A DNA stretch of 64,000 nt from an uncultured Myxococcales bacterium (GTDB lineage Bacteria > Myxococcota_A > Polyangia > Palsa-1104 > JAEUJZ01). Within the stretch, counting starts at the first letter, position 1, and every line of letters starts with the position of its first letter. The notes beneath the pieces were generated by a model, which was given only the letters and a program-made list of their open reading frames with translations, had not been told where the DNA came from and made no database searches. A program made the translations under genes and the position numbers. Below, one piece after another: positions 1 to 64,000 of this stretch. Location: contig CAYWPR010000010.1 in the NCBI GenBank assembly GCA_964460115.1, forward strand, positions 14,730 through 78,729. The letters run 5' to 3'.

Positions 1-8872: not shown

Positions 8873-10861
8873 ATGGAGCGTCTGCCTAATACCCTTGGCA
8901 ACGTCGTCGAAATACAAGTTGTGTCGGGGGCCCGCTGTGGCGAACAGTTATGGTTCTTTGACGCTGAGCGCATTCGTCTGGGCCGAAACCCGGCCAATGA
9001 AGTGGTGCTGCCCGACAGCGGAGTGTCGCGCTTTCATGCCGAGCTACGTGCTTCCGGAGACGGCGATGGCTATGAACTAGGCGACAGCGGCAGCACGGCC
9101 GGAACATTTCTGGACCAAGCCGGCGTGGCCGAGCGTGTTCCTTTAGAGTCTTCGAAGCTGTTGTCGCCCGGAGTTTATGACGTACTTTTGGGCCAGGGCG
9201 GGCCCCATTGCCGCATTGGTGTAGGCATCAGCGTCCCCTTTGGGCGCTATCGATTGATCGCGCGACTGGGCGGCGGCGGAATGGCCGAAGTTTATTTGGC
9301 CCGTCAAACCGGCCTTGGCGGCTTCAATCGGCCTGTGGCGCTAAAACTGATACAGCCCGAGCTTTTTGACGTGGTCGATGCCAGCGCCATGTTTTTGGAC
9401 GAAGCGCGCATCGCCGCCGAGATCAACCATCACAACGTCGTAAAAATTTACGATGTCGGCGAGCACGACGGCGTCCTGTTTCTAACGATGGAGCACTTGC
9501 GCGGAATCACCCTGTCGCATTTGCGTAACAAGCTACGGCACGTCGGCAAGAAGATGCCGCCGGATTTGGTCGCAGCGCTGCTAAGCCAAGCTTGTGCCGG
9601 ACTTCATGCCACGCATAGCCTGCGCGACCTTGGCGGCCGGCTATTGCACGTCGTGCATCGCGATGTGTCGCCTTCTAATTTGATGTGCACCTCCGAAGGG
9701 CTGCTCAAAGTCATCGATTTCGGAGTGGCGCGCGCCGATACGCGGCTTGTGCAAAAGGATGAAGGTTTGCAAGGCAAGCCGGCGTATATGTCTCCGGAGC
9801 AGATTCAAGGGCGGTCGCTTGATGCGCGTTCCGATGTGTTTGCACTGGGCGTCGTACTGTATGAGCTGTGCTGCGATCGGCCGCTTTTTCAGCGCGATGA
9901 CCTGATGGCGACTTTTTATGCAGTCGTACGCGAAGATGTACCGCCGCTGCGCAGCTTTTGTCCGCAGGCCTCGGCGCAGTTAGAGGCGGCGGTGCATAAA
10001 GCCCTGGCCAAAGATCCGGCGCAGCGCTTTCAAAGTGCCGCGGAATTGGCGCTTGAGCTCGACAAAACCGTGCAAGAGGCAGGCGGGCGCTTTGCCAATA
10101 TCTCGGCGATTGCGCGTTTTTTGCAGGAACTAGACATCCATTTAAATGCCATCGTTCCGGTCTTGCTGAGCCGCGTTCCCAAACCGCTGTTGTCGCGTCG
10201 CGAGCCTGCCCGTCGTAACAGTTCCGTTTCCAAGCCGCTAGCGCGTCCGGCAGAAGTGGCGCCGCCGATCTCTACTGCGCAAGGGCCCGATTCGACCCTT
10301 GGTTTCGTCCCGGTGGCACCGACCGCGCTTTTGAGCGTGACGGTCCCGCTTCCCGGTCCCGAGCACACAGAGCGCCTACGCGGCCCCGCCGGGCATCATC
10401 TATCGATTTGCACGCTGTCTTTTCGCGCTCCGCGGCAACTTACCGCAATGCCTTTGCCGCTGCTTTTGGGCGCTGACCAGCCTTGGCTGCCGGCGCCCAT
10501 CGCGCTGACTGCGCTCGGCACCACATTGATGGTCGAGCTAGAGGAACATCCAGGCGGTCGCGATCGTCCAAGTCTTTATCACAATGCTTTTCTTCCGAAT
10601 ACTCGCTGCGAAAGCTTCACGCTGCAGCCGAGTACTAAGGCCGGCCATTTTGACGTAGGGCATCGCCGAACGACGGTACAAAGGATCGATTATGCAAGCA
10701 CGATTGCCGACTCGGCAGGCAATGGTAGGCTGCGACTGGTTCTGGCCGATTTGCGTGTGGAACTTGTCGGCAGCGTTTCGCTTTTGCGCCTGTGCGCGCT
10801 GCATACAAGCGATGCCGCGCACAAGATGACCTGCTTGATTTGTGTTTTGATTGAGCCCTAA
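8873..10861 (+). CDS. FHA-domain Ser/Thr protein kinase, apparently active (Lys, HRD and DFG present)
   Basis: An N-terminal FHA (LGRNPANEVVLPDSGVSRFHAEL) is followed by a kinase domain with GGGGMAEVYLA, VALKLI, HRDVSPSNLM, DFGVAR and MSPEQ. The ATG at 8873 is 3 nt after the activator stop. Confidence 0.85.
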   Translation: MERLPNTLGNVVEIQVVSGARCGEQLWFFDAERIRLGRNPANEVVLPDSGVSRFHAELRASGDGDGYELGDSGSTAGTFLDQAGVAERVPLESSKLLSPGVYDVLLGQGGPHCRIGVGISVPFGRYRLIARLGGGGMAEVYLARQTGLGGFNRPVALKLIQPELFDVVDASAMFLDEARIAAEINHHNVVKIYDVGEHDGVLFLTMEHLRGITLSHLRNKLRHVGKKMPPDLVAALLSQACAGLHATHSLRDLGGRLLHVVHRDVSPSNLMCTSEGLLKVIDFGVARADTRLVQKDEGLQGKPAYMSPEQIQGRSLDARSDVFALGVVLYELCCDRPLFQRDDLMATFYAVVREDVPPLRSFCPQASAQLEAAVHKALAKDPAQRFQSAAELALELDKTVQEAGGRFANISAIARFLQELDIHLNAIVPVLLSRVPKPLLSRREPARRNSSVSKPLARPAEVAPPISTAQGPDSTLGFVPVAPTALLSVTVPLPGPEHTERLRGPAGHHLSICTLSFRAPRQLTAMPLPLLLGADQPWLPAPIALTALGTTLMVELEEHPGGRDRPSLYHNAFLPNTRCESFTLQPSTKAGHFDVGHRRTTVQRIDYASTIADSAGNGRLRLVLADLRVELVGSVSLLRLCALHTSDAAHKMTCLICVLIEP

Positions 10862-10863
10862 GC

Positions 10864-10887
10864 GCGCCAAACCGATCGATTTGGCGC
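10864..10887. terminator. Hairpin with an 8-bp stem (GCGCCAAA/TTTGGCGC) between convergent genes, followed by a T-rich tract (cttgttttgg)
   Basis: The inverted repeat was read directly from the sequence between the kinase stop and the convergent gltA stop. Confidence 0.5.
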
Positions 10888-10913
10888 AGCGCTTGTTTTG
10901 GCAGCCGTCGTGA

Positions 10914-12233
10914 TTAGCCGCGGTTGCGCTCGTGCTCAAAAGGATGCTGACGGCCGGCAGGATAGTCGCGCACTTCGATGCCGGTGTAGATTTGCCGCGG
11001 ACGGGCAATTTTCTGTTCGGAATCGTCGAGCATCTCGGACCATTGCGCCAACCAGCCCGAGGTCCGCGGAATCGCAAACAGCACCGGAAACATATCCACC
11101 GGAAAGCCGATCGCCTGGTAGATAAGCCCGGAGTAGAAGTCGACGTTGGGGTACAGCTTGCGCTTGATAAAGTAGTCGTCCTGCAGCGCAATGCGCTCAA
11201 GCTCAAGCGCAATGTCCAAAAGCGGATTGCGGCCGGTCACTTCAAAGACTTGATCCGCCAAACGCTTGATGACCGTGGCCCGCGGGTCGTAGTTCTTGTA
11301 GACGCGGTGACCAAAGCCCATCAGCCGCTTCTCGCCTTTGCCTTCTTTGACGTCTTTGATGAAAGCCGGCACTTGGTTTATGTGGCCGATTTCGCTCAGC
11401 ATGCGCAACACTGCTTCGTTGGCGCCGCCGTGCAGCGGACCGTATAGCGCCGCCGAAGCCGCTGCCACCGCCGAGTACGGATCGACAAGCGAACTGCCGG
11501 CTGCGCGCATCGTCGAAGTCGAGCAGTTTTGCTCGTGATCGGCATGCAAGATGAAAAGGACGTCGAGGGCCCGCTCTAAAACCGGATGCGGTTTGTAGTG
11601 CGGCTCGGCCATCTTTTTGATCATGGCCAAGAAGTTTCCGGCAAACGACAAGGTGTTGTTCGGATAGATAAATGGATATCCGAGGCTATGCCGATACGAC
11701 CAAGCCGCAATGGTTGGCACTTTGGCGATAAGGCGAACGATGTTGCTCATCCGCTGATCGCGATCCTGCACGTGCTTGGCCTCGGGATAAAACGTCGAAA
11801 GGGCGCCAAGCGTGGCGATGAACATGCCCATGGGATGGGCGTCGTAGCGAAAGCCTTCGATGAACGACTTTACGTTCTCATGAACGAAGGTATGGGTGGT
11901 AATCTGCTCGACCCAGTTCGCAAGCTGGCTTTGATTGGGCAGCTCGCCGTGGAAAAGCAGGTAACTGACTTCCAGGTAGCTCGATTGTTCGGCCAACTGC
12001 TCGATCGGATACCCGCGATAGCGCAAGATGCCCTTGTCGCCATCAATGAACGTAATGGCCGACCGGCACGACGCGGTATTCAGATACGCCGGGTCGTAGC
12101 CCATAAGGCCAAAGTCGTCGCCTCCCGTCTTGATCTGGCGCAGATCAAGGGTACGAATGGTGCCATCGCTAATCGGTATTTCGTAGGACTTGCCGGTGCG
12201 GTTGTCAGTGATGCTGAGTGTGTTCTTCGACAT
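10914..12233 (-). CDS. gltA: Citrate synthase
   Basis: Citrate synthase motifs are present, including GFGHRVYKNYDPRA and the conserved catalytic His/Asp context. The ATG at 12233 (MSKNTLS) was chosen over the longer ORF. Confidence 0.95.
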   Translation of the reverse strand: MSKNTLSITDNRTGKSYEIPISDGTIRTLDLRQIKTGGDDFGLMGYDPAYLNTASCRSAITFIDGDKGILRYRGYPIEQLAEQSSYLEVSYLLFHGELPNQSQLANWVEQITTHTFVHENVKSFIEGFRYDAHPMGMFIATLGALSTFYPEAKHVQDRDQRMSNIVRLIAKVPTIAAWSYRHSLGYPFIYPNNTLSFAGNFLAMIKKMAEPHYKPHPVLERALDVLFILHADHEQNCSTSTMRAAGSSLVDPYSAVAAASAALYGPLHGGANEAVLRMLSEIGHINQVPAFIKDVKEGKGEKRLMGFGHRVYKNYDPRATVIKRLADQVFEVTGRNPLLDIALELERIALQDDYFIKRKLYPNVDFYSGLIYQAIGFPVDMFPVLFAIPRTSGWLAQWSEMLDDSEQKIARPRQIYTGIEVRDYPAGRQHPFEHERNRG

Positions 12234-12354
12234 GTTCCCTCGCAAAGGGCAAAATCGATCTTGTAGCAATTAACCGTCTACTAGGTCGCCCTGCCCTTCA
12301 GACATAGAATTCGGGCAGTCTAACCAAAGCGGCGGGGTTCGTCACTATCTTAGA

Positions 12355-14433
12355 GTGAGCAGAACTCGTGGTAAAGTAAGGAAGCCTGTACAGACCCGCA
12401 TGTCTCCGCCAGAGCGAAAGCGATGCTTCGAATGCGGCACCAGCTATCCTCCAGACGCCAATATGTGCGAGGAGGATCATGTCCTGCTGTGGCCAGACAC
12501 CATCGGCAATGTTTGGCGCATAGAAGGCGTTTTGGCGCCGCGGCTTGGCGGGGCGACCTGCGCCGCTTACCATGTGCACAGCGGTGCTCGCGTTGCCATT
12601 GACGTCGTGCGCGGACTGCCGGGGCCGGATCCGACCGCGCTAAAAACCTTGGCCCAAGAAGCCCATGCGCTGCGTCTTATCGACCATCCAAATGTCCTCA
12701 AGCTTCTCGAAGAGGGGGTGGATCGCGCAAGCCAGCGCGCGCCGCACAAGGCGAGCCAGGGATCGGCGATTCATTTTCTTGTGACCGAACTTGGGCCGGC
12801 ACGCCCGCTGCCGGACGTATTAGAAGAGTCGCAGCGCGCCCGCAGCTCGGATGGCATAGAAAATGCGCCGGCGGAATTTACCACGTCGGCGGCCCCCATG
12901 CCGCTTGCCCAGGTCATGCAGGTCGGGCGGCAATTGCTTAGCACTTTAGCCGCCGCACACAGGCTGGGGCTGGCCCATGGCGACCTGGGGCTAGGCCATC
13001 TTTACGTTCTTAGCGATGAAGATTCGATCTCTGAACTTGGTCCGACAAAGTCGATAAGACTGCGCAGCCTCAAAGCCTTTGGTCCTGGCGCCGCGTTGCA
13101 AAAGGCCATTCGCGACGATATCTATGAAACCGCCGCGCTTTTATATGAGCTTGCAGTTTCGCAGCCTCCGCCGCTGGCCGGCCGAGAGGGCAAAGTGGCG
13201 CTGAAATTGCCGGCGGAAATGGACGGGAAACTGGCCCAGATCATCCTGCGCGGCATCGGCGCCAGCGGTGGTAAGGGTTACGACAGCGTCGATGAAATGC
13301 TACAAGAATTTATCGTTGCGGCGCCGCCCCCGATTCAGGAGATAAGCGCCGCAGCGCTGGCCGCCCTGACGCGTACCACGCCGCAAGCACGCCATGGTTA
13401 TCCCTCAAATCCTTTGCTGACGACGATAGGCGGGCGCACAATCAGCGGCGGCGAAGGATTGCCGGGCACACCGCCGCCCTTGCCGCGGCTTAGCGGCCAG
13501 CACCCCGTGCTTCCGGCGCCGCCTTCGCTACTTAGCACGACCTTTACGGGCGAAATGCCGCAGCGCTCTCGGCTGTCCGGCGAGCTGCGCGAAGTATCGT
13601 TTCGCGATTTGCTGGAAGAAGAAAAGCGGCCCGAAGGTGAAGAAACTCTAGCGCGCTCGCGACGGCGGGTCTCGGCGTCTAGCATGAAACTGCCCGCCTT
13701 GAATTTGCCAGCCGAACACTTGCCGGACGCCGAGCGCCAATCTCCAAAAGCTTCTGCGCACTTTCATCCAGAAGGCGCCATGCCGCTGCCGCCGATCGCT
13801 CCCGGGGCGATTTCCAGCGGCGAACTGGCCTCGGTTGAGCCAACAGCGGATCTACATGCCTTGCCTGTAGACTTCTCGTCGGCCATCTCTGGCTCGCTTG
13901 GACTTGGCTTGGCGCCGCGAGTTAGCAAATCGGAAAGCTCTTTGCCTGCCGTGCCCGCGCAGCCGGCATTGCCTGGAAGTTCGCGCCGGTCCCCGGATCC
14001 GGCTCGCGCTGTGCAGCCAGCGAAAACCGCCTCACCCGCTAGACCCACACAACCCTTTGTTCTGGCTGCTCCTGAAAAGCGAATGCCGCGTGAAATCGAT
14101 CCTTTCGCCAGCACCGGCCGTTCGCCAATTCCCTCTGAAGTACTGGCCGTCTCGCGGCGTCTGCAAGCACAGCAGGGCGAAATGGTGCCGGTTCATCCCC
14201 CATTGGCCCCCCTTGCCTCCCTGCCAGCTTCGGAAGCCTGGCCGATTTCGGCACATCAGGCTGCGGCCACAGCGACAGGCGCTTCTATATTCAGCGAACG
14301 CACGCTTCCGCCGATAGTGCCTATAGTACCGATTGCTCCCCCTTCCCGTCGATCGCTGTGGCCGTTTTTGGTGGCTTCCCTCTTGGCGCTTTTTACCTTG
14401 CTCGGGCTCTTGTTTAGTCGCTGGACGTCGTGA
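12355..14433 (+). CDS. Membrane tail-anchored pseudokinase: N-terminal zinc-ribbon (CFECG...C..DH), degenerate protein-kinase-like domain, long Pro-rich linker and C-terminal TM helix
   Basis: The kinase-like fold has VAIDVV in place of VAIK, HGDLGLGHLY in place of HRDLKPEN and LKAFG in place of DFG. The C-terminal hydrophobic LWPFLVASLLALFTLLGLLF is a TM helix. The start may instead be the ATG at 12400. Confidence 0.6.
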   Translation: MSRTRGKVRKPVQTRMSPPERKRCFECGTSYPPDANMCEEDHVLLWPDTIGNVWRIEGVLAPRLGGATCAAYHVHSGARVAIDVVRGLPGPDPTALKTLAQEAHALRLIDHPNVLKLLEEGVDRASQRAPHKASQGSAIHFLVTELGPARPLPDVLEESQRARSSDGIENAPAEFTTSAAPMPLAQVMQVGRQLLSTLAAAHRLGLAHGDLGLGHLYVLSDEDSISELGPTKSIRLRSLKAFGPGAALQKAIRDDIYETAALLYELAVSQPPPLAGREGKVALKLPAEMDGKLAQIILRGIGASGGKGYDSVDEMLQEFIVAAPPPIQEISAAALAALTRTTPQARHGYPSNPLLTTIGGRTISGGEGLPGTPPPLPRLSGQHPVLPAPPSLLSTTFTGEMPQRSRLSGELREVSFRDLLEEEKRPEGEETLARSRRRVSASSMKLPALNLPAEHLPDAERQSPKASAHFHPEGAMPLPPIAPGAISSGELASVEPTADLHALPVDFSSAISGSLGLGLAPRVSKSESSLPAVPAQPALPGSSRRSPDPARAVQPAKTASPARPTQPFVLAAPEKRMPREIDPFASTGRSPIPSEVLAVSRRLQAQQGEMVPVHPPLAPLASLPASEAWPISAHQAAATATGASIFSERTLPPIVPIVPIAPPSRRSLWPFLVASLLALFTLLGLLFSRWTS

Positions 14434-14470
14434 GCTACGTCCTCATCACGCCTGACGCTGCGATCAAGCC

Positions 14471-14755
14471 TTAGCGACCGGCAGATCCTCCGGCGATGGC
14501 CGGAACAATCGAAACTTCGGCGTCTTTGGGCAGAGGCGTCTCGAGATTTTGCAAAAAGCGTACATCTTCTGCGCCGACAAAAATGTTGACGAAGCGCCGC
14601 ATCTGACCTTTTTCGTCAAGCAAGCGTTCGCCAAGGCCAGGATGTGCGGCGGCCAGGATGCTTATAAGCTCGCCCACAGTTGCCGCCTCTGCACGAATCA
14701 CGTCCTGCCCTTGCGTGAACTTGCGCAAAGGGGTGGGAATACGAACCGTCGCCAT
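14471..14755 (-). CDS. MoaD/CysO/ThiS-family sulfur-carrier (ubiquitin-like) protein with a 5-residue extension after the Gly-Gly (…AIAGG-SAGR)
   Basis: The sequence closely resembles CysO/MoaD type 2: TVRIPTPLR...ATVGELI..L...PGLGERLLDEKGQMRRFVNIFVGAEDVRFLQNLETPL.KDAEVSIVPAIAGG. Confidence 0.7.
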   Translation of the reverse strand: MATVRIPTPLRKFTQGQDVIRAEAATVGELISILAAAHPGLGERLLDEKGQMRRFVNIFVGAEDVRFLQNLETPLPKDAEVSIVPAIAGGSAGR

Positions 14756-14857
14756 GCCATTTTCTCCTTAGAGGATGAAGCTAGCAACGATGGCGAGGTG
14801 ACACAAGCGCACCTGTAAGATTGCGTCGGAAGGAATTGTGGTCTAGAAACACCCTCC

Positions 14858-17800
14858 ATGTTGCAAGGCTTGTCGGATGGGGCCAGGCAGCCAGCACGGC
14901 AGGGCCTGGCGACGCTTGTCGCGCTACACAAATCGTCGGTAAAGCGCCTGCGCTGCCTCGGTGGTGAAGGATCTTTCTCGGCGCTCGCCATCGCCCGGCT
15001 GGCTGAAACACTGCCGGCGTCCGCGCGACCTCTTATCGTCGTCGTGCCCGATGAGGCAGAAGCCCGCACGCTGCGCAAAGACATTCAAATGTTCATCGGC
15101 GCGGCCAACTCCACAAGCGATGGAGCCGCCATCCCCATCGAGCCGGTCATCGGCCTGCCCGATTTTGATACAAGTCCATGGGCCGATGTTTCGCCCGAGC
15201 GCAACGTCGTTTTGCGCCGCATGGGCGTCCTGTTTCGCCTGGCGCAGGGGCCCGCGCACGCCGGACAGGTGGTAGTGGCCTCGATAAATGCGCTGGCCCG
15301 TCGGGTCGTGCCGCGCGCCGCCTTAGATGACCTAGTCGACATCATTCGCGCGGAAGAGGAACAAGATCGCGATCGCCTGATTCAGCTTTTGCAGCGGGGT
15401 GGTTATACCCGAGCGCCAGTTTGCGAAGACCCGGGCACATTCGCAGTGCGCGGCGGCGTGCTCGATGTATTTGTGCCGCTGTATCACTTTCCGACGCGTA
15501 TCGATTTTTATGGGGATCTTATCGAATCTCTGCGGTTCTACGATCCGGCGACGCAGCGAACGCTGCGCAAAACCGATGAGATTTTCATCCATCCCGTGCG
15601 AGAAACGATTCTGACCCAGGGGCACCGTCTGCGCGAGCGGCTTTTGGCCGCCGCCGATCTGTCGGTGCACCCATCAAATCGCACCCGGCAAATTCAGGAT
15701 CAAATCGAAGCCGGCGAAGATTTTTTTGGCGCCGAGTCGTTGACCCCGGCATTTCACAGCCACATGGCCTCGATTGCCGAATACTTGCCGGCGCAATCGA
15801 CCTTCTATCTAAGCGAACCGCACCGTCTTTACGATGCCTTAAGCGATACCCTGGCCGAGGCCGCTATCGCCTATGACAAACGCTTGTCTGAACACCGGCT
15901 GGGCTTTCCACCAAGTGACTTCTATCTGTCGCGGGCAGAACTGGATGCCCTGCTAGTTAATGACGAGCATGGCGGCGCGATCATCGAAGCCGAGCCGCTC
16001 GTCATTGCTGAGACGCCAAGCGGCGCGCTGGCGGCGGCGCAAAATGACAAAGGCCTGCAGGATGAAATTCCGACCCTGCACTTTGCAGTCGAAAGTCATC
16101 GTGAGCTGGTTGCGGAAATTGCCCGCGCGCGCGCCGAAAAACATGCGCAATTGCTGATGCCGCTTGTGCGGCGGCTGCGCCATAACCAGAGCGAAGGCGT
16201 GCGCAGCGTCATCGTTAGCTCAAGTCTGCAGCATGCCGAACGCATGGAGGGGTTGCTAAAAGGGTACGGCCTACGGCCGGTGCTGCACCGCCCCGGCGTG
16301 ACCGCGCTAGTGGCCGAGCAATCGAGTGGCGAGACGCTGCACCGCTTCGATTTGCTCGATTCGGACCCGATACACTTTGGTCGCATCGAGTTGCGAGTCG
16401 GGCCGCTTTTGCGCGGCTTTGATCTGCCTCTCGATCGCGTCGCGCTGTACAGCGAAGCAGAGGTCTTCGGAGAAAAAGCGGCGCGCAAAGCTAACCGCGG
16501 TCCTAAAAAACCAGCTCTTGGCGATCTGAAGAACCTAGAGCCTGGGGCTTATGTCGTTCATCAGTTGCATGGCGTCGGTCGCTATAAAGGGCTGGCCAAG
16601 TTGCCTTTGCAAAAAGGCGGCGTCGCCATCGACTTTATGCATCTTGAATACCTGGGCGGCACGCTGTACTTGCCCGTTTGGCGCCTTGGTGAAGTGCAGC
16701 GCTACGTCGGCGCCGAAGGAACCGAGCCGCGCCTAGACCGGCTGGGCGGCGAGACCTGGGCCAAGACTCGCTCCAAGGTCGCGCGCGAGGTGCAAAAGAT
16801 TGCCGAGGAGCTGCTGCAGATTTACGCCCAGCGTCAAGCCCTGCCCGGACATAGCTTTCAGCTAGGCGGCGACGCTGAGCAAATGTTTCATGAATTCGAA
16901 GCGACCTTTCCCTTCGAAGAAACTCCGGATCAAGAGCGCGCCATCCAAGATGTGCTTGCGGACATGGAAACGGCGCGCCCCATGGATCGGCTGGTCTGCG
17001 GCGACGTCGGCTATGGCAAAACCGAAGTGGCGATCCGTGCGACGATGAAAGCGGCGCTTGGCGGCAAGCAGGTTGCGGTGCTGGCACCTACGACCGTGCT
17101 TGTCGAGCAGCATTATGCGACGTTTCGCGAGCGCATGAAGAGCATGCCGGTGGTTGTGGGAACTCTGTCGCGGTTTCGTTCGCGCAGTGAACAACTGCAA
17201 GTGCTAAAAGGACTGTCTGACGGACAGGTGGATGTGGTCATCGGCACCCACCGATTGCTATCGAGCGACGTGCGCTTTAAAGATCTAGGTCTTTTGGTGA
17301 TCGATGAAGAGCAACGCTTTGGCGTTGCGCACAAAGAGCGGCTAAAGAAGCTGCGCACTCAAGTAGATAGCCTGACGCTGACCGCCACGCCGATTCCGCG
17401 CACCCTGCATATGGCGCTTGCAGGCATGCGCGACCTGTCGATCATCACCACGGCCCCCGCGGATCGCTTGGCCATACGTACCATCGTAGCCCGTGAAACC
17501 GACGACTTGCTGCGCGAAGGAGTTCGGCGCGAGCTAAGTCGAGGCGGCCAAGTCTTTTTTGTGCACAACCGCGTCGAGACCATCGACAAATGGGCGCGGC
17601 GGCTGCGGGAACTTTTGCCCGAGGTGCGACTGCTTGTCGGCCATGGCCAGATGAGCCCCGAGGCGCTGGAACAAGTGATGCTGGACTTTGTCGAAGGCCG
17701 CGCCGATGTGCTGCTGTGTACGACGATCATCGAAAGCGGGCTGGACATTTCGCGCGCCAACACAATGTTTGTGGATCGCGCCGATACCTTCGGCCTGAGT

Positions 17801-18553
17801 CAGCTTTATCAGTTGCGCGGACGCATCGGCCGTTCGACGCAGCGCGCTTTTTGCTACCTGCTTTTGCCGCCCGGCGAAGCGATGACCGCTGAAGCCAAGC
17901 AGCGTCTGGCGGTTCTGCAGCGCTTTTCAGAGCTTGGCGCGGGGTTTCAAATCGCCAGTCACGATTTGGAAATTCGCGGCGCCGGCGATCTTTTGGGCAC
18001 GCGGCAATCGGGCAGCATCGCGCAAGTCGGATTTGAGCTTTACACCCGCATGCTGGAAGAAGCGGTTGCCGAGTTGCGCGGTCAGCCCATTATACGCCCC
18101 GCCGATCCGGATCTGACTTGCGATTTGCCCGGCTATATTCCTGACGAATATTTGCCCGATACGGGCCAACGGCTGGATTTTTATCGACGTTTGTCCGTGG
18201 CGGAAGATGAGGAAGAAATCGCCTCGGTCCTGGCCGAGCTGCGCGACCGCTATGGCAGTCCGCCCGATGAAGTAGCAACCCTGGGCGATATCATGGTGGT
18301 CAAGGCCTTAAGCCGGCGCCTGCACGCCGCAGCGGTCGAGCTGTCGCAAACTCGCTTGGCGCTGGCCTTGCGACCGACCACGCCGCTTAGTCCGGCACAA
18401 GTGGCCAAACTTGTGGACGGCAAACGTTCCCAGTGGCGCCTCAGTCCGGATCAGCGTTTGATGCGCCTATGGCAGGGCGACAAAGAACGCGAAGACCGTC
18501 TGGCCCTTGGCAAAGCCCTGCTGGCCGATCTGCTCAGCCAGTCTTCTACATAG
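14858..18553 (+). CDS. mfd: Transcription-repair coupling factor Mfd
   Basis: The protein is 1231 aa. It has UvrB-homology N-terminal domains and DEAD/helicase motifs (GDVGYGKTEVA, DEEQRFGV). The TRG motif and C-terminal domain are present. Confidence 0.95.
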   Translation: MLQGLSDGARQPARQGLATLVALHKSSVKRLRCLGGEGSFSALAIARLAETLPASARPLIVVVPDEAEARTLRKDIQMFIGAANSTSDGAAIPIEPVIGLPDFDTSPWADVSPERNVVLRRMGVLFRLAQGPAHAGQVVVASINALARRVVPRAALDDLVDIIRAEEEQDRDRLIQLLQRGGYTRAPVCEDPGTFAVRGGVLDVFVPLYHFPTRIDFYGDLIESLRFYDPATQRTLRKTDEIFIHPVRETILTQGHRLRERLLAAADLSVHPSNRTRQIQDQIEAGEDFFGAESLTPAFHSHMASIAEYLPAQSTFYLSEPHRLYDALSDTLAEAAIAYDKRLSEHRLGFPPSDFYLSRAELDALLVNDEHGGAIIEAEPLVIAETPSGALAAAQNDKGLQDEIPTLHFAVESHRELVAEIARARAEKHAQLLMPLVRRLRHNQSEGVRSVIVSSSLQHAERMEGLLKGYGLRPVLHRPGVTALVAEQSSGETLHRFDLLDSDPIHFGRIELRVGPLLRGFDLPLDRVALYSEAEVFGEKAARKANRGPKKPALGDLKNLEPGAYVVHQLHGVGRYKGLAKLPLQKGGVAIDFMHLEYLGGTLYLPVWRLGEVQRYVGAEGTEPRLDRLGGETWAKTRSKVAREVQKIAEELLQIYAQRQALPGHSFQLGGDAEQMFHEFEATFPFEETPDQERAIQDVLADMETARPMDRLVCGDVGYGKTEVAIRATMKAALGGKQVAVLAPTTVLVEQHYATFRERMKSMPVVVGTLSRFRSRSEQLQVLKGLSDGQVDVVIGTHRLLSSDVRFKDLGLLVIDEEQRFGVAHKERLKKLRTQVDSLTLTATPIPRTLHMALAGMRDLSIITTAPADRLAIRTIVARETDDLLREGVRRELSRGGQVFFVHNRVETIDKWARRLRELLPEVRLLVGHGQMSPEALEQVMLDFVEGRADVLLCTTIIESGLDISRANTMFVDRADTFGLSQLYQLRGRIGRSTQRAFCYLLLPPGEAMTAEAKQRLAVLQRFSELGAGFQIASHDLEIRGAGDLLGTRQSGSIAQVGFELYTRMLEEAVAELRGQPIIRPADPDLTCDLPGYIPDEYLPDTGQRLDFYRRLSVAEDEEEIASVLAELRDRYGSPPDEVATLGDIMVVKALSRRLHAAAVELSQTRLALALRPTTPLSPAQVAKLVDGKRSQWRLSPDQRLMRLWQGDKEREDRLALGKALLADLLSQSST

Positions 18554-18695
18554 TACGCACGCGGGCACTTTGGCGACCTCGCACATTCGCTTATAAATAG
18601 CGCGCTTCTGGCACCATCTAGGATTCGAGCTAGACTCGTCGGTTAGAAGCTTTTTCTACCTTTTGCTGCGGCCCATGCGCCTCGAGAGAGGTACC

Positions 18696-19832
18696 ATGTC
18701 AATCGACTTCGCAGGCTCGCCCCGGCCGACCATTGGGGTTGAAATTGAACTTCAACTGGTCGATCCGCAGACCTTAGACCTGTTGCCACGATCTATCGAA
18801 CTTCTGGATCTGTGTGAACGGCGACGCATAGAACGGGTCAAGGCCGAGATTACGCAATCCATGATCGAGATCGATACGGAGATTGCCACGGACGTAAAAC
18901 AGTGCCGCGGCTATCTGGAAAAGCGAATCGCGCTCTTGCAGAATGCCGCCGAGGATCTGGGAATTCATTTGTGCGTCTCGGGCACACATCCCTATCAGCG
19001 CTGGGTCAATCGAAAAATTTATCCGAGCAATCGTTTTCAGTATCTGCTGAACAAGTTTCAATGGCTGGCCCGGCGGCTGACCGTTTATAGCATGCACGTT
19101 CACATCGGCGTCAAAAGCGGCGATCACGCCATTGCCATCGCCAACCATATGATTTCCTACTTGCCGCATCTGTTGGCGCTATCGGCCAGCTCGCCCTATT
19201 GGGAGGGCATCGACACCGGAATGCAGTCCTGTCGCGCCGGGGTCATGCAATCCTTTCCGATTTCCGGAGTTCCTTATTTTTTTCCGAACTGGAGCGGCTT
19301 TGAAGAGTACTGCAGCACGCTGCTAAAAGTCGGCGCCATTGCTTCGCTAAAAGACTGCTACTGGTTCATTCGCCCAAATCCCGTTTTTGGAACGCTGGAA
19401 TTTCGCATCTGCGATGGCATTCCGACGCTGGTTGAAACCATGGCGCTGGTTGCGCTGATTCAATGCTTGGTGGTTTGGATTGACGAAGGGCTGCAACGCG
19501 GCACGCGCAAAAGCGAGGTCTCGATGCGCCGCTACTGGATGGCTCCCGAAAACATCTGGATTGCTGCCCGCGATGGTTTGGAAGGAATGATCATTGCCGA
19601 TGAAGAAGGCGAGCGTCGCCAAGTCGGCGAAGACATCGAGCTGCTTATCGAGCGGCTTTTGCCCGTGGCCAAGCGCTTAAACTGCTTAGAAGAGCTTTTG
19701 TTTCTTCCCGAAATCATTCGACGCGGCCCTAGCGCCACCCGTCAGCGAGTCATTTTTTGCCAAACCAATAGCCTGACGGCTGTGGTCAATTCGCTCATCA
19801 AGGAATTTAAAAACGATCAAATCGCCGGTTAA
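18696..19832 (+). CDS. Carboxylate-amine ligase (glutamate-cysteine ligase family 2, YbdK-like)
   Basis: GCS2 family motifs are present: PTIGVEIELQLVD, HVHIGV and FRICD. A GAGAGAGG RBS precedes the ATG at 18696. Confidence 0.85.
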   Translation: MSIDFAGSPRPTIGVEIELQLVDPQTLDLLPRSIELLDLCERRRIERVKAEITQSMIEIDTEIATDVKQCRGYLEKRIALLQNAAEDLGIHLCVSGTHPYQRWVNRKIYPSNRFQYLLNKFQWLARRLTVYSMHVHIGVKSGDHAIAIANHMISYLPHLLALSASSPYWEGIDTGMQSCRAGVMQSFPISGVPYFFPNWSGFEEYCSTLLKVGAIASLKDCYWFIRPNPVFGTLEFRICDGIPTLVETMALVALIQCLVVWIDEGLQRGTRKSEVSMRRYWMAPENIWIAARDGLEGMIIADEEGERRQVGEDIELLIERLLPVAKRLNCLEELLFLPEIIRRGPSATRQRVIFCQTNSLTAVVNSLIKEFKNDQIAG

Positions 19833-19841
19833 TAGCCGAGG

Positions 19842-21323
19842 TTAATCTTTGTCGCGCAGACCGAGCTCTTTCATCTTGGTCTGCAAACTCTTGCGGCTAA
19901 TCCGCAAGTGCCTGGCCGCTTGCGTCACGTTGCCGCTCGTTTGCTCCAGGGCCTTGTGTATCATTTCGCGCTCGACCCGCTCGGTTTCCTGCCGAACGAT
20001 GTCTTTTAGCGAGGTCGGCGCGCGTCCGGCGATCGCGGCCGTTGCCAAAGTAGCCCCGGCATTTCCCGCGGCCCCCATAGGTCCTGCGATTCCAGCAGCG
20101 GCCGCCGTCCCCATTACCGCCGCAGTAACCGGAACGATAGTGGCCGGCAAATCATGCAGCGTCAGAATCGTATTGTCGGTAAGCAGCACCGCGCGTTCCA
20201 ATGTGTTTTCGAGTTCGCGTATATTTCCCGGAAACGGATAGCGCACAAGCGCATCGAGGGCATCGGCACTTATTCCGCTCACCGACTTTTTGAGCCGCTC
20301 ATTGAATTTGGCGATAAAGTGCTCGACGAGTAAATGTATGTCCTGTTGGCGTTCGCGCAGGGCCGGAAGATTGATCGGAACCACGTTCAGACGGTAGTAA
20401 AGTTCTTCGCGGAAGTTGCCTTGCGCGACTTCTTTAATCAGGTCGCGATTGGTGGCGGCGATGACTCGGACATCGACGTGCAACGTCTTTATGCCGCCGA
20501 CGCGCTCAAATTCCGACTCTTGAAGCACCCGCAAGAGCTTGACCTGCATGTCGACGGGCAACTCGCCAATCTCATCCAAAAACAATGTGCCGCGATCAGC
20601 GAGCTCGAAGCGTCCCGGCTTTGAGGACACGGCTCCGGTAAAGGCGCCTTTCTCATAGCCGAATAGCTCCGATTCCATCAAGGTCTTGGGAATTGCCGCG
20701 CAGTTAATTTTGATAAATGCTTCATTTTTGCGGCTGCTGTGCTCATGTAGCGCTCGCGCCACTAGTTCTTTGCCGGTGCCGCTTTCGCCGCTTATAAGCA
20801 CCGTCGACGGGGTATCCGCCACTTTTTCAATCAGCCCAAAGCACTGCTTTAACGCTGGCGCCGTCCCGATTAAGCCAAAGCGTCCAAGGCTAGTCGGCAC
20901 GGCATGAAAATTCATATGAGGCCGCGGCGCCTTCTGATCTAGCTCGAAGCTCGACAGCGCCTTGCGCACAACCTGCAAGATGTACTCTTGATCGGCGCCT
21001 TTTTCGATGTAGTCAAATGCGCCGTGCTTGACGGCCTCGACCGATTCGGTAATGCGGCCATAGGCGGTCCAGATGATCACTTTGAGCTCGGGATAATCGG
21101 CCAAAGCGCGACGAAACAGCGTCATGCCATCGAGCCGCGGCATGCGCAGATCGGTAATCAAGCAGGCGATTTCGCCGTCTCTGCTATGACAGTCCGACAA
21201 GACCGCTAAGGCCTCTTCACCGTCGCGGGCTTCCAAAACATCGTAGCCCTCGCGGCGTAGCAGCGAGCCCAATACTTTTCGCAAGTTGGGCTCATCATCA
21301 ACAACCAGAATACGTCTGTTCAT
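19842..21323 (-). CDS. Sigma-54-dependent two-component response regulator (NtrC family) with an unusual Ala/Gly-rich ~40-aa insert between the AAA+ domain and the HTH
   Basis: The REC domain reads [14 protein letters not shown]...DLRMP. The AAA+ domain has [15 protein letters not shown] and GAFTGA. The Fis-HTH is [26 protein letters not shown]. The insert reads [37 protein letters not shown]. Confidence 0.9.
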
Positions 21324-21477
21324 GGCGGTCGAAAAAAGCGCTTGTAAACCCACGCTCCGACGCTAGCACCAGCGGCCTGCGGTGGTCAAACTTCCCCGGC
21401 CAAACGCGGCGCAGAATGGATGGTGTTTGTTCTCTACATCCCCAAAATAGCGTCGGCTGTGCTAAATTGACGATAGA

Positions 21478-22563
21478 ATGGCCGGAAAAGCGATCGATTC
21501 CGAAGCCTTTGACCCAGGCATTTACAGCGAGCCGCCCCAGCTTGATACAAATGGTATGCTTGCGCTTGGTCGGGCTCTTGTGTACCTGGCGCCGGCCCCG
21601 CCACCGCCTCCGCTTCTTGCGCCTTTGTTTCGTCTGAAGCAAGCATGGGAAGAACTGAATTCCCTTCAAAAATTGGTGATCGACTCGGCCAGTCAGTCAA
21701 GCTCGCGCAAACCATCCACCGACGTTGCCATGGACAATGCCTGGACGGCGCTTTATGAACGGCTGCATGCTTACGCATTGCTACCCGACACGGAAATTCC
21801 CTACGCGCGTCGGGCCCAGGACTTGGTCCGTTTGCTATTTCCCGACGGTTTGGGCTTTTTGAAGCTGCCTTTTGAGCAAGAATGGTCCGAAAGCGGCAGC
21901 CGCTTGCGCATTATCGACAGGCTGAAACTGACGGAAGAAATCGATGCGCTGGCCGGAATCGAATTTTTACGCCAGGTCCGTAGTGTTCAGGATGCCTACA
22001 GCAAGCTGGCGGGTGTGGCCGGAAACCCCACGACGCAGGCGCCGCCGGCCGAAGACAATAACATCCGTGATTTACGCGCCGCCCTGGGACGATGCATTTC
22101 GCAATATGCCTTAAAAGTTTTGACCTTGGCCGATGAAGACCGCAACCAAGTTCGCCGTTTGCTGGCCCCTTTGGTCGAGCACCACCGCTTGGCGGAGAGG
22201 CGGCCAAGTTCAAGTGGGCTCTTCGCGGCAAATCGATTGCCCAGCGATAATCGCATCACCCCTGACCCGCGGCTCCTCAGTGAATCTCGCAACAGCATAG
22301 AGCCACGACCTAGCGGCGAAGCTCGCCCCAGCCTGCCAGGCGATCGAAAATACTCGACCTCTAGACCCAGCGATTCGGGCATCTTTCGTACTCAGAATAA
22401 TGCTGGCACGGTCCGACCAGTTCCGGACGCAGGAAGTGGGCCGCTACGCGACTCTGGACTTTTTCGCGTCAATAGTAACGGCACGGTCCGGCCAGTGACC
22501 GACTCGGGAAGCGGGCCGCTGCGCGACTCTGGACTTTTTCGCGTCAAGAAACCTGGGGAGTGA
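21478..22563 (+). CDS. Hypothetical protein with a C-terminal ~25-aa tandem repeat (SG(I/L)FR...GTVRPV.D.GSGPLRD)
   Basis: No domain was recognised. A Pro-rich stretch lies near the N-terminus. The gene is divergent from the sigma-54 response regulator. Confidence 0.5.
   Translation: MAGKAIDSEAFDPGIYSEPPQLDTNGMLALGRALVYLAPAPPPPPLLAPLFRLKQAWEELNSLQKLVIDSASQSSSRKPSTDVAMDNAWTALYERLHAYALLPDTEIPYARRAQDLVRLLFPDGLGFLKLPFEQEWSESGSRLRIIDRLKLTEEIDALAGIEFLRQVRSVQDAYSKLAGVAGNPTTQAPPAEDNNIRDLRAALGRCISQYALKVLTLADEDRNQVRRLLAPLVEHHRLAERRPSSSGLFAANRLPSDNRITPDPRLLSESRNSIEPRPSGEARPSLPGDRKYSTSRPSDSGIFRTQNNAGTVRPVPDAGSGPLRDSGLFRVNSNGTVRPVTDSGSGPLRDSGLFRVKKPGE
22372..22560. repeat. Tandem direct repeat of ~75 bp, two full copies plus one partial
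   Basis: The unit ...ggcacggtccg(a/g)ccagt(t/g)(c/a)c(g/c)gac(g/t)c(a/g)gg(a/g)agtgggccgct(a/g)cgcgactctggactttttcgcgtcaa... is repeated. It encodes the C-terminal peptide repeat of the hypothetical protein. Confidence 0.65.
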
Positions 22564-22701
22564 TGTGCTAAGGTGACGACCATGTCGCGGCAAGTCGAAA
22601 TGGTCACGCGCCGGACTTTGCATCGTCATCGCTTGCATAGACCGATGCACGGCCGGTTTGCGCAATTGCATCGAGCTCTTCGAGCTTGGGGGCGCTAAGC
22701 G

Positions 22702-23316
22702 ATGTCTGTCGCGATCTCGCCATCGGCCCGGCTGGCGGCTTATAGCGTGGCCGGCATCCTTACCCTGCTTTTGAGCGGCCATTTTGCCGCCAGCTTGCCC
22801 GATGCCATCGAGCGCGGACGCGAAGGTCTGCGGCGCAACCGCGAAGCGCCATGCCAGGTTCTGCGACCGGCGTCGCTAAACCCCGTTCTTGGCCGCCTGC
22901 CCAAGCCTGCCCCCGACTTCAGCTTGCAAAATCACGCCGGACAGTCGATTTCGCTGAGTAGCCTGCGCGGCCGAGTGGTTCTGGTCAACTTCTGGGCCAC
23001 CTGGTGCGATACTTGCCTCATCGAAATGCCGTCGCTAGAACGACTGGCGACGCGCCTGCAAGGCAAGCCATTTAGCCTTCTTGGAATAAGCGTCGACGAA
23101 AACTGGGATGCGGTGCGCTCATTTTTTCCGCGCGGTTCGACCATGAGCATTCTTTTGGACAAAGACCGCACAGTTCCGCGCAGTTATGGAACTGAAAAAT
23201 TTCCGGAGTCGTTTCTAATCGACGCCCAAGGCAACGTCCGCTACTACGTAATCAGTGAACGGCAAAACTGGCACTCTGACGAAGTACAAAAGTGCATCGA
23301 AGCTCTGCTAGAGTAG
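22702..23316 (+). CDS. Thioredoxin-fold thiol:disulfide oxidoreductase (TlpA/ResA/AhpC-TSA family), secreted
   Basis: A signal peptide is followed by the VVLVNFWATWCDTC active-site (WCxxC) motif. Confidence 0.8.
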   Translation: MSVAISPSARLAAYSVAGILTLLLSGHFAASLPDAIERGREGLRRNREAPCQVLRPASLNPVLGRLPKPAPDFSLQNHAGQSISLSSLRGRVVLVNFWATWCDTCLIEMPSLERLATRLQGKPFSLLGISVDENWDAVRSFFPRGSTMSILLDKDRTVPRSYGTEKFPESFLIDAQGNVRYYVISERQNWHSDEVQKCIEALLE

Positions 23317-23322
23317 CGGCCC

Positions 23323-24315
23323 ATGAGCGCTATCTCTCGCGATGTTGTCTTCTCAGGAATTCAGCCTTCCGGCGGCTTTCATATCGGTAACTACTTGGGG
23401 GCGGTCCGCGATTGGGTCGCCATGCAGGATCGTCACCGCTGCTTTTATTGTGTCGTCGATTTGCATGCGCTGACGCAGACCTATGAGCCGCAGGAAATGT
23501 CCGGCCGAGTGCTGACGATGGCCACCGAGCTTTTGGCCTGCGGCATCGATCCGGATCGCTCGACTCTGTTTGTGCAATCGCACGTGCCCGAGCACGCGGA
23601 ACTGGCCTGGGTTCTGGCCACCGTCGCTCCGATGGGCGAACTGCAGCGAATGACGCAGTTCAAAGAAAAAAGCGAACGGGCCGAGTACGTAAACTGCGGC
23701 ATTTTCACCTATCCGGTTCTGATGGCCGCGGACATCCTCCTTTATAAAGCTGCGTATGTTCCGGTTGGCGAAGATCAGATACAGCATCTTGAACTGACTC
23801 GAGAAATCGTCCGCCGCTTCAACAACCGCTTCGGACCGACATTTGTCGAGCCGCAACCCATTCACAAGACTCCTCTGCGCATCATGGGTTTAGACGGCAA
23901 ACAAAAGATGTCCAAATCGCTTGGCAATTACGTCGCCATTGGCGACGATGCAGAGACGATACGCAAAAAAATCGGCAACGCATTTACCGATGAGACGCGG
24001 CTGCGTAAAAAGGACCCCGGACATCCTGAATCTTGTTATGTCTGCGGGCTGCAAGGCTACTTTTCATCAGCCGAGCGCGTGGCCGAGTTGCATGAAGGCT
24101 GCCGTACTGCGCGCATTGGCTGTGTGGATTCCAAACGCGCCCTGGCCGACGCAATGATCGAAACTCTGCGGCCGATACAAGAGCGCAAGCAAGCGCTGCT
24201 TAGCAACCCCGGCCGGGTCGAAGAGATTCTGCGTGCCGGAGCTGCCACGGCCCGAGTCATCGCCCGACAAACCCTTGCCGAGGTTTATGATCGGCTGGGT
24301 CTATTAAGACGCTAA
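23323..24315 (+). CDS. trpS: Tryptophan--tRNA ligase
   Basis: The class I HIGH-like motif SGIQPSGGFHIGNYLGA and the KMSKS motif are present. Length (330 aa) fits TrpRS. Confidence 0.95.
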   Translation: MSAISRDVVFSGIQPSGGFHIGNYLGAVRDWVAMQDRHRCFYCVVDLHALTQTYEPQEMSGRVLTMATELLACGIDPDRSTLFVQSHVPEHAELAWVLATVAPMGELQRMTQFKEKSERAEYVNCGIFTYPVLMAADILLYKAAYVPVGEDQIQHLELTREIVRRFNNRFGPTFVEPQPIHKTPLRIMGLDGKQKMSKSLGNYVAIGDDAETIRKKIGNAFTDETRLRKKDPGHPESCYVCGLQGYFSSAERVAELHEGCRTARIGCVDSKRALADAMIETLRPIQERKQALLSNPGRVEEILRAGAATARVIARQTLAEVYDRLGLLRR

Positions 24316-24332
24316 GATCTATGACTACCGGC

Positions 24333-24353
24333 GGGGCGTGAATGCCGCGCCCC
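24333..24353 (+). terminator. GC-rich hairpin (GGGGCG..CGCCCC) 15 nt after the trpS stop. No U-tract follows.
   Basis: The inverted repeat was read from the sequence. A 265-bp intergenic region follows. Confidence 0.4.
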
Positions 24354-24580
24354 AACAAGCAATTGCTTTAGAAAGCAGGAGAGTTCGAAGAGCGCTGCGA
24401 CTGAAGCGTCGCCAGACGCGATGGTCCGGGCGGGGTCGGTGAGCTCGTCAATGTGTCCACGTCATTCATGCCTGCGCCGGCCAAAGAGTGCGTGCCAGCA
24501 TATTCGCTTGAATGTTGGCCTCGTAAAGCGCTAACGCTTACGCAAAATTCAAATTCTGTACACTAGGTACGGTAAAAAAG

Positions 24581-25360
24581 ATGAACCCACACTGTATAAA
24601 AATCGAGACAAAGGGAGCAGTCACTACCGTCATCCTAAATCGTCCGCAAGCTCGCAACGCGGTCGACTCTGAAACGGCCCAAGCACTGACGGCTGCGTTC
24701 CGTAGCTTTGATGCCGATCCGCAGGCAAAAGTCGCAGTGTTATGGGGTCAAGGAGGACATTTTTGCGCAGGCGCAGATCTGAAAGAACTTGCTGCTGGAA
24801 ACAGGCCCGCATTGAGCTGTGACGGAGACGCACCGATGGGTCCTAGCCGTCTGCAACTTAGCAAACCGGTCATCGCCGCAATATCCGGACACGCCGTAGC
24901 GGGCGGACTGGAATTGGCATTGTGGTGCGATCTGCGAATCGCTGAATCAACCGCCACCTTGGGAGTCTTCTGCCGGCGCGTTGGCGTACCTCTTATCGAT
25001 GGAGGAACCGTGCGCTTGCCGCAGCTTATCGGCCTAGGCCGAGCAATGGACCTGATTCTGACCGGGCGTGCGGTCTGTGCAGAGGAGGCGCTAGGCATCG
25101 GTCTTGTGAACCGTGTGGTTGCTCCAGAAACGGCGCGGACGGCCGCAGAAGCGCTGGCGGCTGAAATCGCCGCACTGCCGCAAACCTGTCTGCGTAGCGA
25201 TCGTCAGGCGCTTTTGGCGCAATATTACGATCCATTGCCGACGGCAGCGGCGCTAAAGCGGGAATTTGAAATCGGCCTGCAAAGCTTGCACAGCGGTGAG
25301 AGCCAGCTTGGCGCCAAGCAGTTTACAGGCGGAGCATTTCGACACGGTCGCGCACAGTAA
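24581..25360 (+). CDS. Enoyl-CoA hydratase/isomerase (crotonase) family protein
   Basis: The crotonase fold is present with an oxyanion-hole region (FCAGADLKE, AAISGHAVAGGLELALWCD). Confidence 0.8.
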   Translation: MNPHCIKIETKGAVTTVILNRPQARNAVDSETAQALTAAFRSFDADPQAKVAVLWGQGGHFCAGADLKELAAGNRPALSCDGDAPMGPSRLQLSKPVIAAISGHAVAGGLELALWCDLRIAESTATLGVFCRRVGVPLIDGGTVRLPQLIGLGRAMDLILTGRAVCAEEALGIGLVNRVVAPETARTAAEALAAEIAALPQTCLRSDRQALLAQYYDPLPTAAALKREFEIGLQSLHSGESQLGAKQFTGGAFRHGRAQ

Positions 25361-25483
25361 ACCTGAAACAGGCGCTGCTCTCGCAAATAGGAACTGCGCT
25401 TCTACATGTACCAGGAATTCATGACAAACGTCTAGCGACGTACCATTCCCATTGCTGGGAAACTGCCGTCCCCCTACGCCGAG

Positions 25484-26149
25484 CTACACTGGAAGTGCGT
25501 TCAAATCAGCAATCTCAAGAACGCGTTTTTGTGCCCCATGCTTCGCCACGTAAATCATCGCCCGACCGAGCTTCTCGGTCGTCGTGACGTGGCGCGGAAA
25601 AAGCGACTTCCACAGCGGATAAAGCGGCGCCGCGACTGCCGCAAGTCCGCGATATAGTTTGCTCGCTGGCTTGATGCCGTGCAGCGGCTGAGTATACGCC
25701 GGCCGAATTGCATAGGACCCTTTAAACGGCATCTTCAGAATGGCGTTTTCGGTCTTTCCTTTGACGCGCGCCCACATCGTACGACCGCTTTCCGTACTAT
25801 CTGTTCCCGTCCCGCTTACAAACAGGAATATTAGGTTCGAGCTGTGGCGCAAAAGCGCCTGCGCCGCCGCCAGCGCCACGTCATAGGTTACGCGATGATA
25901 CTCTGCTTCGGTCATTCCTACCGATGACGCCCCCAGGCAAAAAAAGCAGGCATCATAGCCGCTAAGCTTGTCCTCGATTGCCGAAAAATCAAGGAAGTTC
26001 GAGTGCACAAGCTCGCGCAGCTTCCCATCCTTCTGACCCGTCGGCCGGCGCAGAATGCACAGCGCTTCTTCGATCTCGGGGTCGAGCAGACATTCGCGCA
26101 GCACTCCCTGACCGAGCATTCCCGTTGCACCAAACAAAACAACGCGCAT
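25484..26149 (-). CDS. NAD(P)H-binding oxidoreductase (NmrA/atypical SDR-like)
   Basis: An N-terminal Rossmann motif MRVVLFGATGMLGQGV is present. Confidence 0.7.
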   Translation of the reverse strand: MRVVLFGATGMLGQGVLRECLLDPEIEEALCILRRPTGQKDGKLRELVHSNFLDFSAIEDKLSGYDACFFCLGASSVGMTEAEYHRVTYDVALAAAQALLRHSSNLIFLFVSGTGTDSTESGRTMWARVKGKTENAILKMPFKGSYAIRPAYTQPLHGIKPASKLYRGLAAVAAPLYPLWKSLFPRHVTTTEKLGRAMIYVAKHGAQKRVLEIADLNALPV

Positions 26150-26164
26150 AAGGCTCCTTTCCCA

Positions 26165-27325
26165 TTAATCAATCTGACTCGAGACGATAGGCTCGTCTGT
26201 GGAATTGCGAAAGGGAAGCTTTGGCCACCAGCGCTCTACAGAAGGCGCCTCGGCTGGCTCAAAGCTTTGTCCGGGGCGTGGAATCACCAACTTGACACCG
26301 GCTACCTCGGCCGCGCGCAGCACGCGCTCGACCGGCGCGGTCCAGGCATGTGCCGCCAGCGCGAAAGCCCCCCAGTGTACTGGCAGCATAAGCTGTCCGC
26401 GCACCATCTGATGCGCGCGCACCGCTTGCTCTGGACCGATGTGCCAGTCGGGCCAACCGCTGCCATATTGACCAACTTCAATCATCGTCAGATCGAAGGG
26501 CCCGAGCCGCTGTCCGATCTCGCGCATGGCCGGAAAAAGGCCAGTGTCGCCCGAATAGTACACACGATGGGATGCACTTCGCAGCACATATCCAGCCCAC
26601 AACTTCTTGTCATTGTCGATGAGCAGCCGCCCCGATGCGTGCCGCGCCGGCGTACAGACAATCTCGAGTCCGCCGATGCGCCGACTTTCCCACCAGTCGA
26701 GCTCAACGATGCGCGTTTCGGAAATACCCCAATATACAAGGTGCGCCCCGACTCCGAGCGGAACGACGAAGGTCGTATCCCAGTCCTTCATGGCTCGAAT
26801 TGTCGCGTAGTCCAGGTGATCGTAGTGATCGTGCGAGATCACCACCGCGTCGATGTGCGGCAGCGCCGCCAGCGCAATCGGCGGCGCAAACCAGCGCCGC
26901 GGGCCCAAAAACGGCAGCGGGCCGGCACGCTCGCTCCAGATAGGATCGGTCAGCACACGCTGCCCGTCGATCTCGACCAGCGTCGACGAGTGGCCAAACC
27001 AGGTGACGCGCAGACCGCTTTTTGGCACGACCGCAAGGTTCGCTACATCCATGGCCACAACCGGTAGCGGCGTTTTGGGCGTTAGGTTCGGATCGAGGTG
27101 CCAAAGGCCCTTCATCGAGCGTCCGAAATCATTGTGCAGGGGCTGCGGATTGATGACGTGCGCGTCGCGCCATTCGGGGCAGTGTTCAAGCCTCGCTTGG
27201 CGTGCGCCGACCGCGCGCCGACCAAATGCCCGCCAGCCAATCACGAGGGCGGCGGCGATCGACAGCGCCAGCAAGAGCCCGACGGCACGCAACAAAAAAC
27301 GCAATACGCGTCGCCGTACCGACAT
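26165..27325 (-). CDS. MBL-fold metallo-hydrolase of the NAPE-PLD-like family with an N-terminal TM anchor
   Basis: The HxHxDH motif VISHDHYDHLD is present. The length and surrounding sequence fit the N-acyl-PE phospholipase D-like / Zn-dependent hydrolase family. Confidence 0.75.
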   Translation of the reverse strand: MSVRRRVLRFLLRAVGLLLALSIAAALVIGWRAFGRRAVGARQARLEHCPEWRDAHVINPQPLHNDFGRSMKGLWHLDPNLTPKTPLPVVAMDVANLAVVPKSGLRVTWFGHSSTLVEIDGQRVLTDPIWSERAGPLPFLGPRRWFAPPIALAALPHIDAVVISHDHYDHLDYATIRAMKDWDTTFVVPLGVGAHLVYWGISETRIVELDWWESRRIGGLEIVCTPARHASGRLLIDNDKKLWAGYVLRSASHRVYYSGDTGLFPAMREIGQRLGPFDLTMIEVGQYGSGWPDWHIGPEQAVRAHQMVRGQLMLPVHWGAFALAAHAWTAPVERVLRAAEVAGVKLVIPRPGQSFEPAEAPSVERWWPKLPFRNSTDEPIVSSQID

Positions 27326-27930
27326 CAGTCAGCCTCGCGCAGCGGTAGACACAGCGCACGCACCGCATGATTGAAGCGCTCGACGAACTCAGCGCGCGCG
27401 GCGCAACTATGCTTGAGTCCACGCGCTGTGGCGCTCAGCGTAAAAGCGAGCTGCTTGGCCGTCAGGCCTGTGGGCTTGTATGCCGCGCAAAGCCCCGCGC
27501 CGCGCAAGGCCTTGGCCACCGCCAATGTGAACTGCGCTTCGTGCTCTGCGATAAGCGGGCCGAAAAGGGCGTCACTGGTTTCGCCGAGGTCTGTAGCGCC
27601 GCTGCCCATGATACCGACGAAACGTCCTATCCATTCGTCATACGCGCCGATCAGGCGCTTTTCGATGGGCTTCATGGAATCATCCAGGCAGTTTCTGGCC
27701 GCCTGTAGCGAACTTTCAAGCACTTGCGCCACCGCCGCGCGAAACAAGTCTTCCTTGGTCGCGAAGTACAAATATAAGCCCTGACGCGACACATCGGCAG
27801 CGCGCGCGACCTCGTCCATCGAGGTCTTGCGAAATCCAAAGCGCAAAAAGACGCCAATTGCCGCATCAAGCAGCTTGCGCCTCCGCGTGTCATCTGCTGA
27901 TTTGCTCAGTGCGCCATCATAATTTATCAT
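27325..27930 (-). CDS. TetR-family transcriptional regulator
   Basis: An N-terminal TetR HTH is present (LLDAAIGVFLRFGFRKTSMDEVARAADVSRQGLYLYF). The ATG at 27930 is preferred over the TTG at 27948. Confidence 0.85.
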   Translation of the reverse strand: MINYDGALSKSADDTRRRKLLDAAIGVFLRFGFRKTSMDEVARAADVSRQGLYLYFATKEDLFRAAVAQVLESSLQAARNCLDDSMKPIEKRLIGAYDEWIGRFVGIMGSGATDLGETSDALFGPLIAEHEAQFTLAVAKALRGAGLCAAYKPTGLTAKQLAFTLSATARGLKHSCAARAEFVERFNHAVRALCLPLREAD

Positions 27931-27939
27931 CTTTGATGA

Positions 27940-27969
27940 ATTTGACAATTTATGTCCGTTTTGTCAAAT
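27940..27969. promoter_or_regulatory. Operator-like palindrome ATTTGACAA-N12-TTGTCAAAT, 10 bp upstream of the TetR start in the divergent promoter region. The left arm contains a perfect TTGACA -35 hexamer.
   Basis: Perfect 9-bp inverted repeat arms were read from the sequence. This matches typical TetR autoregulatory operator geometry. Confidence 0.55.
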
Positions 27970-28104
27970 CTGACCAGGCCGGAGTCCGCTTATATCAGCT
28001 ACGATGTATTCTAAGCGCTCACCCTGCATGCAGCGGATAAGCCGGGAAGCGTTCTTTCTGCTTCATGCTAAGCTATGTCGGATTACCTTCTGAAAGGAGT
28101 CTAT

Positions 28105-29484
28105 ATGCAAACTCTCTCCCGTCTCTTTGGCATTGCTTTGCTTGGCACCATGCCGCTGCTTGGCTGTAATAGCCAGACACTTAGCAGCAACGGCGATGGA
28201 GGACCTGTTCCCGAGGGCGTCACATTTGGCTTCCCCGGCTGCAGAGATCTTGCTTGTAAGATCGCTTATAACTGTCCGACGACAATGAATAGCGGCAAAA
28301 CCACCGTTACCGGCGTCGTCAACATCCCCGCCGGCAATCTGCCGCTCTATGGCGCATCGGTATACGTGCCAAACAGCGCATTATCTGATTACGTAGATGG
28401 GCCGACGTGCGATCGTTGCTCCGAGCAGTCTTCAGGAAGCCCGGTCGCCATCACGACCACCGATGCCGCTGGACACTTCATCCTTGAGGGAGTCCCCACT
28501 GGCGAGAACATTCCGCTGGTGGTTCAGCTTGGCAAGTGGCGGCGCGAGCTTACTTTGACGACCAAAGTCGATGCATGTACAGATACCGTACTCGATGCAG
28601 AGAAGACGCGGCTGCCGCGCAATCAGGGGGAAGGACATCTTCCTAAGATTGCCATTGCCACCGGCGGACAAGACGCGCTACAGTGCATGGTCCGTCGGCT
28701 CGGCATCTCCGACTCCGAGTTCACTCCTGAAGGCGGCACAGGCCGCGTCAACCTTTTTGCGGGGCACGGAGGGACGTCTAAATATGTCGCAGGCATAAAT
28801 GGCGGCGCCACGCTCACCAGCGCCCCGACCTTCTGGGGCGCGCAGGCCAACCTGAACAAGTACGACGTCCTTCTTTACTCGTGCGATGGCCAGGAGGATA
28901 GTTTTTCGAGCAACACCACCGAGAAACCCGCGGCATCTCGGGCCCTGCTCGAGAGTTATCTGAACGCCGGTGGGCGTGCATTTCTATCGCACTGGCACCA
29001 CTACTGGGTCGAGTTCGGCTCGACGGCGTTTAAAGGCCTCATCAACTTTCAGCCGGCCGGCAATCCGCCAACCGACCACCTAAACGACATTGGTACCGGC
29101 ACCGCGGACATCGACATGAGCTTCGCCAAAGGTCAGGCCATGGCCAACTGGCTGCGCAATGTGCAGGGATCCAGCACACTCGGCAAGATTAACCTAACGG
29201 CGGTTCAGAACACCATCAAGTCCGCCAATGCCGGCACACAGACCTGGATACGACTGCCCGCCAATGACAATACGCAGTACGTAAGCTTCAACACGCCGGT
29301 CGGCGTTCCACCGGCCAACCAGTGCGGCCGCGCTGTCATTTCCGATCTGCACATCTCGGCCGGCGATAACGTCAGTGATCCCTTCCCGATGGGGTGCAAG
29401 TCGAACCCGCTGTCGCCGCAGGAAAAAGCCCTGATCTTCATGTTCTTCGACCTGGCAAGCTGCATCGAACAACCCGCCGGCTGA
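28105..29484 (+). CDS. Hypothetical secreted lipoprotein with an N-terminal carboxypeptidase-regulatory-like beta-sandwich region
   Basis: Signal peptide with lipobox LLGC. A TVTGVVNIPAGNLPLYGASVYV segment follows. Multiple Cys pairs are present. No catalytic motif was recognised. Confidence 0.55.
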   Translation: MQTLSRLFGIALLGTMPLLGCNSQTLSSNGDGGPVPEGVTFGFPGCRDLACKIAYNCPTTMNSGKTTVTGVVNIPAGNLPLYGASVYVPNSALSDYVDGPTCDRCSEQSSGSPVAITTTDAAGHFILEGVPTGENIPLVVQLGKWRRELTLTTKVDACTDTVLDAEKTRLPRNQGEGHLPKIAIATGGQDALQCMVRRLGISDSEFTPEGGTGRVNLFAGHGGTSKYVAGINGGATLTSAPTFWGAQANLNKYDVLLYSCDGQEDSFSSNTTEKPAASRALLESYLNAGGRAFLSHWHHYWVEFGSTAFKGLINFQPAGNPPTDHLNDIGTGTADIDMSFAKGQAMANWLRNVQGSSTLGKINLTAVQNTIKSANAGTQTWIRLPANDNTQYVSFNTPVGVPPANQCGRAVISDLHISAGDNVSDPFPMGCKSNPLSPQEKALIFMFFDLASCIEQPAG

Positions 29485-29501
29485 TCCAATCTTAGGAGCA
29501 A

Positions 29502-30680
29502 TCAGCAGCCAAAGCGCACCGCATAAATCGGCGGTAAGTTGTTCGCCACAGTCATAAAGCCCTCGCCGCCGTCCTCGCTTAGGTACAGATTGCCCGTCGT
29601 GCTGCCAAAGGCCAAGGTTCCTTCCTGATTGGCGAGGGCGTGGCGATAAATTACATCGTATGCGCAATCTTGGGGCAGGCCGCGGCGCAGGGTTCGCCAA
29701 GTCGCGCCGCCGTCCTCGGTGCGTGCCACGAATAGTCCGCCGTCTATAGCCATACGCTGCTGATCCGACCGACCAGGCACGACCCAGGCAGTGCGACCGC
29801 ATTTTGCGTCCACCGTCACCGGAAAACCAAAATGGACGCCCTGCGCCGGGGCGCTTACCTTACGCCAAGATTTTGCCGCATCCGCACTATAGAAAATGCC
29901 GACGTGGTTTTGTTGCCACAGATGGTCAGGATCGCCCTGGCATTGCTCGATGTAATGCGGATCGTGGCCCCACTCGGCCTCAGGCTCGGGCGTATGCTCC
30001 ATCGTCATGCCCTTGTTGGCGCTATGCCACGTCAGTCCGCCATCGAGTGTCTCGATAACACCAGCCGTCGATACGGCCACGAGCATTCGCTTGGGATTTC
30101 GCGGATCGATCACAATCGAGTGAATTCCGGGCGCAAAGTCGCCGCCCTCAGAAGCCGGCGTTCCAAACCATTTCGTCTCGCCTACGCCGTCGCCTTCAAA
30201 TAGGTTACCGCCACGCGACTCGTGGTTCCAAAGCGGCCGGTTCAGCTCGAATGAGGCCCCCGCGTCGTGGCTTACAAAAAGTCCGCCGGGAATGGTTCCG
30301 ACATATACGCGCCCCTCGAGACCAAAACCAATGACCCATAGTTTGGCCAGCGTCGCGGGTTTTGTCGAGATGCGCCAGCCGACTCCGAACTCGGCTGCGG
30401 CGTCTTCGTACATATCCTGGGCGATGTAGCGTGCTCGCTCGGGATATTTGATTTGTGCCGGAGCGTCGGCCCAAGTGGCGCCCGCGTCGTCCGAAATTGA
30501 CAGCTTCGCGCCCCAATGTCCATGGCCAAGCAGTGCCCAAAGGCGCCCGGTATAGGGATCCTGCGCAACGAAATTTACGCCAGCACCAGCGTGAGCAGCC
30601 AGCCGCGGGCGCCAGTGGCCGCTACACTTCTCAACGATGAAAGTGCCTTTGCGCGTGCCGACGAGAATACGAGACGTCAT
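29502..30680 (-). CDS. BNR/Asp-box repeat beta-propeller protein (sialidase / Ycf48-like fold)
   Basis: Five Asp-box-like repeats are present (SDDAGATW, SHDAGASF, TLDGGLTWH, TEDGGATWR, SEDGGEGF). The start ATG abuts the stop of the upstream MoaD-like gene (TAGATG) and is preceded by GGAGG. Confidence 0.7.
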   Translation of the reverse strand: MTSRILVGTRKGTFIVEKCSGHWRPRLAAHAGAGVNFVAQDPYTGRLWALLGHGHWGAKLSISDDAGATWADAPAQIKYPERARYIAQDMYEDAAAEFGVGWRISTKPATLAKLWVIGFGLEGRVYVGTIPGGLFVSHDAGASFELNRPLWNHESRGGNLFEGDGVGETKWFGTPASEGGDFAPGIHSIVIDPRNPKRMLVAVSTAGVIETLDGGLTWHSANKGMTMEHTPEPEAEWGHDPHYIEQCQGDPDHLWQQNHVGIFYSADAAKSWRKVSAPAQGVHFGFPVTVDAKCGRTAWVVPGRSDQQRMAIDGGLFVARTEDGGATWRTLRRGLPQDCAYDVIYRHALANQEGTLAFGSTTGNLYLSEDGGEGFMTVANNLPPIYAVRFGC

Positions 30681-30962
30681 CTAGGAACCTCCGCTCAATG
30701 CTTGAAGAATGTGGACATTGGCGCCGGCGGCGACCGCATCGGAAAGCTTGCGGCGATCGCGGATGAGTTCTTTGTTGATGAAGATGTTGACGTGCGTCCG
30801 CAGGCAGCCGCGTTCGTCGCAGATATAAAAGCCGATGCCCGGTGCTAGTCCATCGAGAGCCCGAATCACCTCACCCACCGTCGAAGCCTCGACCTCGATG
30901 GCTTTTCCATCAAGTTGCGGAAAAAAACTGAACAAATGACGGGTCAGGTGCACGGAGACCAT
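30681..30962 (-). CDS. MoaD/ThiS-family ubiquitin-like protein ending ...ALSGG-S (one residue beyond Gly-Gly)
   Basis: The sequence matches the ThiS/MoaD fold: EASTVGEVIRALDGLAPGIG...THVNIFINKELIRDRRKLSDAVAAGANVHILQALSGG. The ATG at 30962 is preferred over the longer ORF. Confidence 0.65.
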   Translation of the reverse strand: MVSVHLTRHLFSFFPQLDGKAIEVEASTVGEVIRALDGLAPGIGFYICDERGCLRTHVNIFINKELIRDRRKLSDAVAAGANVHILQALSGGS

Positions 30963-31031
30963 GTACGAATCGGTCACACATGCGTCGAAATCATGCAAGC
31001 AAAAGTGCCATTATTGAACGTCAGCCACTGC

Positions 31032-31898
31032 CTAATTCATCCAGCGCGGCTCTGCCGAGGCGCCTTTTTTGGGCGTGCTGGTTTTCCAGCCGCCGTCCAT
31101 GACGGTAAATGATGCGCGTCCGGAGCGTCGCAAAGTCCGTTGTAGTTTGCGGCGCCAGGTCGTCCAAAAGCCGCCGCCGTCGCCTGATCCTAGGCGCAGC
31201 ATGAAAAGCGTCATTCCCACCGCGCCAAGCTGCGCAACAAACTCTAGCCAGCGATGAAACCAAAGGCTTCCGACAAGCCCAAGTCCAACAAAAAAGTATG
31301 ACAGGCCGCGCCCCGAAACCGGCTCACCAAGGCCCCACATCCGCACTGGCAAGTTCCCATAAAAATGTGCGAAGGCCAAAAGCACGGCCAAAAATACCGG
31401 CTGACCGTCGAACAAAACCACTGGTTCCATGGCCCCAATTGGCAGCCAGGCCCAAAGATAGCCAACCACGGCAGCCGACACGGCGGCAGCCAGCGACGCT
31501 TCAGCCATCCAAAGCAGGAAACGCCGCGTTCCGACACGCTGCTCGATGGCGCTTCCCAGCGAAAACAAGAGCAGTCCCAAAAACAAAAGGGAAAGGAAGC
31601 TCGTCATGATAAGGGGCGCCGTAACAATCTGATAGGCCCGAAAGCCCAGGACCTGGGCCGGACGCAAGTATAAGTTGTTGGCAATCCACAGCTCGACGGG
31701 CGGCAATAGCGCCAATACATAGGTCGCTGCAAACAGCCCTAAAAGGGCTATCACTCCCGGCGTAAACCGCTGGCCTAGGCGTATTTCAACAAACCGCGCA
31801 GAGGATGAGGCAGACTTCATGCTAATAAGGTAACTCGTCGTGCATTTGCCCGCCATGCCGCTGCACGCATTCGCCGCCGCTTTTTGAAAGGCAAGCAC
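31032..31898 (-). CDS. Polytopic membrane protein, possibly of the rhomboid superfamily (may be inactive)
   Basis: Six to seven hydrophobic helices are present. A FSLGSAIE segment and an AHFYGN segment weakly resemble rhomboid Ser and His motifs. The start is uncertain. Confidence 0.4.
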   Translation of the reverse strand: MLAFQKAAANACSGMAGKCTTSYLISMKSASSSARFVEIRLGQRFTPGVIALLGLFAATYVLALLPPVELWIANNLYLRPAQVLGFRAYQIVTAPLIMTSFLSLLFLGLLLFSLGSAIEQRVGTRRFLLWMAEASLAAAVSAAVVGYLWAWLPIGAMEPVVLFDGQPVFLAVLLAFAHFYGNLPVRMWGLGEPVSGRGLSYFFVGLGLVGSLWFHRWLEFVAQLGAVGMTLFMLRLGSGDGGGFWTTWRRKLQRTLRRSGRASFTVMDGGWKTSTPKKGASAEPRWMN

Positions 31899-31908
31899 GA
31901 AGCGGCAT

Positions 31909-33087
31909 TTGCTGGTATTCTGCTACGGGGAGGAGAGTGGTATGGCACTCGCTGAACTATCTCAGCTACAGGTTCTGCTTAGCAAGGCCGACGGGCCCGA
32001 TGTGATCTTCCCGTGTATCCTGGCGGAAGGCGACAAGGCCGCGCAAAGCCAGGCGCTGGAACGCGAGTATCTACGCTTGACTCACATTGCCGATCCCGAA
32101 CGCTTTCGGGGCGATCCGCAAGCTCAAAGCACTGCAAGATGGGTCTTGACCCGGCTTTTTGAATTTCATCATGAAGCGGTTCTGGCCATCGGCGCCAGCG
32201 GCGATGAGGCCAGCGATGACGGGCTGACCTCCGGCCATTTTGCCGGTCTGCCGGCGGAAGCCTTATTTACCGTCACAACCGCCAAGGGAGTCTATCAGGC
32301 CGAGGCCCTTCTTGCCGAAGGAGATTTGTCAACCGTCTACCGAGGCCGCAAGCTACTAGTCACGCCAGATGAAACAGGAGCCGGCCGAGGGGTTGCAATC
32401 AAAGTTGCAGACGACAGCAGCAACAATGATCTTTTACAAAATGAAGTCCATAGTCTGCGGTTCCTAAATCGCGCAGCCACGCCGCAGCGCAAGCATCTAC
32501 CGGTTCTGGTTGACGAATTTCGGACGTCCGATGGCCGCTTTGGTACGGTCTTGCGGCTTATCAAAGGACATTCCTTTTCCGTCATTCATAAGCAGTACAC
32601 GCAGGGCGTTGACGGTCAGCATGCGGCGTGGATCCTGAAACGCTTGCTCAGCGTGCTTGCCCATGCCCATAGCCAAGGGGTCATACACGGCAACATCAAA
32701 CCGGAGCACATCATTGTACAGCCGCAGAATCACAATGTTGTGCTTCTGGACTGGAGCCATTCCATAAGGACCGCACAGCCTGCCGTTTTGAGCATTCCGG
32801 GAATCCTTTCGGACTACAGCGCGCCGGAAATAAGAGAAGAGCAATCGCCTACTGCGGCTTCTGATATTTATTCTGTAGGAAAATGCATGATCATGCTGCT
32901 TGGCGGAGACCTGCATTATGACAGCATTCCTTCCCACATTGATAAGCGGCTGACTTGTTTTCTGCAGACCTTTGTATGGCCAAATCCCCAAGAGCGCGCG
33001 CAAAATGCCGAGCAGTTGCATGAGAAACTGGTGCAGCTTCGTGAAGAAATCTATGGACCGCAGCAGTTCCTAGAATTTGGCATGTAA
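31909..33087 (+). CDS. Protein-kinase-like protein, predicted pseudokinase (HGN replaces HRD, DWS replaces DFG) with an N-terminal unknown domain
   Basis: Motifs present: VAIKVAD, VIHGNIKPEHII, LLDWSHS and YSAPEI. The catalytic Asp of HRD is replaced by Asn. Confidence 0.65.
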   Translation: MLVFCYGEESGMALAELSQLQVLLSKADGPDVIFPCILAEGDKAAQSQALEREYLRLTHIADPERFRGDPQAQSTARWVLTRLFEFHHEAVLAIGASGDEASDDGLTSGHFAGLPAEALFTVTTAKGVYQAEALLAEGDLSTVYRGRKLLVTPDETGAGRGVAIKVADDSSNNDLLQNEVHSLRFLNRAATPQRKHLPVLVDEFRTSDGRFGTVLRLIKGHSFSVIHKQYTQGVDGQHAAWILKRLLSVLAHAHSQGVIHGNIKPEHIIVQPQNHNVVLLDWSHSIRTAQPAVLSIPGILSDYSAPEIREEQSPTAASDIYSVGKCMIMLLGGDLHYDSIPSHIDKRLTCFLQTFVWPNPQERAQNAEQLHEKLVQLREEIYGPQQFLEFGM

Positions 33088-33123
33088 GACCGCCCATTGT
33101 GCTAATCTTCGACGGTTCCATTC

Positions 33124-34551
33124 GTGAATTCCATAGGCTTTGATTCGACAAGAATTCTAATCATTGGTCTTGGATACGGAGACGAGGGCAAGGGAACCAT
33201 CATCGATGCCTTGTGTCGCCGCAAATTGCGGAAACTCAGCACAAAGGCCACCGTCATCCGCTTTAATGGCGGCCCGCAAGCCGCGCATCATGTCGTCGCA
33301 GCGGGGGTTCCGGAACGCACCCATTGTTTTGCGCAATTCGGATCCGGAATGCTTGTGCCCGATGTATGGACGCTGCTTTCGGCATACATGCTGATCGAGC
33401 CGCTGGCTTTGCTGGCAGAGGCCGAGGCGCTCATCAATGTAGGTGTCGTAGCGCCGCTGCGGCGGCTGATTATCGACAGACAATGCGTCGTTGTGACTCC
33501 GTTTCACAGGCTGCTCAACCGCATGCAGGAACTGGCGCGCGGGCCCAAGCGGCACGGCAGTTGTGGACTTGGCGTTGGTCAGGCCTGGCTGGACAGTCGC
33601 AGCACCGGGCGTCCGACGCTGCACATCGGTGACGCGCAGGATGACGTCGCCCTGCGCAAACAGCTTCGATTTATTCAGCTTTGCAAAATCGATTTGGCGG
33701 AACAGATTGTGGAAGCACATGCGAAAGATGAGGCGCTGCATCGGGAACTTGGGCAAATTCTTGACCAGCTTCGGCGGTCCGACTGGATAGAGCGGCTGAG
33801 CCAAGCGTACTCGCTACTGCTGCGCGAAATCGCGGAGCTGGATAATGGCACCGTTTTGCAGCAGACCCTTACAGACAAGAAAAATCCGGTGCTATTTGAG
33901 GGGGCGCAAGGCGTTCTTCTCGATGCCGAGCGGGGATTTTTTCCCTATGTGACGCCGTCGCGCACAACCTTTGACAATGCGCTAGAGCTTCTGCACAACG
34001 CGCAGACTGCTGCAACGCCACTGCGGCTTGGTGTCTTGCGCGCTTATGGCACGCGTCACGGCCCCGGGCCCTTTGTCAGCCACGACGCTGACCTGGAACA
34101 GCGTTTGCCCGAGCTGCACAACGGCCAAAATCCCTGGCAAGGCGCCATGCGTATCGGCTGGCTTGATGCCGTCGCTGCGCGCTATGCCCTGGCGATATCT
34201 GGCGGGGTTACAGCCCTGGCTTTGACGGGACTAGACCGCTTGGCGGGCCTTTCCGTTGTGCGGGTCTGCACGGCCTATCGCTTGCCAAACGGCACGACTC
34301 TAGAACACTTGCCAGTCTCGCCATCGCCCAGCCGCGAACAGCAAATCGAGCTGACGCAACTGCTACGTACCGCGGAACCGATCTACACCGAACTTGCGGG
34401 CTTTACGACATCCCGTGACGGGCCAGAGTTATCTGCCGGTGCGTTGAACTTTGTTCGCTTTTTGGAATCTCCCAGCGGAATCGGCATTCCCATCGCCGTG
34501 GCATCTACTGGCCCGACGGCCAAAGACAAAATTTTCCGTTGGGATTTATGA
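33124..34551 (+). CDS. Adenylosuccinate-synthetase-family protein (divergent PurA paralog)
   Basis: PurA blocks are present: GLGYGDEGKGTIID (P-loop), FEGAQGVLLD, FFPYVTPSRTT, RAYGTRHGPGPF, GWLD and ASTGP. The GRRRR aspartate-binding cluster is replaced by QGAMRIGW. GTTGRGIGP is replaced by GSCGLGVGQ. Confidence 0.8.
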   Translation: MNSIGFDSTRILIIGLGYGDEGKGTIIDALCRRKLRKLSTKATVIRFNGGPQAAHHVVAAGVPERTHCFAQFGSGMLVPDVWTLLSAYMLIEPLALLAEAEALINVGVVAPLRRLIIDRQCVVVTPFHRLLNRMQELARGPKRHGSCGLGVGQAWLDSRSTGRPTLHIGDAQDDVALRKQLRFIQLCKIDLAEQIVEAHAKDEALHRELGQILDQLRRSDWIERLSQAYSLLLREIAELDNGTVLQQTLTDKKNPVLFEGAQGVLLDAERGFFPYVTPSRTTFDNALELLHNAQTAATPLRLGVLRAYGTRHGPGPFVSHDADLEQRLPELHNGQNPWQGAMRIGWLDAVAARYALAISGGVTALALTGLDRLAGLSVVRVCTAYRLPNGTTLEHLPVSPSPSREQQIELTQLLRTAEPIYTELAGFTTSRDGPELSAGALNFVRFLESPSGIGIPIAVASTGPTAKDKIFRWDL

Positions 34552-34577
34552 CCGATGGGAAGTGTTCCCCATCGGTC
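34550..34577. terminator. Bidirectional hairpin (10-bp stem GACCGATGGG/CCCATCGGTC, 8-nt loop) between the convergent purA-like and OMP genes
   Basis: The inverted repeat was read from the sequence, immediately at or after the purA-like stop. Confidence 0.5.
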
Positions 34578-34605
34578 GATCGTCAGCTACGAACTTCGCT
34601 GAGTA

Positions 34606-36630
34606 TTAGAATTTCAGCAGGATCTTGGCTTGAAAAGCTTGCGCAATGGTGGAATCGACGCGGCGCGAATCCGTCCAAATCTCTGGCCGCTGCGTCAGCC
34701 CGCCCAGATCAAACAGGACGCCGTATTCCAGCATTGTGAAAAAACCTTCTTCGCGATTGTGGTACATGATGCGCAAATTTAGCTCTGCGCCCATGTTGAC
34801 GGAGTGTCCGGGAAACGCGGCCGGCCGATTGGCCAGCGAATAGATAAACTCTGCCTGTCCACCAAAGCTGTCGATCAGCCAATACGCAATCGACGGCTTT
34901 AAATAGGTGGCGTTATATACCGTTCCCAGGATGCGTCGAAACAGAATCATATCGACGTGGTAATCTGGATCGAAAGTAAAGCGCGAGTTTCGTAGCGCCA
35001 CTCCGCCATTGCCGTCTGAAGGGCCATTTGGCGATTCGCGCGCCAAACGCCAATTGAGCTCGCCAGTTGGATCTCCGTTTTGCGGTCCGCTAGCGCTGCC
35101 GACTTCCAGTCCGACAATCAGACTGTCTTTAAGAAATTTGTAATTGCCGCGAATGATGCCGCCAAGCTGCTGCAAAGACAGCGAGGCTTTGCGAAACACC
35201 GCCGTACCACTGGCGCCCGTGCCGGTGTCGGCGTATACGCCAAGCTCGCCGATTTGGCCGAAAACTCCGGCTCCTTCTACTTCTAGGGTAAGTTTTCGCC
35301 ATTGCAGGCGGGCCCACAGATCCGCGGTCAGACTCCAGGCATTACGCCGGCCAAGCGACTTCTGCAGATCATTTTGCGAAACCAGCGCCGGATTGTCTGG
35401 CCCCGGCGCCATCGTCGCCGGCAAAGTGGTTTGCGGCCGTGGATTGTAGGTCAGATCCCAATCCTGCGTACGCGCCATCAGCAGGGCGCCGTAGTTAAAT
35501 ACCGAAAGTCCTCGCTTCAGCCGATCCGCAATGGTCACTTCATCGTCTTTGCGGCCAATGGCCAAAGTGTACTGGTTTACGTCATCGACATTGTCGAGGT
35601 TATAGTACGAACCAATAAGCTGTTGGTTGCGCACAATCGCCGAGGTCGGCCCGGTGGCCGCCCAGTCATAGGACAACGAGATAAAGTGATTCCAATGACG
35701 GGCAGTCAGCATGATGCGATCCACGGTGACGCCGAAGTCGCAGTCATTGCAGTTGCCGTCGTGAAATAGCATGCCGCTGCCCCACATAAAGGGCATGCGA
35801 CCAAAGTTGATTTCGACGAGCGGAATGCGCACTTCGCCCCAAGCGCGCTTGGCGCGAATCGAAGATTGCAGAGCATTCACAACGGATTCCTGGGGCACTT
35901 GTCCGCGCGTGCCTATTGTTGGATATCCATCGGCTGCGCCACCGCGGCCATTGATGTAGAAACCTTCCGGAGTCGACCCGAGAACCAAATTGTCAAAGAT
36001 ATCGATCTGCGCTTTGATGCGAATATGCTCGGACAGGTTAATGGTCGGGTCTAAGCGGAAGCGGACATCGGCGGTACGAATGCCGCGCTCTAGACAATCC
36101 GCATTGCCACTGCGTTTGGCGCAGCCGCTGTTTTGACTTTGGTTGTTCAGATCCGGAATTTCGGAATAAGGAATCGTAAACGGATTGGCGCGTCTGGATG
36201 GGTCATTGAAGTGACCCAGATTGAAGTTGAACCAATAAAAGCCACGGCCGCGCATATAGCCGTTAAGCTGCAAAAATTGCAGCGATTTTTCTTTTTTGTC
36301 ATGCCATTCCGGAAGTGGCTCGATGGCGGCGTCTCCAGCGGTTTGGCCGGGCGCCTGCTCTGCTGGGCCTTCGGGTTTGTCGGGAGGCGGTCCACCGCCC
36401 ATCCCGCCCATGCCGCCTTGGCCGCCGCCCATGCCGCCCTGCCCTCCCATGGGACGCATGCCGCCGCCCGGCCCAAACTGCGCCAGGGCATCGCTGCTCC
36501 ATAACAGAAATACGCCGCACAAAAGCCAGCGGGCGGTGAAGGAGAAGGTAAAGATGCGTCCGGCGGAGAATTCTTCTCGGCGGAAGGCATCGCTATAGGG
36601 GGAAGAAAATCGAAGTTCTTGGCGGAGCAT
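34606..36630 (-). CDS. Outer-membrane beta-barrel protein (C-terminal ...ILLKF) with an N-terminal Gly/Met-rich low-complexity segment
   Basis: A signal peptide is followed by GPGGGMRPMGGQGGMGGGQGGMGGMGGGPPPD. Amphipathic beta-strand-rich sequence follows, ending in an aromatic residue (Phe). Confidence 0.65.
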   Translation of the reverse strand: MLRQELRFSSPYSDAFRREEFSAGRIFTFSFTARWLLCGVFLLWSSDALAQFGPGGGMRPMGGQGGMGGGQGGMGGMGGGPPPDKPEGPAEQAPGQTAGDAAIEPLPEWHDKKEKSLQFLQLNGYMRGRGFYWFNFNLGHFNDPSRRANPFTIPYSEIPDLNNQSQNSGCAKRSGNADCLERGIRTADVRFRLDPTINLSEHIRIKAQIDIFDNLVLGSTPEGFYINGRGGAADGYPTIGTRGQVPQESVVNALQSSIRAKRAWGEVRIPLVEINFGRMPFMWGSGMLFHDGNCNDCDFGVTVDRIMLTARHWNHFISLSYDWAATGPTSAIVRNQQLIGSYYNLDNVDDVNQYTLAIGRKDDEVTIADRLKRGLSVFNYGALLMARTQDWDLTYNPRPQTTLPATMAPGPDNPALVSQNDLQKSLGRRNAWSLTADLWARLQWRKLTLEVEGAGVFGQIGELGVYADTGTGASGTAVFRKASLSLQQLGGIIRGNYKFLKDSLIVGLEVGSASGPQNGDPTGELNWRLARESPNGPSDGNGGVALRNSRFTFDPDYHVDMILFRRILGTVYNATYLKPSIAYWLIDSFGGQAEFIYSLANRPAAFPGHSVNMGAELNLRIMYHNREEGFFTMLEYGVLFDLGGLTQRPEIWTDSRRVDSTIAQAFQAKILLKF

Positions 36631-36667
36631 AAGTGCGCGCGGACTATAGGACCGCCCGCCCGCGCCG

Positions 36668-37735
36668 TCAACCGCCCATAATTTTGCCGATGATAAATAG
36701 GATGAGCAGCAGGCCGATGATTCCGCCGCCGGTCATGGCAACCCAGAACAGCCAGCCTCGATCTGCGGCGGCAGCCGGCTCAAAGGGCGGCAAAACCACC
36801 TGCACCGTTTCGGATTGAATGTCGCTGCCGCCGCTGTGAAAAGCCACCTGAAGGGCATGCTGCGCGTTGTCACCGGTGCTGGTCAAGCTGAACGTGACGA
36901 CGCGGGCGCCATACAAGCCGTCGATGGTTTGCACGAAGCGCTCGGAAATATCCTCTGCCGTTTTGCAGCCGCGGGCCGTGCCGCCAGATTGACGCGAGAT
37001 TTCGATGAGCGAACGCAGCCGCCCCGGCTCAAAGGGCGCAAAGCCAACGCTATCGATGATGATGCCGGCATCGTGGGCCCGCCGACCGACATCGGCAAAT
37101 GCATCTTTGCCCTGCTGTCCGTCGATTCCATCGGAAAACAAGATGACGCGGCGACGCCGATCCGTATGCTCACGCGCCAGATCAATGGCCACGCGCAACG
37201 CATCCACCATGCGCACCTCGCTGGCCTCTTGATCAATTTTGAGCTTATCGAGATCGCGCGCGATTTCTTTGGGCCGGCCAAGTTCTTCGAGCCGTTTGAC
37301 TTCGTTGGCGTAGCCGATGATGCCCAGCCGGCTGTCCGGGTGATGTTTGCCAAGCAGCTTGGCCAGCCGCGAGATGCCTTCGCGTACATGCCGCATCGCC
37401 GGTTCCATCACCGGCGACAACTGCACCACGACGACTACGTCCAGCGGCTCCTTGGCTTCTAAAAATGGCGTCACCGAAATGGTCAAGTCTTTCTGCTCGA
37501 CCTGGTCGAGCAGAAGCTTGTAGCCGCTGTTACCGCTCAGCACTTTGCCATCGCCGTCGATGACCGAGACATAAGTCTTTAGCTGAGGCAGCTTGTCGGT
37601 CTGTACCCCTTCAAGATGAACTTTGATATCGTCGGCCCAAGCCATCTTGGCCGGGGCCGGGCAGAGCCCGCCAAGCAAACAGACGGAAAGAGCGGCCAAG
37701 ATTCGAAACCGGCGCATCAGATGACCTCGCGTCAA
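36668..37735 (-). CDS. von Willebrand factor A (VWA) domain protein with signal peptide and C-terminal TM anchor
   Basis: The VWA core reads DVVVVVQLSPVM...ILFSDGIDGQ. The C-terminal hydrophobic stretch is WLFWVAMTGGGIIGLLLILFIIG. Confidence 0.75.
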   Translation of the reverse strand: MTRGHLMRRFRILAALSVCLLGGLCPAPAKMAWADDIKVHLEGVQTDKLPQLKTYVSVIDGDGKVLSGNSGYKLLLDQVEQKDLTISVTPFLEAKEPLDVVVVVQLSPVMEPAMRHVREGISRLAKLLGKHHPDSRLGIIGYANEVKRLEELGRPKEIARDLDKLKIDQEASEVRMVDALRVAIDLAREHTDRRRRVILFSDGIDGQQGKDAFADVGRRAHDAGIIIDSVGFAPFEPGRLRSLIEISRQSGGTARGCKTAEDISERFVQTIDGLYGARVVTFSLTSTGDNAQHALQVAFHSGGSDIQSETVQVVLPPFEPAAAADRGWLFWVAMTGGGIIGLLLILFIIGKIMGG

Positions 37736-37845
37736 TCAAAGAGACTTGGGGCCATCTTAGCAGTTTCTTTTCGCATCCGGCGCAGCGGTTGTCAGGAATT
37801 CATGAACCGGCGCTGCCACTGCCACTCTTTCTTGCCTGACTTTGT

Positions 37846-38649
37846 TTATTCGTCGGCTGGGTCCAGGCTTTCCAGCGATTGCTCCAACGTATCCGCTTCC
37901 TCGTTTTGCCCAAGCGCCCGCAGCACATCGGCAAGCTGAAAACCGGCGGCCAGTTTTTCTTCGAAATCGCCAGCTTCACAGGCGACTTTATAGTAGCGAC
38001 GGCTCAGCGACTCGGCGCGCTTCAAGTCGCCACAGCCTTCATATACCATCGATGAAACCGCCAGGGCATGCAGGTCTTCAGGGGCGGTAGCAAGCCATTT
38101 GTCGGCCGCGGCACGCGCCTGCTCGGGACGGCCGGCGCGCAAAAGCAAAAGGGCGCGGTTGCCCAGGTATGCGCCATGTTCGTCTTGTGCCAGTTCGGTC
38201 CACGCCGCGTGCATGGCCAAGGCCTCATCGCCGCGCCCGACATCCGCCAAATCAAAGATGACCGTGGACAGCCATTCCAGCAGGCCGTAATTGCAGTGTG
38301 CCTCTAGCGCAACCACCTGTTCAGAACGGCCGTGCAAGGCGGTGCGCAAGCGCTTCTCAAGCTGTAGATAACGCTCGCGAGTTGGTTCATCAAAAGGCTG
38401 ATGCACCGCCCCGCAATGCGCGCAATCCTCGTCGCTTTGCGGATCGTGGTCATGCTCCTTGGTCGCCATTTCCTCAAGCAGCTTATCCGCTTGGCCACAA
38501 ACCACCGCCGCCTCATCCGCCAGGGGCCGCAGATCGGCATCAACCGCCGGCGGCTGCCATTCTGTATCCGTATCCATATCCGTGTGTGTCTCAGTATGCA
38601 TGGGGGGAGATTTACTCGGCCCGATCCATTGTTCAAGCAACTTGTGCAA
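37846..38649 (-). CDS. TPR-repeat protein
   Basis: Helical repeat content with TPR-like A/Y/L spacing is present, plus an acidic His/Thr/Asp-rich N-terminus. Confidence 0.55.
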   Translation of the reverse strand: MHKLLEQWIGPSKSPPMHTETHTDMDTDTEWQPPAVDADLRPLADEAAVVCGQADKLLEEMATKEHDHDPQSDEDCAHCGAVHQPFDEPTRERYLQLEKRLRTALHGRSEQVVALEAHCNYGLLEWLSTVIFDLADVGRGDEALAMHAAWTELAQDEHGAYLGNRALLLLRAGRPEQARAAADKWLATAPEDLHALAVSSMVYEGCGDLKRAESLSRRYYKVACEAGDFEEKLAAGFQLADVLRALGQNEEADTLEQSLESLDPADE

Positions 38650-38702
38650 ATGCTATCGCCCAAGCACGCGGCAAAGGCACGGGCGCCTCCTCGCTTTAGG
38701 CC

Positions 38703-41357
38703 TTGAATGTGCGGCACGCATTCTCGCGAGCTGCTGATATTCTAGATGTCACCATGATGTCCGGACCTGCGGATCCGAAGTCCTCGCAAGCGCAACCAAG
38801 CTGGGTGGTTGGTCCGCCGGTGGCTCCGGCCAGCCGTCTGGGCCAGCTTATCGACGGTGAGTTTCTAATAAAGAGCATCCTTGGACAAGGCGAGCTCGGA
38901 GTCACCTACGAAGCCGACAACACCCGCCATAAACGCCGGTTCGCGGTGCTGATGCTCAGCCGCGGGCTAAAGCCTACACATGCCATGATGCTGGCGGTCC
39001 GCGATGATCTGCGACACGGGCAGCAACTGTCGGCCGCAGGCCTTATGCCGGTCAAAGCGATCGCCGATCGCGATGGCATTCCTGGCTTTGCCACCGAGCT
39101 TGTCGACGGCGAAACGCTGCGCAGCCGTTTGGGCCGCGGACCGCTGCGGGTCGAACGGGCGCTGGCCATCGCGCTCAGTTTGGCGCGGACCCTAGAAGCG
39201 GCCCACAAAGTTGGGCTCATACATGGCGATTTGCGCCCCGAAAATATTTTCTTGGTCCGCCCCGAAGCCAAAAGCGCCTTCGCCGGCAAGGTCATGGTCG
39301 TCGAACACGCGATGCATCACCTGCGCCGAAGAACTCCGGGCTTAGACGATCGGCTGCCTCTATACAAGCTGATGTATCGGCCCCCCGAGCAAGTCCTTGG
39401 CGAAGCCGGCGCCAGCGAGCAGGGCGACGTCTGGGTACTTGGAGCCATTTTGTATGAGTGCCTGACCGGCAAGCCGGCTTTTTACGCCGAAGAGCCAGAG
39501 TTTGTCCTCGATAATCTAGGACAAGCGCCACCGCCGCTGCAGCCTAATGCCGCCACCGGTCTTAGCGCCGAGCTGGCCGCGGCTTTCAATCTGCTTATCG
39601 CGAGCAGCTCGGCTCGAGCCCTGGAAAGCCGCGTCGCCAATATGACGGAACTGCGCGAGGGCATTGAACAGCTTGTGCGCGGCGCGCGGCTATTTTTGCC
39701 CGAAGTTCTGGTCGAGTCGCACAAGGAAGCAGCCACATCTGCCCAGCCGGCAAGCACCTCCAATCGGCGAATGAATCAACTGCTGCAGCGGCTGTCCGGG
39801 GTGTTTCCGCAGATTCCGCTTGTCGGCTCCGGGACTTCGTCGACGACTGACGCCACCGCCGCACCGCCTGCTACGCAGGGACAAGCATCGACGCAGGCTA
39901 GTGATCGCCCGACGACACAGCCCAAGCTAGTTCCGCTAGAACCCATTACTCCGGCCAAGGAGCGGGTCAATCGCATCCTGTCCAGATTGTCTGGGGCCTA
40001 TCCGACCACGGATGCGACACCGCAGACGCGGCCACCGATTGCCGATGCTCCGCTGGCGGGGCTATTTGCAGATTCGGCCCTATTGCCGAACCCGCCTGTG
40101 GATCCAGCGGCCCCCTCGCCACCTGCGCAGCCGAACTCACCGGCCGTGCCGGCCGCTCCGAACGTCCCGAGCGCGCCCGCGGCCCCCGCCGAACCGGCTG
40201 AAGCATCCCCGCCGGCCCCGCCGGCCGCACCGACTCCGCCGGCGCTCCCTGAAGCCCTTGCAGCAGTTGATACACCGACGCTGCCGCCGCGAGTACTGCC
40301 AATCTCGCAGCCCCTGCAAACTGTGGCGCCAGATTCAGTACCGCTCAGCGAGCAGTTGACAAGGCCAGCGATCATTCCGCTCTCCCAGTGGCCAAGTCCG
40401 CCCGCCAAAGCCGATGGGCCCGCCGCTGCCGTTTTGCTACAAGCCAGTGAGAGCGAGGAAGCGGTGGCTGATTCTGCCAAGCCCTCGCAAGAAACGCCGA
40501 CCTCGGCCAAAACCCCGCAACTGCTTCGTATCGAGGAGCGCCCCACCCGAGTGGACAGCACCCTGCCGGCGGCGCTGCTCGCGCCGCTGTCCGATCCTGC
40601 GCTGCCTACGCTGCACGTGTTCGCCAGTCTTCCGACGATGCCGAATTTGGCTGAAATTGCCGAGACGATTCATCCGTTAGGCGCTTCGGCATCTGAGCGC
40701 TTGCATGCACAAGCGACCCAGCCGGCGCTGCAGCGTTTACCCATCAATGAAAAAGCCACGCAGGCCAAACTGGATGCGCTGAGCCCGACCGTCATGGCTC
40801 CCTCTACCCCGACCGCGGTGTTGCCGATGCAAAGCGCCGCCTCTCATACATCGACCCTGTCTGCCCATCCTTCATTGATTGAAATATCGACGCTGGAACC
40901 TCTGCCGCTGGGCAATTCGGAACAGAAAGTTTCGGCCGAGCCGCTTACGCCGCCGCCGCTACCGATTTCGTCGCCGCTGCTGCCCGTGCCGCCACCAATG
41001 CCCGCAGCGGCCGCCGCGCCGCCAGCCGCCGAAACGACGGAGGACGAAAAGCAGCGGGCGCCGCGAGTTTCGCAACTGATTGCAGCGTTGCAAGCGCAGC
41101 AGATGCCGCCGCCCGCTGCGTCGCCACCTGACGAACCTCGACGGCGAATGTCGCCGGGGTTGATTGCGCCCGCACCCGACATTTTTGCGCCGGTCCAGAT
41201 TATGCGGCTCTCAAGCTCGAATGAAACTCAGGTTGCACCCGCCGAACAGCGAGGCGCCCTGGCCTGGGTGTTACGCCATCAAGAAGCCGTCGCCGCACTG
41301 GCGGGCGCGCTTTTGGTCATCCTTGGAGTGCTCGTTTATCTGCTATTTCACGCCTAA
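38703..41357 (+). CDS. Ser/Thr-kinase-like protein (probably a pseudokinase: no beta3 Lys, no DFG) with a >500-aa Pro/Ala-rich linker and a C-terminal TM tail anchor
   Basis: Motifs present: GELGVTYEAD, HGDLRPENIFLV and YRPPEQ. VAIK and DFG are missing. The C-terminal ALAGALLVILGVLVYLLF is a TM helix. An (N)xLLxRLSGxxP motif is duplicated. Confidence 0.7.
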   Translation: MNVRHAFSRAADILDVTMMSGPADPKSSQAQPSWVVGPPVAPASRLGQLIDGEFLIKSILGQGELGVTYEADNTRHKRRFAVLMLSRGLKPTHAMMLAVRDDLRHGQQLSAAGLMPVKAIADRDGIPGFATELVDGETLRSRLGRGPLRVERALAIALSLARTLEAAHKVGLIHGDLRPENIFLVRPEAKSAFAGKVMVVEHAMHHLRRRTPGLDDRLPLYKLMYRPPEQVLGEAGASEQGDVWVLGAILYECLTGKPAFYAEEPEFVLDNLGQAPPPLQPNAATGLSAELAAAFNLLIASSSARALESRVANMTELREGIEQLVRGARLFLPEVLVESHKEAATSAQPASTSNRRMNQLLQRLSGVFPQIPLVGSGTSSTTDATAAPPATQGQASTQASDRPTTQPKLVPLEPITPAKERVNRILSRLSGAYPTTDATPQTRPPIADAPLAGLFADSALLPNPPVDPAAPSPPAQPNSPAVPAAPNVPSAPAAPAEPAEASPPAPPAAPTPPALPEALAAVDTPTLPPRVLPISQPLQTVAPDSVPLSEQLTRPAIIPLSQWPSPPAKADGPAAAVLLQASESEEAVADSAKPSQETPTSAKTPQLLRIEERPTRVDSTLPAALLAPLSDPALPTLHVFASLPTMPNLAEIAETIHPLGASASERLHAQATQPALQRLPINEKATQAKLDALSPTVMAPSTPTAVLPMQSAASHTSTLSAHPSLIEISTLEPLPLGNSEQKVSAEPLTPPPLPISSPLLPVPPPMPAAAAAPPAAETTEDEKQRAPRVSQLIAALQAQQMPPPAASPPDEPRRRMSPGLIAPAPDIFAPVQIMRLSSSNETQVAPAEQRGALAWVLRHQEAVAALAGALLVILGVLVYLLFHA

Positions 41358-41361
41358 GCCA

Positions 41362-41389
41362 GGCGTTCGAAAAAATTTTTCGAACGGCC
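41362..41389. terminator. Near-perfect palindromic hairpin (GGCGTTCGAAAAA a TTTTTCGAACGgCC) 5 nt after the kinase stop
   Basis: An inverted repeat of ~12 bp with an A6/T5 core was read from the sequence. It could be a factor-independent terminator or a protein binding site. Confidence 0.5.
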
Positions 41390-41450
41390 TGTAATAACCA
41401 GGGCCGCCGCAACCTAAGGATGAGAACCGATCCTTTTGTGAGGAGAACCC

Positions 41451-42167
41451 ATGCCATCGTCTTGCGAGACAAAAATTTTGAATACGCAGCCCGTCTGCTG
41501 GCAGCGAGTCGTGCACACGTTTACGCAGCGCGAAGAAAAATTCGTATTTCGTCCGCTGGACGAGGACGACATCGCCAAAGTTGCGGAACTGTACCGTCGC
41601 TACTATTCGCATCTATACATGACGACTCGGCACGATTTTCATGACGAAAATTTTTACCGCGCCGAAGTTGCCCTGCTTTCCAATTGGACCGAGGATGCGG
41701 CAAAAAAGCTGTTTTTTATCGGCGTCATTGAGCGAGTCGCCAACAAAGAAATTGTCATGGCCTTTGGCGCCGTGCGCGATCGCTACGATCGGGTCGTGCA
41801 AAGCTTGGCAGTGGTTGTAAAGCCCGAGCATCGCGGGCAGCACATTACCCGCCATTATTCGCGTTATATGGATGAGCTTTTTGAAAGCTCGGGCGCCGAC
41901 TGCGTCTGGGGCACCATCGATGCCAAGGACGTCGCCGCGCAGCGAATTTCCCTGCATACCGGCTGCCAAGTCGGAGGGTTTATGCCCGGCGTATTTCGCT
42001 GGTCCTTTGATCGGCAAACTTACTATCGAGATATGCTGATTTACTTTTATAAGTACTATAACGGCGCAGAAAAATACTCGACGAAGCCGGCGGATTGGGT
42101 GGTGGATCGCACCTGCTACGAAAAGATTCAAGAACTGCTACAGCAGGTCACTCCGCAGGACAGCTAA
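41451..42167 (+). CDS. Hypothetical protein, possible GNAT-fold acyltransferase
   Basis: A weak GNAT motif-A-like segment VVVKPEHRGQHITRHY is present. No strong signature was found. Confidence 0.4.
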   Translation: MPSSCETKILNTQPVCWQRVVHTFTQREEKFVFRPLDEDDIAKVAELYRRYYSHLYMTTRHDFHDENFYRAEVALLSNWTEDAAKKLFFIGVIERVANKEIVMAFGAVRDRYDRVVQSLAVVVKPEHRGQHITRHYSRYMDELFESSGADCVWGTIDAKDVAAQRISLHTGCQVGGFMPGVFRWSFDRQTYYRDMLIYFYKYYNGAEKYSTKPADWVVDRTCYEKIQELLQQVTPQDS

Positions 42168-42844
42168 GATTCGGCGATTTCGGTTTCCGTCTCGCGGCAG
42201 GGCACGCCTGGGACGCAGGAATCATACAGACTCAGCGCTGGGCTTCCGATTTGTCGGCGCCGCAGCCAGTTCTCTTTGGGAAATTCCAGCCCGACGGCGC
42301 ATAAAACGATAGGGCGGCGCCGCGCAACGGCATGCAGCCTACCCAAAACTTGGGTCATCATCTTGCCGTTAAAAGGAGCGTATAAAAAAAATACCGAACC
42401 ATCGAGCGCGACATCAGCGGCGTCGGCATGAAAAAAAGTGACTTCGTGCAGGGCCAGTTCCTCAGCATATGCTTTGGCGCACTTTACAAGCGGCGCCTGA
42501 ATTTCGATGCCGCAAGCACGCGCGCCGGAAAGCAAGTGGGCCAGGATGACCACCCGCCCAAGGCCTGCGCCAAGGTCCACAAGCTCGTCATCTTGTCGCA
42601 GCGGTACGTGCTTGACCATCGCCAAAATCTCGTCCACCTCGCAGGGCCAATAGGGCACCGCACCGGGCGGTAGATTCGCAATGTCCGGTGGCGGCTCTGA
42701 AAAACCAAGCAGCTCGTCGGTAAAAGCGTCGCGTGCAAAAGGCGAGACGGCCAGAAGCTGTGTCCAAAGTGCCGCGCCGCGCAGTGCACCCGACTGTAGC
42801 GCCGCACGGGCCACGCGAGCTTTTCGAACGAGATCTTGGTTCAT
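42164..42844 (-). CDS. Class I SAM-dependent methyltransferase
   Basis: Motif I reads VDLGAGLGRVVILAH. An acidic motif II is present. Confidence 0.7.
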   Translation of the reverse strand: MNQDLVRKARVARAALQSGALRGAALWTQLLAVSPFARDAFTDELLGFSEPPPDIANLPPGAVPYWPCEVDEILAMVKHVPLRQDDELVDLGAGLGRVVILAHLLSGARACGIEIQAPLVKCAKAYAEELALHEVTFFHADAADVALDGSVFFLYAPFNGKMMTQVLGRLHAVARRRPIVLCAVGLEFPKENWLRRRQIGSPALSLYDSCVPGVPCRETETEIAES

Positions 42845-42887
42845 GGCGTAGCGTTTTCGAAAAACCGCGCGGCTTTCTCACCCCGCT

Positions 42888-43703
42888 TCAGGTTCCGCTA
42901 AACTCCGGAGGGCGCTTCATAAAGAAGGCGCTCATGCCTTCCATACAATCTTTGCTGCGCAAAAGTTTCATTTGCTCGACCACTTCGCCTTCCAGCGCTT
43001 GCTCCAGACTGCCATCGAGCGCCGCGTAGACCGACCGCTTGATGGCACGCAAAGCCAGCGGCGCGCCTTGGGCCAGACGCTGCACAATTTCAAAGGCCGT
43101 ATCAAAGTCGCTACAAATGCGGTTTAAAAGGCCGAGCCGCGCGGCTTCCTCGGCTTCGATGGCATCGCCAAGCAGCATCATCTCTAGCGCCTTGCTGACG
43201 CCGATGAGCCGCGGCAAGGTATAGGTGCTGCCGCCATCGGGCATTAAGCCGCGCTTCACAAATAGCTCGGCAAAGCTCGCTCGCGTCGTGCCAAGGCGCA
43301 GGTCACAGGCCAAAGCCAGGTCGCAGCCGAATCCCACCGCCGGACCGTTCAAAAAAGCCACCACCGGCTTTTCGACACGCCGCACCGCGCGTATTAGCGC
43401 ATGAAAATGCTGCCGCATGTGCTGTTCCCCAACAGAGCCTACCGCCGCATCATCCGCCCCCTGCAGCGATTGAAATAGGACCATTCCGACTTTCAGATCC
43501 AGGCCAGAGCAAAACGCTTCGCCGCGGCCGCTTAGCAGCACCGCGCGCACCGCTTGGTCACGACCGGCCGCGTCAAGCGCATCTACAAGCGCCGTGCAAA
43601 GCTCAAGGGTTAAGCCATTTTTCGACTGCGGACGATTTAGCGTCAAGCAGCGGATGGCACCTTTATTGGTCACTTCCAGATCGGAAAAGGCTATATCGGT
43701 CAT
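42888..43703 (-). CDS. Enoyl-CoA hydratase/isomerase family protein
   Basis: The crotonase fold is present (AVLLSGRGEAFCSGLDL, AFLNGPAVGFGCDLALACD). Confidence 0.8.
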   Translation of the reverse strand: MTDIAFSDLEVTNKGAIRCLTLNRPQSKNGLTLELCTALVDALDAAGRDQAVRAVLLSGRGEAFCSGLDLKVGMVLFQSLQGADDAAVGSVGEQHMRQHFHALIRAVRRVEKPVVAFLNGPAVGFGCDLALACDLRLGTTRASFAELFVKRGLMPDGGSTYTLPRLIGVSKALEMMLLGDAIEAEEAARLGLLNRICSDFDTAFEIVQRLAQGAPLALRAIKRSVYAALDGSLEQALEGEVVEQMKLLRSKDCMEGMSAFFMKRPPEFSGT

Positions 43704-44863
43704 GGCACCTCTTTGGCCTCTTTAGAGGAGGCAACTGGGTCTACGGAAAATTGTTCGGAAGAGGTCGCAACGGTGCGGCCCTGATAAAACGGAGTCTCGG
43801 TATACATATCGATAAGACGCGGCAGCACAACCTTTAGCACCGCCGCCACGGGCACCGCCAAAAGCAGCCCGGCGTAGCCGAGTAGACTGCCGCCTAGACT
43901 TAGCGCAAAGATCACGCCGACGGCCGAAAGGCCAATGCGCCCGCCAACGGCGCGCGGAGTGATGACCACTGCGTCTAGTAGTTGCACCGCGCCAAACGTC
44001 AAAAGCACGCCTAAAATCGGTGTGGCGCCGCGACTGGAAGCGCTAAGCAGCGCCATGGCCAGTGCCAAAAGCAGTCCTATCGAGACGCCCACGTAGGGCA
44101 CAAAAGCCAGAAATCCGGCGGTGCAGCCAATGACGATGGCCAGCGGAATGCCGGTTAACGACAAACCTATAGAGTACAGCGCCGCCTGAATTAGCATGAC
44201 GGTAATCTGACCGCGCAGCCAGCCGCCAAGCGCCACTTGAATGTCATGCATGACGGCGCTGGCGGTCAGTTGATGCCGCGGTGGAACCAGGCGGCGCAGG
44301 CCATCTGTCATGTCGGGCATATCCATCAAAAAGGACACCGCGAAGATCGGCACCAGCAGCACGGCAAGGACAATGCGAAAAAATCCCGCAACGCTAAGCA
44401 AAGCCGAGCCGACAGCCCCGGAAATCTCACCCGCGGCGCCACGCGCCCAATCGCCCAGGCGGTCGGAAAACAGCCGCATGTAGTCGTTTACGCTGGCGGC
44501 GCGGGTCTTTAGAACTTTTCCCAGCATCGGCAGCACTCGAGTGTCGAGGAGCTTTTTGTAGGCGGGAATTTGCTGCGCGAAATGATCAAATTCCTGACTG
44601 ACCAAATGCGGCAAAGTCAGAACAATCGCCGTCAAAAGTCCGACAAAAGTCAGAACCATGCCGACCACCGCCAGCCAGCGCGGAACGCCGCGCGCTTCCA
44701 GCGCCTGGACTGCCGGATCCAGCAAAAACGCCACGACCAGGGCCACGCCCACCGGCGCCAGCACCATCGACAAGCGCGACATCACGGTCCACGCCAGCGA
44801 ACAAAGAACGATGTACAGAAGCAATCGAAACAAAAATAGGGTTAGGCGGCGATCGTCTATCAT
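43700..44863 (-). CDS. AI-2E family transporter (PerM/TqsA-like)
   Basis: Eight TM helices are present. AI-2E-type sequence is visible (GLSLTGIPLAIVIGCTAGFLAFVPYVG). Confidence 0.8.
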   Translation of the reverse strand: MIDDRRLTLFLFRLLLYIVLCSLAWTVMSRLSMVLAPVGVALVVAFLLDPAVQALEARGVPRWLAVVGMVLTFVGLLTAIVLTLPHLVSQEFDHFAQQIPAYKKLLDTRVLPMLGKVLKTRAASVNDYMRLFSDRLGDWARGAAGEISGAVGSALLSVAGFFRIVLAVLLVPIFAVSFLMDMPDMTDGLRRLVPPRHQLTASAVMHDIQVALGGWLRGQITVMLIQAALYSIGLSLTGIPLAIVIGCTAGFLAFVPYVGVSIGLLLALAMALLSASSRGATPILGVLLTFGAVQLLDAVVITPRAVGGRIGLSAVGVIFALSLGGSLLGYAGLLLAVPVAAVLKVVLPRLIDMYTETPFYQGRTVATSSEQFSVDPVASSKEAKEVP

Positions 44864-44872
44864 GCTCCCGTA

Positions 44873-46558
44873 TTATCTCCGCTTGCCCGTCGAGCGCCAT
44901 CGGAATTTGGCCAGACGGGCCAGCCAGGTGACGGCTTCTTGCGGGGTTAGATGTCGAAAAATCTGACGATATACTGCGGGATGGCGCGCTGCGGTGGCCA
45001 GCATGAAGCGCACAAAGCTCGGCGCATCGACTTCGTCCTGCAAAAAAGCGGCGTAGGTCGAATCGCCCTGCTCCAAAAGTGTGGCAAAGGCCGCGTTTAA
45101 AAGCTGGTTGATGGCATTTTGATGCGCCAACGCGTCCTCGACCGAAGGCATCATCATCAAAGTCAGCCCGCCCATCACTTGAAGCGCCGGCGGTTCAAGA
45201 TTTGTCCACAGCGCATGCAGAGTGGAATGTTCCAGCTCGTCCTTGGCAAGCAGCCGAATCAGCCCCTGGCTGATGGGCCAGAAGGAACGAATCATCGAAC
45301 CAAATCCGCAAAACGTCAGCGGAGAATGACGCGCCGCCGCATCGCCAACTAGTAGCACGCGCCGATTCGGAGTCGCTGGCATGGGACCAAGCCGCGTGTA
45401 GGCCGGAATATAGCCATAGGTCGGCCGTACAAGCTGCAGGGTTCCGCTTTTATAGCGCGGCAGGGTGCTAAAAAATCGCTCATACAGGCCGAGAAGCGGA
45501 TGCTCTCCGGCGGCAATCGCGTCACGAAGCTGCTCTGCGCGCTGGTAATAAAAAAGATAGATGGTCATGGCGCCTGGCTTTGGCGCTGGAAAGCCTTCCC
45601 AAATGTGCTGCTGCTCTTCTTCTATGCCCTCGGTGGTGATTAAAATCTCACCGACTTCGGGATCCAGTTCTTGGGGCGCGGTGCCTAGGGTCAGCCCCTC
45701 CATTACGCCACCCACCGTTGGACAGCACAAATCAAAGCGGGCGTGCGGGCTGTGGGCGCCAAGCGCGTCGATAAATAGCCGCGCAAACATTCCGCGTCTC
45801 TGCGCTGGCGCCGCCACCGAAGCAGTCTCGACATACACGCCGTCGTGCGCGACACGATATCCCGTCAGCGCATGCATCTCCAAAAGCGTCGCCCCGGCAT
45901 CTAGGGCAATTCGGCGCAGACTTTGCAAAAAGGCAGCGGCATCGATCACGCAATCCAAAACATTGCGCACTGGATAGGCCGGCCCCTCGGCAAATCGGCA
46001 AATGCCGATGCGGTACTGCATTGCGATGAGTGCGTCGACCTCTTCCTGCGTAAAAAGGCCAGAGACGACAAGCGGCAAAAGCTCGCGCTTTGAGATGTTC
46101 CATTCGCGATGGCCAAAGCCGATTCGTCCTCGATCAAAGACGCAGACGCGAAGCCCGGCGCGGGCCAGAGTTGCGGCATAAATAAGCGACAGGCCGCCTC
46201 CAGCCAATACGACATCAAATTGCGGCACAGACCGAGAAAGCTTGCTCAGATCGCCTAGCTCACCTCCCGAGCTCGTCAGTGCATGCGCGCGGCTTTTAGA
46301 AAAACCCTGCTCCAGGGCCAAAAGATGATCTAGAGCATCGAGCCCCGAAAACGCCGGGTTTGGCGGCCCATCTGCGCCTTGTTTCATCCCAGTCCTTGCC
46401 GGAATGCTTGCAAATGCAGCAACGGTGCGCGGAAAACGTGACTTCAAAGCATCGCGTAGCACAGACCCTCTTTTCTTACTGCACGGGCGCAAAAGGTTAT
46501 GCGAAGATAGGCGCGAATGCGAATCCCTGTGCCCATGCATGGGGCTGCCCATTTTCAA
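44873..46558 (-). CDS. FAD-dependent oxidoreductase (lycopene-cyclase / geranylgeranyl-reductase-like). The start is likely the internal ATG near 46387.
   Basis: A dinucleotide-binding motif FDVVLAGGGLSLIYAATLARAGLRVCVFD and a second GD/LLVGDAAARHSP motif are present. Confidence 0.55.
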   Translation of the reverse strand: MKMGSPMHGHRDSHSRLSSHNLLRPCSKKRGSVLRDALKSRFPRTVAAFASIPARTGMKQGADGPPNPAFSGLDALDHLLALEQGFSKSRAHALTSSGGELGDLSKLSRSVPQFDVVLAGGGLSLIYAATLARAGLRVCVFDRGRIGFGHREWNISKRELLPLVVSGLFTQEEVDALIAMQYRIGICRFAEGPAYPVRNVLDCVIDAAAFLQSLRRIALDAGATLLEMHALTGYRVAHDGVYVETASVAAPAQRRGMFARLFIDALGAHSPHARFDLCCPTVGGVMEGLTLGTAPQELDPEVGEILITTEGIEEEQQHIWEGFPAPKPGAMTIYLFYYQRAEQLRDAIAAGEHPLLGLYERFFSTLPRYKSGTLQLVRPTYGYIPAYTRLGPMPATPNRRVLLVGDAAARHSPLTFCGFGSMIRSFWPISQGLIRLLAKDELEHSTLHALWTNLEPPALQVMGGLTLMMMPSVEDALAHQNAINQLLNAAFATLLEQGDSTYAAFLQDEVDAPSFVRFMLATAARHPAVYRQIFRHLTPQEAVTWLARLAKFRWRSTGKRR

Positions 46559-46593
46559 GAACTACTTCAGCCACTTCCAGGTGACAACGCATC

Positions 46594-48228
46594 ATGACTA
46601 GCACTGCCCCCGCTGAGAAAAATCCCGCTGAAGGATATTTGATCGAATCAAGCAAGCGGCTGTCCGATTCGATGCTGTGGAATCTGCAGCGCCAGTATTA
46701 CGATCAGCGTGGTCTTAGCGCCTGGGCGTCGGGAGCGGTCCCTTCTTATGTGACCAGCAATCCGTACATCGCCAATGCCTACGCCCAAGTTGTGATGGCT
46801 TTTTTGCGCGATGCAGCAGCCGCGCCGCCAAGTCACAACGGTGCCTGCTTGTTAAAGCGCGACAAACCTATTTACATCGTCGAGCTGGCGGCTGGACATG
46901 GACGCTTTTCTTTCCTGTTTCTAAAAAAACTCCTATCGCTTTTGGCCCAATCGTCATTGCGTGACCTCAACATCCGCTACGTAATGACCGACTTTACCGA
47001 AAGCAATCTGCGCAGTTGGCAGGCCCAGCCGCTGTTTAAGCCCTTCATTGAATCCGGAGTCCTTGACTTCGGACTTTTCGACATCGAAAAAGATACCACG
47101 ATCAAGCTGTGGTACGGCGGACAGCCTTTGACGGCAACCGCCGTTGAGAATCCACTTATCATCATTGGCAACTATATTTTCGATACCTTGACGCAGGATC
47201 TATTCCGCTTTGACAACGGACAGGTTTACGAGATGCGGGTGACCACCTACCACTCGCATCAGCAGGCTCCGGATCTGTCAAATCCTGAGGTCATGTCGCA
47301 GTTCTCAATGACCTACGAACCGCATCTCATTAATCCTGCGACCTATTATTCGGAGCCATTTCTAAACCAATTGCTTTTGGAGTATCGCGATCGTCTAAGC
47401 GATACGACCATTGCCTTGCCGACCGGCGCGCTGCGGGGCATTTTTCGGCTGCTTGAGCTTTCGGGAAAACGCTGCTTGCTGCTTTCTTCCGACAAAGGCT
47501 ACACGCACGAAGATGAGCTGTTTTTCCTGACCAATCAGCACATCCAATTTCACGGCAGCTTGTCGATGATGGTGAACTTTCACTGCATGGGTTTGGCCCT
47601 TGGCCATCCGTCCATAGGCGGTCTCAGCATGGCCACCGCGCAGCGGCACATAAACCTAAAGACTGCGGGTTTTTTGGTTGGGGCCAAAGAGGAGATGTTT
47701 CGCGATACGCTGCTTTGTTTTCGCGAACAGATGGACGTCTTTGGACCCTATGACTTCTACACGCTGACGACGCAGGCTCGGCAAAGCACGCAAAATCCCC
47801 AAATCGAACAAATTTTGTGCCTGCTGCGCCTAAGTCAGTACGATCCGAACTTGGTTCTGGAATTCTCCAAGGAATTGCTCGAGCAAGCACCGGCGCTGAG
47901 CGAGACAATTAAGCAAGAGCTATATCTGGCCCTACTCCGCTGCTGGGAGAATTTTTATCCCTTGGGGCGCGATCTGCCCTTCGAAGTGGCGCGTATCCTT
48001 TTGGCCATGCGCCGTCCCAAAGAAGCCGTCCTATTCAACCAGCACTCGATTGAACTTTTCGGCGAACATCCCGTGACGCTGGGAAACATGGGAATCTGTT
48101 ATTATCACGCCGAAGAGCCCGAAGAAGCACTGCGCTGCTTTGATCTGTCGCTGCACTTGAATCCGAATTATGGACTGCCCAAAGCCTGGAAAGCGCGCCT
48201 AAGCGGCGAAAAAGACCGTCAAGCTTAG
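46594..48228 (+). CDS. Hypothetical protein with an N-terminal SAM-MTase-like (MidA/DUF185-like) region and C-terminal TPR-like repeats
   Basis: A IVELAAGHGRFSFLFL segment is present. C-terminal helical repeats were seen. The assignment is tentative. Confidence 0.45.
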   Translation: MTSTAPAEKNPAEGYLIESSKRLSDSMLWNLQRQYYDQRGLSAWASGAVPSYVTSNPYIANAYAQVVMAFLRDAAAAPPSHNGACLLKRDKPIYIVELAAGHGRFSFLFLKKLLSLLAQSSLRDLNIRYVMTDFTESNLRSWQAQPLFKPFIESGVLDFGLFDIEKDTTIKLWYGGQPLTATAVENPLIIIGNYIFDTLTQDLFRFDNGQVYEMRVTTYHSHQQAPDLSNPEVMSQFSMTYEPHLINPATYYSEPFLNQLLLEYRDRLSDTTIALPTGALRGIFRLLELSGKRCLLLSSDKGYTHEDELFFLTNQHIQFHGSLSMMVNFHCMGLALGHPSIGGLSMATAQRHINLKTAGFLVGAKEEMFRDTLLCFREQMDVFGPYDFYTLTTQARQSTQNPQIEQILCLLRLSQYDPNLVLEFSKELLEQAPALSETIKQELYLALLRCWENFYPLGRDLPFEVARILLAMRRPKEAVLFNQHSIELFGEHPVTLGNMGICYYHAEEPEEALRCFDLSLHLNPNYGLPKAWKARLSGEKDRQA

Positions 48229-48243
48229 TTTAAGTTTCGCACT

Positions 48244-48819
48244 TTATTGTCCGTCGATTTTTTCGAGTTTTTCGTCGATTTTTCGTGCGGACAGCGCCAA
48301 TAACTTGGCGGCCCCGGCCGACACAGAATCGCCAAATTCCCGCGAGCTTTGTTGTAACTGCTTGGCCAGCATCCGCTTCTGCGCGCGACGACGCAGATCA
48401 TCGGGGTTGGGAAAAAGGACGCCGCGCAGGTGCAAAAGCAGCCAGGTCGTCCACAGCACCATGGGCAGCGCCAACCACAGCGGAGTTCCGGTCCACACCC
48501 CCGTAAGAAAAAGGAGTCCATTTAGCGATGCAAAAGCGATAAAGTGCCCAGTCAGACGCCGATAGCCCAGTTGATGAATCTCGTGCTCGGCGGTCAAAAG
48601 CCGCTGGTCGACTTCGTACTGGGCTAGCGCGGTCGTCGCCTGCGCTTCGGAATAGCCAAGTTCCCGCGCGGTTTCGATAAGCTCACCGCGCGTAAAGCCA
48701 TTTCCCTGGGTCTCACTCGCCCCGGCATCCGGAGTTGCCAGTCGCTGCACGCGGCGCAGCACTTCATGCGCTTGCTGCTGGCTGTAGTGTCTTTTCGAAG
48801 TTCGATCTTGCGACGCCAT
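48244..48819 (-). CDS. 2TM-domain membrane protein
   Basis: Two adjacent TM helices are present (FIAFASLNGLLFLTGVW / LWLALPMVLWTTWLLLHL), flanked by charged helical regions. Confidence 0.5.
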   Translation of the reverse strand: MASQDRTSKRHYSQQQAHEVLRRVQRLATPDAGASETQGNGFTRGELIETARELGYSEAQATTALAQYEVDQRLLTAEHEIHQLGYRRLTGHFIAFASLNGLLFLTGVWTGTPLWLALPMVLWTTWLLLHLRGVLFPNPDDLRRRAQKRMLAKQLQQSSREFGDSVSAGAAKLLALSARKIDEKLEKIDGQ

Positions 48820-48947
48820 ATATATTTCAGTCTGCCCCACGCGATTTGACGCGGCAAGCCGCGAACAAGCTGCGCACAAACGCGTACAAGATCGCGCCCT
48901 TGATGCTTGGCGTTGCGCCACAAGCGTGCGAGTATCGTTGCCTCTTC

Positions 48948-50429
48948 ATGCGGCTACGCCAATACGATGATCTAGATGCCCTCGCGCTGGCTGAACTCAT
49001 TGCCAAAAAGGAGCTATCGCCGCAAGAGGTGCTGGAAGCAGCCATCGAGCGCATTACGGAACGCAATCCGCGCCTCAACGCGGTCGTGCATACTTTGTTT
49101 GAACGCGCGCGAGCGCGGGTCGCTGACCTGCCCGATGGCCCTTTGCGTGGTGTGCCTTTTCTGCTCAAAGATTTGAAACTGCAGCTTGCCGGCACGCCGA
49201 CGACAGGCAGCACGCGCCTGGCCATGTCCAAGATTGCGACCCAAAGCAGCGTGCTCACCGAGCGATACGAAGCCGCCGGACTGCAGATTCTGGGCAAGAC
49301 CAATACTCCAGAGCTTGGCATCATGGGGGTTACTGAGCCGGCCGTTCGTGGTCCTTGCAAAAATCCCTGGAACTTGGCCCATACCTCGGGCGGCAGTTCC
49401 GGAGGCGCAGCCGCAGCAGTAGCAGCGCGCATGGTCCCCATTGCCCATGGCGGCGACGGCGGAGGCTCTATTCGCATTCCGGCCTCGGCCTGCGGTTTGT
49501 TTGGATTAAAACCCACCCGCGGTCGCGTGACGATGGCGCCTTTTGCCGGGGAAGGATGGGGCGGATTTGTGCAAGAGCACGTGCTAAGCCGCTCGGTGCG
49601 CGACAGCGCAGCGCTGCTTGACATTGCCGATCCGCCCACCCCGGGCGAGCCTTATGGAGTTCCGGCCAAAGCCCGACCGTGGCTGGAAGAAGTCGGACGA
49701 GATCCTGGAAAGCTGCGCATCGCCTTCAGCAAACAGCCTTTTTATAGCGGTCAAACCCATCCAGACTGTGCAGCCGCTGTAGATGATTCCATCAAGCTGC
49801 TTAGCAGCCTTGGCCACGAAGTGGTTGAAGCTCGTCCCGCATTTTCGCGACAAGACATGGTCGCTGCCTACTTTTTGACGGTGGCCGTCCACGTTGCGCG
49901 GACTGTGGAGCAAATCAGCCAAGAAGCCGGCAAAAAGACGCCCGATGCGGCCGACTTTGAAGCGGTGACTTATCTTTTGGCATGCATCGGCTGGAAAACC
50001 AGCGCCCCCAAACTGCTGGCCGCGCAGCAGCTTATGCAAAAAACCGCACGCGACGTCGCAGGCTTTTTTCAGCAGTACGATATGCTGCTGACGCCGACTC
50101 TGGCCCAGCCGCCTGTGCGCATTGGGCAACTTGAAATGACGCGCAGCGAGCTTTTGCAATTGGCGATACTGCGCACCCTGCCCCTTGGCAAGCTGCTCGA
50201 TCTGGCATTGCACAACATGGGCGGCGCCAAGCTGGCCTATACGCCCAACACCCAGCTATACAATCAGATTGGTCAGCCGGCGATGAGCGTGCCGCTTTTC
50301 ACAAACGCGCAAGGACTGCCCATCGGAGTGCAGTTTGGCGCCGGCTTTGGAGAGGAAGCGAAGCTATTTCGTTTGGCGGCGCAGCTTGAAGCCGCCCGAC
50401 CTTGGGCAACGCGCAAGCCCCCCCTCTAA
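48948..50429 (+). CDS. Amidase (amidase-signature family, GatA-like)
   Basis: The amidase signature GGSSGGAAAAVAARMVPIAHGGDGGGSIRIPASACGLFGLKPTRG is present with a Ser-cisSer-Lys context. Confidence 0.85.
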   Translation: MRLRQYDDLDALALAELIAKKELSPQEVLEAAIERITERNPRLNAVVHTLFERARARVADLPDGPLRGVPFLLKDLKLQLAGTPTTGSTRLAMSKIATQSSVLTERYEAAGLQILGKTNTPELGIMGVTEPAVRGPCKNPWNLAHTSGGSSGGAAAAVAARMVPIAHGGDGGGSIRIPASACGLFGLKPTRGRVTMAPFAGEGWGGFVQEHVLSRSVRDSAALLDIADPPTPGEPYGVPAKARPWLEEVGRDPGKLRIAFSKQPFYSGQTHPDCAAAVDDSIKLLSSLGHEVVEARPAFSRQDMVAAYFLTVAVHVARTVEQISQEAGKKTPDAADFEAVTYLLACIGWKTSAPKLLAAQQLMQKTARDVAGFFQQYDMLLTPTLAQPPVRIGQLEMTRSELLQLAILRTLPLGKLLDLALHNMGGAKLAYTPNTQLYNQIGQPAMSVPLFTNAQGLPIGVQFGAGFGEEAKLFRLAAQLEAARPWATRKPPL

Positions 50430-50466
50430 TTCACATTCACAGGTTGGTTACAGCCCCGGAGACATC

Positions 50467-51027
50467 GTGGGATACATCTTTCACCCCGAAAAAATTCACG
50501 AAATCAGCAAACGTGGCATCGGTCTGCCACATCGTCAGATGTGCCAAGCAATCGTCGATGGTCTATCGCAGGAATATCGAAATCACATCGATGAAAATCC
50601 GCGCTGGATGTTCAATATGGCGGCGGGCGCCACCGGCTGCATGGCGCTACTGCATTGCTCGCTGACCGAATACATCATGATCTTCGGTTCGGCCATCGGC
50701 ACCGAAGGATATTCCGGCCGCTATCACCTGGACATCTACGATTCGGTGGTGGCCGGTGAAATGTGGACTTGTACCGAGGCCCAATTGCACGAAAAGCAGG
50801 TACATAGTCCCGGAGAGCTTGCTCACCTGCCGCGCCGCAGCACCAAAGCTTATCGCATCATCGACGGAACTTGGATGGTCGAGTATGGCCGAGGCCTGAT
50901 TCCTACGGCGCTTCCAGTAGGACTGGCCGATGCGGCTTTTAGCGCCATGGATGCGCGAACCATTTGGAAAACGCTGGTCAGCTACGCCCGACTGGCGACG
51001 CGCGAACTGGCGCAGGGCAAGATTTGA
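50467..51027 (+). CDS. ERG2 / sigma-1 receptor family protein (bacterial homolog, no N-terminal TM). The GTG at 50467 follows a GGAGA RBS; the alternative start is the ATG at 50539.
   Basis: Strong block similarity to sigma-1R/ERG2: LLHCSLTEYIMIFGSAIGTEGYSGRY, WMVEYGRGLIPTALPVGLADAAFSAMDARTIWKTLVSYARL. Confidence 0.7.
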   Translation: MGYIFHPEKIHEISKRGIGLPHRQMCQAIVDGLSQEYRNHIDENPRWMFNMAAGATGCMALLHCSLTEYIMIFGSAIGTEGYSGRYHLDIYDSVVAGEMWTCTEAQLHEKQVHSPGELAHLPRRSTKAYRIIDGTWMVEYGRGLIPTALPVGLADAAFSAMDARTIWKTLVSYARLATRELAQGKI

Positions 51028-51055
51028 TGCGGAGCGGACAAAGTAGGCGTACCTG

Positions 51056-52876
51056 ATGATCATCTTGGGCCTTAACGCCTACCATGGCGATGCCAGCGCG
51101 GCCTTGCTAGTCAATGGCGATTTGGTCGGAGCCGTCGAAGAAGAACGCCTGAACCGGCAAAAACACTGCGCCGGCTTTCCCAAGTTGGCAGTGGCAAGCT
51201 GTTTGTCGCTAGCACCGGCCGAAATTTCGGCGCAGGACATCGATCACGTCGCAATCTCACGCGATCCGCGGGCCCAGATTTTGCGCAAAGCCGCTTATCT
51301 AAGCGGTCAAGCATTGCACTTGGTCCTTTCGCCTGCTGCGCAAAGCCACCGCGCGAATTTTTTGGCAACGCTGCGCCAGCGTCTTTCCAATCGCCAGCGC
51401 TTGCACAAGCTGCACAACGTTCTGGCGGCGGCGCTTAGCGTTTCTCCGCAGCATCTGCGCGCCAAATTTCATGCCGTCGAGCATCATCGCGCCCATCTTG
51501 GCAGTGCATTTTTCGCTTCGGAATTTTCCGAAGCGGCGGTGCTGTCTCTGGATGGCTTTGGCGATTTTGTATCGACGATGTGGGGCATCGGCCGCGATAG
51601 GCACATCGATGTGCTGGGCGAGGTTTGCTTTCCTCATTCCCTGGGCGTGCTTTATACCGCTGTCTGCCAGTGGCTCGGTTTTGCCAAGTATGGCGATGAA
51701 GGCAAGGTCATGGGACTGTCGGCCTATGGCCGTCCGCGTCATCTTGAAAGGATGCGGGCGCTTTTGCAGCTAGGCGACTCGGATACCGGCCATTTCGCGC
51801 TGAATTTGCGCTACTTTCGCCATCATCGCGCAGGCGTGGACATGAGCTTTTTGGACGGAACGCCCAGCCTTGGCAAGCTGTATGCGCCAGCGCTCTGCGA
51901 ACTTTTGGGCGCGCCCCGTCCGCCCGGACCCGACATCGAAAAAGAGGAGTATTTCTGCGATGTGGCGGCCAGTCTGCAAGCCTTGCTGGAAGAGGCAGTC
52001 CTGCACATCTGCAAAGCGCTGTACCGGCGAACCGGACTGCGCCGTCTGTGTCTGGCCGGCGGAGTCGCTTTAAACTGCGTGGCCAACGGACGAATTCTTG
52101 ATGAAAGCGGATTTCGCGAGCTCTTTATTCAACCAGCAGCCGGCGACAATGGCACGGCGCTCGGCGCAGCGCTGTGGGTCGAGCATCAGATTCTTGGCCG
52201 ACCGCGCCGCTTTGTCATGCGACATGCCTACACCGGCCCGCAATTTGATGAAGCTGCCTGCCGCGCCGCGGTGAAACAATTTCGCAAAGATTTTTCGTGC
52301 GACTGGCCTCTCGAACGACTCAGCGAATTCGAACGCGTCGAGCGCGCCGCCAGCGCCATCGCCGATGGCGCCGTGCTCGGCTGGTATCAGGGGCGCATGG
52401 AATTTGGTCCGCGGGCGCTAGGACATCGCAGCATTTTGTGCGATCCGCGCAATCCGCAAATCAAAGAAGTACTCAACCGTCGCATCAAGCATCGCGAGCC
52501 ATTTCGCCCATTTGCTCCCTCGGTGCTTGCCGACCAAGCGGCGGACTGGTTCGAGCGCGGCGCTCCCTCGCCAGCTATGTTGCTAGTGGACCGCGTGCGC
52601 CAAGAACGGTGGGCCCTTGTGCCGGCGGTGACCCATCAAGATGGAACCGCGCGGCTTCAGACTGTATCCGCCGAATCTAGCCCGCTTTATTACGCGCTGC
52701 TGCAAGCTTTTTGGCGCCGCACCGGAGTGCCCATGCTGCTAAACACGTCCTTTAACGAGCACGAACCCATCGTCTGTACCCCCGCCGAGGCGCTGCACTG
52801 CTTTGCCAAAACCCACATGGACGTGCTGGTTCTAGGTCCGTTTTATATCGAACGCCCCGGCTGGCATCCGCAATGA
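51056..52876 (+). CDS. Carbamoyltransferase (NodU/CmcH family)
   Basis: The N-terminal block MIILGLNAYHGDASAALLVNGDLVGAVEEERLNRQKH is present, along with the conserved C-terminal domain. Confidence 0.85.
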   Translation: MIILGLNAYHGDASAALLVNGDLVGAVEEERLNRQKHCAGFPKLAVASCLSLAPAEISAQDIDHVAISRDPRAQILRKAAYLSGQALHLVLSPAAQSHRANFLATLRQRLSNRQRLHKLHNVLAAALSVSPQHLRAKFHAVEHHRAHLGSAFFASEFSEAAVLSLDGFGDFVSTMWGIGRDRHIDVLGEVCFPHSLGVLYTAVCQWLGFAKYGDEGKVMGLSAYGRPRHLERMRALLQLGDSDTGHFALNLRYFRHHRAGVDMSFLDGTPSLGKLYAPALCELLGAPRPPGPDIEKEEYFCDVAASLQALLEEAVLHICKALYRRTGLRRLCLAGGVALNCVANGRILDESGFRELFIQPAAGDNGTALGAALWVEHQILGRPRRFVMRHAYTGPQFDEAACRAAVKQFRKDFSCDWPLERLSEFERVERAASAIADGAVLGWYQGRMEFGPRALGHRSILCDPRNPQIKEVLNRRIKHREPFRPFAPSVLADQAADWFERGAPSPAMLLVDRVRQERWALVPAVTHQDGTARLQTVSAESSPLYYALLQAFWRRTGVPMLLNTSFNEHEPIVCTPAEALHCFAKTHMDVLVLGPFYIERPGWHPQ

Positions 52877-52880
52877 AGGC

Positions 52881-53789
52881 TTAGGGTTTGGAAGCGGACG
52901 GGACCAAAGTCGCGTCCGCATGCAAAGTTCGCGCTTCTTCGGCTTTGCTGAAACGCTTGGCCTCTTCCCAGTAAACATTCATTTGTTCAAGCGTCAGATT
53001 TTTCAACTCGTGCCCGTCGCGGCGGGCACTGCTCTCGACAGAGCCAAAACGGCGACAAAAACGCTGGTTGGCGGCGCGCAAAGCTTCCTCGGGCCCAATG
53101 CCGAGCTTGGCCCCGAGCCGAGTCAGCGTAAATAGCAGATCGCCCAGCTCATGCACCATTGCCGAGCGGTCTCCTTGCGCAATGGCTTCATCGAGTTCGG
53201 CCAATTCCTCGTCGACTTTTTCGCGAACTCCACCCAGTTTGGGCCAGTCAAAGCCCACCGCCGCGGCTTTTTCGCCCAGTCGCTGCGCGCGCAAAAGCGC
53301 CGGCAAGGCCTGCGGCACGCCATCCACCGCGCTGCCCTGCTTGCCAGCGGCTTTTTTCTCTTCCTGTTTCAGCCGCTGCCAGGCCACAAGCTGCTCTGCC
53401 GAGTCCTTGATGATTGCATCGCCGAATATGTGCGGATGTCGACGCACCATCTTTTCGACCAAGGTTTTGCAGACATCGTCAATGTTGAAGTCTCCTTGGC
53501 GCTCACGCAGGCCCGCTTGAAAAACCACTTGAAACAGCAGATCACCAAGCTCCTCGCGATGACCCGCAACATTTCCTTCTTCGAGTGCCTCTAGAACCTC
53601 ATAGGCTTCTTCGATGAGGTAGGGCCGCAGCGATTCCAGGGTCTGCTCGCGATCCCAAGGGCAACCGTTTTCTGCCAGCAAGCGATTTAGCAGGGCAACT
53701 ACCTCGCCAAAGCGATCGCCGCCGCCGGGCAGCAACGAAACAGATGTAGCGTTCGCGGCGGACGCCGCAGTTTCACGGGTCGTGGTCAT
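52881..53789 (-). CDS. mazG: Nucleoside triphosphate pyrophosphohydrolase MazG (tandem MazG domains)
   Basis: Motifs present: NGCPWDREQTLESLRPYLIEEAYEVLEA and HELGDLLF in the second domain. The ATG at 53789 was chosen. Confidence 0.9.
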   Translation of the reverse strand: MTTTRETAASAANATSVSLLPGGGDRFGEVVALLNRLLAENGCPWDREQTLESLRPYLIEEAYEVLEALEEGNVAGHREELGDLLFQVVFQAGLRERQGDFNIDDVCKTLVEKMVRRHPHIFGDAIIKDSAEQLVAWQRLKQEEKKAAGKQGSAVDGVPQALPALLRAQRLGEKAAAVGFDWPKLGGVREKVDEELAELDEAIAQGDRSAMVHELGDLLFTLTRLGAKLGIGPEEALRAANQRFCRRFGSVESSARRDGHELKNLTLEQMNVYWEEAKRFSKAEEARTLHADATLVPSASKP

Positions 53790-53905
53790 TCGACAAGTCC
53801 GTTTTAGAGGTTGCGCGGACAATAGTCGTCCGCCGCTGTGCTGGCAAGTTCGGACATACAAGACTTGGTGAGGATGCCTGAATGGGGCTACCATGGAAAC
53901 AACCT

Positions 53906-56284
53906 ATGAATTTCTCCCGGCGTGCCTTGTTGGCACTGGCGCCCTTGTGCCTTGTCGCGGCCTGCGCCGCTCCAGTGCGCGTCGCAGAAAAGCCGCCCTC
54001 GACAGCTTTCGTACCGACCGGCGCGGCGCCCCCCGGCAATGCGGCAGCCGTCCCCCCCGGCAATCTTTCAGCCATCAAAGGCGACGAAGACGCCGAGCGC
54101 ATGCGCCAAACGCTGGACGCGCTTTTCGAAAACGATCCCGCACGTCCCGCCCTATTTCGCGCCCTGCTCGATTACTACGTCGAGCAGGCCAAGGTCGCCC
54201 TTTTGCGCAAACAAAGCGAAGAAGCCTATCAAAGCTTTGAAACCGCTTTGACGCTTTTTGCCGTCTCTGATCTGCAAAATCTGCCGCCGCCGCCAGTCGC
54301 ACCGGATCTTTTAACCGTCGCGCGGCAGCTCGATCGTATCTATAGCCGCCGCGGCGCCCATCCGCAGGTCATCACCGCGATGATGGTGCAAATGACGCTG
54401 CAACCAAGCGACCCGGAACTGCAGCGCCGCTACGCCGAAATCAGCGCCTGGCTAAATAGCCAAAACGAGGGCCTGCCCAGTCTGATGCGCGGCCGAGGCG
54501 GGACCTTGTCCAATTTGCTTGCGGCACCACCGCCAACGCTGCAATTCGATTTGGAACAGACCTACAAAGTCTGGCCGGTGCCCAAGATTCGCGACGAGCT
54601 TGTGGCCATCTATCGCGCCGATGCCGCCGGCAGCATGACGGGCGGCAAAAAATCCTCCAAGGATTTTTTGCAGTCTTTGTCTGCGAGCCTGCGCCGCAAA
54701 GGCTTGACCAATGGACCGGCATTTAAGATTGCGCGGCTCTACCTGCGCGTATCTAAGCCCCAGGAAGCCGTGGCCGCCATCAAGCAACTGGCGCGCTTGT
54801 CGGCCGAAGATGCCAAGCTTTTGGCGCTTTTGGAAGAAACGCTCGGCCGGCCGGCCGGCCCCGGCGAAACCGAAGAAAGACTGGTTCCGGCAATCAAACT
54901 GGCCATGTCGATGGCGCAAAATCCTGAAGATATCGAAGTCAGCTTGCAAATTTGCCAGGACATTGCGCGGCGTGCGCCGAATCTGCCGAGCGCCCATACC
55001 TGCGTTGGCGAGTTGGCGCTGGTGATGGAAAAAAAAGGGCTGGCGCTTACTGCCTTTGAACGCGTGCGCGCACTTCTGCCCGGCGAACGCGGCGTATGGG
55101 ACATGGTCGGCCGCCTTTACGTGGACAAACTCAGCGACTTGGTCATCGATGAACGTACTGCCTATTTGGAAGACGCGCTCAAACAGGTTGAAGCGTTTTA
55201 CCAAAGCATGCGCAAACAGTTTCCGCAGAATCCGCCTACAGCCGGAATCGCGGTTGCCCTGGCCGAGGTAGGTCGCGGCTATTACAACGCCGGGCGCATT
55301 GCGGATGCGCTGCGATATCTTGAGCGTTCGATTGCCGTGGAACCAAATGCCCTGGCGCTTGAGCAACTGGGAATCTTGCTATTGCGCCGCGGCGAATACG
55401 AACGGGCGGCGCAAACGCTCGAGCGAGCACGCGCGGTGTTTACGGCCAATCAGCAGGCCGATCCAAGCGCTCGGATGCTCTTTTTCGCCCGCATGGGCCG
55501 ATTGGTGGCGGAAGCGCTAGAGATGCATCCGCAGCTTGCAGTGAAGCGCCAAGCGGCTGAAGTACGCGAGCGGACGCTGCGCCAGTTTGAGCAACTTTTG
55601 GATAGCAACCGACTAAGCAGCAGCCGCGCTGGAGAGGCGGAAATCGAACGCGGCAAGCTGCTTTACGAAAATGGGCAACGTGAACAGGCGCTAGAAGCCT
55701 TTCGCCGTGCTGCCGACGCCACGGGGGCTGATGAACCGCAAGGCCGCAGCCAGGGACAGCCCTACGTCGATATGATGGCGTTTTTGATACCTCGCGGTGA
55801 AATCGAAGAATCGGTCAGCATGTACCATCGCGCTTTGGGACGAGTACGCCTGTCCGAAGCCATGAAGGTCTACACGTCGCTATGGGTCAGCGACATTTTG
55901 GCCCGCGCCGGCCAACCCGCCGATCCGTTGACGGAAGCGGTCTTTGCCGCGGTGCAAGGCGGCAAATGGCCCACGGACCTGGCGCGTTGGGCAAACGGCA
56001 GGCTCAGCGAATCCGAACTTTTGATCCGTGCCGATACGCCTGGCAAACAGGCAGAAGCCAATTTTTATCTGGGAATGGCGCATCTGCGGGCTGGAGAGCG
56101 ACCACAAGCGGAAGCCTGCTGGCGCAAGGTTCTGGAGACGCAGATGTTCGGGTACTTCGAATACGAAATGGCCAGCCTCTATTTGCGGCAAAAAGGCGCA
56201 CCCACCGCGCCGGTCCCGGCAGTGACTGTACCCGCTTCGACGCGCGCCACTCCTTCCGTGCGAACTCCAGCCGGAAGCATTTAG
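53906..56284 (+). CDS. Large lipoprotein with TPR-like helical repeats
   Basis: A signal peptide with lipobox LVAAC is present. The remainder is helical repeat content. Confidence 0.55.
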   Translation: MNFSRRALLALAPLCLVAACAAPVRVAEKPPSTAFVPTGAAPPGNAAAVPPGNLSAIKGDEDAERMRQTLDALFENDPARPALFRALLDYYVEQAKVALLRKQSEEAYQSFETALTLFAVSDLQNLPPPPVAPDLLTVARQLDRIYSRRGAHPQVITAMMVQMTLQPSDPELQRRYAEISAWLNSQNEGLPSLMRGRGGTLSNLLAAPPPTLQFDLEQTYKVWPVPKIRDELVAIYRADAAGSMTGGKKSSKDFLQSLSASLRRKGLTNGPAFKIARLYLRVSKPQEAVAAIKQLARLSAEDAKLLALLEETLGRPAGPGETEERLVPAIKLAMSMAQNPEDIEVSLQICQDIARRAPNLPSAHTCVGELALVMEKKGLALTAFERVRALLPGERGVWDMVGRLYVDKLSDLVIDERTAYLEDALKQVEAFYQSMRKQFPQNPPTAGIAVALAEVGRGYYNAGRIADALRYLERSIAVEPNALALEQLGILLLRRGEYERAAQTLERARAVFTANQQADPSARMLFFARMGRLVAEALEMHPQLAVKRQAAEVRERTLRQFEQLLDSNRLSSSRAGEAEIERGKLLYENGQREQALEAFRRAADATGADEPQGRSQGQPYVDMMAFLIPRGEIEESVSMYHRALGRVRLSEAMKVYTSLWVSDILARAGQPADPLTEAVFAAVQGGKWPTDLARWANGRLSESELLIRADTPGKQAEANFYLGMAHLRAGERPQAEACWRKVLETQMFGYFEYEMASLYLRQKGAPTAPVPAVTVPASTRATPSVRTPAGSI

Positions 56285-56301
56285 CGCAAACAGCCGCCCG
56301 C

Positions 56302-57030
56302 TCAAACAGTCGTCAGCGCAAACAATTCGACATCTACGCCGGGGCTGAAGTAGTCCGCGGTGCGCTGCTCGCCGTGTGCAATCTGTGCAGCAGATAGCAG
56401 CGTCTCTTCTATTTGGTGAACGCGCGCTTTGTGCAAAGGATAGGGCCGGTGATGAACCTGGCCGCGAAACAAACGACCGCTGGCGCTAGTCGCATACAGA
56501 AAATAGCGCTCGGCCAGAAAAAACTGCAAAGTTCCTACCTGGCTGGACGGCAGCACCTCTTCTACGGTGTACTGCAGATTCAAGCGTGCCTCGCCGCTGT
56601 GGCGCCGGCTTTGATAGTGCACCGTAGAACCATCGACGCGCAGGTCCATCGTCGCGTAGTGGTAGGGCAGATGGAAAAACGTTCGCGCGGCGTACACCGC
56701 CAGCCGATTGGCGGCATCGAGGCTGAAAAACCAGACGCCGGGATTGCCGCCTTCGTGCAAAACATAGGTGCGAACGTTGGTTTCGTGAAAATTGGCGGTT
56801 CCCGGAATCGCCGGCAGAAACCGAAACGGACGCACATTTTGCATCGTAAACGGAACCAGTCCGACGTAAGCGCGCCCCTCATAAGTATCAATGTCTAGCG
56901 ATTTGGGAACAAGGGAGCGCAAAAGTGCAACCGGCACTTCCCAATGCAAAAATAGCAAGCTGCGCCATTGCTGGTAGCCTTGCGGTGGACCAGCCGGGCG
57001 CTTTGTCGGTGTGATTCGATCAATGGTCAT
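56302..57030 (-). CDS. DUF2071 (YqjF-like) family protein
   Basis: Family blocks present: WRSLLFLHWEVP...YVGLVPFTM.NVRP...ETNVRTYV. Confidence 0.7.
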   Translation of the reverse strand: MTIDRITPTKRPAGPPQGYQQWRSLLFLHWEVPVALLRSLVPKSLDIDTYEGRAYVGLVPFTMQNVRPFRFLPAIPGTANFHETNVRTYVLHEGGNPGVWFFSLDAANRLAVYAARTFFHLPYHYATMDLRVDGSTVHYQSRRHSGEARLNLQYTVEEVLPSSQVGTLQFFLAERYFLYATSASGRLFRGQVHHRPYPLHKARVHQIEETLLSAAQIAHGEQRTADYFSPGVDVELFALTTV

Positions 57031-57080
57031 GACGGCAATTCCTATATCGGATTCGAAACAGTGCCGAAATTGTCGAAAGC

Positions 57081-57725
57081 TTAGTTTCCTTCTTTTAGGC
57101 GCGAGCGAATTTTTTCAAGCAGCTTGTCGTAGCTTTGCTCGGTGATGATCTTGTGAAACTGCGTCTTGTAGTTACGCACCAGGCTGACTTCGTCGGTGAT
57201 GATGTCCCAAACCATCCACGTCCCGCCGACTTTGTGCATTTTGTACTCGATTTCAGCGTCGGTGGTTTTGCCTTGGGTTTTGACTTTGACGATGGTTTTG
57301 ACGCGCGCTTTGTCGGCCGTTATCTGCTCGTCCGAATAGGACACTTGATAATCCAGACTGTTTTTGATCTGTTTGACGTAGTTTTTTTCGAGCATTTCAC
57401 GAAAGGCAGCGACAAATTCTTCGCGCTGCTTGGGCAGAAGCGGATTCCAGTGATCAGCCAACGAAAGCTTGGCCAGTTCCTGATAGTCCAGAATCTCGCC
57501 GGCAAGCTGCTTGATTTGATCCTTTTGCTTCTTTTCTTCAGGTGAGTCCTTGGCCGGATTTTGCCGCAGCAAACGTTCTACTTGCTCGTTGCGCTGCTTC
57601 AAAAGATCCGTAGGACGCGTGTCCGAAGCCCCGAGCGCCAGCATCGGCACTAGCAGCGCAAAAAGGTATATCGAAAGTTGTCGCAGAACCATGATCATTC
57701 CATTCCGGTTGTGCGCTTCAGCCAC
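57081..57725 (-). CDS. MlaC/Ttg2D-family periplasmic phospholipid-binding protein
   Basis: A signal peptide is present. The C-terminal block WMVWDIITDEVSLVRNYKTQF resembles the MlaC signature. Confidence 0.7.
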   Translation of the reverse strand: MAEAHNRNGMIMVLRQLSIYLFALLVPMLALGASDTRPTDLLKQRNEQVERLLRQNPAKDSPEEKKQKDQIKQLAGEILDYQELAKLSLADHWNPLLPKQREEFVAAFREMLEKNYVKQIKNSLDYQVSYSDEQITADKARVKTIVKVKTQGKTTDAEIEYKMHKVGGTWMVWDIITDEVSLVRNYKTQFHKIITEQSYDKLLEKIRSRLKEGN

Positions 57726-59065
57726 GCCAGCGTCAGGTTCGTATCCATGATGGCTTGCAGATGGCGGATGCGGAAGTCAAAGTAGGTGCGCGCGGCGTCG
57801 GTCAGCTCGCGCGCGTCAGTAGATACGGTAAGTCCCTGGGACATGTTATGGCCGACGATCACGTACCAGCCGCGGGCGACTTTTTCGGCATGCGAAAGCT
57901 TGGATTCACGGGTGCGCGCTTCATCGTAGTTGGCATAGGCCGAAGCCACTTCCACCGCGATGCCGCCAAGCGCTTGACGCCGGCGCTCTTCAGCAACTCG
58001 GGCTTCGGCGTCCGCTTGCATATAGCGCGCGCCGCGCACGCCAAAGTCGAGCGGCTGATTGAGCACCAGCATCGGCACGGGAATGCCGCTTGAAAGTGGA
58101 CTAAACTGTACCAGCGCCGACAACCCCCCTTCGACCGTTGCATAATTTCGATACGAAAGCGTCAAACGAAACCCGATGGTCGGCAACAAATCGGCGATGC
58201 GCCATTTGCGAAAGGCCTTGGCCGCAACCACGCTGGCTTCAAGCATCTTGGTTTCTGGACGGTGTCTTAGCGCCGCATCTTCAAAATATTCCAAAGATTG
58301 TTCCGCTGCCGCAGCGACCTGCAGCTCTTCATCGTCAATGTCGGCTTCTTTGTCATCCGTTAGAATCTGCAAACCGACCAGGGCCACGGTCAAACCGCGC
58401 TGTATATCGACTAGTACAAGTTCAGCGCCGTCGAGCGCCGCCTTCATGCGCGCCAAATCCGCCTCGGTGTAATTGCCTTTGTTAGCGCCATCGAGTTCCT
58501 CGGCGATTTTATCAATCCATTCCTTCAGCTTGGTCGTGCCTTCTTCGACCACAAGCTTGGCGGCGCGTGCCCATTTCAGCCCCCAGTAGGCGCGAATGGC
58601 GTTATACACAGCATCCTGTTTTGCGGCTTCGATGCCCTGTACCGATGCCTGAATTCCGGCTTTGGCCGCGCCGGTGGCAGCCTCGATCTTTCCGAAGGTA
58701 TAGATCGGCTGCAAGATGTTCAGGTCGATGCCGTAGGAGACACCGTTGATGTGATCCTTTACCGAGCGGTGATCCTCGCTGCAATCCGCTGCTTTGCCCT
58801 CGTCGTTTTTACAGGCATCGTAGTTGCCGGTAAAAAAGGCCGAAAAGTCGCCGGTGGGCATCCAGCTATAGCGAGCTTGCTTGTATAAGGATTCGGAAGC
58901 TCGCAAAGAATGGCGCGCCGCCAGCACTCCGGGATATTCGGTCGCGACTTTGGTGCAAAGTTCGCGCAGGGTGTACTTTTTGGCATGGGCAATGCCCGAC
59001 CCCGGCGAGACGAAAGACACAAACGGCCCGACGAGCAGGCCCAAAAGTAGGAAGAATCTACGCAT
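57695..59065 (-). CDS. TolC-family outer-membrane efflux protein
   Basis: A signal peptide is present. A TolC-like YTLRELC...ARHSLRASESLYKQAR repeat architecture is seen. The ATG at 59065 (MRRFFLLLGLLVG) was chosen. Confidence 0.65.
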   Translation of the reverse strand: MRRFFLLLGLLVGPFVSFVSPGSGIAHAKKYTLRELCTKVATEYPGVLAARHSLRASESLYKQARYSWMPTGDFSAFFTGNYDACKNDEGKAADCSEDHRSVKDHINGVSYGIDLNILQPIYTFGKIEAATGAAKAGIQASVQGIEAAKQDAVYNAIRAYWGLKWARAAKLVVEEGTTKLKEWIDKIAEELDGANKGNYTEADLARMKAALDGAELVLVDIQRGLTVALVGLQILTDDKEADIDDEELQVAAAAEQSLEYFEDAALRHRPETKMLEASVVAAKAFRKWRIADLLPTIGFRLTLSYRNYATVEGGLSALVQFSPLSSGIPVPMLVLNQPLDFGVRGARYMQADAEARVAEERRRQALGGIAVEVASAYANYDEARTRESKLSHAEKVARGWYVIVGHNMSQGLTVSTDARELTDAARTYFDFRIRHLQAIMDTNLTLAWLKRTTGME

Positions 59066-59283
59066 CGGTCTAATCAAGCTAAGCAAGGCGTTTAAGTTAG
59101 TTCGGCGGACACAGTATTCGATTTTTGCGTGTGCTGCCATTTGTTCGCTGAAGTTTCCGTCGAGAAAATCGCAAAACACACGATTTAGACGGCACGAAAA
59201 TGCTTTTAGCATGCAGCCCCGAGGCTTTCCAACCCTCGTTTCGCGCCTGCCGCACAATTCGCCGCTGGCGTCGGCAGATCAGC

Positions 59284-59523
59284 TTATCGAACGGGCCAGC
59301 GCAAAATGGCGCGTGCCTTGGCGAAGCGAGCGGTGATTCCTATAAGTCCCGGAAACGAAGCAATTTCCTCGAGCACTTGCAGCACTTCAGACGGCTCAAG
59401 TTCTTTTTTGCGAATTTCCAACTTGGCCGCCGCCAGGGCTAGCACGTCTTGCGCTTTGGCTTCGCCAAGAGCGCTGAACAAGGGCACAAGCTCTGTCAGC
59501 AATATGCGCGATGGCTCCGACAC
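59284..59523 (-). CDS. Small hypothetical protein (79 aa) between the FIST and TolC-like genes
   Basis: ORF only. It shares orientation and tight spacing with the flanking genes. No motif was recognised. Confidence 0.3.
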   Translation of the reverse strand: MSEPSRILLTELVPLFSALGEAKAQDVLALAAAKLEIRKKELEPSEVLQVLEEIASFPGLIGITARFAKARAILRWPVR

Positions 59524-59566
59524 GACGGGCCTCCAGCCTAATTGGGATGCTTTTGGCAGCTCCCCT

Positions 59567-60790
59567 TTAGGGCATTCCTTCTGGGCTGCCTTTGGGAAAA
59601 GCCAGAAGCACCGTGGTCGTGTTATGAAACCCGGACATGTCGTCGTCGTTCAGCGCAATCTCGCCATAGCTTTCAAAGCCGGCCAGCGGCACATTGCCAA
59701 GCTCGGCCGCAATGCTGTGCACTGCAGAGCCAAAATTGTCCTCTAGAATCAGTTTGCGGCAGGCGCAATCGATCACGAGCGCGCCGGCAATCTCGACATT
59801 GCCAAGCTGCCTGCGCGCTCGCCGGGCCGCTGCCTGGGCGCTGGCAATCTGACGCGCGCGCGTGCTGGCCATAAAATGAATCGGTGTTCCTTCCGGCATG
59901 CCGCAGGTAAAACCCATCGAGCCGTCTGAATTGCGCTTTAGCGGCATGCGAATGCGATACTCTGGACCGTTTTTGATTCCAGTTTCGTACTTTAGAAAGT
60001 AGCGCAGGATGTCGCTATCGGTCTTTAGACCCTGAAGGTCGACGCCGTCCTGCAGCGCCCGTTCGCAAGTTTTCTCCAGAAACACATCCCAGGCGGCGCG
60101 GCCGTCGATTTCGTGAACGATGTTGTCGGAAGCGCGAGTAATCGTCATCGCACCGGAAAACGGCACGTGTCCGTGGCAGACTCCAAGCGCCAGCGGCTGC
60201 TTGGAAAAAATCATGGCCACAGCCACGGCATTGCTTTCGACCTTGTCGTTATAACCCACGTAGGTCTGTTTCAGTTGCCATTCGTCGGCGGCACAGCCAC
60301 CGCACAGGCGCACACCCGGTCCCAAAAGCGCCGCGGCAATGAGCGTGGCTTCTTCACCAGCTCCCGCCAGTCCGTCGATAAATAAGATTGCCGTGCGATG
60401 CGTATAGCCCTCTTGCTCAGATGGTATATCGGCCAAAGCCTGGGTGACGGCTTGTTCGACGTTGCCTGCAAGCGGCCGTCCGATGCCGCCAAAGACGCGA
60501 AAATCGCCCGCCACGGCAAAAGCGGACACGGCGCCGCTTTGGTCCCCTTCATGCGTAAACTCGCCAGCGGTGGTCGCGCCAAGAACGATGGGAGCCAAAA
60601 CGCCGGGTTTTTGTGGCAATGCCGCAGAAAAGGCGGCAAGCACCTCGGCAAGCGGCTGGCTTAGCGAAGCGAAAATTGTTACCAGCGCCGGCGCACGACC
60701 TTCAAGCTGCGCACTCAGCCGCGTCGCCAGCGCTCGACCCGCTGCTTGTGCACTTCCTTTTTCCAAGGCAACGGCAATCTTCGTTTCCAT
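59567..60790 (-). CDS. FIST-domain sensory protein (FIST N + FIST C)
   Basis: Length and motif pattern fit FIST N/C (…HGHVPFSGAMTITRASDNIV…, C-terminal GYNDKVE/ALNDDDMSGFHNTT). Confidence 0.75.
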   Translation of the reverse strand: METKIAVALEKGSAQAAGRALATRLSAQLEGRAPALVTIFASLSQPLAEVLAAFSAALPQKPGVLAPIVLGATTAGEFTHEGDQSGAVSAFAVAGDFRVFGGIGRPLAGNVEQAVTQALADIPSEQEGYTHRTAILFIDGLAGAGEEATLIAAALLGPGVRLCGGCAADEWQLKQTYVGYNDKVESNAVAVAMIFSKQPLALGVCHGHVPFSGAMTITRASDNIVHEIDGRAAWDVFLEKTCERALQDGVDLQGLKTDSDILRYFLKYETGIKNGPEYRIRMPLKRNSDGSMGFTCGMPEGTPIHFMASTRARQIASAQAAARRARRQLGNVEIAGALVIDCACRKLILEDNFGSAVHSIAAELGNVPLAGFESYGEIALNDDDMSGFHNTTTVLLAFPKGSPEGMP

Positions 60791-60909
60791 GAATAATTCC
60801 TACAATATTTTTGTATTTTAAATTACATATATTGCTTTGTCGATAGCTCCGGCAGATTGCTAAGGCTTTTTGCATTAGTATTCTGTAAAAAGAATGGAAG
60901 GGTGACACG
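60791..60909. promoter_or_regulatory. Strongly AT-rich divergent intergenic region between the FIST operon (-) and the glutaredoxin-like gene (+)
   Basis: The sequence reads gaataattcctacaatatttttgtattttaaattacatatattgctttgtc... The GC drop is far below the ~65% background. Multiple TA-rich -10-like hexamers are present. Confidence 0.45.
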
Positions 60910-61281
60910 ATGACAAGGCCAGTTCTGGAAAATGCCCACATTCATTTCGAAGCAGCACGCCATCTCTCGAACTTTCACGCCGACACCGTGCAGGCGGTTC
61001 GCGATGCAGTGGCGCAAAATGACGTAGTGGTCGTGGGGATGGCGCAAAATCCTCATGTCAAAGGCGTCCGTCAGGCCCTGACTCAGGCGGGCATCGCTTT
61101 TAAGTATCTAGAATATGGAAGTTATTTCTCCCAATGGCAGCGGCGACTGGCCATTAAGCTGTGGAGCGGCTGGCCGACTTTTCCGCAGGTCTTTGTGCGC
61201 GGACAGCTCATCGGTGGTGAAGATCTGACCAAAGCCGCCCTCAGCAATGGAACGCTGAAAAGTCTGCTTTCGCAACGTTAA
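60910..61281 (+). CDS. Glutaredoxin-fold protein resembling monothiol Grx (Grx4/GrxD) but lacking the CGFS cysteine
   Basis: The C-terminal block SGWPTFPQVFVRGQLIGGEDL matches (SNWPTIPQVYI.GE.VGG.D in Grx4). The active-site position reads GMAQNPHVKGV and has no Cys. Confidence 0.6.
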   Translation: MTRPVLENAHIHFEAARHLSNFHADTVQAVRDAVAQNDVVVVGMAQNPHVKGVRQALTQAGIAFKYLEYGSYFSQWQRRLAIKLWSGWPTFPQVFVRGQLIGGEDLTKAALSNGTLKSLLSQR

Positions 61282-61323
61282 GATGCAAACGCCAGACCGC
61301 CGAGCACGCTACAGAATCCATCG

Positions 61324-62520
61324 GTGATGAAAGAACGTATGGCAATGAATAAGCCGCATGTCCTAGTCATCGGCGCCGGAATCGGCGGTCTGTCGGCAGC
61401 GGTGGCGCTCAAGCGGGCCGGCTGCACCGTCGAAGTTCATGAACGGGCGTTGCAGTTGCGCCCAGTCGGCGCCGGCCTGACCATTCAGCCAAATGCCATG
61501 GCCGCCTTGCGAATTCTGAACGTTGGCAATCAAGTCGAGAAGCAAGGGCACATTTTGCCCATTGGCGGTCTGGCGCTGGCAAACGGAACCTACCTGAATC
61601 ATCTACCGGAGGCGCAAAGCCAAGCGCTCATCACCGAAGTAGGAGCTCCGGCGATCGGCATTCATCGGGCGACTTTGCATGAAATTTTGCTGGAAGCCGC
61701 CGGGCCCAAGGTCCTGCATCTAGGCCGTGCCGCAGTGCGTTATGAATTCGTAGACAGCGGCGTCCAAGTGTTTTTCAGCGATGGCTCTGTCGTCACAGCG
61801 GATGCACTCATTGGCGCCGATGGAGTTCATTCGATTTGCCGACGGCAACTGCTTGATGATGGAGAACCAGTATACGCGGGATATTTTTGTTGGCGTGGCG
61901 TGGCGCCGCTGGCCGCTCCACTAGGCAGCGACTGGGCCGGCGAAGTCTGGGGCGAAACAGCGCGCTTTGGCGGATGCCAAATTGACGGAGGCCGCTTCTA
62001 CTGGTTTGTCGTGACCGATGGCCCTGCGGGCCAAAAGGATCCATCAGAGCAAAGCCAAGCCGCCGTGTTAAAAGCCTTAAGGGGCTTTGGCACAAAGTTT
62101 CACGACGTCATTCGCGCAACCGCGGAAACCGCCATTTTTCGCAGCGATATCAGCGATCGCGATCCCGTGACCAAGTGGGGCGAAGCTAAAATGACGCTGC
62201 TTGGCGATGCTGCCCACGCCATGACTCCAAACCTTGGTCAAGGGGCCTGCCAGGCCATTGAAGATGCTCTGGTTTTGGCTCTGCAGATGCACCAAACGTC
62301 AGATATTTCGCTGGCCTTGCGCAACTATGAAAAAATTCGCCAGACTCGGGTCAATCGAGTCGTGCTGGCCGCGCGCCGTCTGGGTCAAGTTGCCCACTTT
62401 CGCCACCCGCTGGCCAAAAGCTTGCGCAACGGACTGCTGCGCCTCGTTCCCAATTCCTTTGTGCGCAAGCAACTGGCCGATGCCTGGAAATTGCCGTACC
62501 AAGGCTCCTTTGTCTGTTAG
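61324..62520 (+). CDS. FAD-dependent monooxygenase (UbiH/salicylate-hydroxylase-like)
   Basis: The GxGxxG block VLVIGAGIGGLSAAVAL, the DG motif and GDAAHAMTPNLGQGACQAIEDA are present. Confidence 0.85.
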   Translation: MMKERMAMNKPHVLVIGAGIGGLSAAVALKRAGCTVEVHERALQLRPVGAGLTIQPNAMAALRILNVGNQVEKQGHILPIGGLALANGTYLNHLPEAQSQALITEVGAPAIGIHRATLHEILLEAAGPKVLHLGRAAVRYEFVDSGVQVFFSDGSVVTADALIGADGVHSICRRQLLDDGEPVYAGYFCWRGVAPLAAPLGSDWAGEVWGETARFGGCQIDGGRFYWFVVTDGPAGQKDPSEQSQAAVLKALRGFGTKFHDVIRATAETAIFRSDISDRDPVTKWGEAKMTLLGDAAHAMTPNLGQGACQAIEDALVLALQMHQTSDISLALRNYEKIRQTRVNRVVLAARRLGQVAHFRHPLAKSLRNGLLRLVPNSFVRKQLADAWKLPYQGSFVC

Positions 62521-63791
62521 GTACCAATGTCAGAACGATAGTGCATTCCGCGAAAATGAATTGCAGCGATTCCGGAATAAGCAAGCTGCCGCGCCTGCTC
62601 AGGCGTTTGCGCTTGGGCCACTACAGATAGGACTCTTCCGCCGCGGGTCCATAGCTGTCCGTGATCGTCGCGGCGCATCGCAGCATGAATCAGCCAGCGA
62701 TCGGCGCGTTCCAGATCGTGGCCTAGCGCGATGGCCTGCGGCTCGCTAGCGGCGACTTGCGGCTTGGCGTACTCGGCGCTGCATACGACGATGGCGGCCG
62801 TTGCCGCATCCGTCTGTTGCAAACGAAAATGCTCGAGCTTGCCAGCAGCCGTTGCCCAGCACAATCGCAGAAATTCTCCTGAGGCCAAACGCGGCAGGAT
62901 GACTTGCGCTTCCGGATCGCCCAGCCGGCAGTTAAATTCCAAAAGCTTAATTCCCGACGAGGTAAGCATCAGCCCCAAATACAGAAATCCCACAAAGGGG
63001 GTTCCTTTTGCGCGTAGGGCCGAAAGCGTGGGAACGACGATGCGTGCGGCCACTTCGGCAACGGTCTCCGAAGTTACCTTGGGATGCGGACACAGGGCGC
63101 CCATACCACCGGTATTGGGACCGCGGTGGTCGTCATAAAGGCGTTTATAGTCAAGCGCCGCAGGCAGGGCCACATACGAGGTTCCGTGGCATGCAAAAAT
63201 CAGAGATGCCTCGCTGCCCCAAAGGCGCTCTTCCAAAATCAGGGTTCGGCCAGCGTCGCCGAGCCGCCCTGCGAAAAGCGGCTCGGCCAGCGCCTGACAT
63301 TCCTCAGGCGTTTCCGGAAGAAAAACGCCTTTGCCGCCGCACAATCCATCCGCCTTTAGAACAGGAGTTCGCGCAAACGTCAAAAGCGCCGCGGCAAGTT
63401 CCGCACGGCTAGAAACAATGCGAAACGCCGGCGCCGGCAAATCGAGCGAACTACCTAGTTCACGCGCAAATGCCTTAGACGCTTCGATGCGCGCGGCACC
63501 GGCGCTGGGTCCGCAAACCAGCACCTTGGGGCCCAGCGAATTGTGCAAAGCATCCGCCAAACCGAAACACAGCGGCGCCTCTGGCCCGGGTACAACTAGG
63601 TGTACGCCGCGCTGGCGAATGACCTCCACCAAGCCGGCGATGTCGTTTTCGCCCACGGCCAAGTTTTCTCCGCATTCTGCGGTGCCGGAATTGCCCGGTG
63701 CAAACAGCAATTCGACATCGGGCGCGGTTCGCAGCGCTTGTCCCATGGCGTGCTCGCGCCCTCCCCCTCCCACCACCAGTAGCTTTTGCAC
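62517..63791 (-). CDS. purD: Phosphoribosylamine--glycine ligase
   Basis: PurD ATP-grasp motifs are present, starting MQKLLVVGGGGREHAMGQAL. The length is 424 aa. Confidence 0.95.
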   Translation of the reverse strand: MQKLLVVGGGGREHAMGQALRTAPDVELLFAPGNSGTAECGENLAVGENDIAGLVEVIRQRGVHLVVPGPEAPLCFGLADALHNSLGPKVLVCGPSAGAARIEASKAFARELGSSLDLPAPAFRIVSSRAELAAALLTFARTPVLKADGLCGGKGVFLPETPEECQALAEPLFAGRLGDAGRTLILEERLWGSEASLIFACHGTSYVALPAALDYKRLYDDHRGPNTGGMGALCPHPKVTSETVAEVAARIVVPTLSALRAKGTPFVGFLYLGLMLTSSGIKLLEFNCRLGDPEAQVILPRLASGEFLRLCWATAAGKLEHFRLQQTDAATAAIVVCSAEYAKPQVAASEPQAIALGHDLERADRWLIHAAMRRDDHGQLWTRGGRVLSVVAQAQTPEQARQLAYSGIAAIHFRGMHYRSDIGT

Positions 63792-63812
63792 CAGAGGTCC
63801 TTTCTTTTCGAT

Positions 63813-64000
63813 TTACGGCTGTACGGACAGGCTGACGTCTATGCGCGAGCGCCCACGACGTACACGGCGTTCCAATTCTTCATATTTGTAGCGCTTTGTG
63901 ACATAGCCCGGACTGCGCACGCTGCACTGCTCGCCCGGAGAAACGGCGCAAAGCCCGGTGCAAATTCGCGGCGGATTCGTCCCGCAGCTGACCGCAGCAT
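63813..64000 (-). CDS. Partial CDS (3' end only) of an unknown Cys-containing protein upstream of purD
   Basis: The in-frame translation reads ...CGTNPPRICTGLCAVSPGEQCSVRSPGYVTKRYKYEELERRVRRGRSRIDVSLSVQP*. The stop lies 21 nt before the purD start. The gene is truncated by the window edge. Confidence 0.35.
   Translation of the reverse strand, partial: AAVSCGTNPPRICTGLCAVSPGEQCSVRSPGYVTKRYKYEELERRVRRGRSRIDVSLSVQP

Follow-up and report, generated by a model that had tools for sequence, protein, structure and literature searches.

The window analysed is a 64-kb stretch of DNA, in which two adjoining genes are found on the minus strand. The first (positions 30962..30681, TAG stop included) encodes a small CysO-like protein of the ThiS/MoaD family, with 93 residues counted from the ATG and the C-terminus ...HILQALSGGS. 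This ATG is the same methionine as in the homologues, and the TTG upstream at 30998 is not the start. The second gene (30680..29502) encodes a seven-bladed Asp-box (BNR) β-propeller of 392 residues, from the uncharacterised family of 3b7f (Reut_B4987). The stop codon of the small gene (30683..30681) abuts the ATG of the propeller gene (30680..30678) in the same frame with no intervening nucleotide, and the junction TCC-TAG-ATG (30678..30686, minus strand) reads in one frame as an extra Ser codon, the stop and the propeller start. A Shine-Dalgarno-like GGAGG (30692..30688, minus strand) coincides with the two terminal Gly codons of the small gene, 7 nt before the propeller ATG. Both the stop-start fusion and the GGAGG within the 3′ end of the small gene had been reported in the initial annotation and are present in the sequence; most of 83 related loci share the GGAGG and have 0–6 nt between the stop and the ATG. 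The two genes are co-transcribed and probably translationally coupled, which corrects the earlier term "co-translated". A scan of positions 29200–32100 yielded no promoter-like site, and the terminator-like matches there were unconvincing.

The small protein, described at the outset as a ThiS/MoaD protein of 93 residues ending in QALSGG-S, matches the Pfam ThiS model (PF02597) with 35.3 bits for a cut-off of 22.5, and partner-linked homologues from other clades score between 27.7 and 39.9 bits. A profile of the small proteins matches the CysO structures 4n6e_B and 3dwg_C over residues 2–92 with an E-value of 1e-16, followed by a Thermus MoaD-related protein and then by SAMP1. Profile searches for ThiS, MoaD, CysO and SAMP had been advised; those for ThiS and CysO gave matches, whereas the MoaD and SAMP1 models remained below their cut-offs. 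TIGR01687 (moaD_arch) reaches 20 bits instead of 49.5, and the best NCBIfam match, SAMP1 (NF041918), reaches 32.4 bits for an equivalog cut-off of 60. In the AlphaFold model of a homologue naturally fused to a propeller (P0457), residues 1–86 form a β-grasp-like N-terminal domain (beta-beta-alpha-beta-beta-beta) with pLDDT values of 77–94, which together with the CysO match agrees with the β-grasp fold expected from the outset. Judging from sequence comparison, the small protein is a member of the β-grasp ThiS/MoaD family, and its nearest relatives by profile are the CysO-type thiocarboxylate carriers. A second ThiS-like gene, ending in AIAGG-SAGR, lies 16 kb away (14755..14471, minus strand).

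The C-terminal tail of the subfamily has the specific form (I/V)xQALSGG, and tails of the QALSGG type are common to clades that are only about 35–44% identical. The window protein lacks the free C-terminal Gly-Gly, as it ends in GG-Ser. A free ...LSGG end was found in 116 of the 120 homologues listed, out of 540 homologues of the small protein, and a free Gly-Gly end in 80 of 83 close loci. The GG-Ser end, initially given as the leading feature, is by this comparison a rare local variant and not a family trait. The serine arises from a stop codon shifted by one codon within the 7-nt spacer, in which relatives have it one codon earlier (GGAGGTTCCTAGATG in the window versus GGAGGTTAGTGGATG in the related locus L001). 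A few family members, including the window copy, carry 1–30 residues after the Gly-Gly. Tolerance of such residues implies either a processing peptidase or a function without need of a free C-terminus.

The propeller protein matches the Pfam BNR and Sortilin-Vps10 models with 31.7 and 35.2 bits (cut-offs 27 and 33). Six Asp-box-like motifs were counted, at residues 63, 137, 211, 265, 321 and 368, instead of the five claimed initially. The AlphaFold model of the 392 residues has a pLDDT of 88.7, and its best structural match by Foldseek is the seven-bladed 3b7f (E 7e-31, TM 0.80–0.85), to which the sequence is also related by phmmer (E 1e-45). The 3b7f entry (YP_299179.1, from Cupriavidus pinatubonensis JMP134) is a structural-genomics structure without assigned function, described as belonging to an uncharacterized family and having an open central tunnel of 9 x 11 Å (PMC2716378). 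Residues T9, K11, W171, H187, H242, Q257, H259, R309 and R346 are conserved family-wide. With K11, H187, H242, Q257/H259, R309 and R346 located in B-C or D-A loops, the strand and loop topology suggests a ring of conserved Lys, His and Arg residues on one face of the propeller. No cysteine is conserved across the family, and no cofactor motif was recognised. We know of no sulfurtransferase with a propeller fold. The sequence shows no sign of an N-terminal signal peptide, and the protein is predicted to be cytoplasmic. In one homologue, P0414, a Ser/Thr kinase is fused to the propeller, and all the conserved residues are kept.

Homologues of the propeller number in the thousands across at least five phyla, and are annotated in public databases as "exo-alpha-sialidase" or "glycosyl hydrolase", the small protein being a "MoaD/ThiS family protein". 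Neither enzymatic assignment of the propeller was retained. GH74 xyloglucanases consist of two tandem propellers (PMC2716378), both seven-bladed and forming a catalytic cleft, and are secreted, whereas the window protein is a single propeller without signal peptide; GH74 structures align to it over one half only, with 12–18% identity. Sialidases of family GH33 are six-bladed, whereas the best fold match is seven-bladed; the BNR_2 model (PF13088) gives 18.2 bits for a cut-off of 31.4, and no sialidase is found among the top 50 structural matches. A Mo-co_dimer match in Pfam (16.9 bits, cut-off 22.7) was taken as chance.

In 79 of 80 genome loci from Myxococcota, Planctomycetota and Steroidobacter, the small gene immediately precedes the propeller gene; the lone exception is cut by a contig end. 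In the clade of 3b7f, at about 30–40% identity, the gene order is reversed with the propeller first. This reversed pair is adjacent in 72 of 80 metagenome loci; seven of the remaining eight are cut by contig ends, which leaves 72 of 73 informative loci. The reversed order is also seen in loci of Cupriavidus, Entotheonellia and Alphaproteobacteria. The pair was further found in Ralstonia, Burkholderia, C. metallidurans, Mitsuaria, P. aeruginosa, Chondrinema and Arthrobacter, and the two parts are joined in the natural fusions P0408 and P0457, consisting of a ThiS domain, the Gly-Gly, a linker of 9–13 residues and the propeller. Members of at least five phyla keep the association, which occurs in either gene order and also as fusions; with 79 of 80 and 72 of 80 related loci retaining the pair, the adjacency of the two genes is far beyond chance. 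Propeller genes without a ThiS gene within 5–6 kb were encountered in Rhodobacter, Marivivens and two Streptomyces plasmids.

Retention of the small ORF next to the propeller gene in relatives had been set beforehand as the test of the pairing, and it was observed in the 79 of 80 and 72 of 80 loci above. As the pair is conserved in relatives and the small protein belongs to the β-grasp family, the pairing is not incidental, and it may fairly be read as a sulfur-transfer pair or a ubiquitin-like one. In the literature searched, no function for the pair and no paper on the pairing of a small carrier with a propeller were found, and a 2006 survey of prokaryotic ubiquitin-like systems mentions no propeller, BNR or sialidase partner. 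The pair of P. aeruginosa PAO1 may be PA1355/PA1356. PA1356 is said to be a colonisation factor in one paper, apparently by annotation alone.

No constant third partner emerged from the gene neighbourhoods. The absence of E1, JAMM, MoaE, ThiG and CysM genes nearby, noted initially, holds for the 64-kb window: E. coli MoaA-E and MoeB gave no match by tblastn, and Pfam scans of 25 window ORFs contained no ThiF, JAB, MoaE, ThiG or PALP domain, the other large ORFs being judged by eye. All-against-all ORF clustering of 83 and 85 loci yielded no conserved third gene, and no Pfam family occurs more than twice among 148 representatives of the immediate neighbours, in which MoaE is not recurrent. MoaE was near the pair in a single context examined, a Chondrinema plasmid in which the pair adjoins cysteine desulfurase, SufU, MoaE and XdhC. 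That no E1 or JAMM gene lies close by is nothing exceptional. The mycobacterial MoeZR, which serves CysO and MoaD, is encoded apart from both (PMC3227635).

In one group the pair is syntenic with parAB and atp genes, seemingly as a trait of that taxon. Neighbours with redox or sulfur functions form a loose, anecdotal theme, comprising AhpC, thioredoxin, GST and cysteine desulfurase, and YciI plus an ECF sigma factor in three lineages. A ubiquitin-like conjugation or defence operon of the Bil or type II CBASS kind was considered and rejected, as neither the small protein nor the propeller matches a PADLOC defence model and no E1, E2 or JAB neighbours are present. No phage homologue of the pair was found in 50,697 phage records. 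A SAMP1-type modifier was likewise rejected, given the score below cut-off and the absence of E1 and JAB in the window and among conserved neighbours.

The arrangement resembles that of MoaD and MoaE, in which the gene of a β-grasp carrier ending in Gly-Gly also lies just upstream of that of its partner (the genes are 1 nt apart in E. coli, and the spacer is 0–6 nt in most loci related to the window pair), and the E1 is also encoded elsewhere. Occasional fusions with the Gly-Gly at the joint occur there too, as in M. tuberculosis MoaX and D. radiodurans MoaD-MoaE, and fused MoaD-MoaE is active only after cleavage at the Gly-Gly (PMC4326299, PMC8832034). In contrast, the partner here is a seven-bladed Asp-box propeller instead of a MoaE fold, there are no molybdenum cofactor (Moco) genes nearby, the tail is QALSGG and the MoaD models score below cut-off.

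The solved structures most closely related to the small protein come from the systems CysO-CysM of M. tuberculosis (3dwg) and CysO-BexX, the 2-thiosugar synthase system of Amycolatopsis (4n6e). CysO systems deliver a thiocarboxylate tail to a partner enzyme of unrelated fold, and one type of carrier can serve several partners. Their partners have known substrates and differ from the propeller in fold, one being a PLP enzyme and the other a ThiG-like TIM barrel, and no JAMM (Mec+) or E1 gene accompanies the pair. SAMP1/SAMP2, TtuB and Urm1, which are both sulfur carriers and protein modifiers, share the β-grasp family and the Gly-Gly end. The conjugation of SAMP1 is reversible by JAMM (PMC4443979), whereas the pair is devoid of E1 and JAMM genes and the SAMP1 model score is below cut-off.

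On the propeller side, the 3b7f gene itself has a ThiS-like neighbour, ending in HILQALAGG. It differs from the window pair by the propeller gene being first and by an identity of about 28–40% between the propellers. The sortilin Vps10 domain and Ycf48 are Asp-box propellers too (Foldseek E 1e-8 to 1e-9). Each accommodates a peptide tail on or inside its propeller, and a Gly-Gly tail could be recognised in a similar manner. In sequence they resemble the window propeller only marginally (E about 2e-3), and both lack a ubiquitin-like partner; sortilin is extracellular with ten blades, and Ycf48 functions in photosystem II assembly.

The small carrier and the propeller very probably constitute a functional unit, and the pair points to an undescribed partner for the ThiS/MoaD carrier family. 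The unit would be an autonomous two-gene module combining a ubiquitin-fold sulfur carrier of the CysO/MoaD type with a cytoplasmic propeller of the 3b7f family. A MoeB/MoeZ-type E1 encoded elsewhere would first adenylate and thiocarboxylate the tail of the carrier. The two proteins may assemble into a stoichiometric complex of the MoaD-MoaE or CysO-CysM kind, in which the flexible Gly-Gly tail would be offered to the conserved Lys/His/Arg-lined face or to the central tunnel of the propeller. This propeller would serve as the acceptor-side enzyme, using the thiocarboxylate on a probably common substrate. In the window copy, the terminal serine would have to be trimmed, as JAMM peptidases do on other extended or fused carriers; otherwise the copy would be impaired. 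In the AlphaFold model of P0457 (pTM 0.81), the Gly-Gly tail (residues 87–91) has a pLDDT below 50 and no docked tail is predicted. This sulfur-transfer mechanism is a credible model that nevertheless leans towards the doubtful side. That the 3b7f-family propellers make up a new class of partner enzymes for sulfur carriers, either thiocarboxylate-dependent sulfurtransferases or other enzymes acting on a Gly-Gly terminus, is a more tentative proposal and should be regarded as possible at best.

The propeller could instead be a non-enzymatic receptor or adaptor for the C-terminal tail of the carrier, the pair having a regulatory, sensing or chaperone-like role such as sensing the charged or conjugated state of the carrier. 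This is again a possibility to be held with some reserve. Asp-box propellers that bind tails without catalysis are among the structural neighbours, exemplified by sortilin with neurotensin and Ycf48 with the D1 peptide (4po7, 5ojp). The lack of a conserved cysteine, of a recognisable cofactor motif and of a conserved metabolic neighbour is also in line with a receptor, and the kinase fusion P0414, with every conserved residue retained, is easier to reconcile with a module for binding or sensing than with an enzyme. However, the small protein is nearest to true thiocarboxylate carriers, the standard two-gene form has no output domain, and a His/Arg/Lys/Gln ring that is near-invariant among relatives of 33% identity would rather be expected for catalysis or for a precise ligand chemistry.

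It is unlikely that the propeller is a processing or deconjugating hydrolase that cleaves after the Gly-Gly and frees the carrier from fusions, extensions or targets. Such an activity would suit the fusions P0408 and P0457, in which the Gly-Gly is followed by a linker and the propeller, and the variants with 1–30 extra residues, the window protein included, by analogy with the cleavage of MoaD-MoaE fusions by JAMM (PMC8832034, PMC4326299). But more than 90% of the family already end in a free Gly-Gly, so that a peptidase encoded beside every copy would be superfluous, and neither a protease-like motif nor such a fold turned up, the best structural matches being propellers without exception.

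Lastly, a housekeeping MoaD or other carrier next to a glycoside hydrolase or sialidase, as a chance neighbour or accessory, would accord with the public annotations and with the Chondrinema plasmid, but is very improbable and largely refuted by the lack of MoaE in the window and of its recurrence among the 148 neighbour representatives, by the sub-threshold MoaD_arch and SAMP1 scores, by the single 392-residue propeller without signal peptide as opposed to the tandem propellers of GH74 (PMC2716378), by the low BNR_2 score (18 bits, cut-off 31), and by an adjacency that survives reversal of the gene order and occurs as fusions.

Ubiquitin-fold sulfur carriers connect the metabolism of sulfur to the origin of ubiquitin signalling, and to our knowledge every known partner of these carriers (MoaE, ThiG, CysM, BexX, TtuA and others) has defined a pathway. 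The pair occurs in genetically tractable organisms and in pathogens, and one component has already been crystallised. Elucidating its function would explain the strict one-to-one linkage of carrier and propeller, and would give a role to a large family whose present labels, "sialidase" or "glycosyl hydrolase", are wrong. New chemistry of a sulfur or ubiquitin-like kind, based on a propeller scaffold, might also come to light. If the proposed role of the propeller is true, the pair would be a self-contained two-protein system present in many phyla, including P. aeruginosa, Ralstonia, Burkholderia and the myxobacteria.

The gene encoding the small ThiS/MoaD-family protein lies on the minus strand (30962..30681) and its product has 93 residues from ATG, MVSVHLT...HILQALSGGS, ending in GG-S as the initial annotation had read it. 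Homologues share this first Met, which rules out the TTG at 30998 as start codon. The TAG stop (30683..30681) abuts the ATG (30680..30678) of the propeller gene, which ends at 29502 on the same strand and encodes 392 residues. A GGAGG sequence (30692..30688, minus strand), formed by the two terminal Gly codons of the small ORF, is found 7 nt before the propeller ATG. The fused stop and start, with GGAGG within the 3′ end of the small gene, were thus confirmed, while six Asp-box-like motifs were counted in the propeller, instead of the five first annotated. The best relatives are in Myxococcota (Polyangia-type) genomes, and an organism of this kind is the probable source of the window.

The pairing is conserved. 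The small gene is directly upstream of the propeller gene at 79 of 80 related genome loci, found with the propeller (61–88% identity; Sorangium, Polyangium, Byssovorax, Sandaracinus, Planctomycetota, Steroidobacter), and at the sole exception the available sequence extends just 150 bases upstream. In a second clade, that of the crystal structure 3b7f, the order is reversed, the propeller gene preceding a gene for an 86-residue ThiS-like protein, often with an ATGA overlap. Among 80 metagenome loci of this clade, the small gene is directly downstream on the same strand in 72; a contig end cuts seven of the eight others. The pair is also present in Ralstonia solanacearum, Burkholderia, C. metallidurans, Mitsuaria and Arthrobacter, on a Pseudomonas aeruginosa replicon and on a plasmid of Chondrinema (Bacteroidota). 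In two independent natural fusions (proteins P0408 and P0457), a ThiS domain is followed by GG, a linker of 9–13 residues and the propeller. That the two proteins form a functional unit is well supported. No ThiS-like gene was found within 5–6 kb of propeller homologues in Rhodobacter (locus L092), Marivivens (L093) and two Streptomyces plasmids (L095, L186), the propellers of which share about 32–38% identity with the queries; in the wider propeller family, the pairing thus has exceptions.

The small protein matches Pfam ThiS with 35.3 bits (cut-off 22.5) and scores under the cut-offs of NCBIfam SAMP1 and MoaD_arch. Its profile aligns over the full length with two CysO structures, 3dwg_C and 4n6e_B (both E 1e-16), followed by a Thermus MoaD-related protein and SAMP1. 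3dwg_C carries the thiocarboxylate for cysteine synthesis in M. tuberculosis, and 4n6e_B does so for the BexX thiosugar synthase.

An (I/V)xQALSGG tail is common to the small proteins of the clades with the pair, despite an identity of only about 35–44% between them. The Gly-Gly terminus is free at 80 of 83 related loci, and the tails of the best 120 homologues are LSGG (116), GGS (3) and GGC (1). The junction is GGAGGT-TAG/TGA-n(1-5)-ATG in relatives versus GGAGGT-TCC-TAG-ATG in the window, where the stop is therefore shifted by one codon inside the same 7-nt spacer. The GG-Ser terminus is a local oddity. In a Myxococcota MAG (L077) and a Sandaracinus MAG (L078), GGS is followed by a 30-residue Asp/Glu/Arg-rich extension (GDDEARSEEARGDDEGDGARRGSREGAR), and 84 nt separate the upstream small gene from the propeller gene. 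Extensions of 1–11 residues after GG occur at six loci of the second clade. A second ThiS/MoaD-family gene (14471-14755, minus strand; 94 residues, Pfam ThiS 43.7 bits, 38% identity to the first) is a solitary gene, flanked by a kinase-like ORF (12355-14433, plus strand) and mfd (14858-18553, plus strand). Its product ends in ...IVPAIAGG-SAGR, with residues after Gly-Gly here too, and has the usual PAIAGG-type tail, unlike the QALSGG of the paired proteins. The presence of two such extended carriers within the window suggests a GG-specific processing peptidase in this genome.

The propeller matches Pfam BNR/Asp-box and Sortilin-Vps10. Its score with the sialidase model BNR_2 is under threshold. 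The nearest solved structure is 3b7f (Reut_B4987, Cupriavidus JMP134; phmmer E 1e-45), onto which the AlphaFold model (pLDDT 88.7) matches with a Foldseek E of 7e-31 and a TM of 0.80–0.85. The family was described in 2009 as functionally uncharacterised, and 3b7f itself has an open central tunnel of 9 × 11 Å (PMC2716378). The window protein is a single seven-bladed unit without signal peptide, whereas GH74 enzymes, which rank next among the structural matches, contain two propellers each. Outside the Asp-boxes, the polar residues conserved in a set of 41 diverse relatives, which average 33% identity, are T9, K11, D41, W171, H187, H242, Q257, H259, R309 and R346. All except D41 map to B-C or D-A loops, following the strand order of the AlphaFold model. 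One face of a propeller is built from such loops, and the nine residues would lie on it. In P0414 (704 residues) and P0508, a Ser/Thr protein kinase domain is fused to a propeller of the same family that keeps the conserved Lys, His and Arg, which hints that the propeller can act as a sensor or binding module. Another protein, P0361 (499 residues), has a propeller 61% identical to that of the window and a Lys/Ala/Pro-rich, histone H1-like C-terminal tail of about 115 residues.

No third gene shared with the pair was found by clustering all flanking ORFs, and each Pfam family occurs at most twice among 148 non-redundant immediate neighbours. The lack of a partner gene nearby, as first annotated, holds: the window has no MoaA-E or MoeB homologue, and ThiF, JAB, MoaE, ThiG and PALP domains are absent from the 25 window ORFs scanned. 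Defence-system models did not match the pair, and phage genomes contained no homologue of it. The Chondrinema litorale plasmid (NZ_CP111049.1, 2494-7080; L096) is the sole context seen with adjoining sulfur-mobilisation/molybdenum-cofactor genes, namely those for cysteine desulfurase, SufU, MoaE and, on the opposite strand, XdhC. Genes for YciI-family proteins and an ECF-type sigma factor adjoin the pair in three distant lineages, P. aeruginosa pZYPA1927 (L184), Entotheonellia (L089/L090) and an alphaproteobacterial MAG (L178), the sigma factor having a DUF6596 domain at the two MAG loci. Thioredoxin-family genes are close by in the same lineages, and AhpC or AhpCF genes in Mitsuaria, Cupriavidus and one metagenome locus. 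A link of the pair to redox stress is possible from these neighbours.

Elsewhere in the window, a 400-residue protein whose tail-tube domain resembles gp19 of phage T4 (4770-5972, minus strand; E 1.7e-31) and adjoining large, unassigned ORFs (6069-10861, plus strand) may belong to a contractile injection system or a prophage remnant. An ORF at 50335-51027 (plus strand) strongly matches (E 3e-54) the ERG2/sigma-1 receptor family, sterol isomerases of eukaryotic type, in a genome that looks myxobacterial; it is flanked by an amidase gene and, as read by eye, an upstream-facing putative carbamoyltransferase ORF. The kinase-like ORF at 12355-14433 (692 residues) combines kinase-like motifs with a long C-terminal half rich in Pro, Ser and Ala, and has no Pfam match at E ≤ 0.01.

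The pair resembles moaD-moaE, with 1 nt between the two genes in E. coli, in that the carrier comes first, the partner is probably translationally coupled and fusion at GG is occasional. Fused MoaD-MoaE proteins are inactive until cut at GG, by a JAMM peptidase in Deinococcus (PMC4326299, PMC8832034), and several carriers can be charged by one E1 encoded elsewhere (PMC3227635). By this analogy, a carrier–partner complex is favoured. In this reading, an E1 acting in trans would thiocarboxylate the Gly-Gly tail, which would then be handed to the propeller at its conserved face or tunnel, and the propeller would act on a substrate; the sulfur-transfer chemistry is inferred. The main rival is that the propeller serves as a non-catalytic receptor for the carrier tail, as in sortilin or Ycf48. 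Against an enzyme, the propeller family has no conserved Cys, the kinase fusion P0414 hints at a binding role, and the GG tail is disordered in the fusion model (pLDDT below 50, pTM 0.81); no cofactor motif was recognised in the propeller. A role of the propeller as a GG-specific peptidase is conceivable but improbable, since GG is already free in most members.

No paper on such a carrier–propeller pair was found in the literature searched, and no propeller partner is mentioned in a survey from 2006 on ubiquitin-like systems of prokaryotes. The partner fold is rated unprecedented for a sulfur-carrier/partner pair, which is directly testable given tractable hosts (P. aeruginosa, Ralstonia, Cupriavidus) and an existing crystal structure.

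Follow-up and report, generated by a model that had tools for sequence, protein, structure and literature searches.

A pair of adjoining genes in the window (the whole 64-kb stretch of DNA that was analysed) encodes a kinase-fold protein lacking the catalytic aspartate (hereafter C1) and a PurA-like protein (C0). To judge from its conserved residues, the C0 family is a distinct and constrained subfamily of the PurA fold and not adenylosuccinate synthetase (AdSS), because the changes that set it apart are invariant or nearly invariant across the 120 homologues compared. The name adenylosuccinate synthase, given to its members in public records, is almost certainly an error. A fuller cassette, of which the pair is a reduced version, is made up of a J-domain pseudokinase (C1), a VWA/YfaP protein (C2) and the PurA-like ligase (C0). 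The chemistry of C0 is probably new rather than ordinary purine synthesis, since the aspartate site is lost, the cassette is widespread and genes of NAD/ADP-ribose metabolism repeatedly adjoin it. On balance, we favour a GTP-driven activation of a nucleotide followed by its capture by a nucleophile other than aspartate, in NAD/ADP-ribose metabolism, with the pseudokinase as regulator or scaffold.

Gene layout

Both open reading frames (ORFs) lie where the initial annotation had placed them, the 36-bp gap between them agrees, and all motifs that it quoted for C0 and C1 were found in their places (Table 1). The upstream ORF (31909–33087, plus strand) gives 392 aa from a TTG and is open also upstream of the ATG at 31942, the likelier start of C1 (381 aa), which is favoured because an identical 381-aa protein is on record (P0241). 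C0 (475 aa from a GTG) had no exact-sequence match on record when looked up at this length, and public gene calls begin it at an internal ATG, which yields a 400-aa product without the P-loop. The two genes are probably co-transcribed, and two public assemblies that are independent of each other (L085 and L086) show the same order, kinase then PurA-like gene with nothing between. Both genes of the window are intact: C0 fits 103 of the 107 columns that are ≥ 90% conserved in its family (E. coli PurA fits 69) and C1 fits 28 of 32. The promoter and terminator scan of the locus was, apart from the spacer, uninformative, and nothing in the window reached an Rfam gathering score.

Table 1. Features of the gene pair and of purD, in window coordinates (residues of C0 follow E. 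coli PurA numbering; family counts refer to 121 aligned C0 or 51 C1 sequences)
Feature	Position	Strand	Support
C1: degenerate J-like helical N-domain (residues 1–84) and Hanks-type pseudokinase domain	31942–33087	+	Pfam, AlphaFold/Foldseek, P0241
J-domain HPD-region remnant YLRLTHIADPERF; His of HPD gone	32068–32106	+	comparison with orthologues
β3 strand VAIKV with ATP-binding Lys	32392–32406	+	Lys 51/51
Catalytic loop HGNIKPEH: HRD Asp→Asn, loop Asn→His	32686–32709	+	family alignment
DFG-equivalent LLDWSH, metal-binding Asp kept	32743–32760	+	Asp in ~43/51
C1/C0 spacer, 36 bp	33088–33123	+	no terminator-like site (promoter/terminator scan)
C0: predicted PurA-superfamily GTP-dependent ligase, non-AdSS subfamily	33124–34551	+	PF00709, family HMM
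P-loop GDEGKG (Asp13, Lys16)	33178–33195	+	121/121 invariant
GGPQAAHH: Asn38→Gln, His41 kept, Thr42→His	33268–33291	+	Gln 121/121, His41 121/121
RHGSCGLGVGQ, replacing the IMP-phosphate loop GTTGRGIGP: T128S, T129C, R131L	33550–33582	+	
FEGAQG (Gln224)	33895–33912	+	Gln 111/121, His 10/121
FPYVTPS	33940–33960	+	motif located in C0
TRHGPGPF: Val273→His	34051–34074	+	His 121/121
Remodelled second-substrate loop HNGQNPWQGAMRIGW, in place of GNEFGATTGRRRRTGW	34117–34161	+	alignments
LTGLD, guanine-specificity (N/T)KxD motif: Asp333 kept, Lys331→Gly	34222–34236	+	Asp 121/121; position 331 C/N/H/G/S
STGP block	34504–34515	+	retained in C0
purD	62517–63791	−	all three GARS domains

Relationship of C0 to PurA

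C0 matches the Pfam model Adenylsucc_synt (PF00709) with an E-value of 1.6e−70 over residues 13–468 (model positions 2–414 of 416) and can be aligned over its entire length with E. coli PurA (1ADE; E 9e−46, ~30% identity); matches of this strength, like that of C1 to the Pkinase model, lie far outside chance. It falls well below the cut-offs of the NCBIfam purA equivalog NF002223 (212 bits, cut-off 402), of TIGR00184 (198 bits, cut-off 396) and of the PurZ model NF038379 (43 bits, cut-off 300), and it scores 682 bits on the HMM of its own family, on which a canonical PurA reaches 229 bits. In a neighbour-joining tree the family is separate from canonical PurAs, and 38 of its columns are ≥ 90% conserved yet unlike E. 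coli PurA. A canonical purA (~632–633 bits on the model with the cut-off of 402) was found 7 kb from the C0 paralogue on the same contig of Micromonospora chalcea (L075); within the 64-kb window there is no second purA, while purD is present, as the initial annotation had said.

The equivalents of Asp13, Lys16, His41, Gln224 and Asp333 are all present in C0 of the window and, except for Gln224, are invariant in the family. The nucleotide site is changed. In AdSS the IMP 5′-phosphate is bound by Asn38, Thr129, Thr239 and, from the partner subunit, Arg143 (PMC11571797, Table 3). Among these four ligands C0 keeps only Thr239; across the family T129 has given way to C or V, most members have L or V at position 143, and a new invariant Arg-His precedes the altered IMP-phosphate loop. 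The acceptor of the phosphoryl group is thus probably not plain IMP, because the side chains that contact its 5′-phosphate and 2′-OH are largely replaced.

The loss of the aspartate-binding arginine cluster, on which the initial annotation had built its case, is genuine and not an alignment shift: HMMER, MAFFT and an ungapped alignment from the GW anchor all give one Arg in the C0 loop and four in that of E. coli PurA. An anion site at R294/R296 is described for AdSS (PMC11571797). Throughout the 121 sequences the set Thr300/Thr301/Arg303/Arg305 is lost, with T300 replaced by W, F or Y, T301 by Q (121/121) and R305 by M or F in a loop that is one residue shorter; in the window the changes are T300W, T301Q, deletion of R303 and R305M, and the tip of the loop reads W-Q-G vs. 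T-T-G. The rejection of C0 as the housekeeping enzyme therefore stands, given its score below the equivalog cut-off and the family-wide loss of the aspartate loop and most IMP-phosphate ligands. The suggestion that it joins a different nucleotide/carboxylate pair fares less well, as the second-substrate loop retains none of the Arg and Thr residues that bind the carboxylate (Trp/Phe, Gln, Met/Phe and His take their places), which makes an acidic amino acid unlikely as the second substrate.

The pseudokinase C1

C1 matches the Pfam Pkinase model (E 1e−17), and its AlphaFold model (pLDDT 84) has PknA/PknB as top Foldseek matches (target-normalised TM 0.73–0.76, E 1e−11). It is orthologous to the C1 protein of the fuller cassette (406 bits on the C1 HMM). 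The absence of the catalytic Asp, read by the initial annotation from the motif HGNIKPEH, extends to the whole family, where the HRD Asp is found in 0 of 51 members and the pattern is HG[N/A]xxPxH, so that C1 is predicted to be unable to phosphorylate by the normal mechanism. The window copy retains K154 (β3 Lys), E168 (αC Glu) and D270 (DFG Asp). Its HPD region reads H-I-A-D-P, and its clade has ADP, ATP or ANP at this place (ATP in L084, ANP in L081); most other members with a J region keep HP(D), and the protein of L005 reaches the cut-off of the DnaJ Pfam model with 28.9 bits.

Cassette composition, distribution and mobility

Co-occurrence of the PurA-like gene with the pseudokinase was confirmed across genomes. 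Sequence reaching 3 kb or more upstream of C0 was available for 62 loci; both C1 (orthologous to that of the window) and C2 were present in 42 of them, C2 only in 7 and neither in 13, and none of these other loci had C1 without C2. The window copy could be a decaying remnant. Its nearest relatives (L081 and L084) have the order C1-C2-C0, whereas profile scans of the whole 64 kb of the window detected no homologue of C2. Source annotations name C2 a YfaP family or VWFA protein; its model has a VWA fold (Foldseek E 2e−8 to integrin beta I-like domains and SpaC), a fold known from structure prediction, since the C2 profile had no match among PDB sequences. Met-Gly at the N-terminus of C2 is invariant and Arg-Leu at its C-terminus is conserved, and C2-C0 is the most conserved pair of the cassette, phages included. 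A 196-aa ORF that precedes solo C0 in four loci (L001, L002, L006 and L011) was considered as a remnant of C1 or C2 and rejected on comparison.

The C0 family was found in > 531 of ~186,000 species genomes, C2 forms ~750 clusters at 50% identity (E < 1e−30), and the cassette spans many phyla. The C1-C2-C0 triad is carried by ~200 genomes of Bixzunavirus mycobacteriophages and by 11 Rhodococcus megaplasmids, and the C2-C0 pair also by Rhizobium and Vibrio phages, so that three unrelated groups of large phages carry the family. The cassette is thus mobile and sporadically distributed. This mobility, the VWA/YfaP partner that the window lacks, and a linkage to NAD/ADP-ribose rather than to purine metabolism had all gone unmentioned in the initial annotation. 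PADLOC gave no defence model for C0, C2 or the ORF clusters C4 and C11, and only generic kinase matches for C1.

Neighbouring genes

Gene families around C0 were identified across loci by HMM scans of six-frame ORFs. Genes of NAD/ADP-ribose metabolism recur in independent lineages: of 80 loci, 20 have NrtR-type Nudix-WHD genes (in Actinomycetota, Chloroflexota, CPR and Acidobacteriota) and 10 have NadE-NadD fusions. Single groups add a Nudix gene downstream of the cassette on the Rhodococcus plasmids, Nudix and PRTase_3 genes beside C2-C0 in the Rhizobium phages, NADAR in Vibrio phage Va1 and a PnuC-like gene in phage I3. PncA and PncB (together in L005) and LOG (L003) were rejected as general neighbours, being found in only 1–2 loci and in one locus, respectively. 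Fourteen loci have a truncated barrel of pyruvate-kinase type in which the KIE and RDDL motifs are preserved, and PPK2 adjoins a solo C0 in Nannocystis; both of these neighbours could regenerate GTP. Profile scans of the 64-kb window detected no NAD-related gene and no NrtR, so its NAD context is borrowed from relatives.

Proposed function and alternatives

In the reading that we favour, C0 would be an active enzyme of the AdSS fold with the machinery of the first half-reaction kept. GTP would be held by the P-loop and Asp333, and its gamma-phosphate passed to an oxygen of the bound nucleotide with the help of the equivalents of Asp13, Lys16, His41 and Gln224, as residue conservation suggests. 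In the second half-reaction a nucleophile other than L-aspartate would displace the phosphate, in a pocket that the remodelled loop appears to have made invariant and uncharged (Trp/Phe, Gln, Met/Phe and two new His). Gene context would place the reaction in NAD/ADP-ribose metabolism, as salvage or reconstitution, with a possible role in phage-host conflict over NAD. C1, with its nucleotide-binding Lys and Asp, would most likely regulate C0 by sensing nucleotides or serve as its scaffold, and in most lineages it may do so by recruiting Hsp70 with its J domain; the window copy has only a degenerate J domain and lacks the VWA partner. Three points count against the NAD assignment: such neighbours were found in a minority of loci only, control of NAD genes is not universal among regulators of the NrtR family, and partners of the VWA, J-domain and pseudokinase types are met more typically in signalling systems or systems acting on proteins than beside metabolic enzymes.

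A more specific version makes C0 the catalytic core of an undescribed route of NAD+ re-synthesis, in bacteria under NrtR/ADP-ribose control and in large phages against NAD-depleting immunity; argued from analogy, it is an unlikely proposal as it stands. GTP would phosphorylate the anomeric 1″-OH of ADP-ribose (or of a related NAD breakdown product), and nicotinamide, bound in the Trp/Gln/His/Met pocket, would displace the phosphate to give NAD+ with a single enzyme, the VWA protein and pseudokinase being regulators. The mycobacterial toxin MbcT is reported to perform NAD+ phosphorolysis, the reverse of the proposed second step.

Two alternatives shift the action from metabolites to proteins. 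C0 may be a protein-directed ligase that couples a GTP-activated nucleotide to an amine of the VWA partner, with C1 as adaptor or chaperone recruiter. The invariant Gly of C2, which would be exposed once Met is removed, and the conserved Arg-Leu at its other end are consistent with this, as are the tight C2-C0 pairing that includes phages, the J domain with HPD in many C1 proteins and an uncharged pocket that fits a peptide amine better than aspartate; C2 is nevertheless missing from 13 of the 62 loci and from the window, where C0 still has its conserved residues intact, and we think such a role improbable. Alternatively, C0 may be a non-catalytic GTP-binding switch, a pseudoenzyme that forms a complex for signalling or defence together with the pseudokinase and VWA protein. 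Partners of types typical of signalling and conflict systems, the sporadic, mobile distribution and the heavily altered substrate-binding residues point that way, but the base and acid D13 and H41, together with K16 and Q224, are invariant or nearly so, 107 columns conserved at ≥ 90% are unusual for a pseudoenzyme, and C0, C2 and C4 have no PADLOC defence match. The chances of this explanation are likewise small.

We regard as rather poor the prospects of C0 being PurZ-like and supplying a modified (deoxy)purine nucleotide with which nucleic acids are altered, e.g., an N6-substituted adenine in phage or host DNA. The family does occur in three unrelated large-phage groups, a LOG/SLOG gene lies directly upstream of C0 in L003, and the R303 of PurA, lost here, touches the 2′-OH of IMP and is displaced in PurZ, so that its loss could admit deoxynucleotides (PMC8342488). 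However, PurZ retains the TT loop tip that contacts aspartate (PMC8342488) and that is absent from the C0 family, C0 is far from the PurZ cut-off, no DatZ-, MazZ- or DpoZ-like genes are nearby, LOG is confined to that one locus, and the NrtR/NadE-NadD context and the occurrence in CPR would be left unexplained.

That C0 is a divergent housekeeping AdSS (IMP, Asp and GTP) with an incidental kinase-like neighbour is very improbable: the PurA fold over the whole protein, in which no catalytic or GTP residue is missing, the purD and lack of a second purA in the window and the public annotation speak for it, and against it stand the equivalog score, the loss of R303, R305, T300 and T301 and the change of N38, T129 and R143 in every family member, the canonical purA beside the paralogue in Micromonospora, and pseudokinase and VWA partners conserved over phyla and in phages.

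Relation to known systems and significance

PurA (EC 6.3.4.4; PF00709; 1ADE) shares with C0 the whole-length fold, GDEGKG, His41, Gln224, Thr239, Asp333 and STGP; because the fold and these residues are kept, GTP-dependent phosphoryl activation is likely retained in C0. PurA differs in its purine context, where C0 has operon partners and, in relatives, an NAD-linked context, and C0 differs from it in the remodelled aspartate loop, N38Q, T129C, R131L, V273H, the loss of K331 and a non-conserved R143. PurZ, the phage N6-succino-2-amino-2′-deoxyadenylate synthase, is likewise a phage-carried paralogue of the PurA fold with altered nucleotide specificity and no R303-type contact to the ribose 2′-OH (PMC8342488), but it still uses aspartate and has other partner genes, C0 being without DatZ and MazZ. 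The cassette resembles NARP1 (Adps and Namat) and NARP2 (Nampt and Nmnat), small phage-borne sets of NAD/ADPR enzymes (bioRxiv 10.1101/2024.02.11.579819), in being phage-borne beside Nudix, NADAR, NrtR and NadE-NadD genes; its protein families are unrelated to theirs. Neither the NARP paper nor a survey of viral NAD-ADPr systems (PMC9503650) mentions PurA-like genes. C1 is similar to the Hanks-type Ser/Thr kinases PknA and PknB in its bilobal fold, β3 Lys, αC Glu and DFG Asp; its family lacks the HRD Asp, has His for the catalytic-loop Asn and carries an added N-terminal J domain, and it is not among the bacterial pseudokinases reviewed in PMC12599244.

Like the TerY triads, the cassette pairs a vWA protein with a kinase-fold protein, and as in Ter-linked modules the pair of the Rhizobium phages is adjoined by PRTase_3 (PF15610) and HAD genes; it differs in having no PP2C phosphatase, no TerD and a catalytically dead kinase partner. 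The TerY-type triads of vWA protein, kinase and phosphatase and the Ter-linked modules for nucleoside-like metabolites were reportedly described by Anantharaman, Iyer and Aravind in 2012. To our knowledge, no PurA-like enzyme is part of Ter systems. Full-text literature searches on PurA-like proteins, on adenylosuccinate together with NAD or vWA, and on pseudokinases yielded no description of the C0 family.

A wrong adenylosuccinate synthase label would distort metabolic reconstructions, e.g., of purine salvage in CPR bacteria. C0 would keep a rare chemistry in which GTP drives the activation of an oxygen and nitrogen then displaces it. Its substrates, once found, would reveal either a nucleotide-ligase reaction of a new kind or a so far missing part of NAD/ADP-ribose metabolism, which may bear on phage counter-defence, and a conserved family of J-domain pseudokinases would gain a function as well. 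The cassette is carried by culturable, genetically tractable hosts, namely Rhodococcus jostii RHA1, R. opacus and M. smegmatis with its Bixzunavirus phages.

Gene pair and its surroundings

The two genes lie on the same strand with 36 bp between them, and a promoter/terminator scan of the window returned no terminator-like site in the gap. The first gene, coding for a kinase-like protein (C1), has a reading frame that is open from TTG 31909; its start is almost certainly ATG 31942, because the resulting 381-aa product equals a public protein record (P0241) exactly and its N-terminus coincides with those of the orthologues in the alignment. The second gene codes for a PurA-like protein (C0), and every motif quoted in the initial annotation was found in its place. 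Two public assemblies independent of each other (L085 and L086) show the same order, C1 then C0. There, the public C0 gene calls on the identical sequence (L085 1649-2851, L086 1836-3038) start at an internal ATG, giving a 400-aa product from which the GDEGKG P-loop is cut off; from GTG 33124 the protein is full-length and lines up with its homologues.

The purD gene is indeed encoded in the window, no canonical purA was found elsewhere in its 64 kb (HMM scan of six-frame ORFs), and no Rfam family reached its gathering score. The ThiS-family and BNR/sortilin-like neighbours (29502-30998) form an unusual pairing.

Coordinates of the gene pair and of other features in the window
Feature	Position	Strand	Remarks
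BNR/sortilin-like repeat protein	29502-30680	-	
ThiS-family small protein	30681-30998	-	Directly upstream of the BNR/sortilin-like repeat protein
Kinase-like protein (C1)	31942-33087	+	
PurA-like protein (C0)	33124-34551	+	475 aa from GTG
674-aa protein, Gly/Met-rich N-terminal region	34606-36630	-	Convergent, immediately downstream of C0; no Pfam match
355-aa VWA-domain protein	36668-37735	-	Likewise convergent; N-terminal signal-like segment, C-terminal hydrophobic segment
884-aa Ser/Thr kinase	38703-41357	+	Intact HGDLRPEN loop, long Pro/Ala-rich region, C-terminal hydrophobic segment
Amidase	48735-50429	+	Last quarter of the window
Carbamoyltransferase, NodU/CmcH type	51056-52876	+	Last quarter of the window
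FIST-domain sensor protein	59567-60790	-	Last quarter of the window
purD	62517-63791	-	All three GARS domains

A PurA fold with an altered active site

The adenylosuccinate synthetase (AdSS) fold spans the full length of C0 (PF00709, E 1.6e-70), and its residues 10-468 align with E. coli PurA (E 9e-46, 29.7% identity). The NCBIfam purA equivalog model gives it 212 bits (cut-off 402) and the PurZ model 43 bits (cut-off 300). Family counts (n = 121) refer to the window protein and 120 database homologues, aligned together with E. coli PurA. The equivalents of E. coli Asp13, Lys16, and His41 are each kept in 121/121 sequences, Gln224 is Gln in 111 and His in the other 10, and Thr239 and Asp333 are retained as well. 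The fixed changes comprise N38Q and T301Q (both 121/121), V273H and G294H, T128S, T129C/V, R131L (variable), mostly Leu or Val at position 143, W/F/Y for T300, and C/N/H/G for K331. The Arg cluster has one residue deleted and M/F in place of R305; since a single Arg of the RRRR run is left under every loop alignment, it has been lost, as initially proposed, and not just shifted. In the C0 proteins of actinobacterial plasmids and mycobacteriophages (L087, Rhodococcus; L088, phage I3), GDAGKG replaces GDEGKG (E. coli Glu14 to Ala), with Asp13 and Lys16 kept.

In H. pylori AdSS, IMP is bound by Asp12, Asn37, Gly119, Thr121, Thr230, Val264, Arg294, and the partner-subunit Arg135, and an anion is held by Arg294 and Arg296 (PMC11571797, Table 3). 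In E. coli numbering, these ligands are D13, N38, G127, T129, T239, V273, R303, and R143, with R303/R305 as the anion pair. R303 touches both the ribose 2'-OH and aspartate (PMC8342488). Judged by this residue comparison, C0 conserves the phosphotransfer half of the active site but neither the aspartate site nor most of the site for the IMP phosphate. Window C0 matches 103 of the 107 columns that are ≥ 90% conserved in the family and E. coli PurA 69, so that 38 columns are family-specific. This pattern speaks for a probably functional enzyme whose substrates have changed and against gene decay, and C0 stands out, on sequence grounds, as a distinct, constrained PurA-fold subfamily without the aspartate site.

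Distribution of the family and its separation from PurA

One-genome-per-species contigs were searched with the signature peptides RAY[AG]TRHGxG and RHGS[CV]GxGVG; at least 600 stretches matched, and among those listed 531 encode a relative. The hosts are patchily distributed and include Myxococcota, Acidobacteriota, Chloroflexota, Actinomycetota, many CPR lineages, Melainabacteria, Bdellovibrionota, and Leptospiraceae. The C0-family HMM gives its members 411 bits or more and a canonical PurA 229, and a neighbour-joining tree places the family apart from E. coli PurA and one actinobacterial PurA. At least one genome, that of Micromonospora chalcea, has both C0 and a genuine purA: a canonical purA (633 bits, cut-off 402) is located ~7 kb from the C0 paralogue, which is therefore not the AdSS of this organism. 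The score below the equivalog cut-off, the loss of the aspartate site, and this coexistence together give good support to the earlier view that C0 is not a housekeeping PurA. The nucleotide/carboxylate pair suggested as its substrates fared less well: a carboxylate is unlikely as the second substrate, as the aspartate site is not conserved and the inferred pocket is uncharged.

Conserved cassette partners

C1 matches Pkinase in Pfam (E 1e-17), and its AlphaFold model (pLDDT 84) superimposes on PknA/PknB with a target-normalised TM of 0.73-0.76, with an additional 84-residue helical N-terminal domain. It is a true orthologue of the family adjoining C0 in other genomes (406 bits on the C1 HMM). 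All 51 members compared have the beta3 Lys and ~43 of them the DFG Asp; the catalytic loop reads HG[N/A]xxPxH, with His in place of the catalytic-loop Asn. The HRD Asp is present in none of the 51, in agreement with the initial description of a kinase-fold protein lacking the catalytic Asp. Most members carry an N-terminal J domain with HPD (that of L005 reaches the DnaJ Pfam cut-off); in the window protein and the relatives nearest to it, the His of this motif is lost. From the kept beta3 Lys and DFG Asp, the missing HRD Asp, and the J domain, C1 is read as a probable nucleotide-binding pseudokinase, fused in most lineages to a putative Hsp70-recruiting J domain.

The neighbours of 80 loci were clustered, and all six-frame ORFs were then scanned with HMMs, which gave a conserved gene order, C1-C2-C0. 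C2 (330-500 aa) has no sequence match in Pfam or PDB. Its N-terminal Met-Gly is invariant and its C-terminal Arg-Leu conserved; it has a MIDAS-like D-x-T-x-S, and the long form contains a beta-sandwich insertion. Its model (pLDDT 76) matched integrin beta I-like and SpaC vWFA domains (Foldseek E 2e-8), source names are 'YfaP family protein' or 'VWFA domain-containing protein', and the family comprises ~750 clusters at 50% identity (E < 1e-30). Both the pseudokinase and the VWA partner are conserved: among the 62 loci with ≥ 3 kb upstream of C0, C1 and C2 occur together in 42, C2 only in 7, neither in 13, and C1 only in none. Co-occurrence of pseudokinase and PurA-like protein was thus recovered at 42/62 assessable loci. 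A ~420-aa protein (cluster C11; no match in Pfam, NCBIfam, PADLOC, or PDB) adjoins the cassette at L005, L044, L021, L034, L054, and L073, from Melainabacteria, Uhrbacteria, and two other loci.

In the closest relatives of the window (57-60% identity), C1-C2-C0 precedes a gene for a large kinase-TPR protein. No C2 was detected anywhere in the 64-kb window by homology and HMM scans, and the locus is therefore an atypical, reduced version of the cassette; its C0 and C1 still match nearly all family-conserved positions. The 355-aa VWA protein showed no homology to C2 by tblastn or HMM, and the 884-aa kinase is not the best match to the 850-900-aa kinase-TPR gene directly 3' of C0 in close relatives.

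Plasmids and phages

C0 has spread horizontally, also by way of phages and plasmids. On eleven Rhodococcus megaplasmids, with R. jostii RHA1 and R. opacus 1CP among the hosts, C1-C2-C0 is followed by a Nudix gene, and the triad is found in ~200 mycobacteriophages of cluster C1 (Bixzunavirus). In phage I3, gp270 ('kinase', with HPD and VHGAITPDN) is the pseudokinase (273 bits), gp271 is C2 (331 bits), and gp273 ('PurA-like adenylosuccinate synthetase') is C0 (354 bits); a PnuC-like nicotinamide-riboside transporter is also encoded. A kinase and a PurA-like gene have been listed among the genes conserved in and unique to phage subcluster C1 (PMC9476963). C2-C0 without the pseudokinase occurs in 10 Rhizobium and 6 Vibrio phages; the pair adjoins HAD, PRTase_3, and Nudix genes in RHph_TM2_3B, and Va1 has a NADAR-domain gene beside it. 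In these phages the pair is preceded, at the place of C1 in bacteria, by a conserved ~250-aa protein (L091 5774-6568, L092 6207-6932) that has no Pfam match and whose low-complexity C-terminus is rich in Met and Gly.

NAD/ADP-ribose context and proposed function

C0 recurs beside NAD/ADP-ribose genes. At 20/80 loci there is an NrtR-type gene that combines Nudix and winged-helix domains (NrtR_WHD E 6e-22), in Actinomycetota usually as the operon's first gene with the Nudix box intact, and also in Chloroflexota, CPR, and Acidobacteriota. A NadE-NadD fusion lies directly upstream of C1 at 10 loci, and L005 has in addition PncA, PncB, a uridine-kinase-like gene, and a gene joining Nudix with a nucleoside deoxyribosyltransferase-like domain. 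A truncated pyruvate-kinase-like barrel with KIE and RDDL motifs kept is found between C2 and C0 at 14 loci, and Nannocystis has a PPK2 gene two genes downstream of a solo C0; both could regenerate GTP. By raw counts, NAD-type neighbours occur at a minority of loci; they point to NAD/ADP-ribose rather than purines. The window itself contains no NAD gene, NrtR, or C2, so the functional context is taken from relatives.

The initial observation on the gene pair as a whole was confirmed, and the pair belongs to an undescribed, widespread, mobile cassette. Phages rebuild NAD+ against NAD-depleting defences by NARP1 and NARP2 (bioRxiv 10.1101/2024.02.11.579819), and the C0 family is mentioned neither in that paper nor in a survey of viral NAD-ADPr systems (PMC9503650); we consider it improbable that the cassette would provide a third such route. 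Rhodococcus and M. smegmatis phages offer tractable hosts, so its chemistry is directly testable.

On the likeliest reading, C0 would still use GTP to phosphorylate, by gamma-phosphate transfer, an oxygen of the nucleotide it binds, and a non-aspartate nucleophile, accommodated in an uncharged aromatic/polar pocket, would then displace the phosphate. The substrates would belong to NAD/ADP-ribose metabolism, and C1 would serve as a nucleotide-sensing scaffold or regulator. At one locus only (L003), a LOG/SLOG gene (9396-9974; Lysine_decarbox, E 8e-43) is situated directly upstream of C0; LOG enzymes free bases from N6-substituted AMP, and this neighbour would fit an N6-ligase product of C0.

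Follow-up and report, generated by a model that had tools for sequence, protein, structure and literature searches.

The window, by which we mean the whole stretch of 64,000 nucleotides analysed here, contains at positions 50467..51027 of the forward strand a gene for a 186-aa protein that is a genuine member of the ERG2/sigma-1-receptor family, a bacterial relative of fungal ERG2. We think it probable that this protein is a bacterial homolog of ERG2-type sterol isomerases, attached to the membrane in a monotopic fashion, and that the genes flanking it are incidental neighbours. The window is a Myxococcota-like chromosome region, and the organism, one of the Myxococcota, is probably Polyangia-like.

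The gene has a GTG start, and a GGAGA ribosome-binding site, read from the sequence, lies 4 nt upstream of it (50458..50462, forward strand). The position of this start is shared by nearly all of 57 aligned homologs, with the N-terminus M-G-Y-I/V-F, and the closest relative, a homolog with 73% identity, has an ATG at the equivalent position. Hence the GTG at 50467 is the right start, as the earlier note had assumed, and the internal ATG, considered there as an alternative, can be set aside. The ORF, its coordinates and its spacing are as first described, and both quoted block motifs, WMVEYGRGLIPTALPVGLADAAFSAMDARTIWKTLVSYAR and SLTEYIMIFGSAIGTEGYSGRY, are found in the protein. Two Logan contigs, assembled independently from two runs, match positions 47853-52510 and 50275-52295 with 100% identity, which rules out an assembly chimera or artefact, and the arrangement of the gene with its two neighbours is thus seen in two independent assemblies. 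Reads are available in SRR8797211 and SRR8797212. A recent horizontal insertion is ruled out as well, since the GC3 of the ERG2-like gene, 0.626, matches that of the neighbours (0.61-0.65). An antisense ORF (50647-51063) was considered as a competing gene and has no support against the evidence for the ERG2-like ORF. The gene is under purifying selection, with dN/dS of about 0.12 in comparison with the 73%-identical homolog.

The Pfam search yields a significant match to PF04622 (ERG2_Sigma1R), with E-value 1.7e-54 and 184.8 bits against the cutoff of 21. The match covers positions 22-210 of the 210 positions of the profile, only the N-terminal transmembrane (TM) part being missing. NCBIfam has no model for this family. 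In a phmmer search of the PDB, the protein matches 5HK1 with E-value 1.4e-34. The AF2 model of the 186-aa protein has pLDDT 95.5 and pTM 0.91, and Foldseek superposes it onto the human sigma-1 receptor (6DJZ/5HK1) with TMq 0.93 and rmsd 1.5 Å over 186 columns at 36% identity. The model shows a cupin-like beta-barrel together with a pair of helices at the N-terminus and a lid formed by two C-terminal helices; a TM anchor is absent. The family assignment proposed in the earlier note is thus upheld both by the profile match and by the superposition of the model.

The ligand-binding carboxylates are retained, together with a tyrosine: Glu139, Asp92 and Tyr69 of the window protein correspond to Glu172, Asp126 and Tyr103 of the human sigma-1 receptor. 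Identical residues are found at the human positions E172, D126, Y103, Y120, F107, M93, L95, I124, L182 and Y206, and the pocket tryptophans W89 and W164 are replaced by Ala55 and Ile131, respectively. The equivalent of E172 is invariant in 80 out of 80 bacterial homologs, and that of D126, in all 43 members of clade A. The sigma-1 receptor has the same two carboxylates, yet it is not an isomerase; hence conservation of these residues cannot separate an enzyme from a binder.

The N-terminal TM helix was said to be missing, and it is. The window protein begins where human residue 33/34 would lie, the maximal 19-residue Kyte-Doolittle mean is 1.42, compared to 2.24 for the human TM helix, and the 44-codon extension of the frame upstream of the start is not hydrophobic. 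This anchor is missing from every bacterial homolog of about 186 aa. The C-terminal helices, with mean hydrophobicity of 0.52 and hydrophobic moment of 0.59, resemble the membrane-facing α4/α5 of the sigma-1 receptor.

A scan of 185,579 species genomes found relatives of the window protein in 171. The fold is therefore rare in bacteria, as originally stated, but it is not new there, having been noted in the literature since 2009 (PMC2817430, PMC8237579, PMC10202945, PMC13277303). The conserved partner of the bacterial family is the ERG4/ERG24 sterol reductase (PF01222, 5.5e-123). In 42 of 80 loci it is encoded no further than 10 kb away on either side, mostly directly downstream on the same strand with the median gap of 27 bp (about 40 of the 80). 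Linkage to ERG24, oxidosqualene cyclase, SdmA/B-like or other sterol genes is seen in 45 of the 80 related loci. The closest genome-anchored homolog, 59% identical to the window protein, is in a same-strand run of genes for 3β-HSD, a Rieske protein, oxidosqualene cyclase, the ERG2-like protein and ERG24. The identity is 57% to the homolog from Minicystis rosea and 46% to the one from Methylotuvimicrobium buryatense.

In neighbour-joining trees without a fungal outgroup, the window protein and the homolog 73% identical to it fall with the ERG24-linked clade in 154 of 200 bootstrap replicates and with the second clade in 8, so that their placement is tentative. Neither has the adjacent ERG24 gene that typifies their clade. 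The second bacterial clade has no sterol neighbours; it includes Oscillospiraceae and Clostridia MAGs in which the gene is situated among housekeeping genes. At the family level, the coupling to ERG24 is tight in one clade and not in another, and the TM helix is absent throughout.

The upstream neighbour of the ERG2-like gene encodes a 493-aa amidase of the amidase-signature (AS) family (48948..50429, forward strand; PF01425, 2e-90), and the downstream one, a 606-aa NodU/CmcH-type carbamoyltransferase (51056..52876, forward strand; PF02543 and PF16861, with Pfam E-values of 1.2e-57 for Carbam_trans_N and 3.2e-69 for Carbam_trans_C). The coordinates agree with the order described earlier, all three genes being on the same strand with gaps of 37 bp and 28 bp. 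Given the shared strand, the short gaps and the lack of a predicted terminator between the genes, it is plausible that they form one transcript; GC3 is uniform over the three. The window amidase does not reach the equivalog cutoff of any NCBIfam amidase model, so no substrate specificity is assigned to it. The carbamoyltransferase has at least 7999 homologs at E<=1e-50, and its family is very widespread in the Myxococcota, in variable contexts.

This order had been read as suggesting a tailoring module of amide hydrolysis, isomerisation or binding, and carbamoylation. We judged its conservation both from the ERG2 side and from the carbamoyltransferase side. When ten window proteins were compared by tblastn to the 80 ERG2-like loci, homologs of the amidase were found near the ERG2-like gene in none of them, and the same was true for the carbamoyltransferase. 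In the closest relative, with 73% identity, neither gene is nearby; a Ser/Thr kinase, a MopE-like protein and one hypothetical protein are encoded on its flanks instead. Among the carbamoyltransferase orthologs, the nearest, at 66-73% identity, are preceded by rpoD or by genes of fatty-acid beta-oxidation, and the three nearest ones with long contigs have no amidase or ERG2 gene in the vicinity. No PKS, NRPS or terpene core genes are present within about 20 kb, and the only ketosynthase of the window is about 45 kb away. Neighbouring genes encode an AI-2E transporter, enoyl-CoA hydratase, MazG, TPR proteins, DUF2071, MlaC and similar proteins. The functional module is thus not supported, given the absence from the 80 loci and from the 73% relative and the unrelated carbamoyltransferase contexts. 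The placement of the ERG2-like gene between those for the amidase and the carbamoyltransferase seems to be a singular gene order and not the sign of a common pathway, and the best reading is that these two are incidental neighbours of the ERG2-like gene, not functional partners of its product.

Sterol genes were sought in the 64-kb window by applying Pfam to about 45 window proteins and by tblastn with ERG24, cyclase, Rieske, 3β-HSD and FAD-monooxygenase representatives. No cyclase, squalene epoxidase, CYP51, ERG24 or SdmA/B was found there. The FAD_binding_3 protein at 61324-62517, considered as a squalene epoxidase, is HpxO/salicylate-hydroxylase-like instead, and the 561-aa flavoprotein at 44873-46558 shows no more than weak similarity to the geranylgeranyl-reductase family. 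These 64 kb, the part of the genome covered here, thus contain no sterol gene, and a sterol pathway in the source organism is putative.

The function that we propose is as follows. The small TM-less protein would probably attach to the membrane by one face, through its C-terminal helices. The buried Glu139/Asp92/Tyr69 cluster in the cupin barrel of the sigma-1-receptor/ERG2 kind would serve to bind a cationic sterol intermediate and to stabilise it, as has been proposed for the Δ8→Δ7 isomerisation of the double bond. The substrates would most likely be C-14-demethylated, reduced Δ8 sterols, and the genes for their synthesis most likely reside elsewhere in the genome. The amidase and carbamoyltransferase genes may share a transcript with the ERG2-like gene, with no partnership in function. 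In the literature we found bioinformatic mentions only, and no biochemical proof of sterol isomerisation by a bacterial ERG2 homolog.

An alternative, which we consider possible but rather unlikely, is that the protein is a non-catalytic binder of sterols or hydrophobic amines, similar to the sigma-1 receptor, or a modifier of scavenged sterols or other triterpenoids, with no de novo pathway in the organism. It is consistent with the lack of sterol genes in the window, the loss of the ERG24 linkage in this lineage, the retention of E172 and D126 in a receptor known to have no isomerase activity, and the existence of the second clade without sterol neighbours. However, the window protein groups with the ERG24-linked clade in most of the neighbour-joining bootstraps, Polyangia possessing the whole pathway also carry unlinked homologs of C-8 isomerase, and sterol producers among the bacteria are chiefly Myxococcota (PMC4919349, PMC8237579). 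A broader scenario, to which we assign a low probability, has this lineage recruiting the TM-less fold beyond de novo sterol synthesis. The protein would then be a sensor or binder of sterols or cationic lipids, or an isomerase working on a non-sterol or a scavenged sterol together with the amidase and the carbamoyltransferase, which are putatively co-transcribed, and the genome may lack the cyclase. If so, it would provide a simple soluble bacterial model of ligand binding of the sigma-1-receptor kind.

The operon suggested in the earlier note, where the ERG2-like protein isomerises or binds a sterol-derived or non-sterol intermediate that is also deamidated and O-carbamoylated, seems very unlikely to us. 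The short same-strand spacing with no terminator-like site, the uniform GC3 and the confirmation by two assemblies agree with it, but it is hard to reconcile with the lack of co-occurrence in the 80 loci, in the 73% relative and around the three nearest carbamoyltransferase orthologs, with the absence of core biosynthetic genes nearby, and with the great size of the carbamoyltransferase family, which is conserved across diverse contexts. Finally, isolation of the gene from ERG24 and other sterol genes could mean that it is a decaying, functionless remnant of a former sterol cluster; this is hardly credible for an intact ORF of family-typical length that has a ribosome-binding site, all invariant residues and the low dN/dS. 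We retain the reading of an ERG2-type isomerase homolog with incidental neighbours.

Bacterial homologs have been catalogued in Plesiocystis pacifica, Enhygromyxa salina, Minicystis rosea, Sandaracinus, Methylotuvimicrobium/Methylomicrobium and a Calothrix cluster (PMC2817430, PMC10202945, PMC8237579, PMC13277303). In Lee et al. 2023, 'C-8 isomerase' homologs of cyclase-bearing bacteria are tabulated in Supplementary Data 1; the gene adjoins that of the C-14 reductase in Methylomicrobium, whereas the copies of Minicystis rosea, Sandaracinus and UBA1660 are unlinked (PMC10202945); homologs of the same kind are reported in PMC13277303 and PMC2817430. Hence the window copy is of a kind already known in sterol-making bacteria and reveals no new pathway. 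It adds one more member from the Myxococcota and demonstrates that the gene can sit apart from its usual ERG24 partner. Such homologs bear on the debated myxobacterial origin of eukaryotic late sterol-modifying enzymes (PMC8237579) and on the possible double-bond configurations of bacterial sterols (PMC13277303). More useful than the single copy are the family-level by-products, the consistent absence of the TM helix and the distinction between a clade tightly coupled to ERG24 and one that is not, and structural work could profit from a soluble, high-confidence model of this sigma-1-receptor fold.

The bacterial 'C-8 sterol isomerase' homologs resemble the window protein in length (about 186 aa), absence of the TM helix, family and invariant residues. 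The copies from Minicystis, Sandaracinus and UBA1660 are, like that in the window, unlinked to other sterol genes, whereas most clade members have ERG24 directly downstream, and the window copy has the amidase and carbamoyltransferase genes instead. The human and Xenopus sigma-1 receptors (5HK1, 6DJZ, 7W2B) share with the window protein the fold, the Glu172/Asp126/Tyr103 triad, most hydrophobic residues of the pocket, and the hydrophobic and amphipathic C-terminal helix pair. They differ from it in having the N-terminal TM helix and the two tryptophans, W89 (Ala in the window protein) and W164 (Ile). Moreover, the sigma-1 receptor is a non-enzymatic ligand-regulated chaperone, whereas bacterial members of the family show linkage to sterol enzymes. 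Fungal ERG2, the sterol Δ8-Δ7 isomerase, belongs to the same PF04622 family, the likeness being judged by the family profile. It has an N-terminal membrane anchor that the window protein lacks, and the activity of the bacterial proteins is putative; however, its presumed chemistry and its position in the pathway after C-14 reduction fit the linkage to ERG24 in bacteria.

The ERG2-like gene (50467–51027, plus strand) encodes 186 amino acids and matches the Pfam family ERG2_Sigma1R (PF04622) with E = 1.7e-54 (184.8 bits, profile positions 22–210 of 210). It lies between an amidase gene (48948–50429; Pfam Amidase, 2e-90) and a carbamoyltransferase gene (51056–52876; Carbam_trans_N, 1.2e-57, and Carbam_trans_C, 3.2e-69), all on the plus strand and separated by 37 and 28 bp, respectively. 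This agrees with the earlier note, which had described the spacing and, from motifs that are indeed present in the ORF, had assigned the protein to the ERG2/sigma-1 receptor family. The proposed start, GTG at 50467 preceded by GGAGA at 50458–50462, is also borne out: it aligns with the conserved N-terminus MGYIF of the homologs, and ATG stands at the equivalent codon of a 73%-identical homolog. Neither the ORF nor its in-frame upstream extension contains a TM segment, so the N-terminal TM helix is missing, as suggested. No terminator-like site was found between the three genes, and they may well be co-transcribed. An assembly artefact as the origin of the trio is ruled out, because two sequencing runs gave separately assembled contigs that are 100% identical to this region. 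Recent foreign insertion of the ERG2-like gene is rejected as well, since its GC3 is the same as that of its neighbours. The dN/dS ratio against the 73%-identical homolog, about 0.12, indicates purifying selection.

A phmmer search against PDB sequences identifies the human sigma-1 receptor (S1R; 5HK1, E = 1.4e-34). With a 57-sequence alignment as input, AlphaFold gives a model of pLDDT 95.5 and pTM 0.91, of which all 186 residues superpose on 6DJZ/5HK1 (query TM-score 0.93, rmsd 1.5 Å); the next-best folds are generic cupins with TM about 0.45. Residues are numbered by the human S1R sequence, consistent with the PDB alignment from the phmmer search. The window protein shares the ligand-binding residues E172, D126, Y103, Y120, F107, M93, L95, I124, L182 and Y206, the first three as E139, D92 and Y69; hence the Glu172 and Asp126 equivalents, whose conservation was in question, are kept. 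W89 is replaced by Ala55, and W164 by Ile131. Every one of the 80 bacterial homologs extracted has the Glu, and the Asp is invariant in the clade of the window protein. The two C-terminal helices are close to S1R α4/α5 in hydrophobicity and amphipathicity, which suggests that the protein is monotopic, with one face on the membrane in place of the absent TM anchor.

A search of 5.8 billion proteins yielded 66 homologs, named "C-8 sterol isomerase" or "sigma non-opioid intracellular receptor" in their sources, nearly all of 185–187 aa and without a TM helix. A scan of 185,579 species, each represented by a single genome, yielded 171 relatives, and the neighbourhoods of the best 80 were analysed. 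These come from Myxococcota/Polyangia (including Minicystis rosea), Methylococcales (including Methylotuvimicrobium buryatense), Bryobacteraceae and other Acidobacteriota, Rokubacteria, Planctomycetota, and a few Clostridia and Oscillospiraceae MAGs. The best named matches of both the ERG2-like protein and the carbamoyltransferase are from Myxococcales, Kofleriaceae, Polyangia and Minicystis. Clustering of neighbouring ORFs reveals one dominant partner, a protein of about 428 aa encoded directly downstream on the same strand at a median gap of 27 bp. It is an ERG4/ERG24 sterol reductase (PF01222, 5.5e-123), found in 42 of the 80 loci. Oxidosqualene cyclase, Rieske oxygenase (SdmA-like), 3β-HSD/epimerase (SdmB/ERG26-like) and FAD monooxygenase recur less frequently. 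The closest genome-anchored homolog (L001, 59% identity), from a Lake Baikal Myxococcales MAG, belongs to a row of genes on one strand: 3β-HSD, Rieske, cyclase, ERG2-like and ERG24. Guilt by association thus argues strongly for a family-level role in sterol biosynthesis, beside the C-14 reduction step.

In the NJ tree, rooted with vertebrate S1R, the bacterial proteins form two clades. In clade A (43 loci) ERG24 is directly downstream in almost all cases; in clade B (37 loci) most genes have no sterol neighbour. The window protein and the 73% relative form a monophyletic pair in 200/200 bootstraps; the pair joins clade A in 154/200 and clade B in 8/200. By this NJ tree, their lineage probably derives from the ERG24-linked type and has lost the linkage.

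In 11 clade B members the Asp126 equivalent is Phe, with Asp two residues earlier (motif DDYF). Strong ERG2_Sigma1R homologs are also encoded in MAGs of Oscillospiraceae, Clostridia and Bacillota (loci L043, L046, L051, L067), which is unexpected, as anaerobes are not known to make sterols. One of them (L051:9980-10549, 228 bits) lies amid the housekeeping genes MetRS, ThrRS and RuvX, with a non-conserved polytopic membrane protein 7 bp on.

The earlier note had proposed that the closely spaced trio forms a tailoring module. This now seems very unlikely: homologs of the window amidase or carbamoyltransferase are found in none of the 80 loci, and the genes beside the 73% relative (L083/L084) encode a Ser/Thr kinase, a hypothetical protein and a MopE-motif protein. 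The carbamoyltransferase family is very large (at least 7999 matches at E ≤ 1e-50), and the nearest orthologs among the matches listed (66–73% identity) lie downstream of rpoD, or of thiolase and a multifunctional β-oxidation enzyme, with neither an amidase nor an ERG2-like gene nearby. The amidase scores under every NCBIfam equivalog cutoff, and the carbamoyltransferase far under the NodU cutoff. Nothing supports a shared pathway. We consider it most likely, with reasonable confidence, that the neighbours are incidental and that the TM-less, membrane-surface ERG2 homolog would catalyse sterol Δ8–Δ7 (or closely related) double-bond isomerisation. The main rival, a non-catalytic role or binding of scavenged sterols, is rather improbable. 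Among the roughly 45 proteins of the 64-kb window annotated with Pfam, none is a cyclase, a CYP51, an ERG24, a squalene epoxidase or an SdmA/B protein.

In locus L088 (8923-13794; ENA ERZ27282990, contig k141_159467), a carbamoyltransferase ortholog (67% identity) is situated 1–6 kb from genes for a methyltransferase, an FA_hydroxylase (ERG25/ERG3-like), a 3β-HSD and a cytochrome P450, a group that looks like a sterol-modification cluster; the link of the family with sterol genes is probably a coincidence.

Pfam annotation of about 45 window proteins shows a Myxococcota-style core chromosome with citrate synthase, Mfd, TrpRS, PurA, PurD, MlaC, an outer-membrane efflux protein and TPR proteins. 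The regulators include two σ54-dependent activators (6762–8867, plus strand, and 19845–21353, minus strand), of which one carries FHA and GAF sensor domains, and several Ser/Thr kinases (among them 31909–33084 and 38703–41354), a typical myxobacterial repertoire that supports the taxonomic assignment. Just upstream of the trio is a divergent pair, a 561-aa flavoprotein weakly similar to the geranylgeranyl reductase family (44873–46558, minus strand; E = 7.8e-7) and a 544-aa Methyltransf_28-plus-TPR protein (46594–48228, plus strand), neither with an NCBIfam assignment. A DUF2071 protein (56305–57030, minus strand; 232.9 bits), which has a secondary resemblance to acetoacetate decarboxylase, adjoins the MlaC lipid-transport and efflux proteins. 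In chromosomal surroundings, a 400-aa protein (4773–5972, minus strand) with an N-terminal T4 gp19 tail-tube domain (PF06841, 1.7e-31) may represent either a component of a contractile-injection-like system or the remnant of a prophage.

Bacterial ERG2 homologs are already known, and the window gene is a further example. Desmond and Gribaldo 2009 (PMC2817430) described an ERG2 ortholog from Plesiocystis pacifica as well as mycobacterial homologs, and Hoshino and Gaucher 2021 (PMC8237579) discussed whether ERG2 may have passed from myxobacteria to eukaryotes. A 2026 paper (PMC13277303) reports both C-14 reductase and C-8 isomerase in Methylotuvimicrobium. In the literature we came across no study that tested a bacterial ERG2 homolog biochemically. 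"C-8 isomerase" homologs in cyclase-bearing bacteria were tabulated by Lee et al. 2023 (PMC10202945 Supplementary Data 1), where the gene adjoins the C-14 reductase in Methylomicrobium and is unlinked in Minicystis rosea, Sandaracinus and Myxococcales UBA1660. The unlinked position of the window gene thus has precedents among sterol-producing Polyangia.
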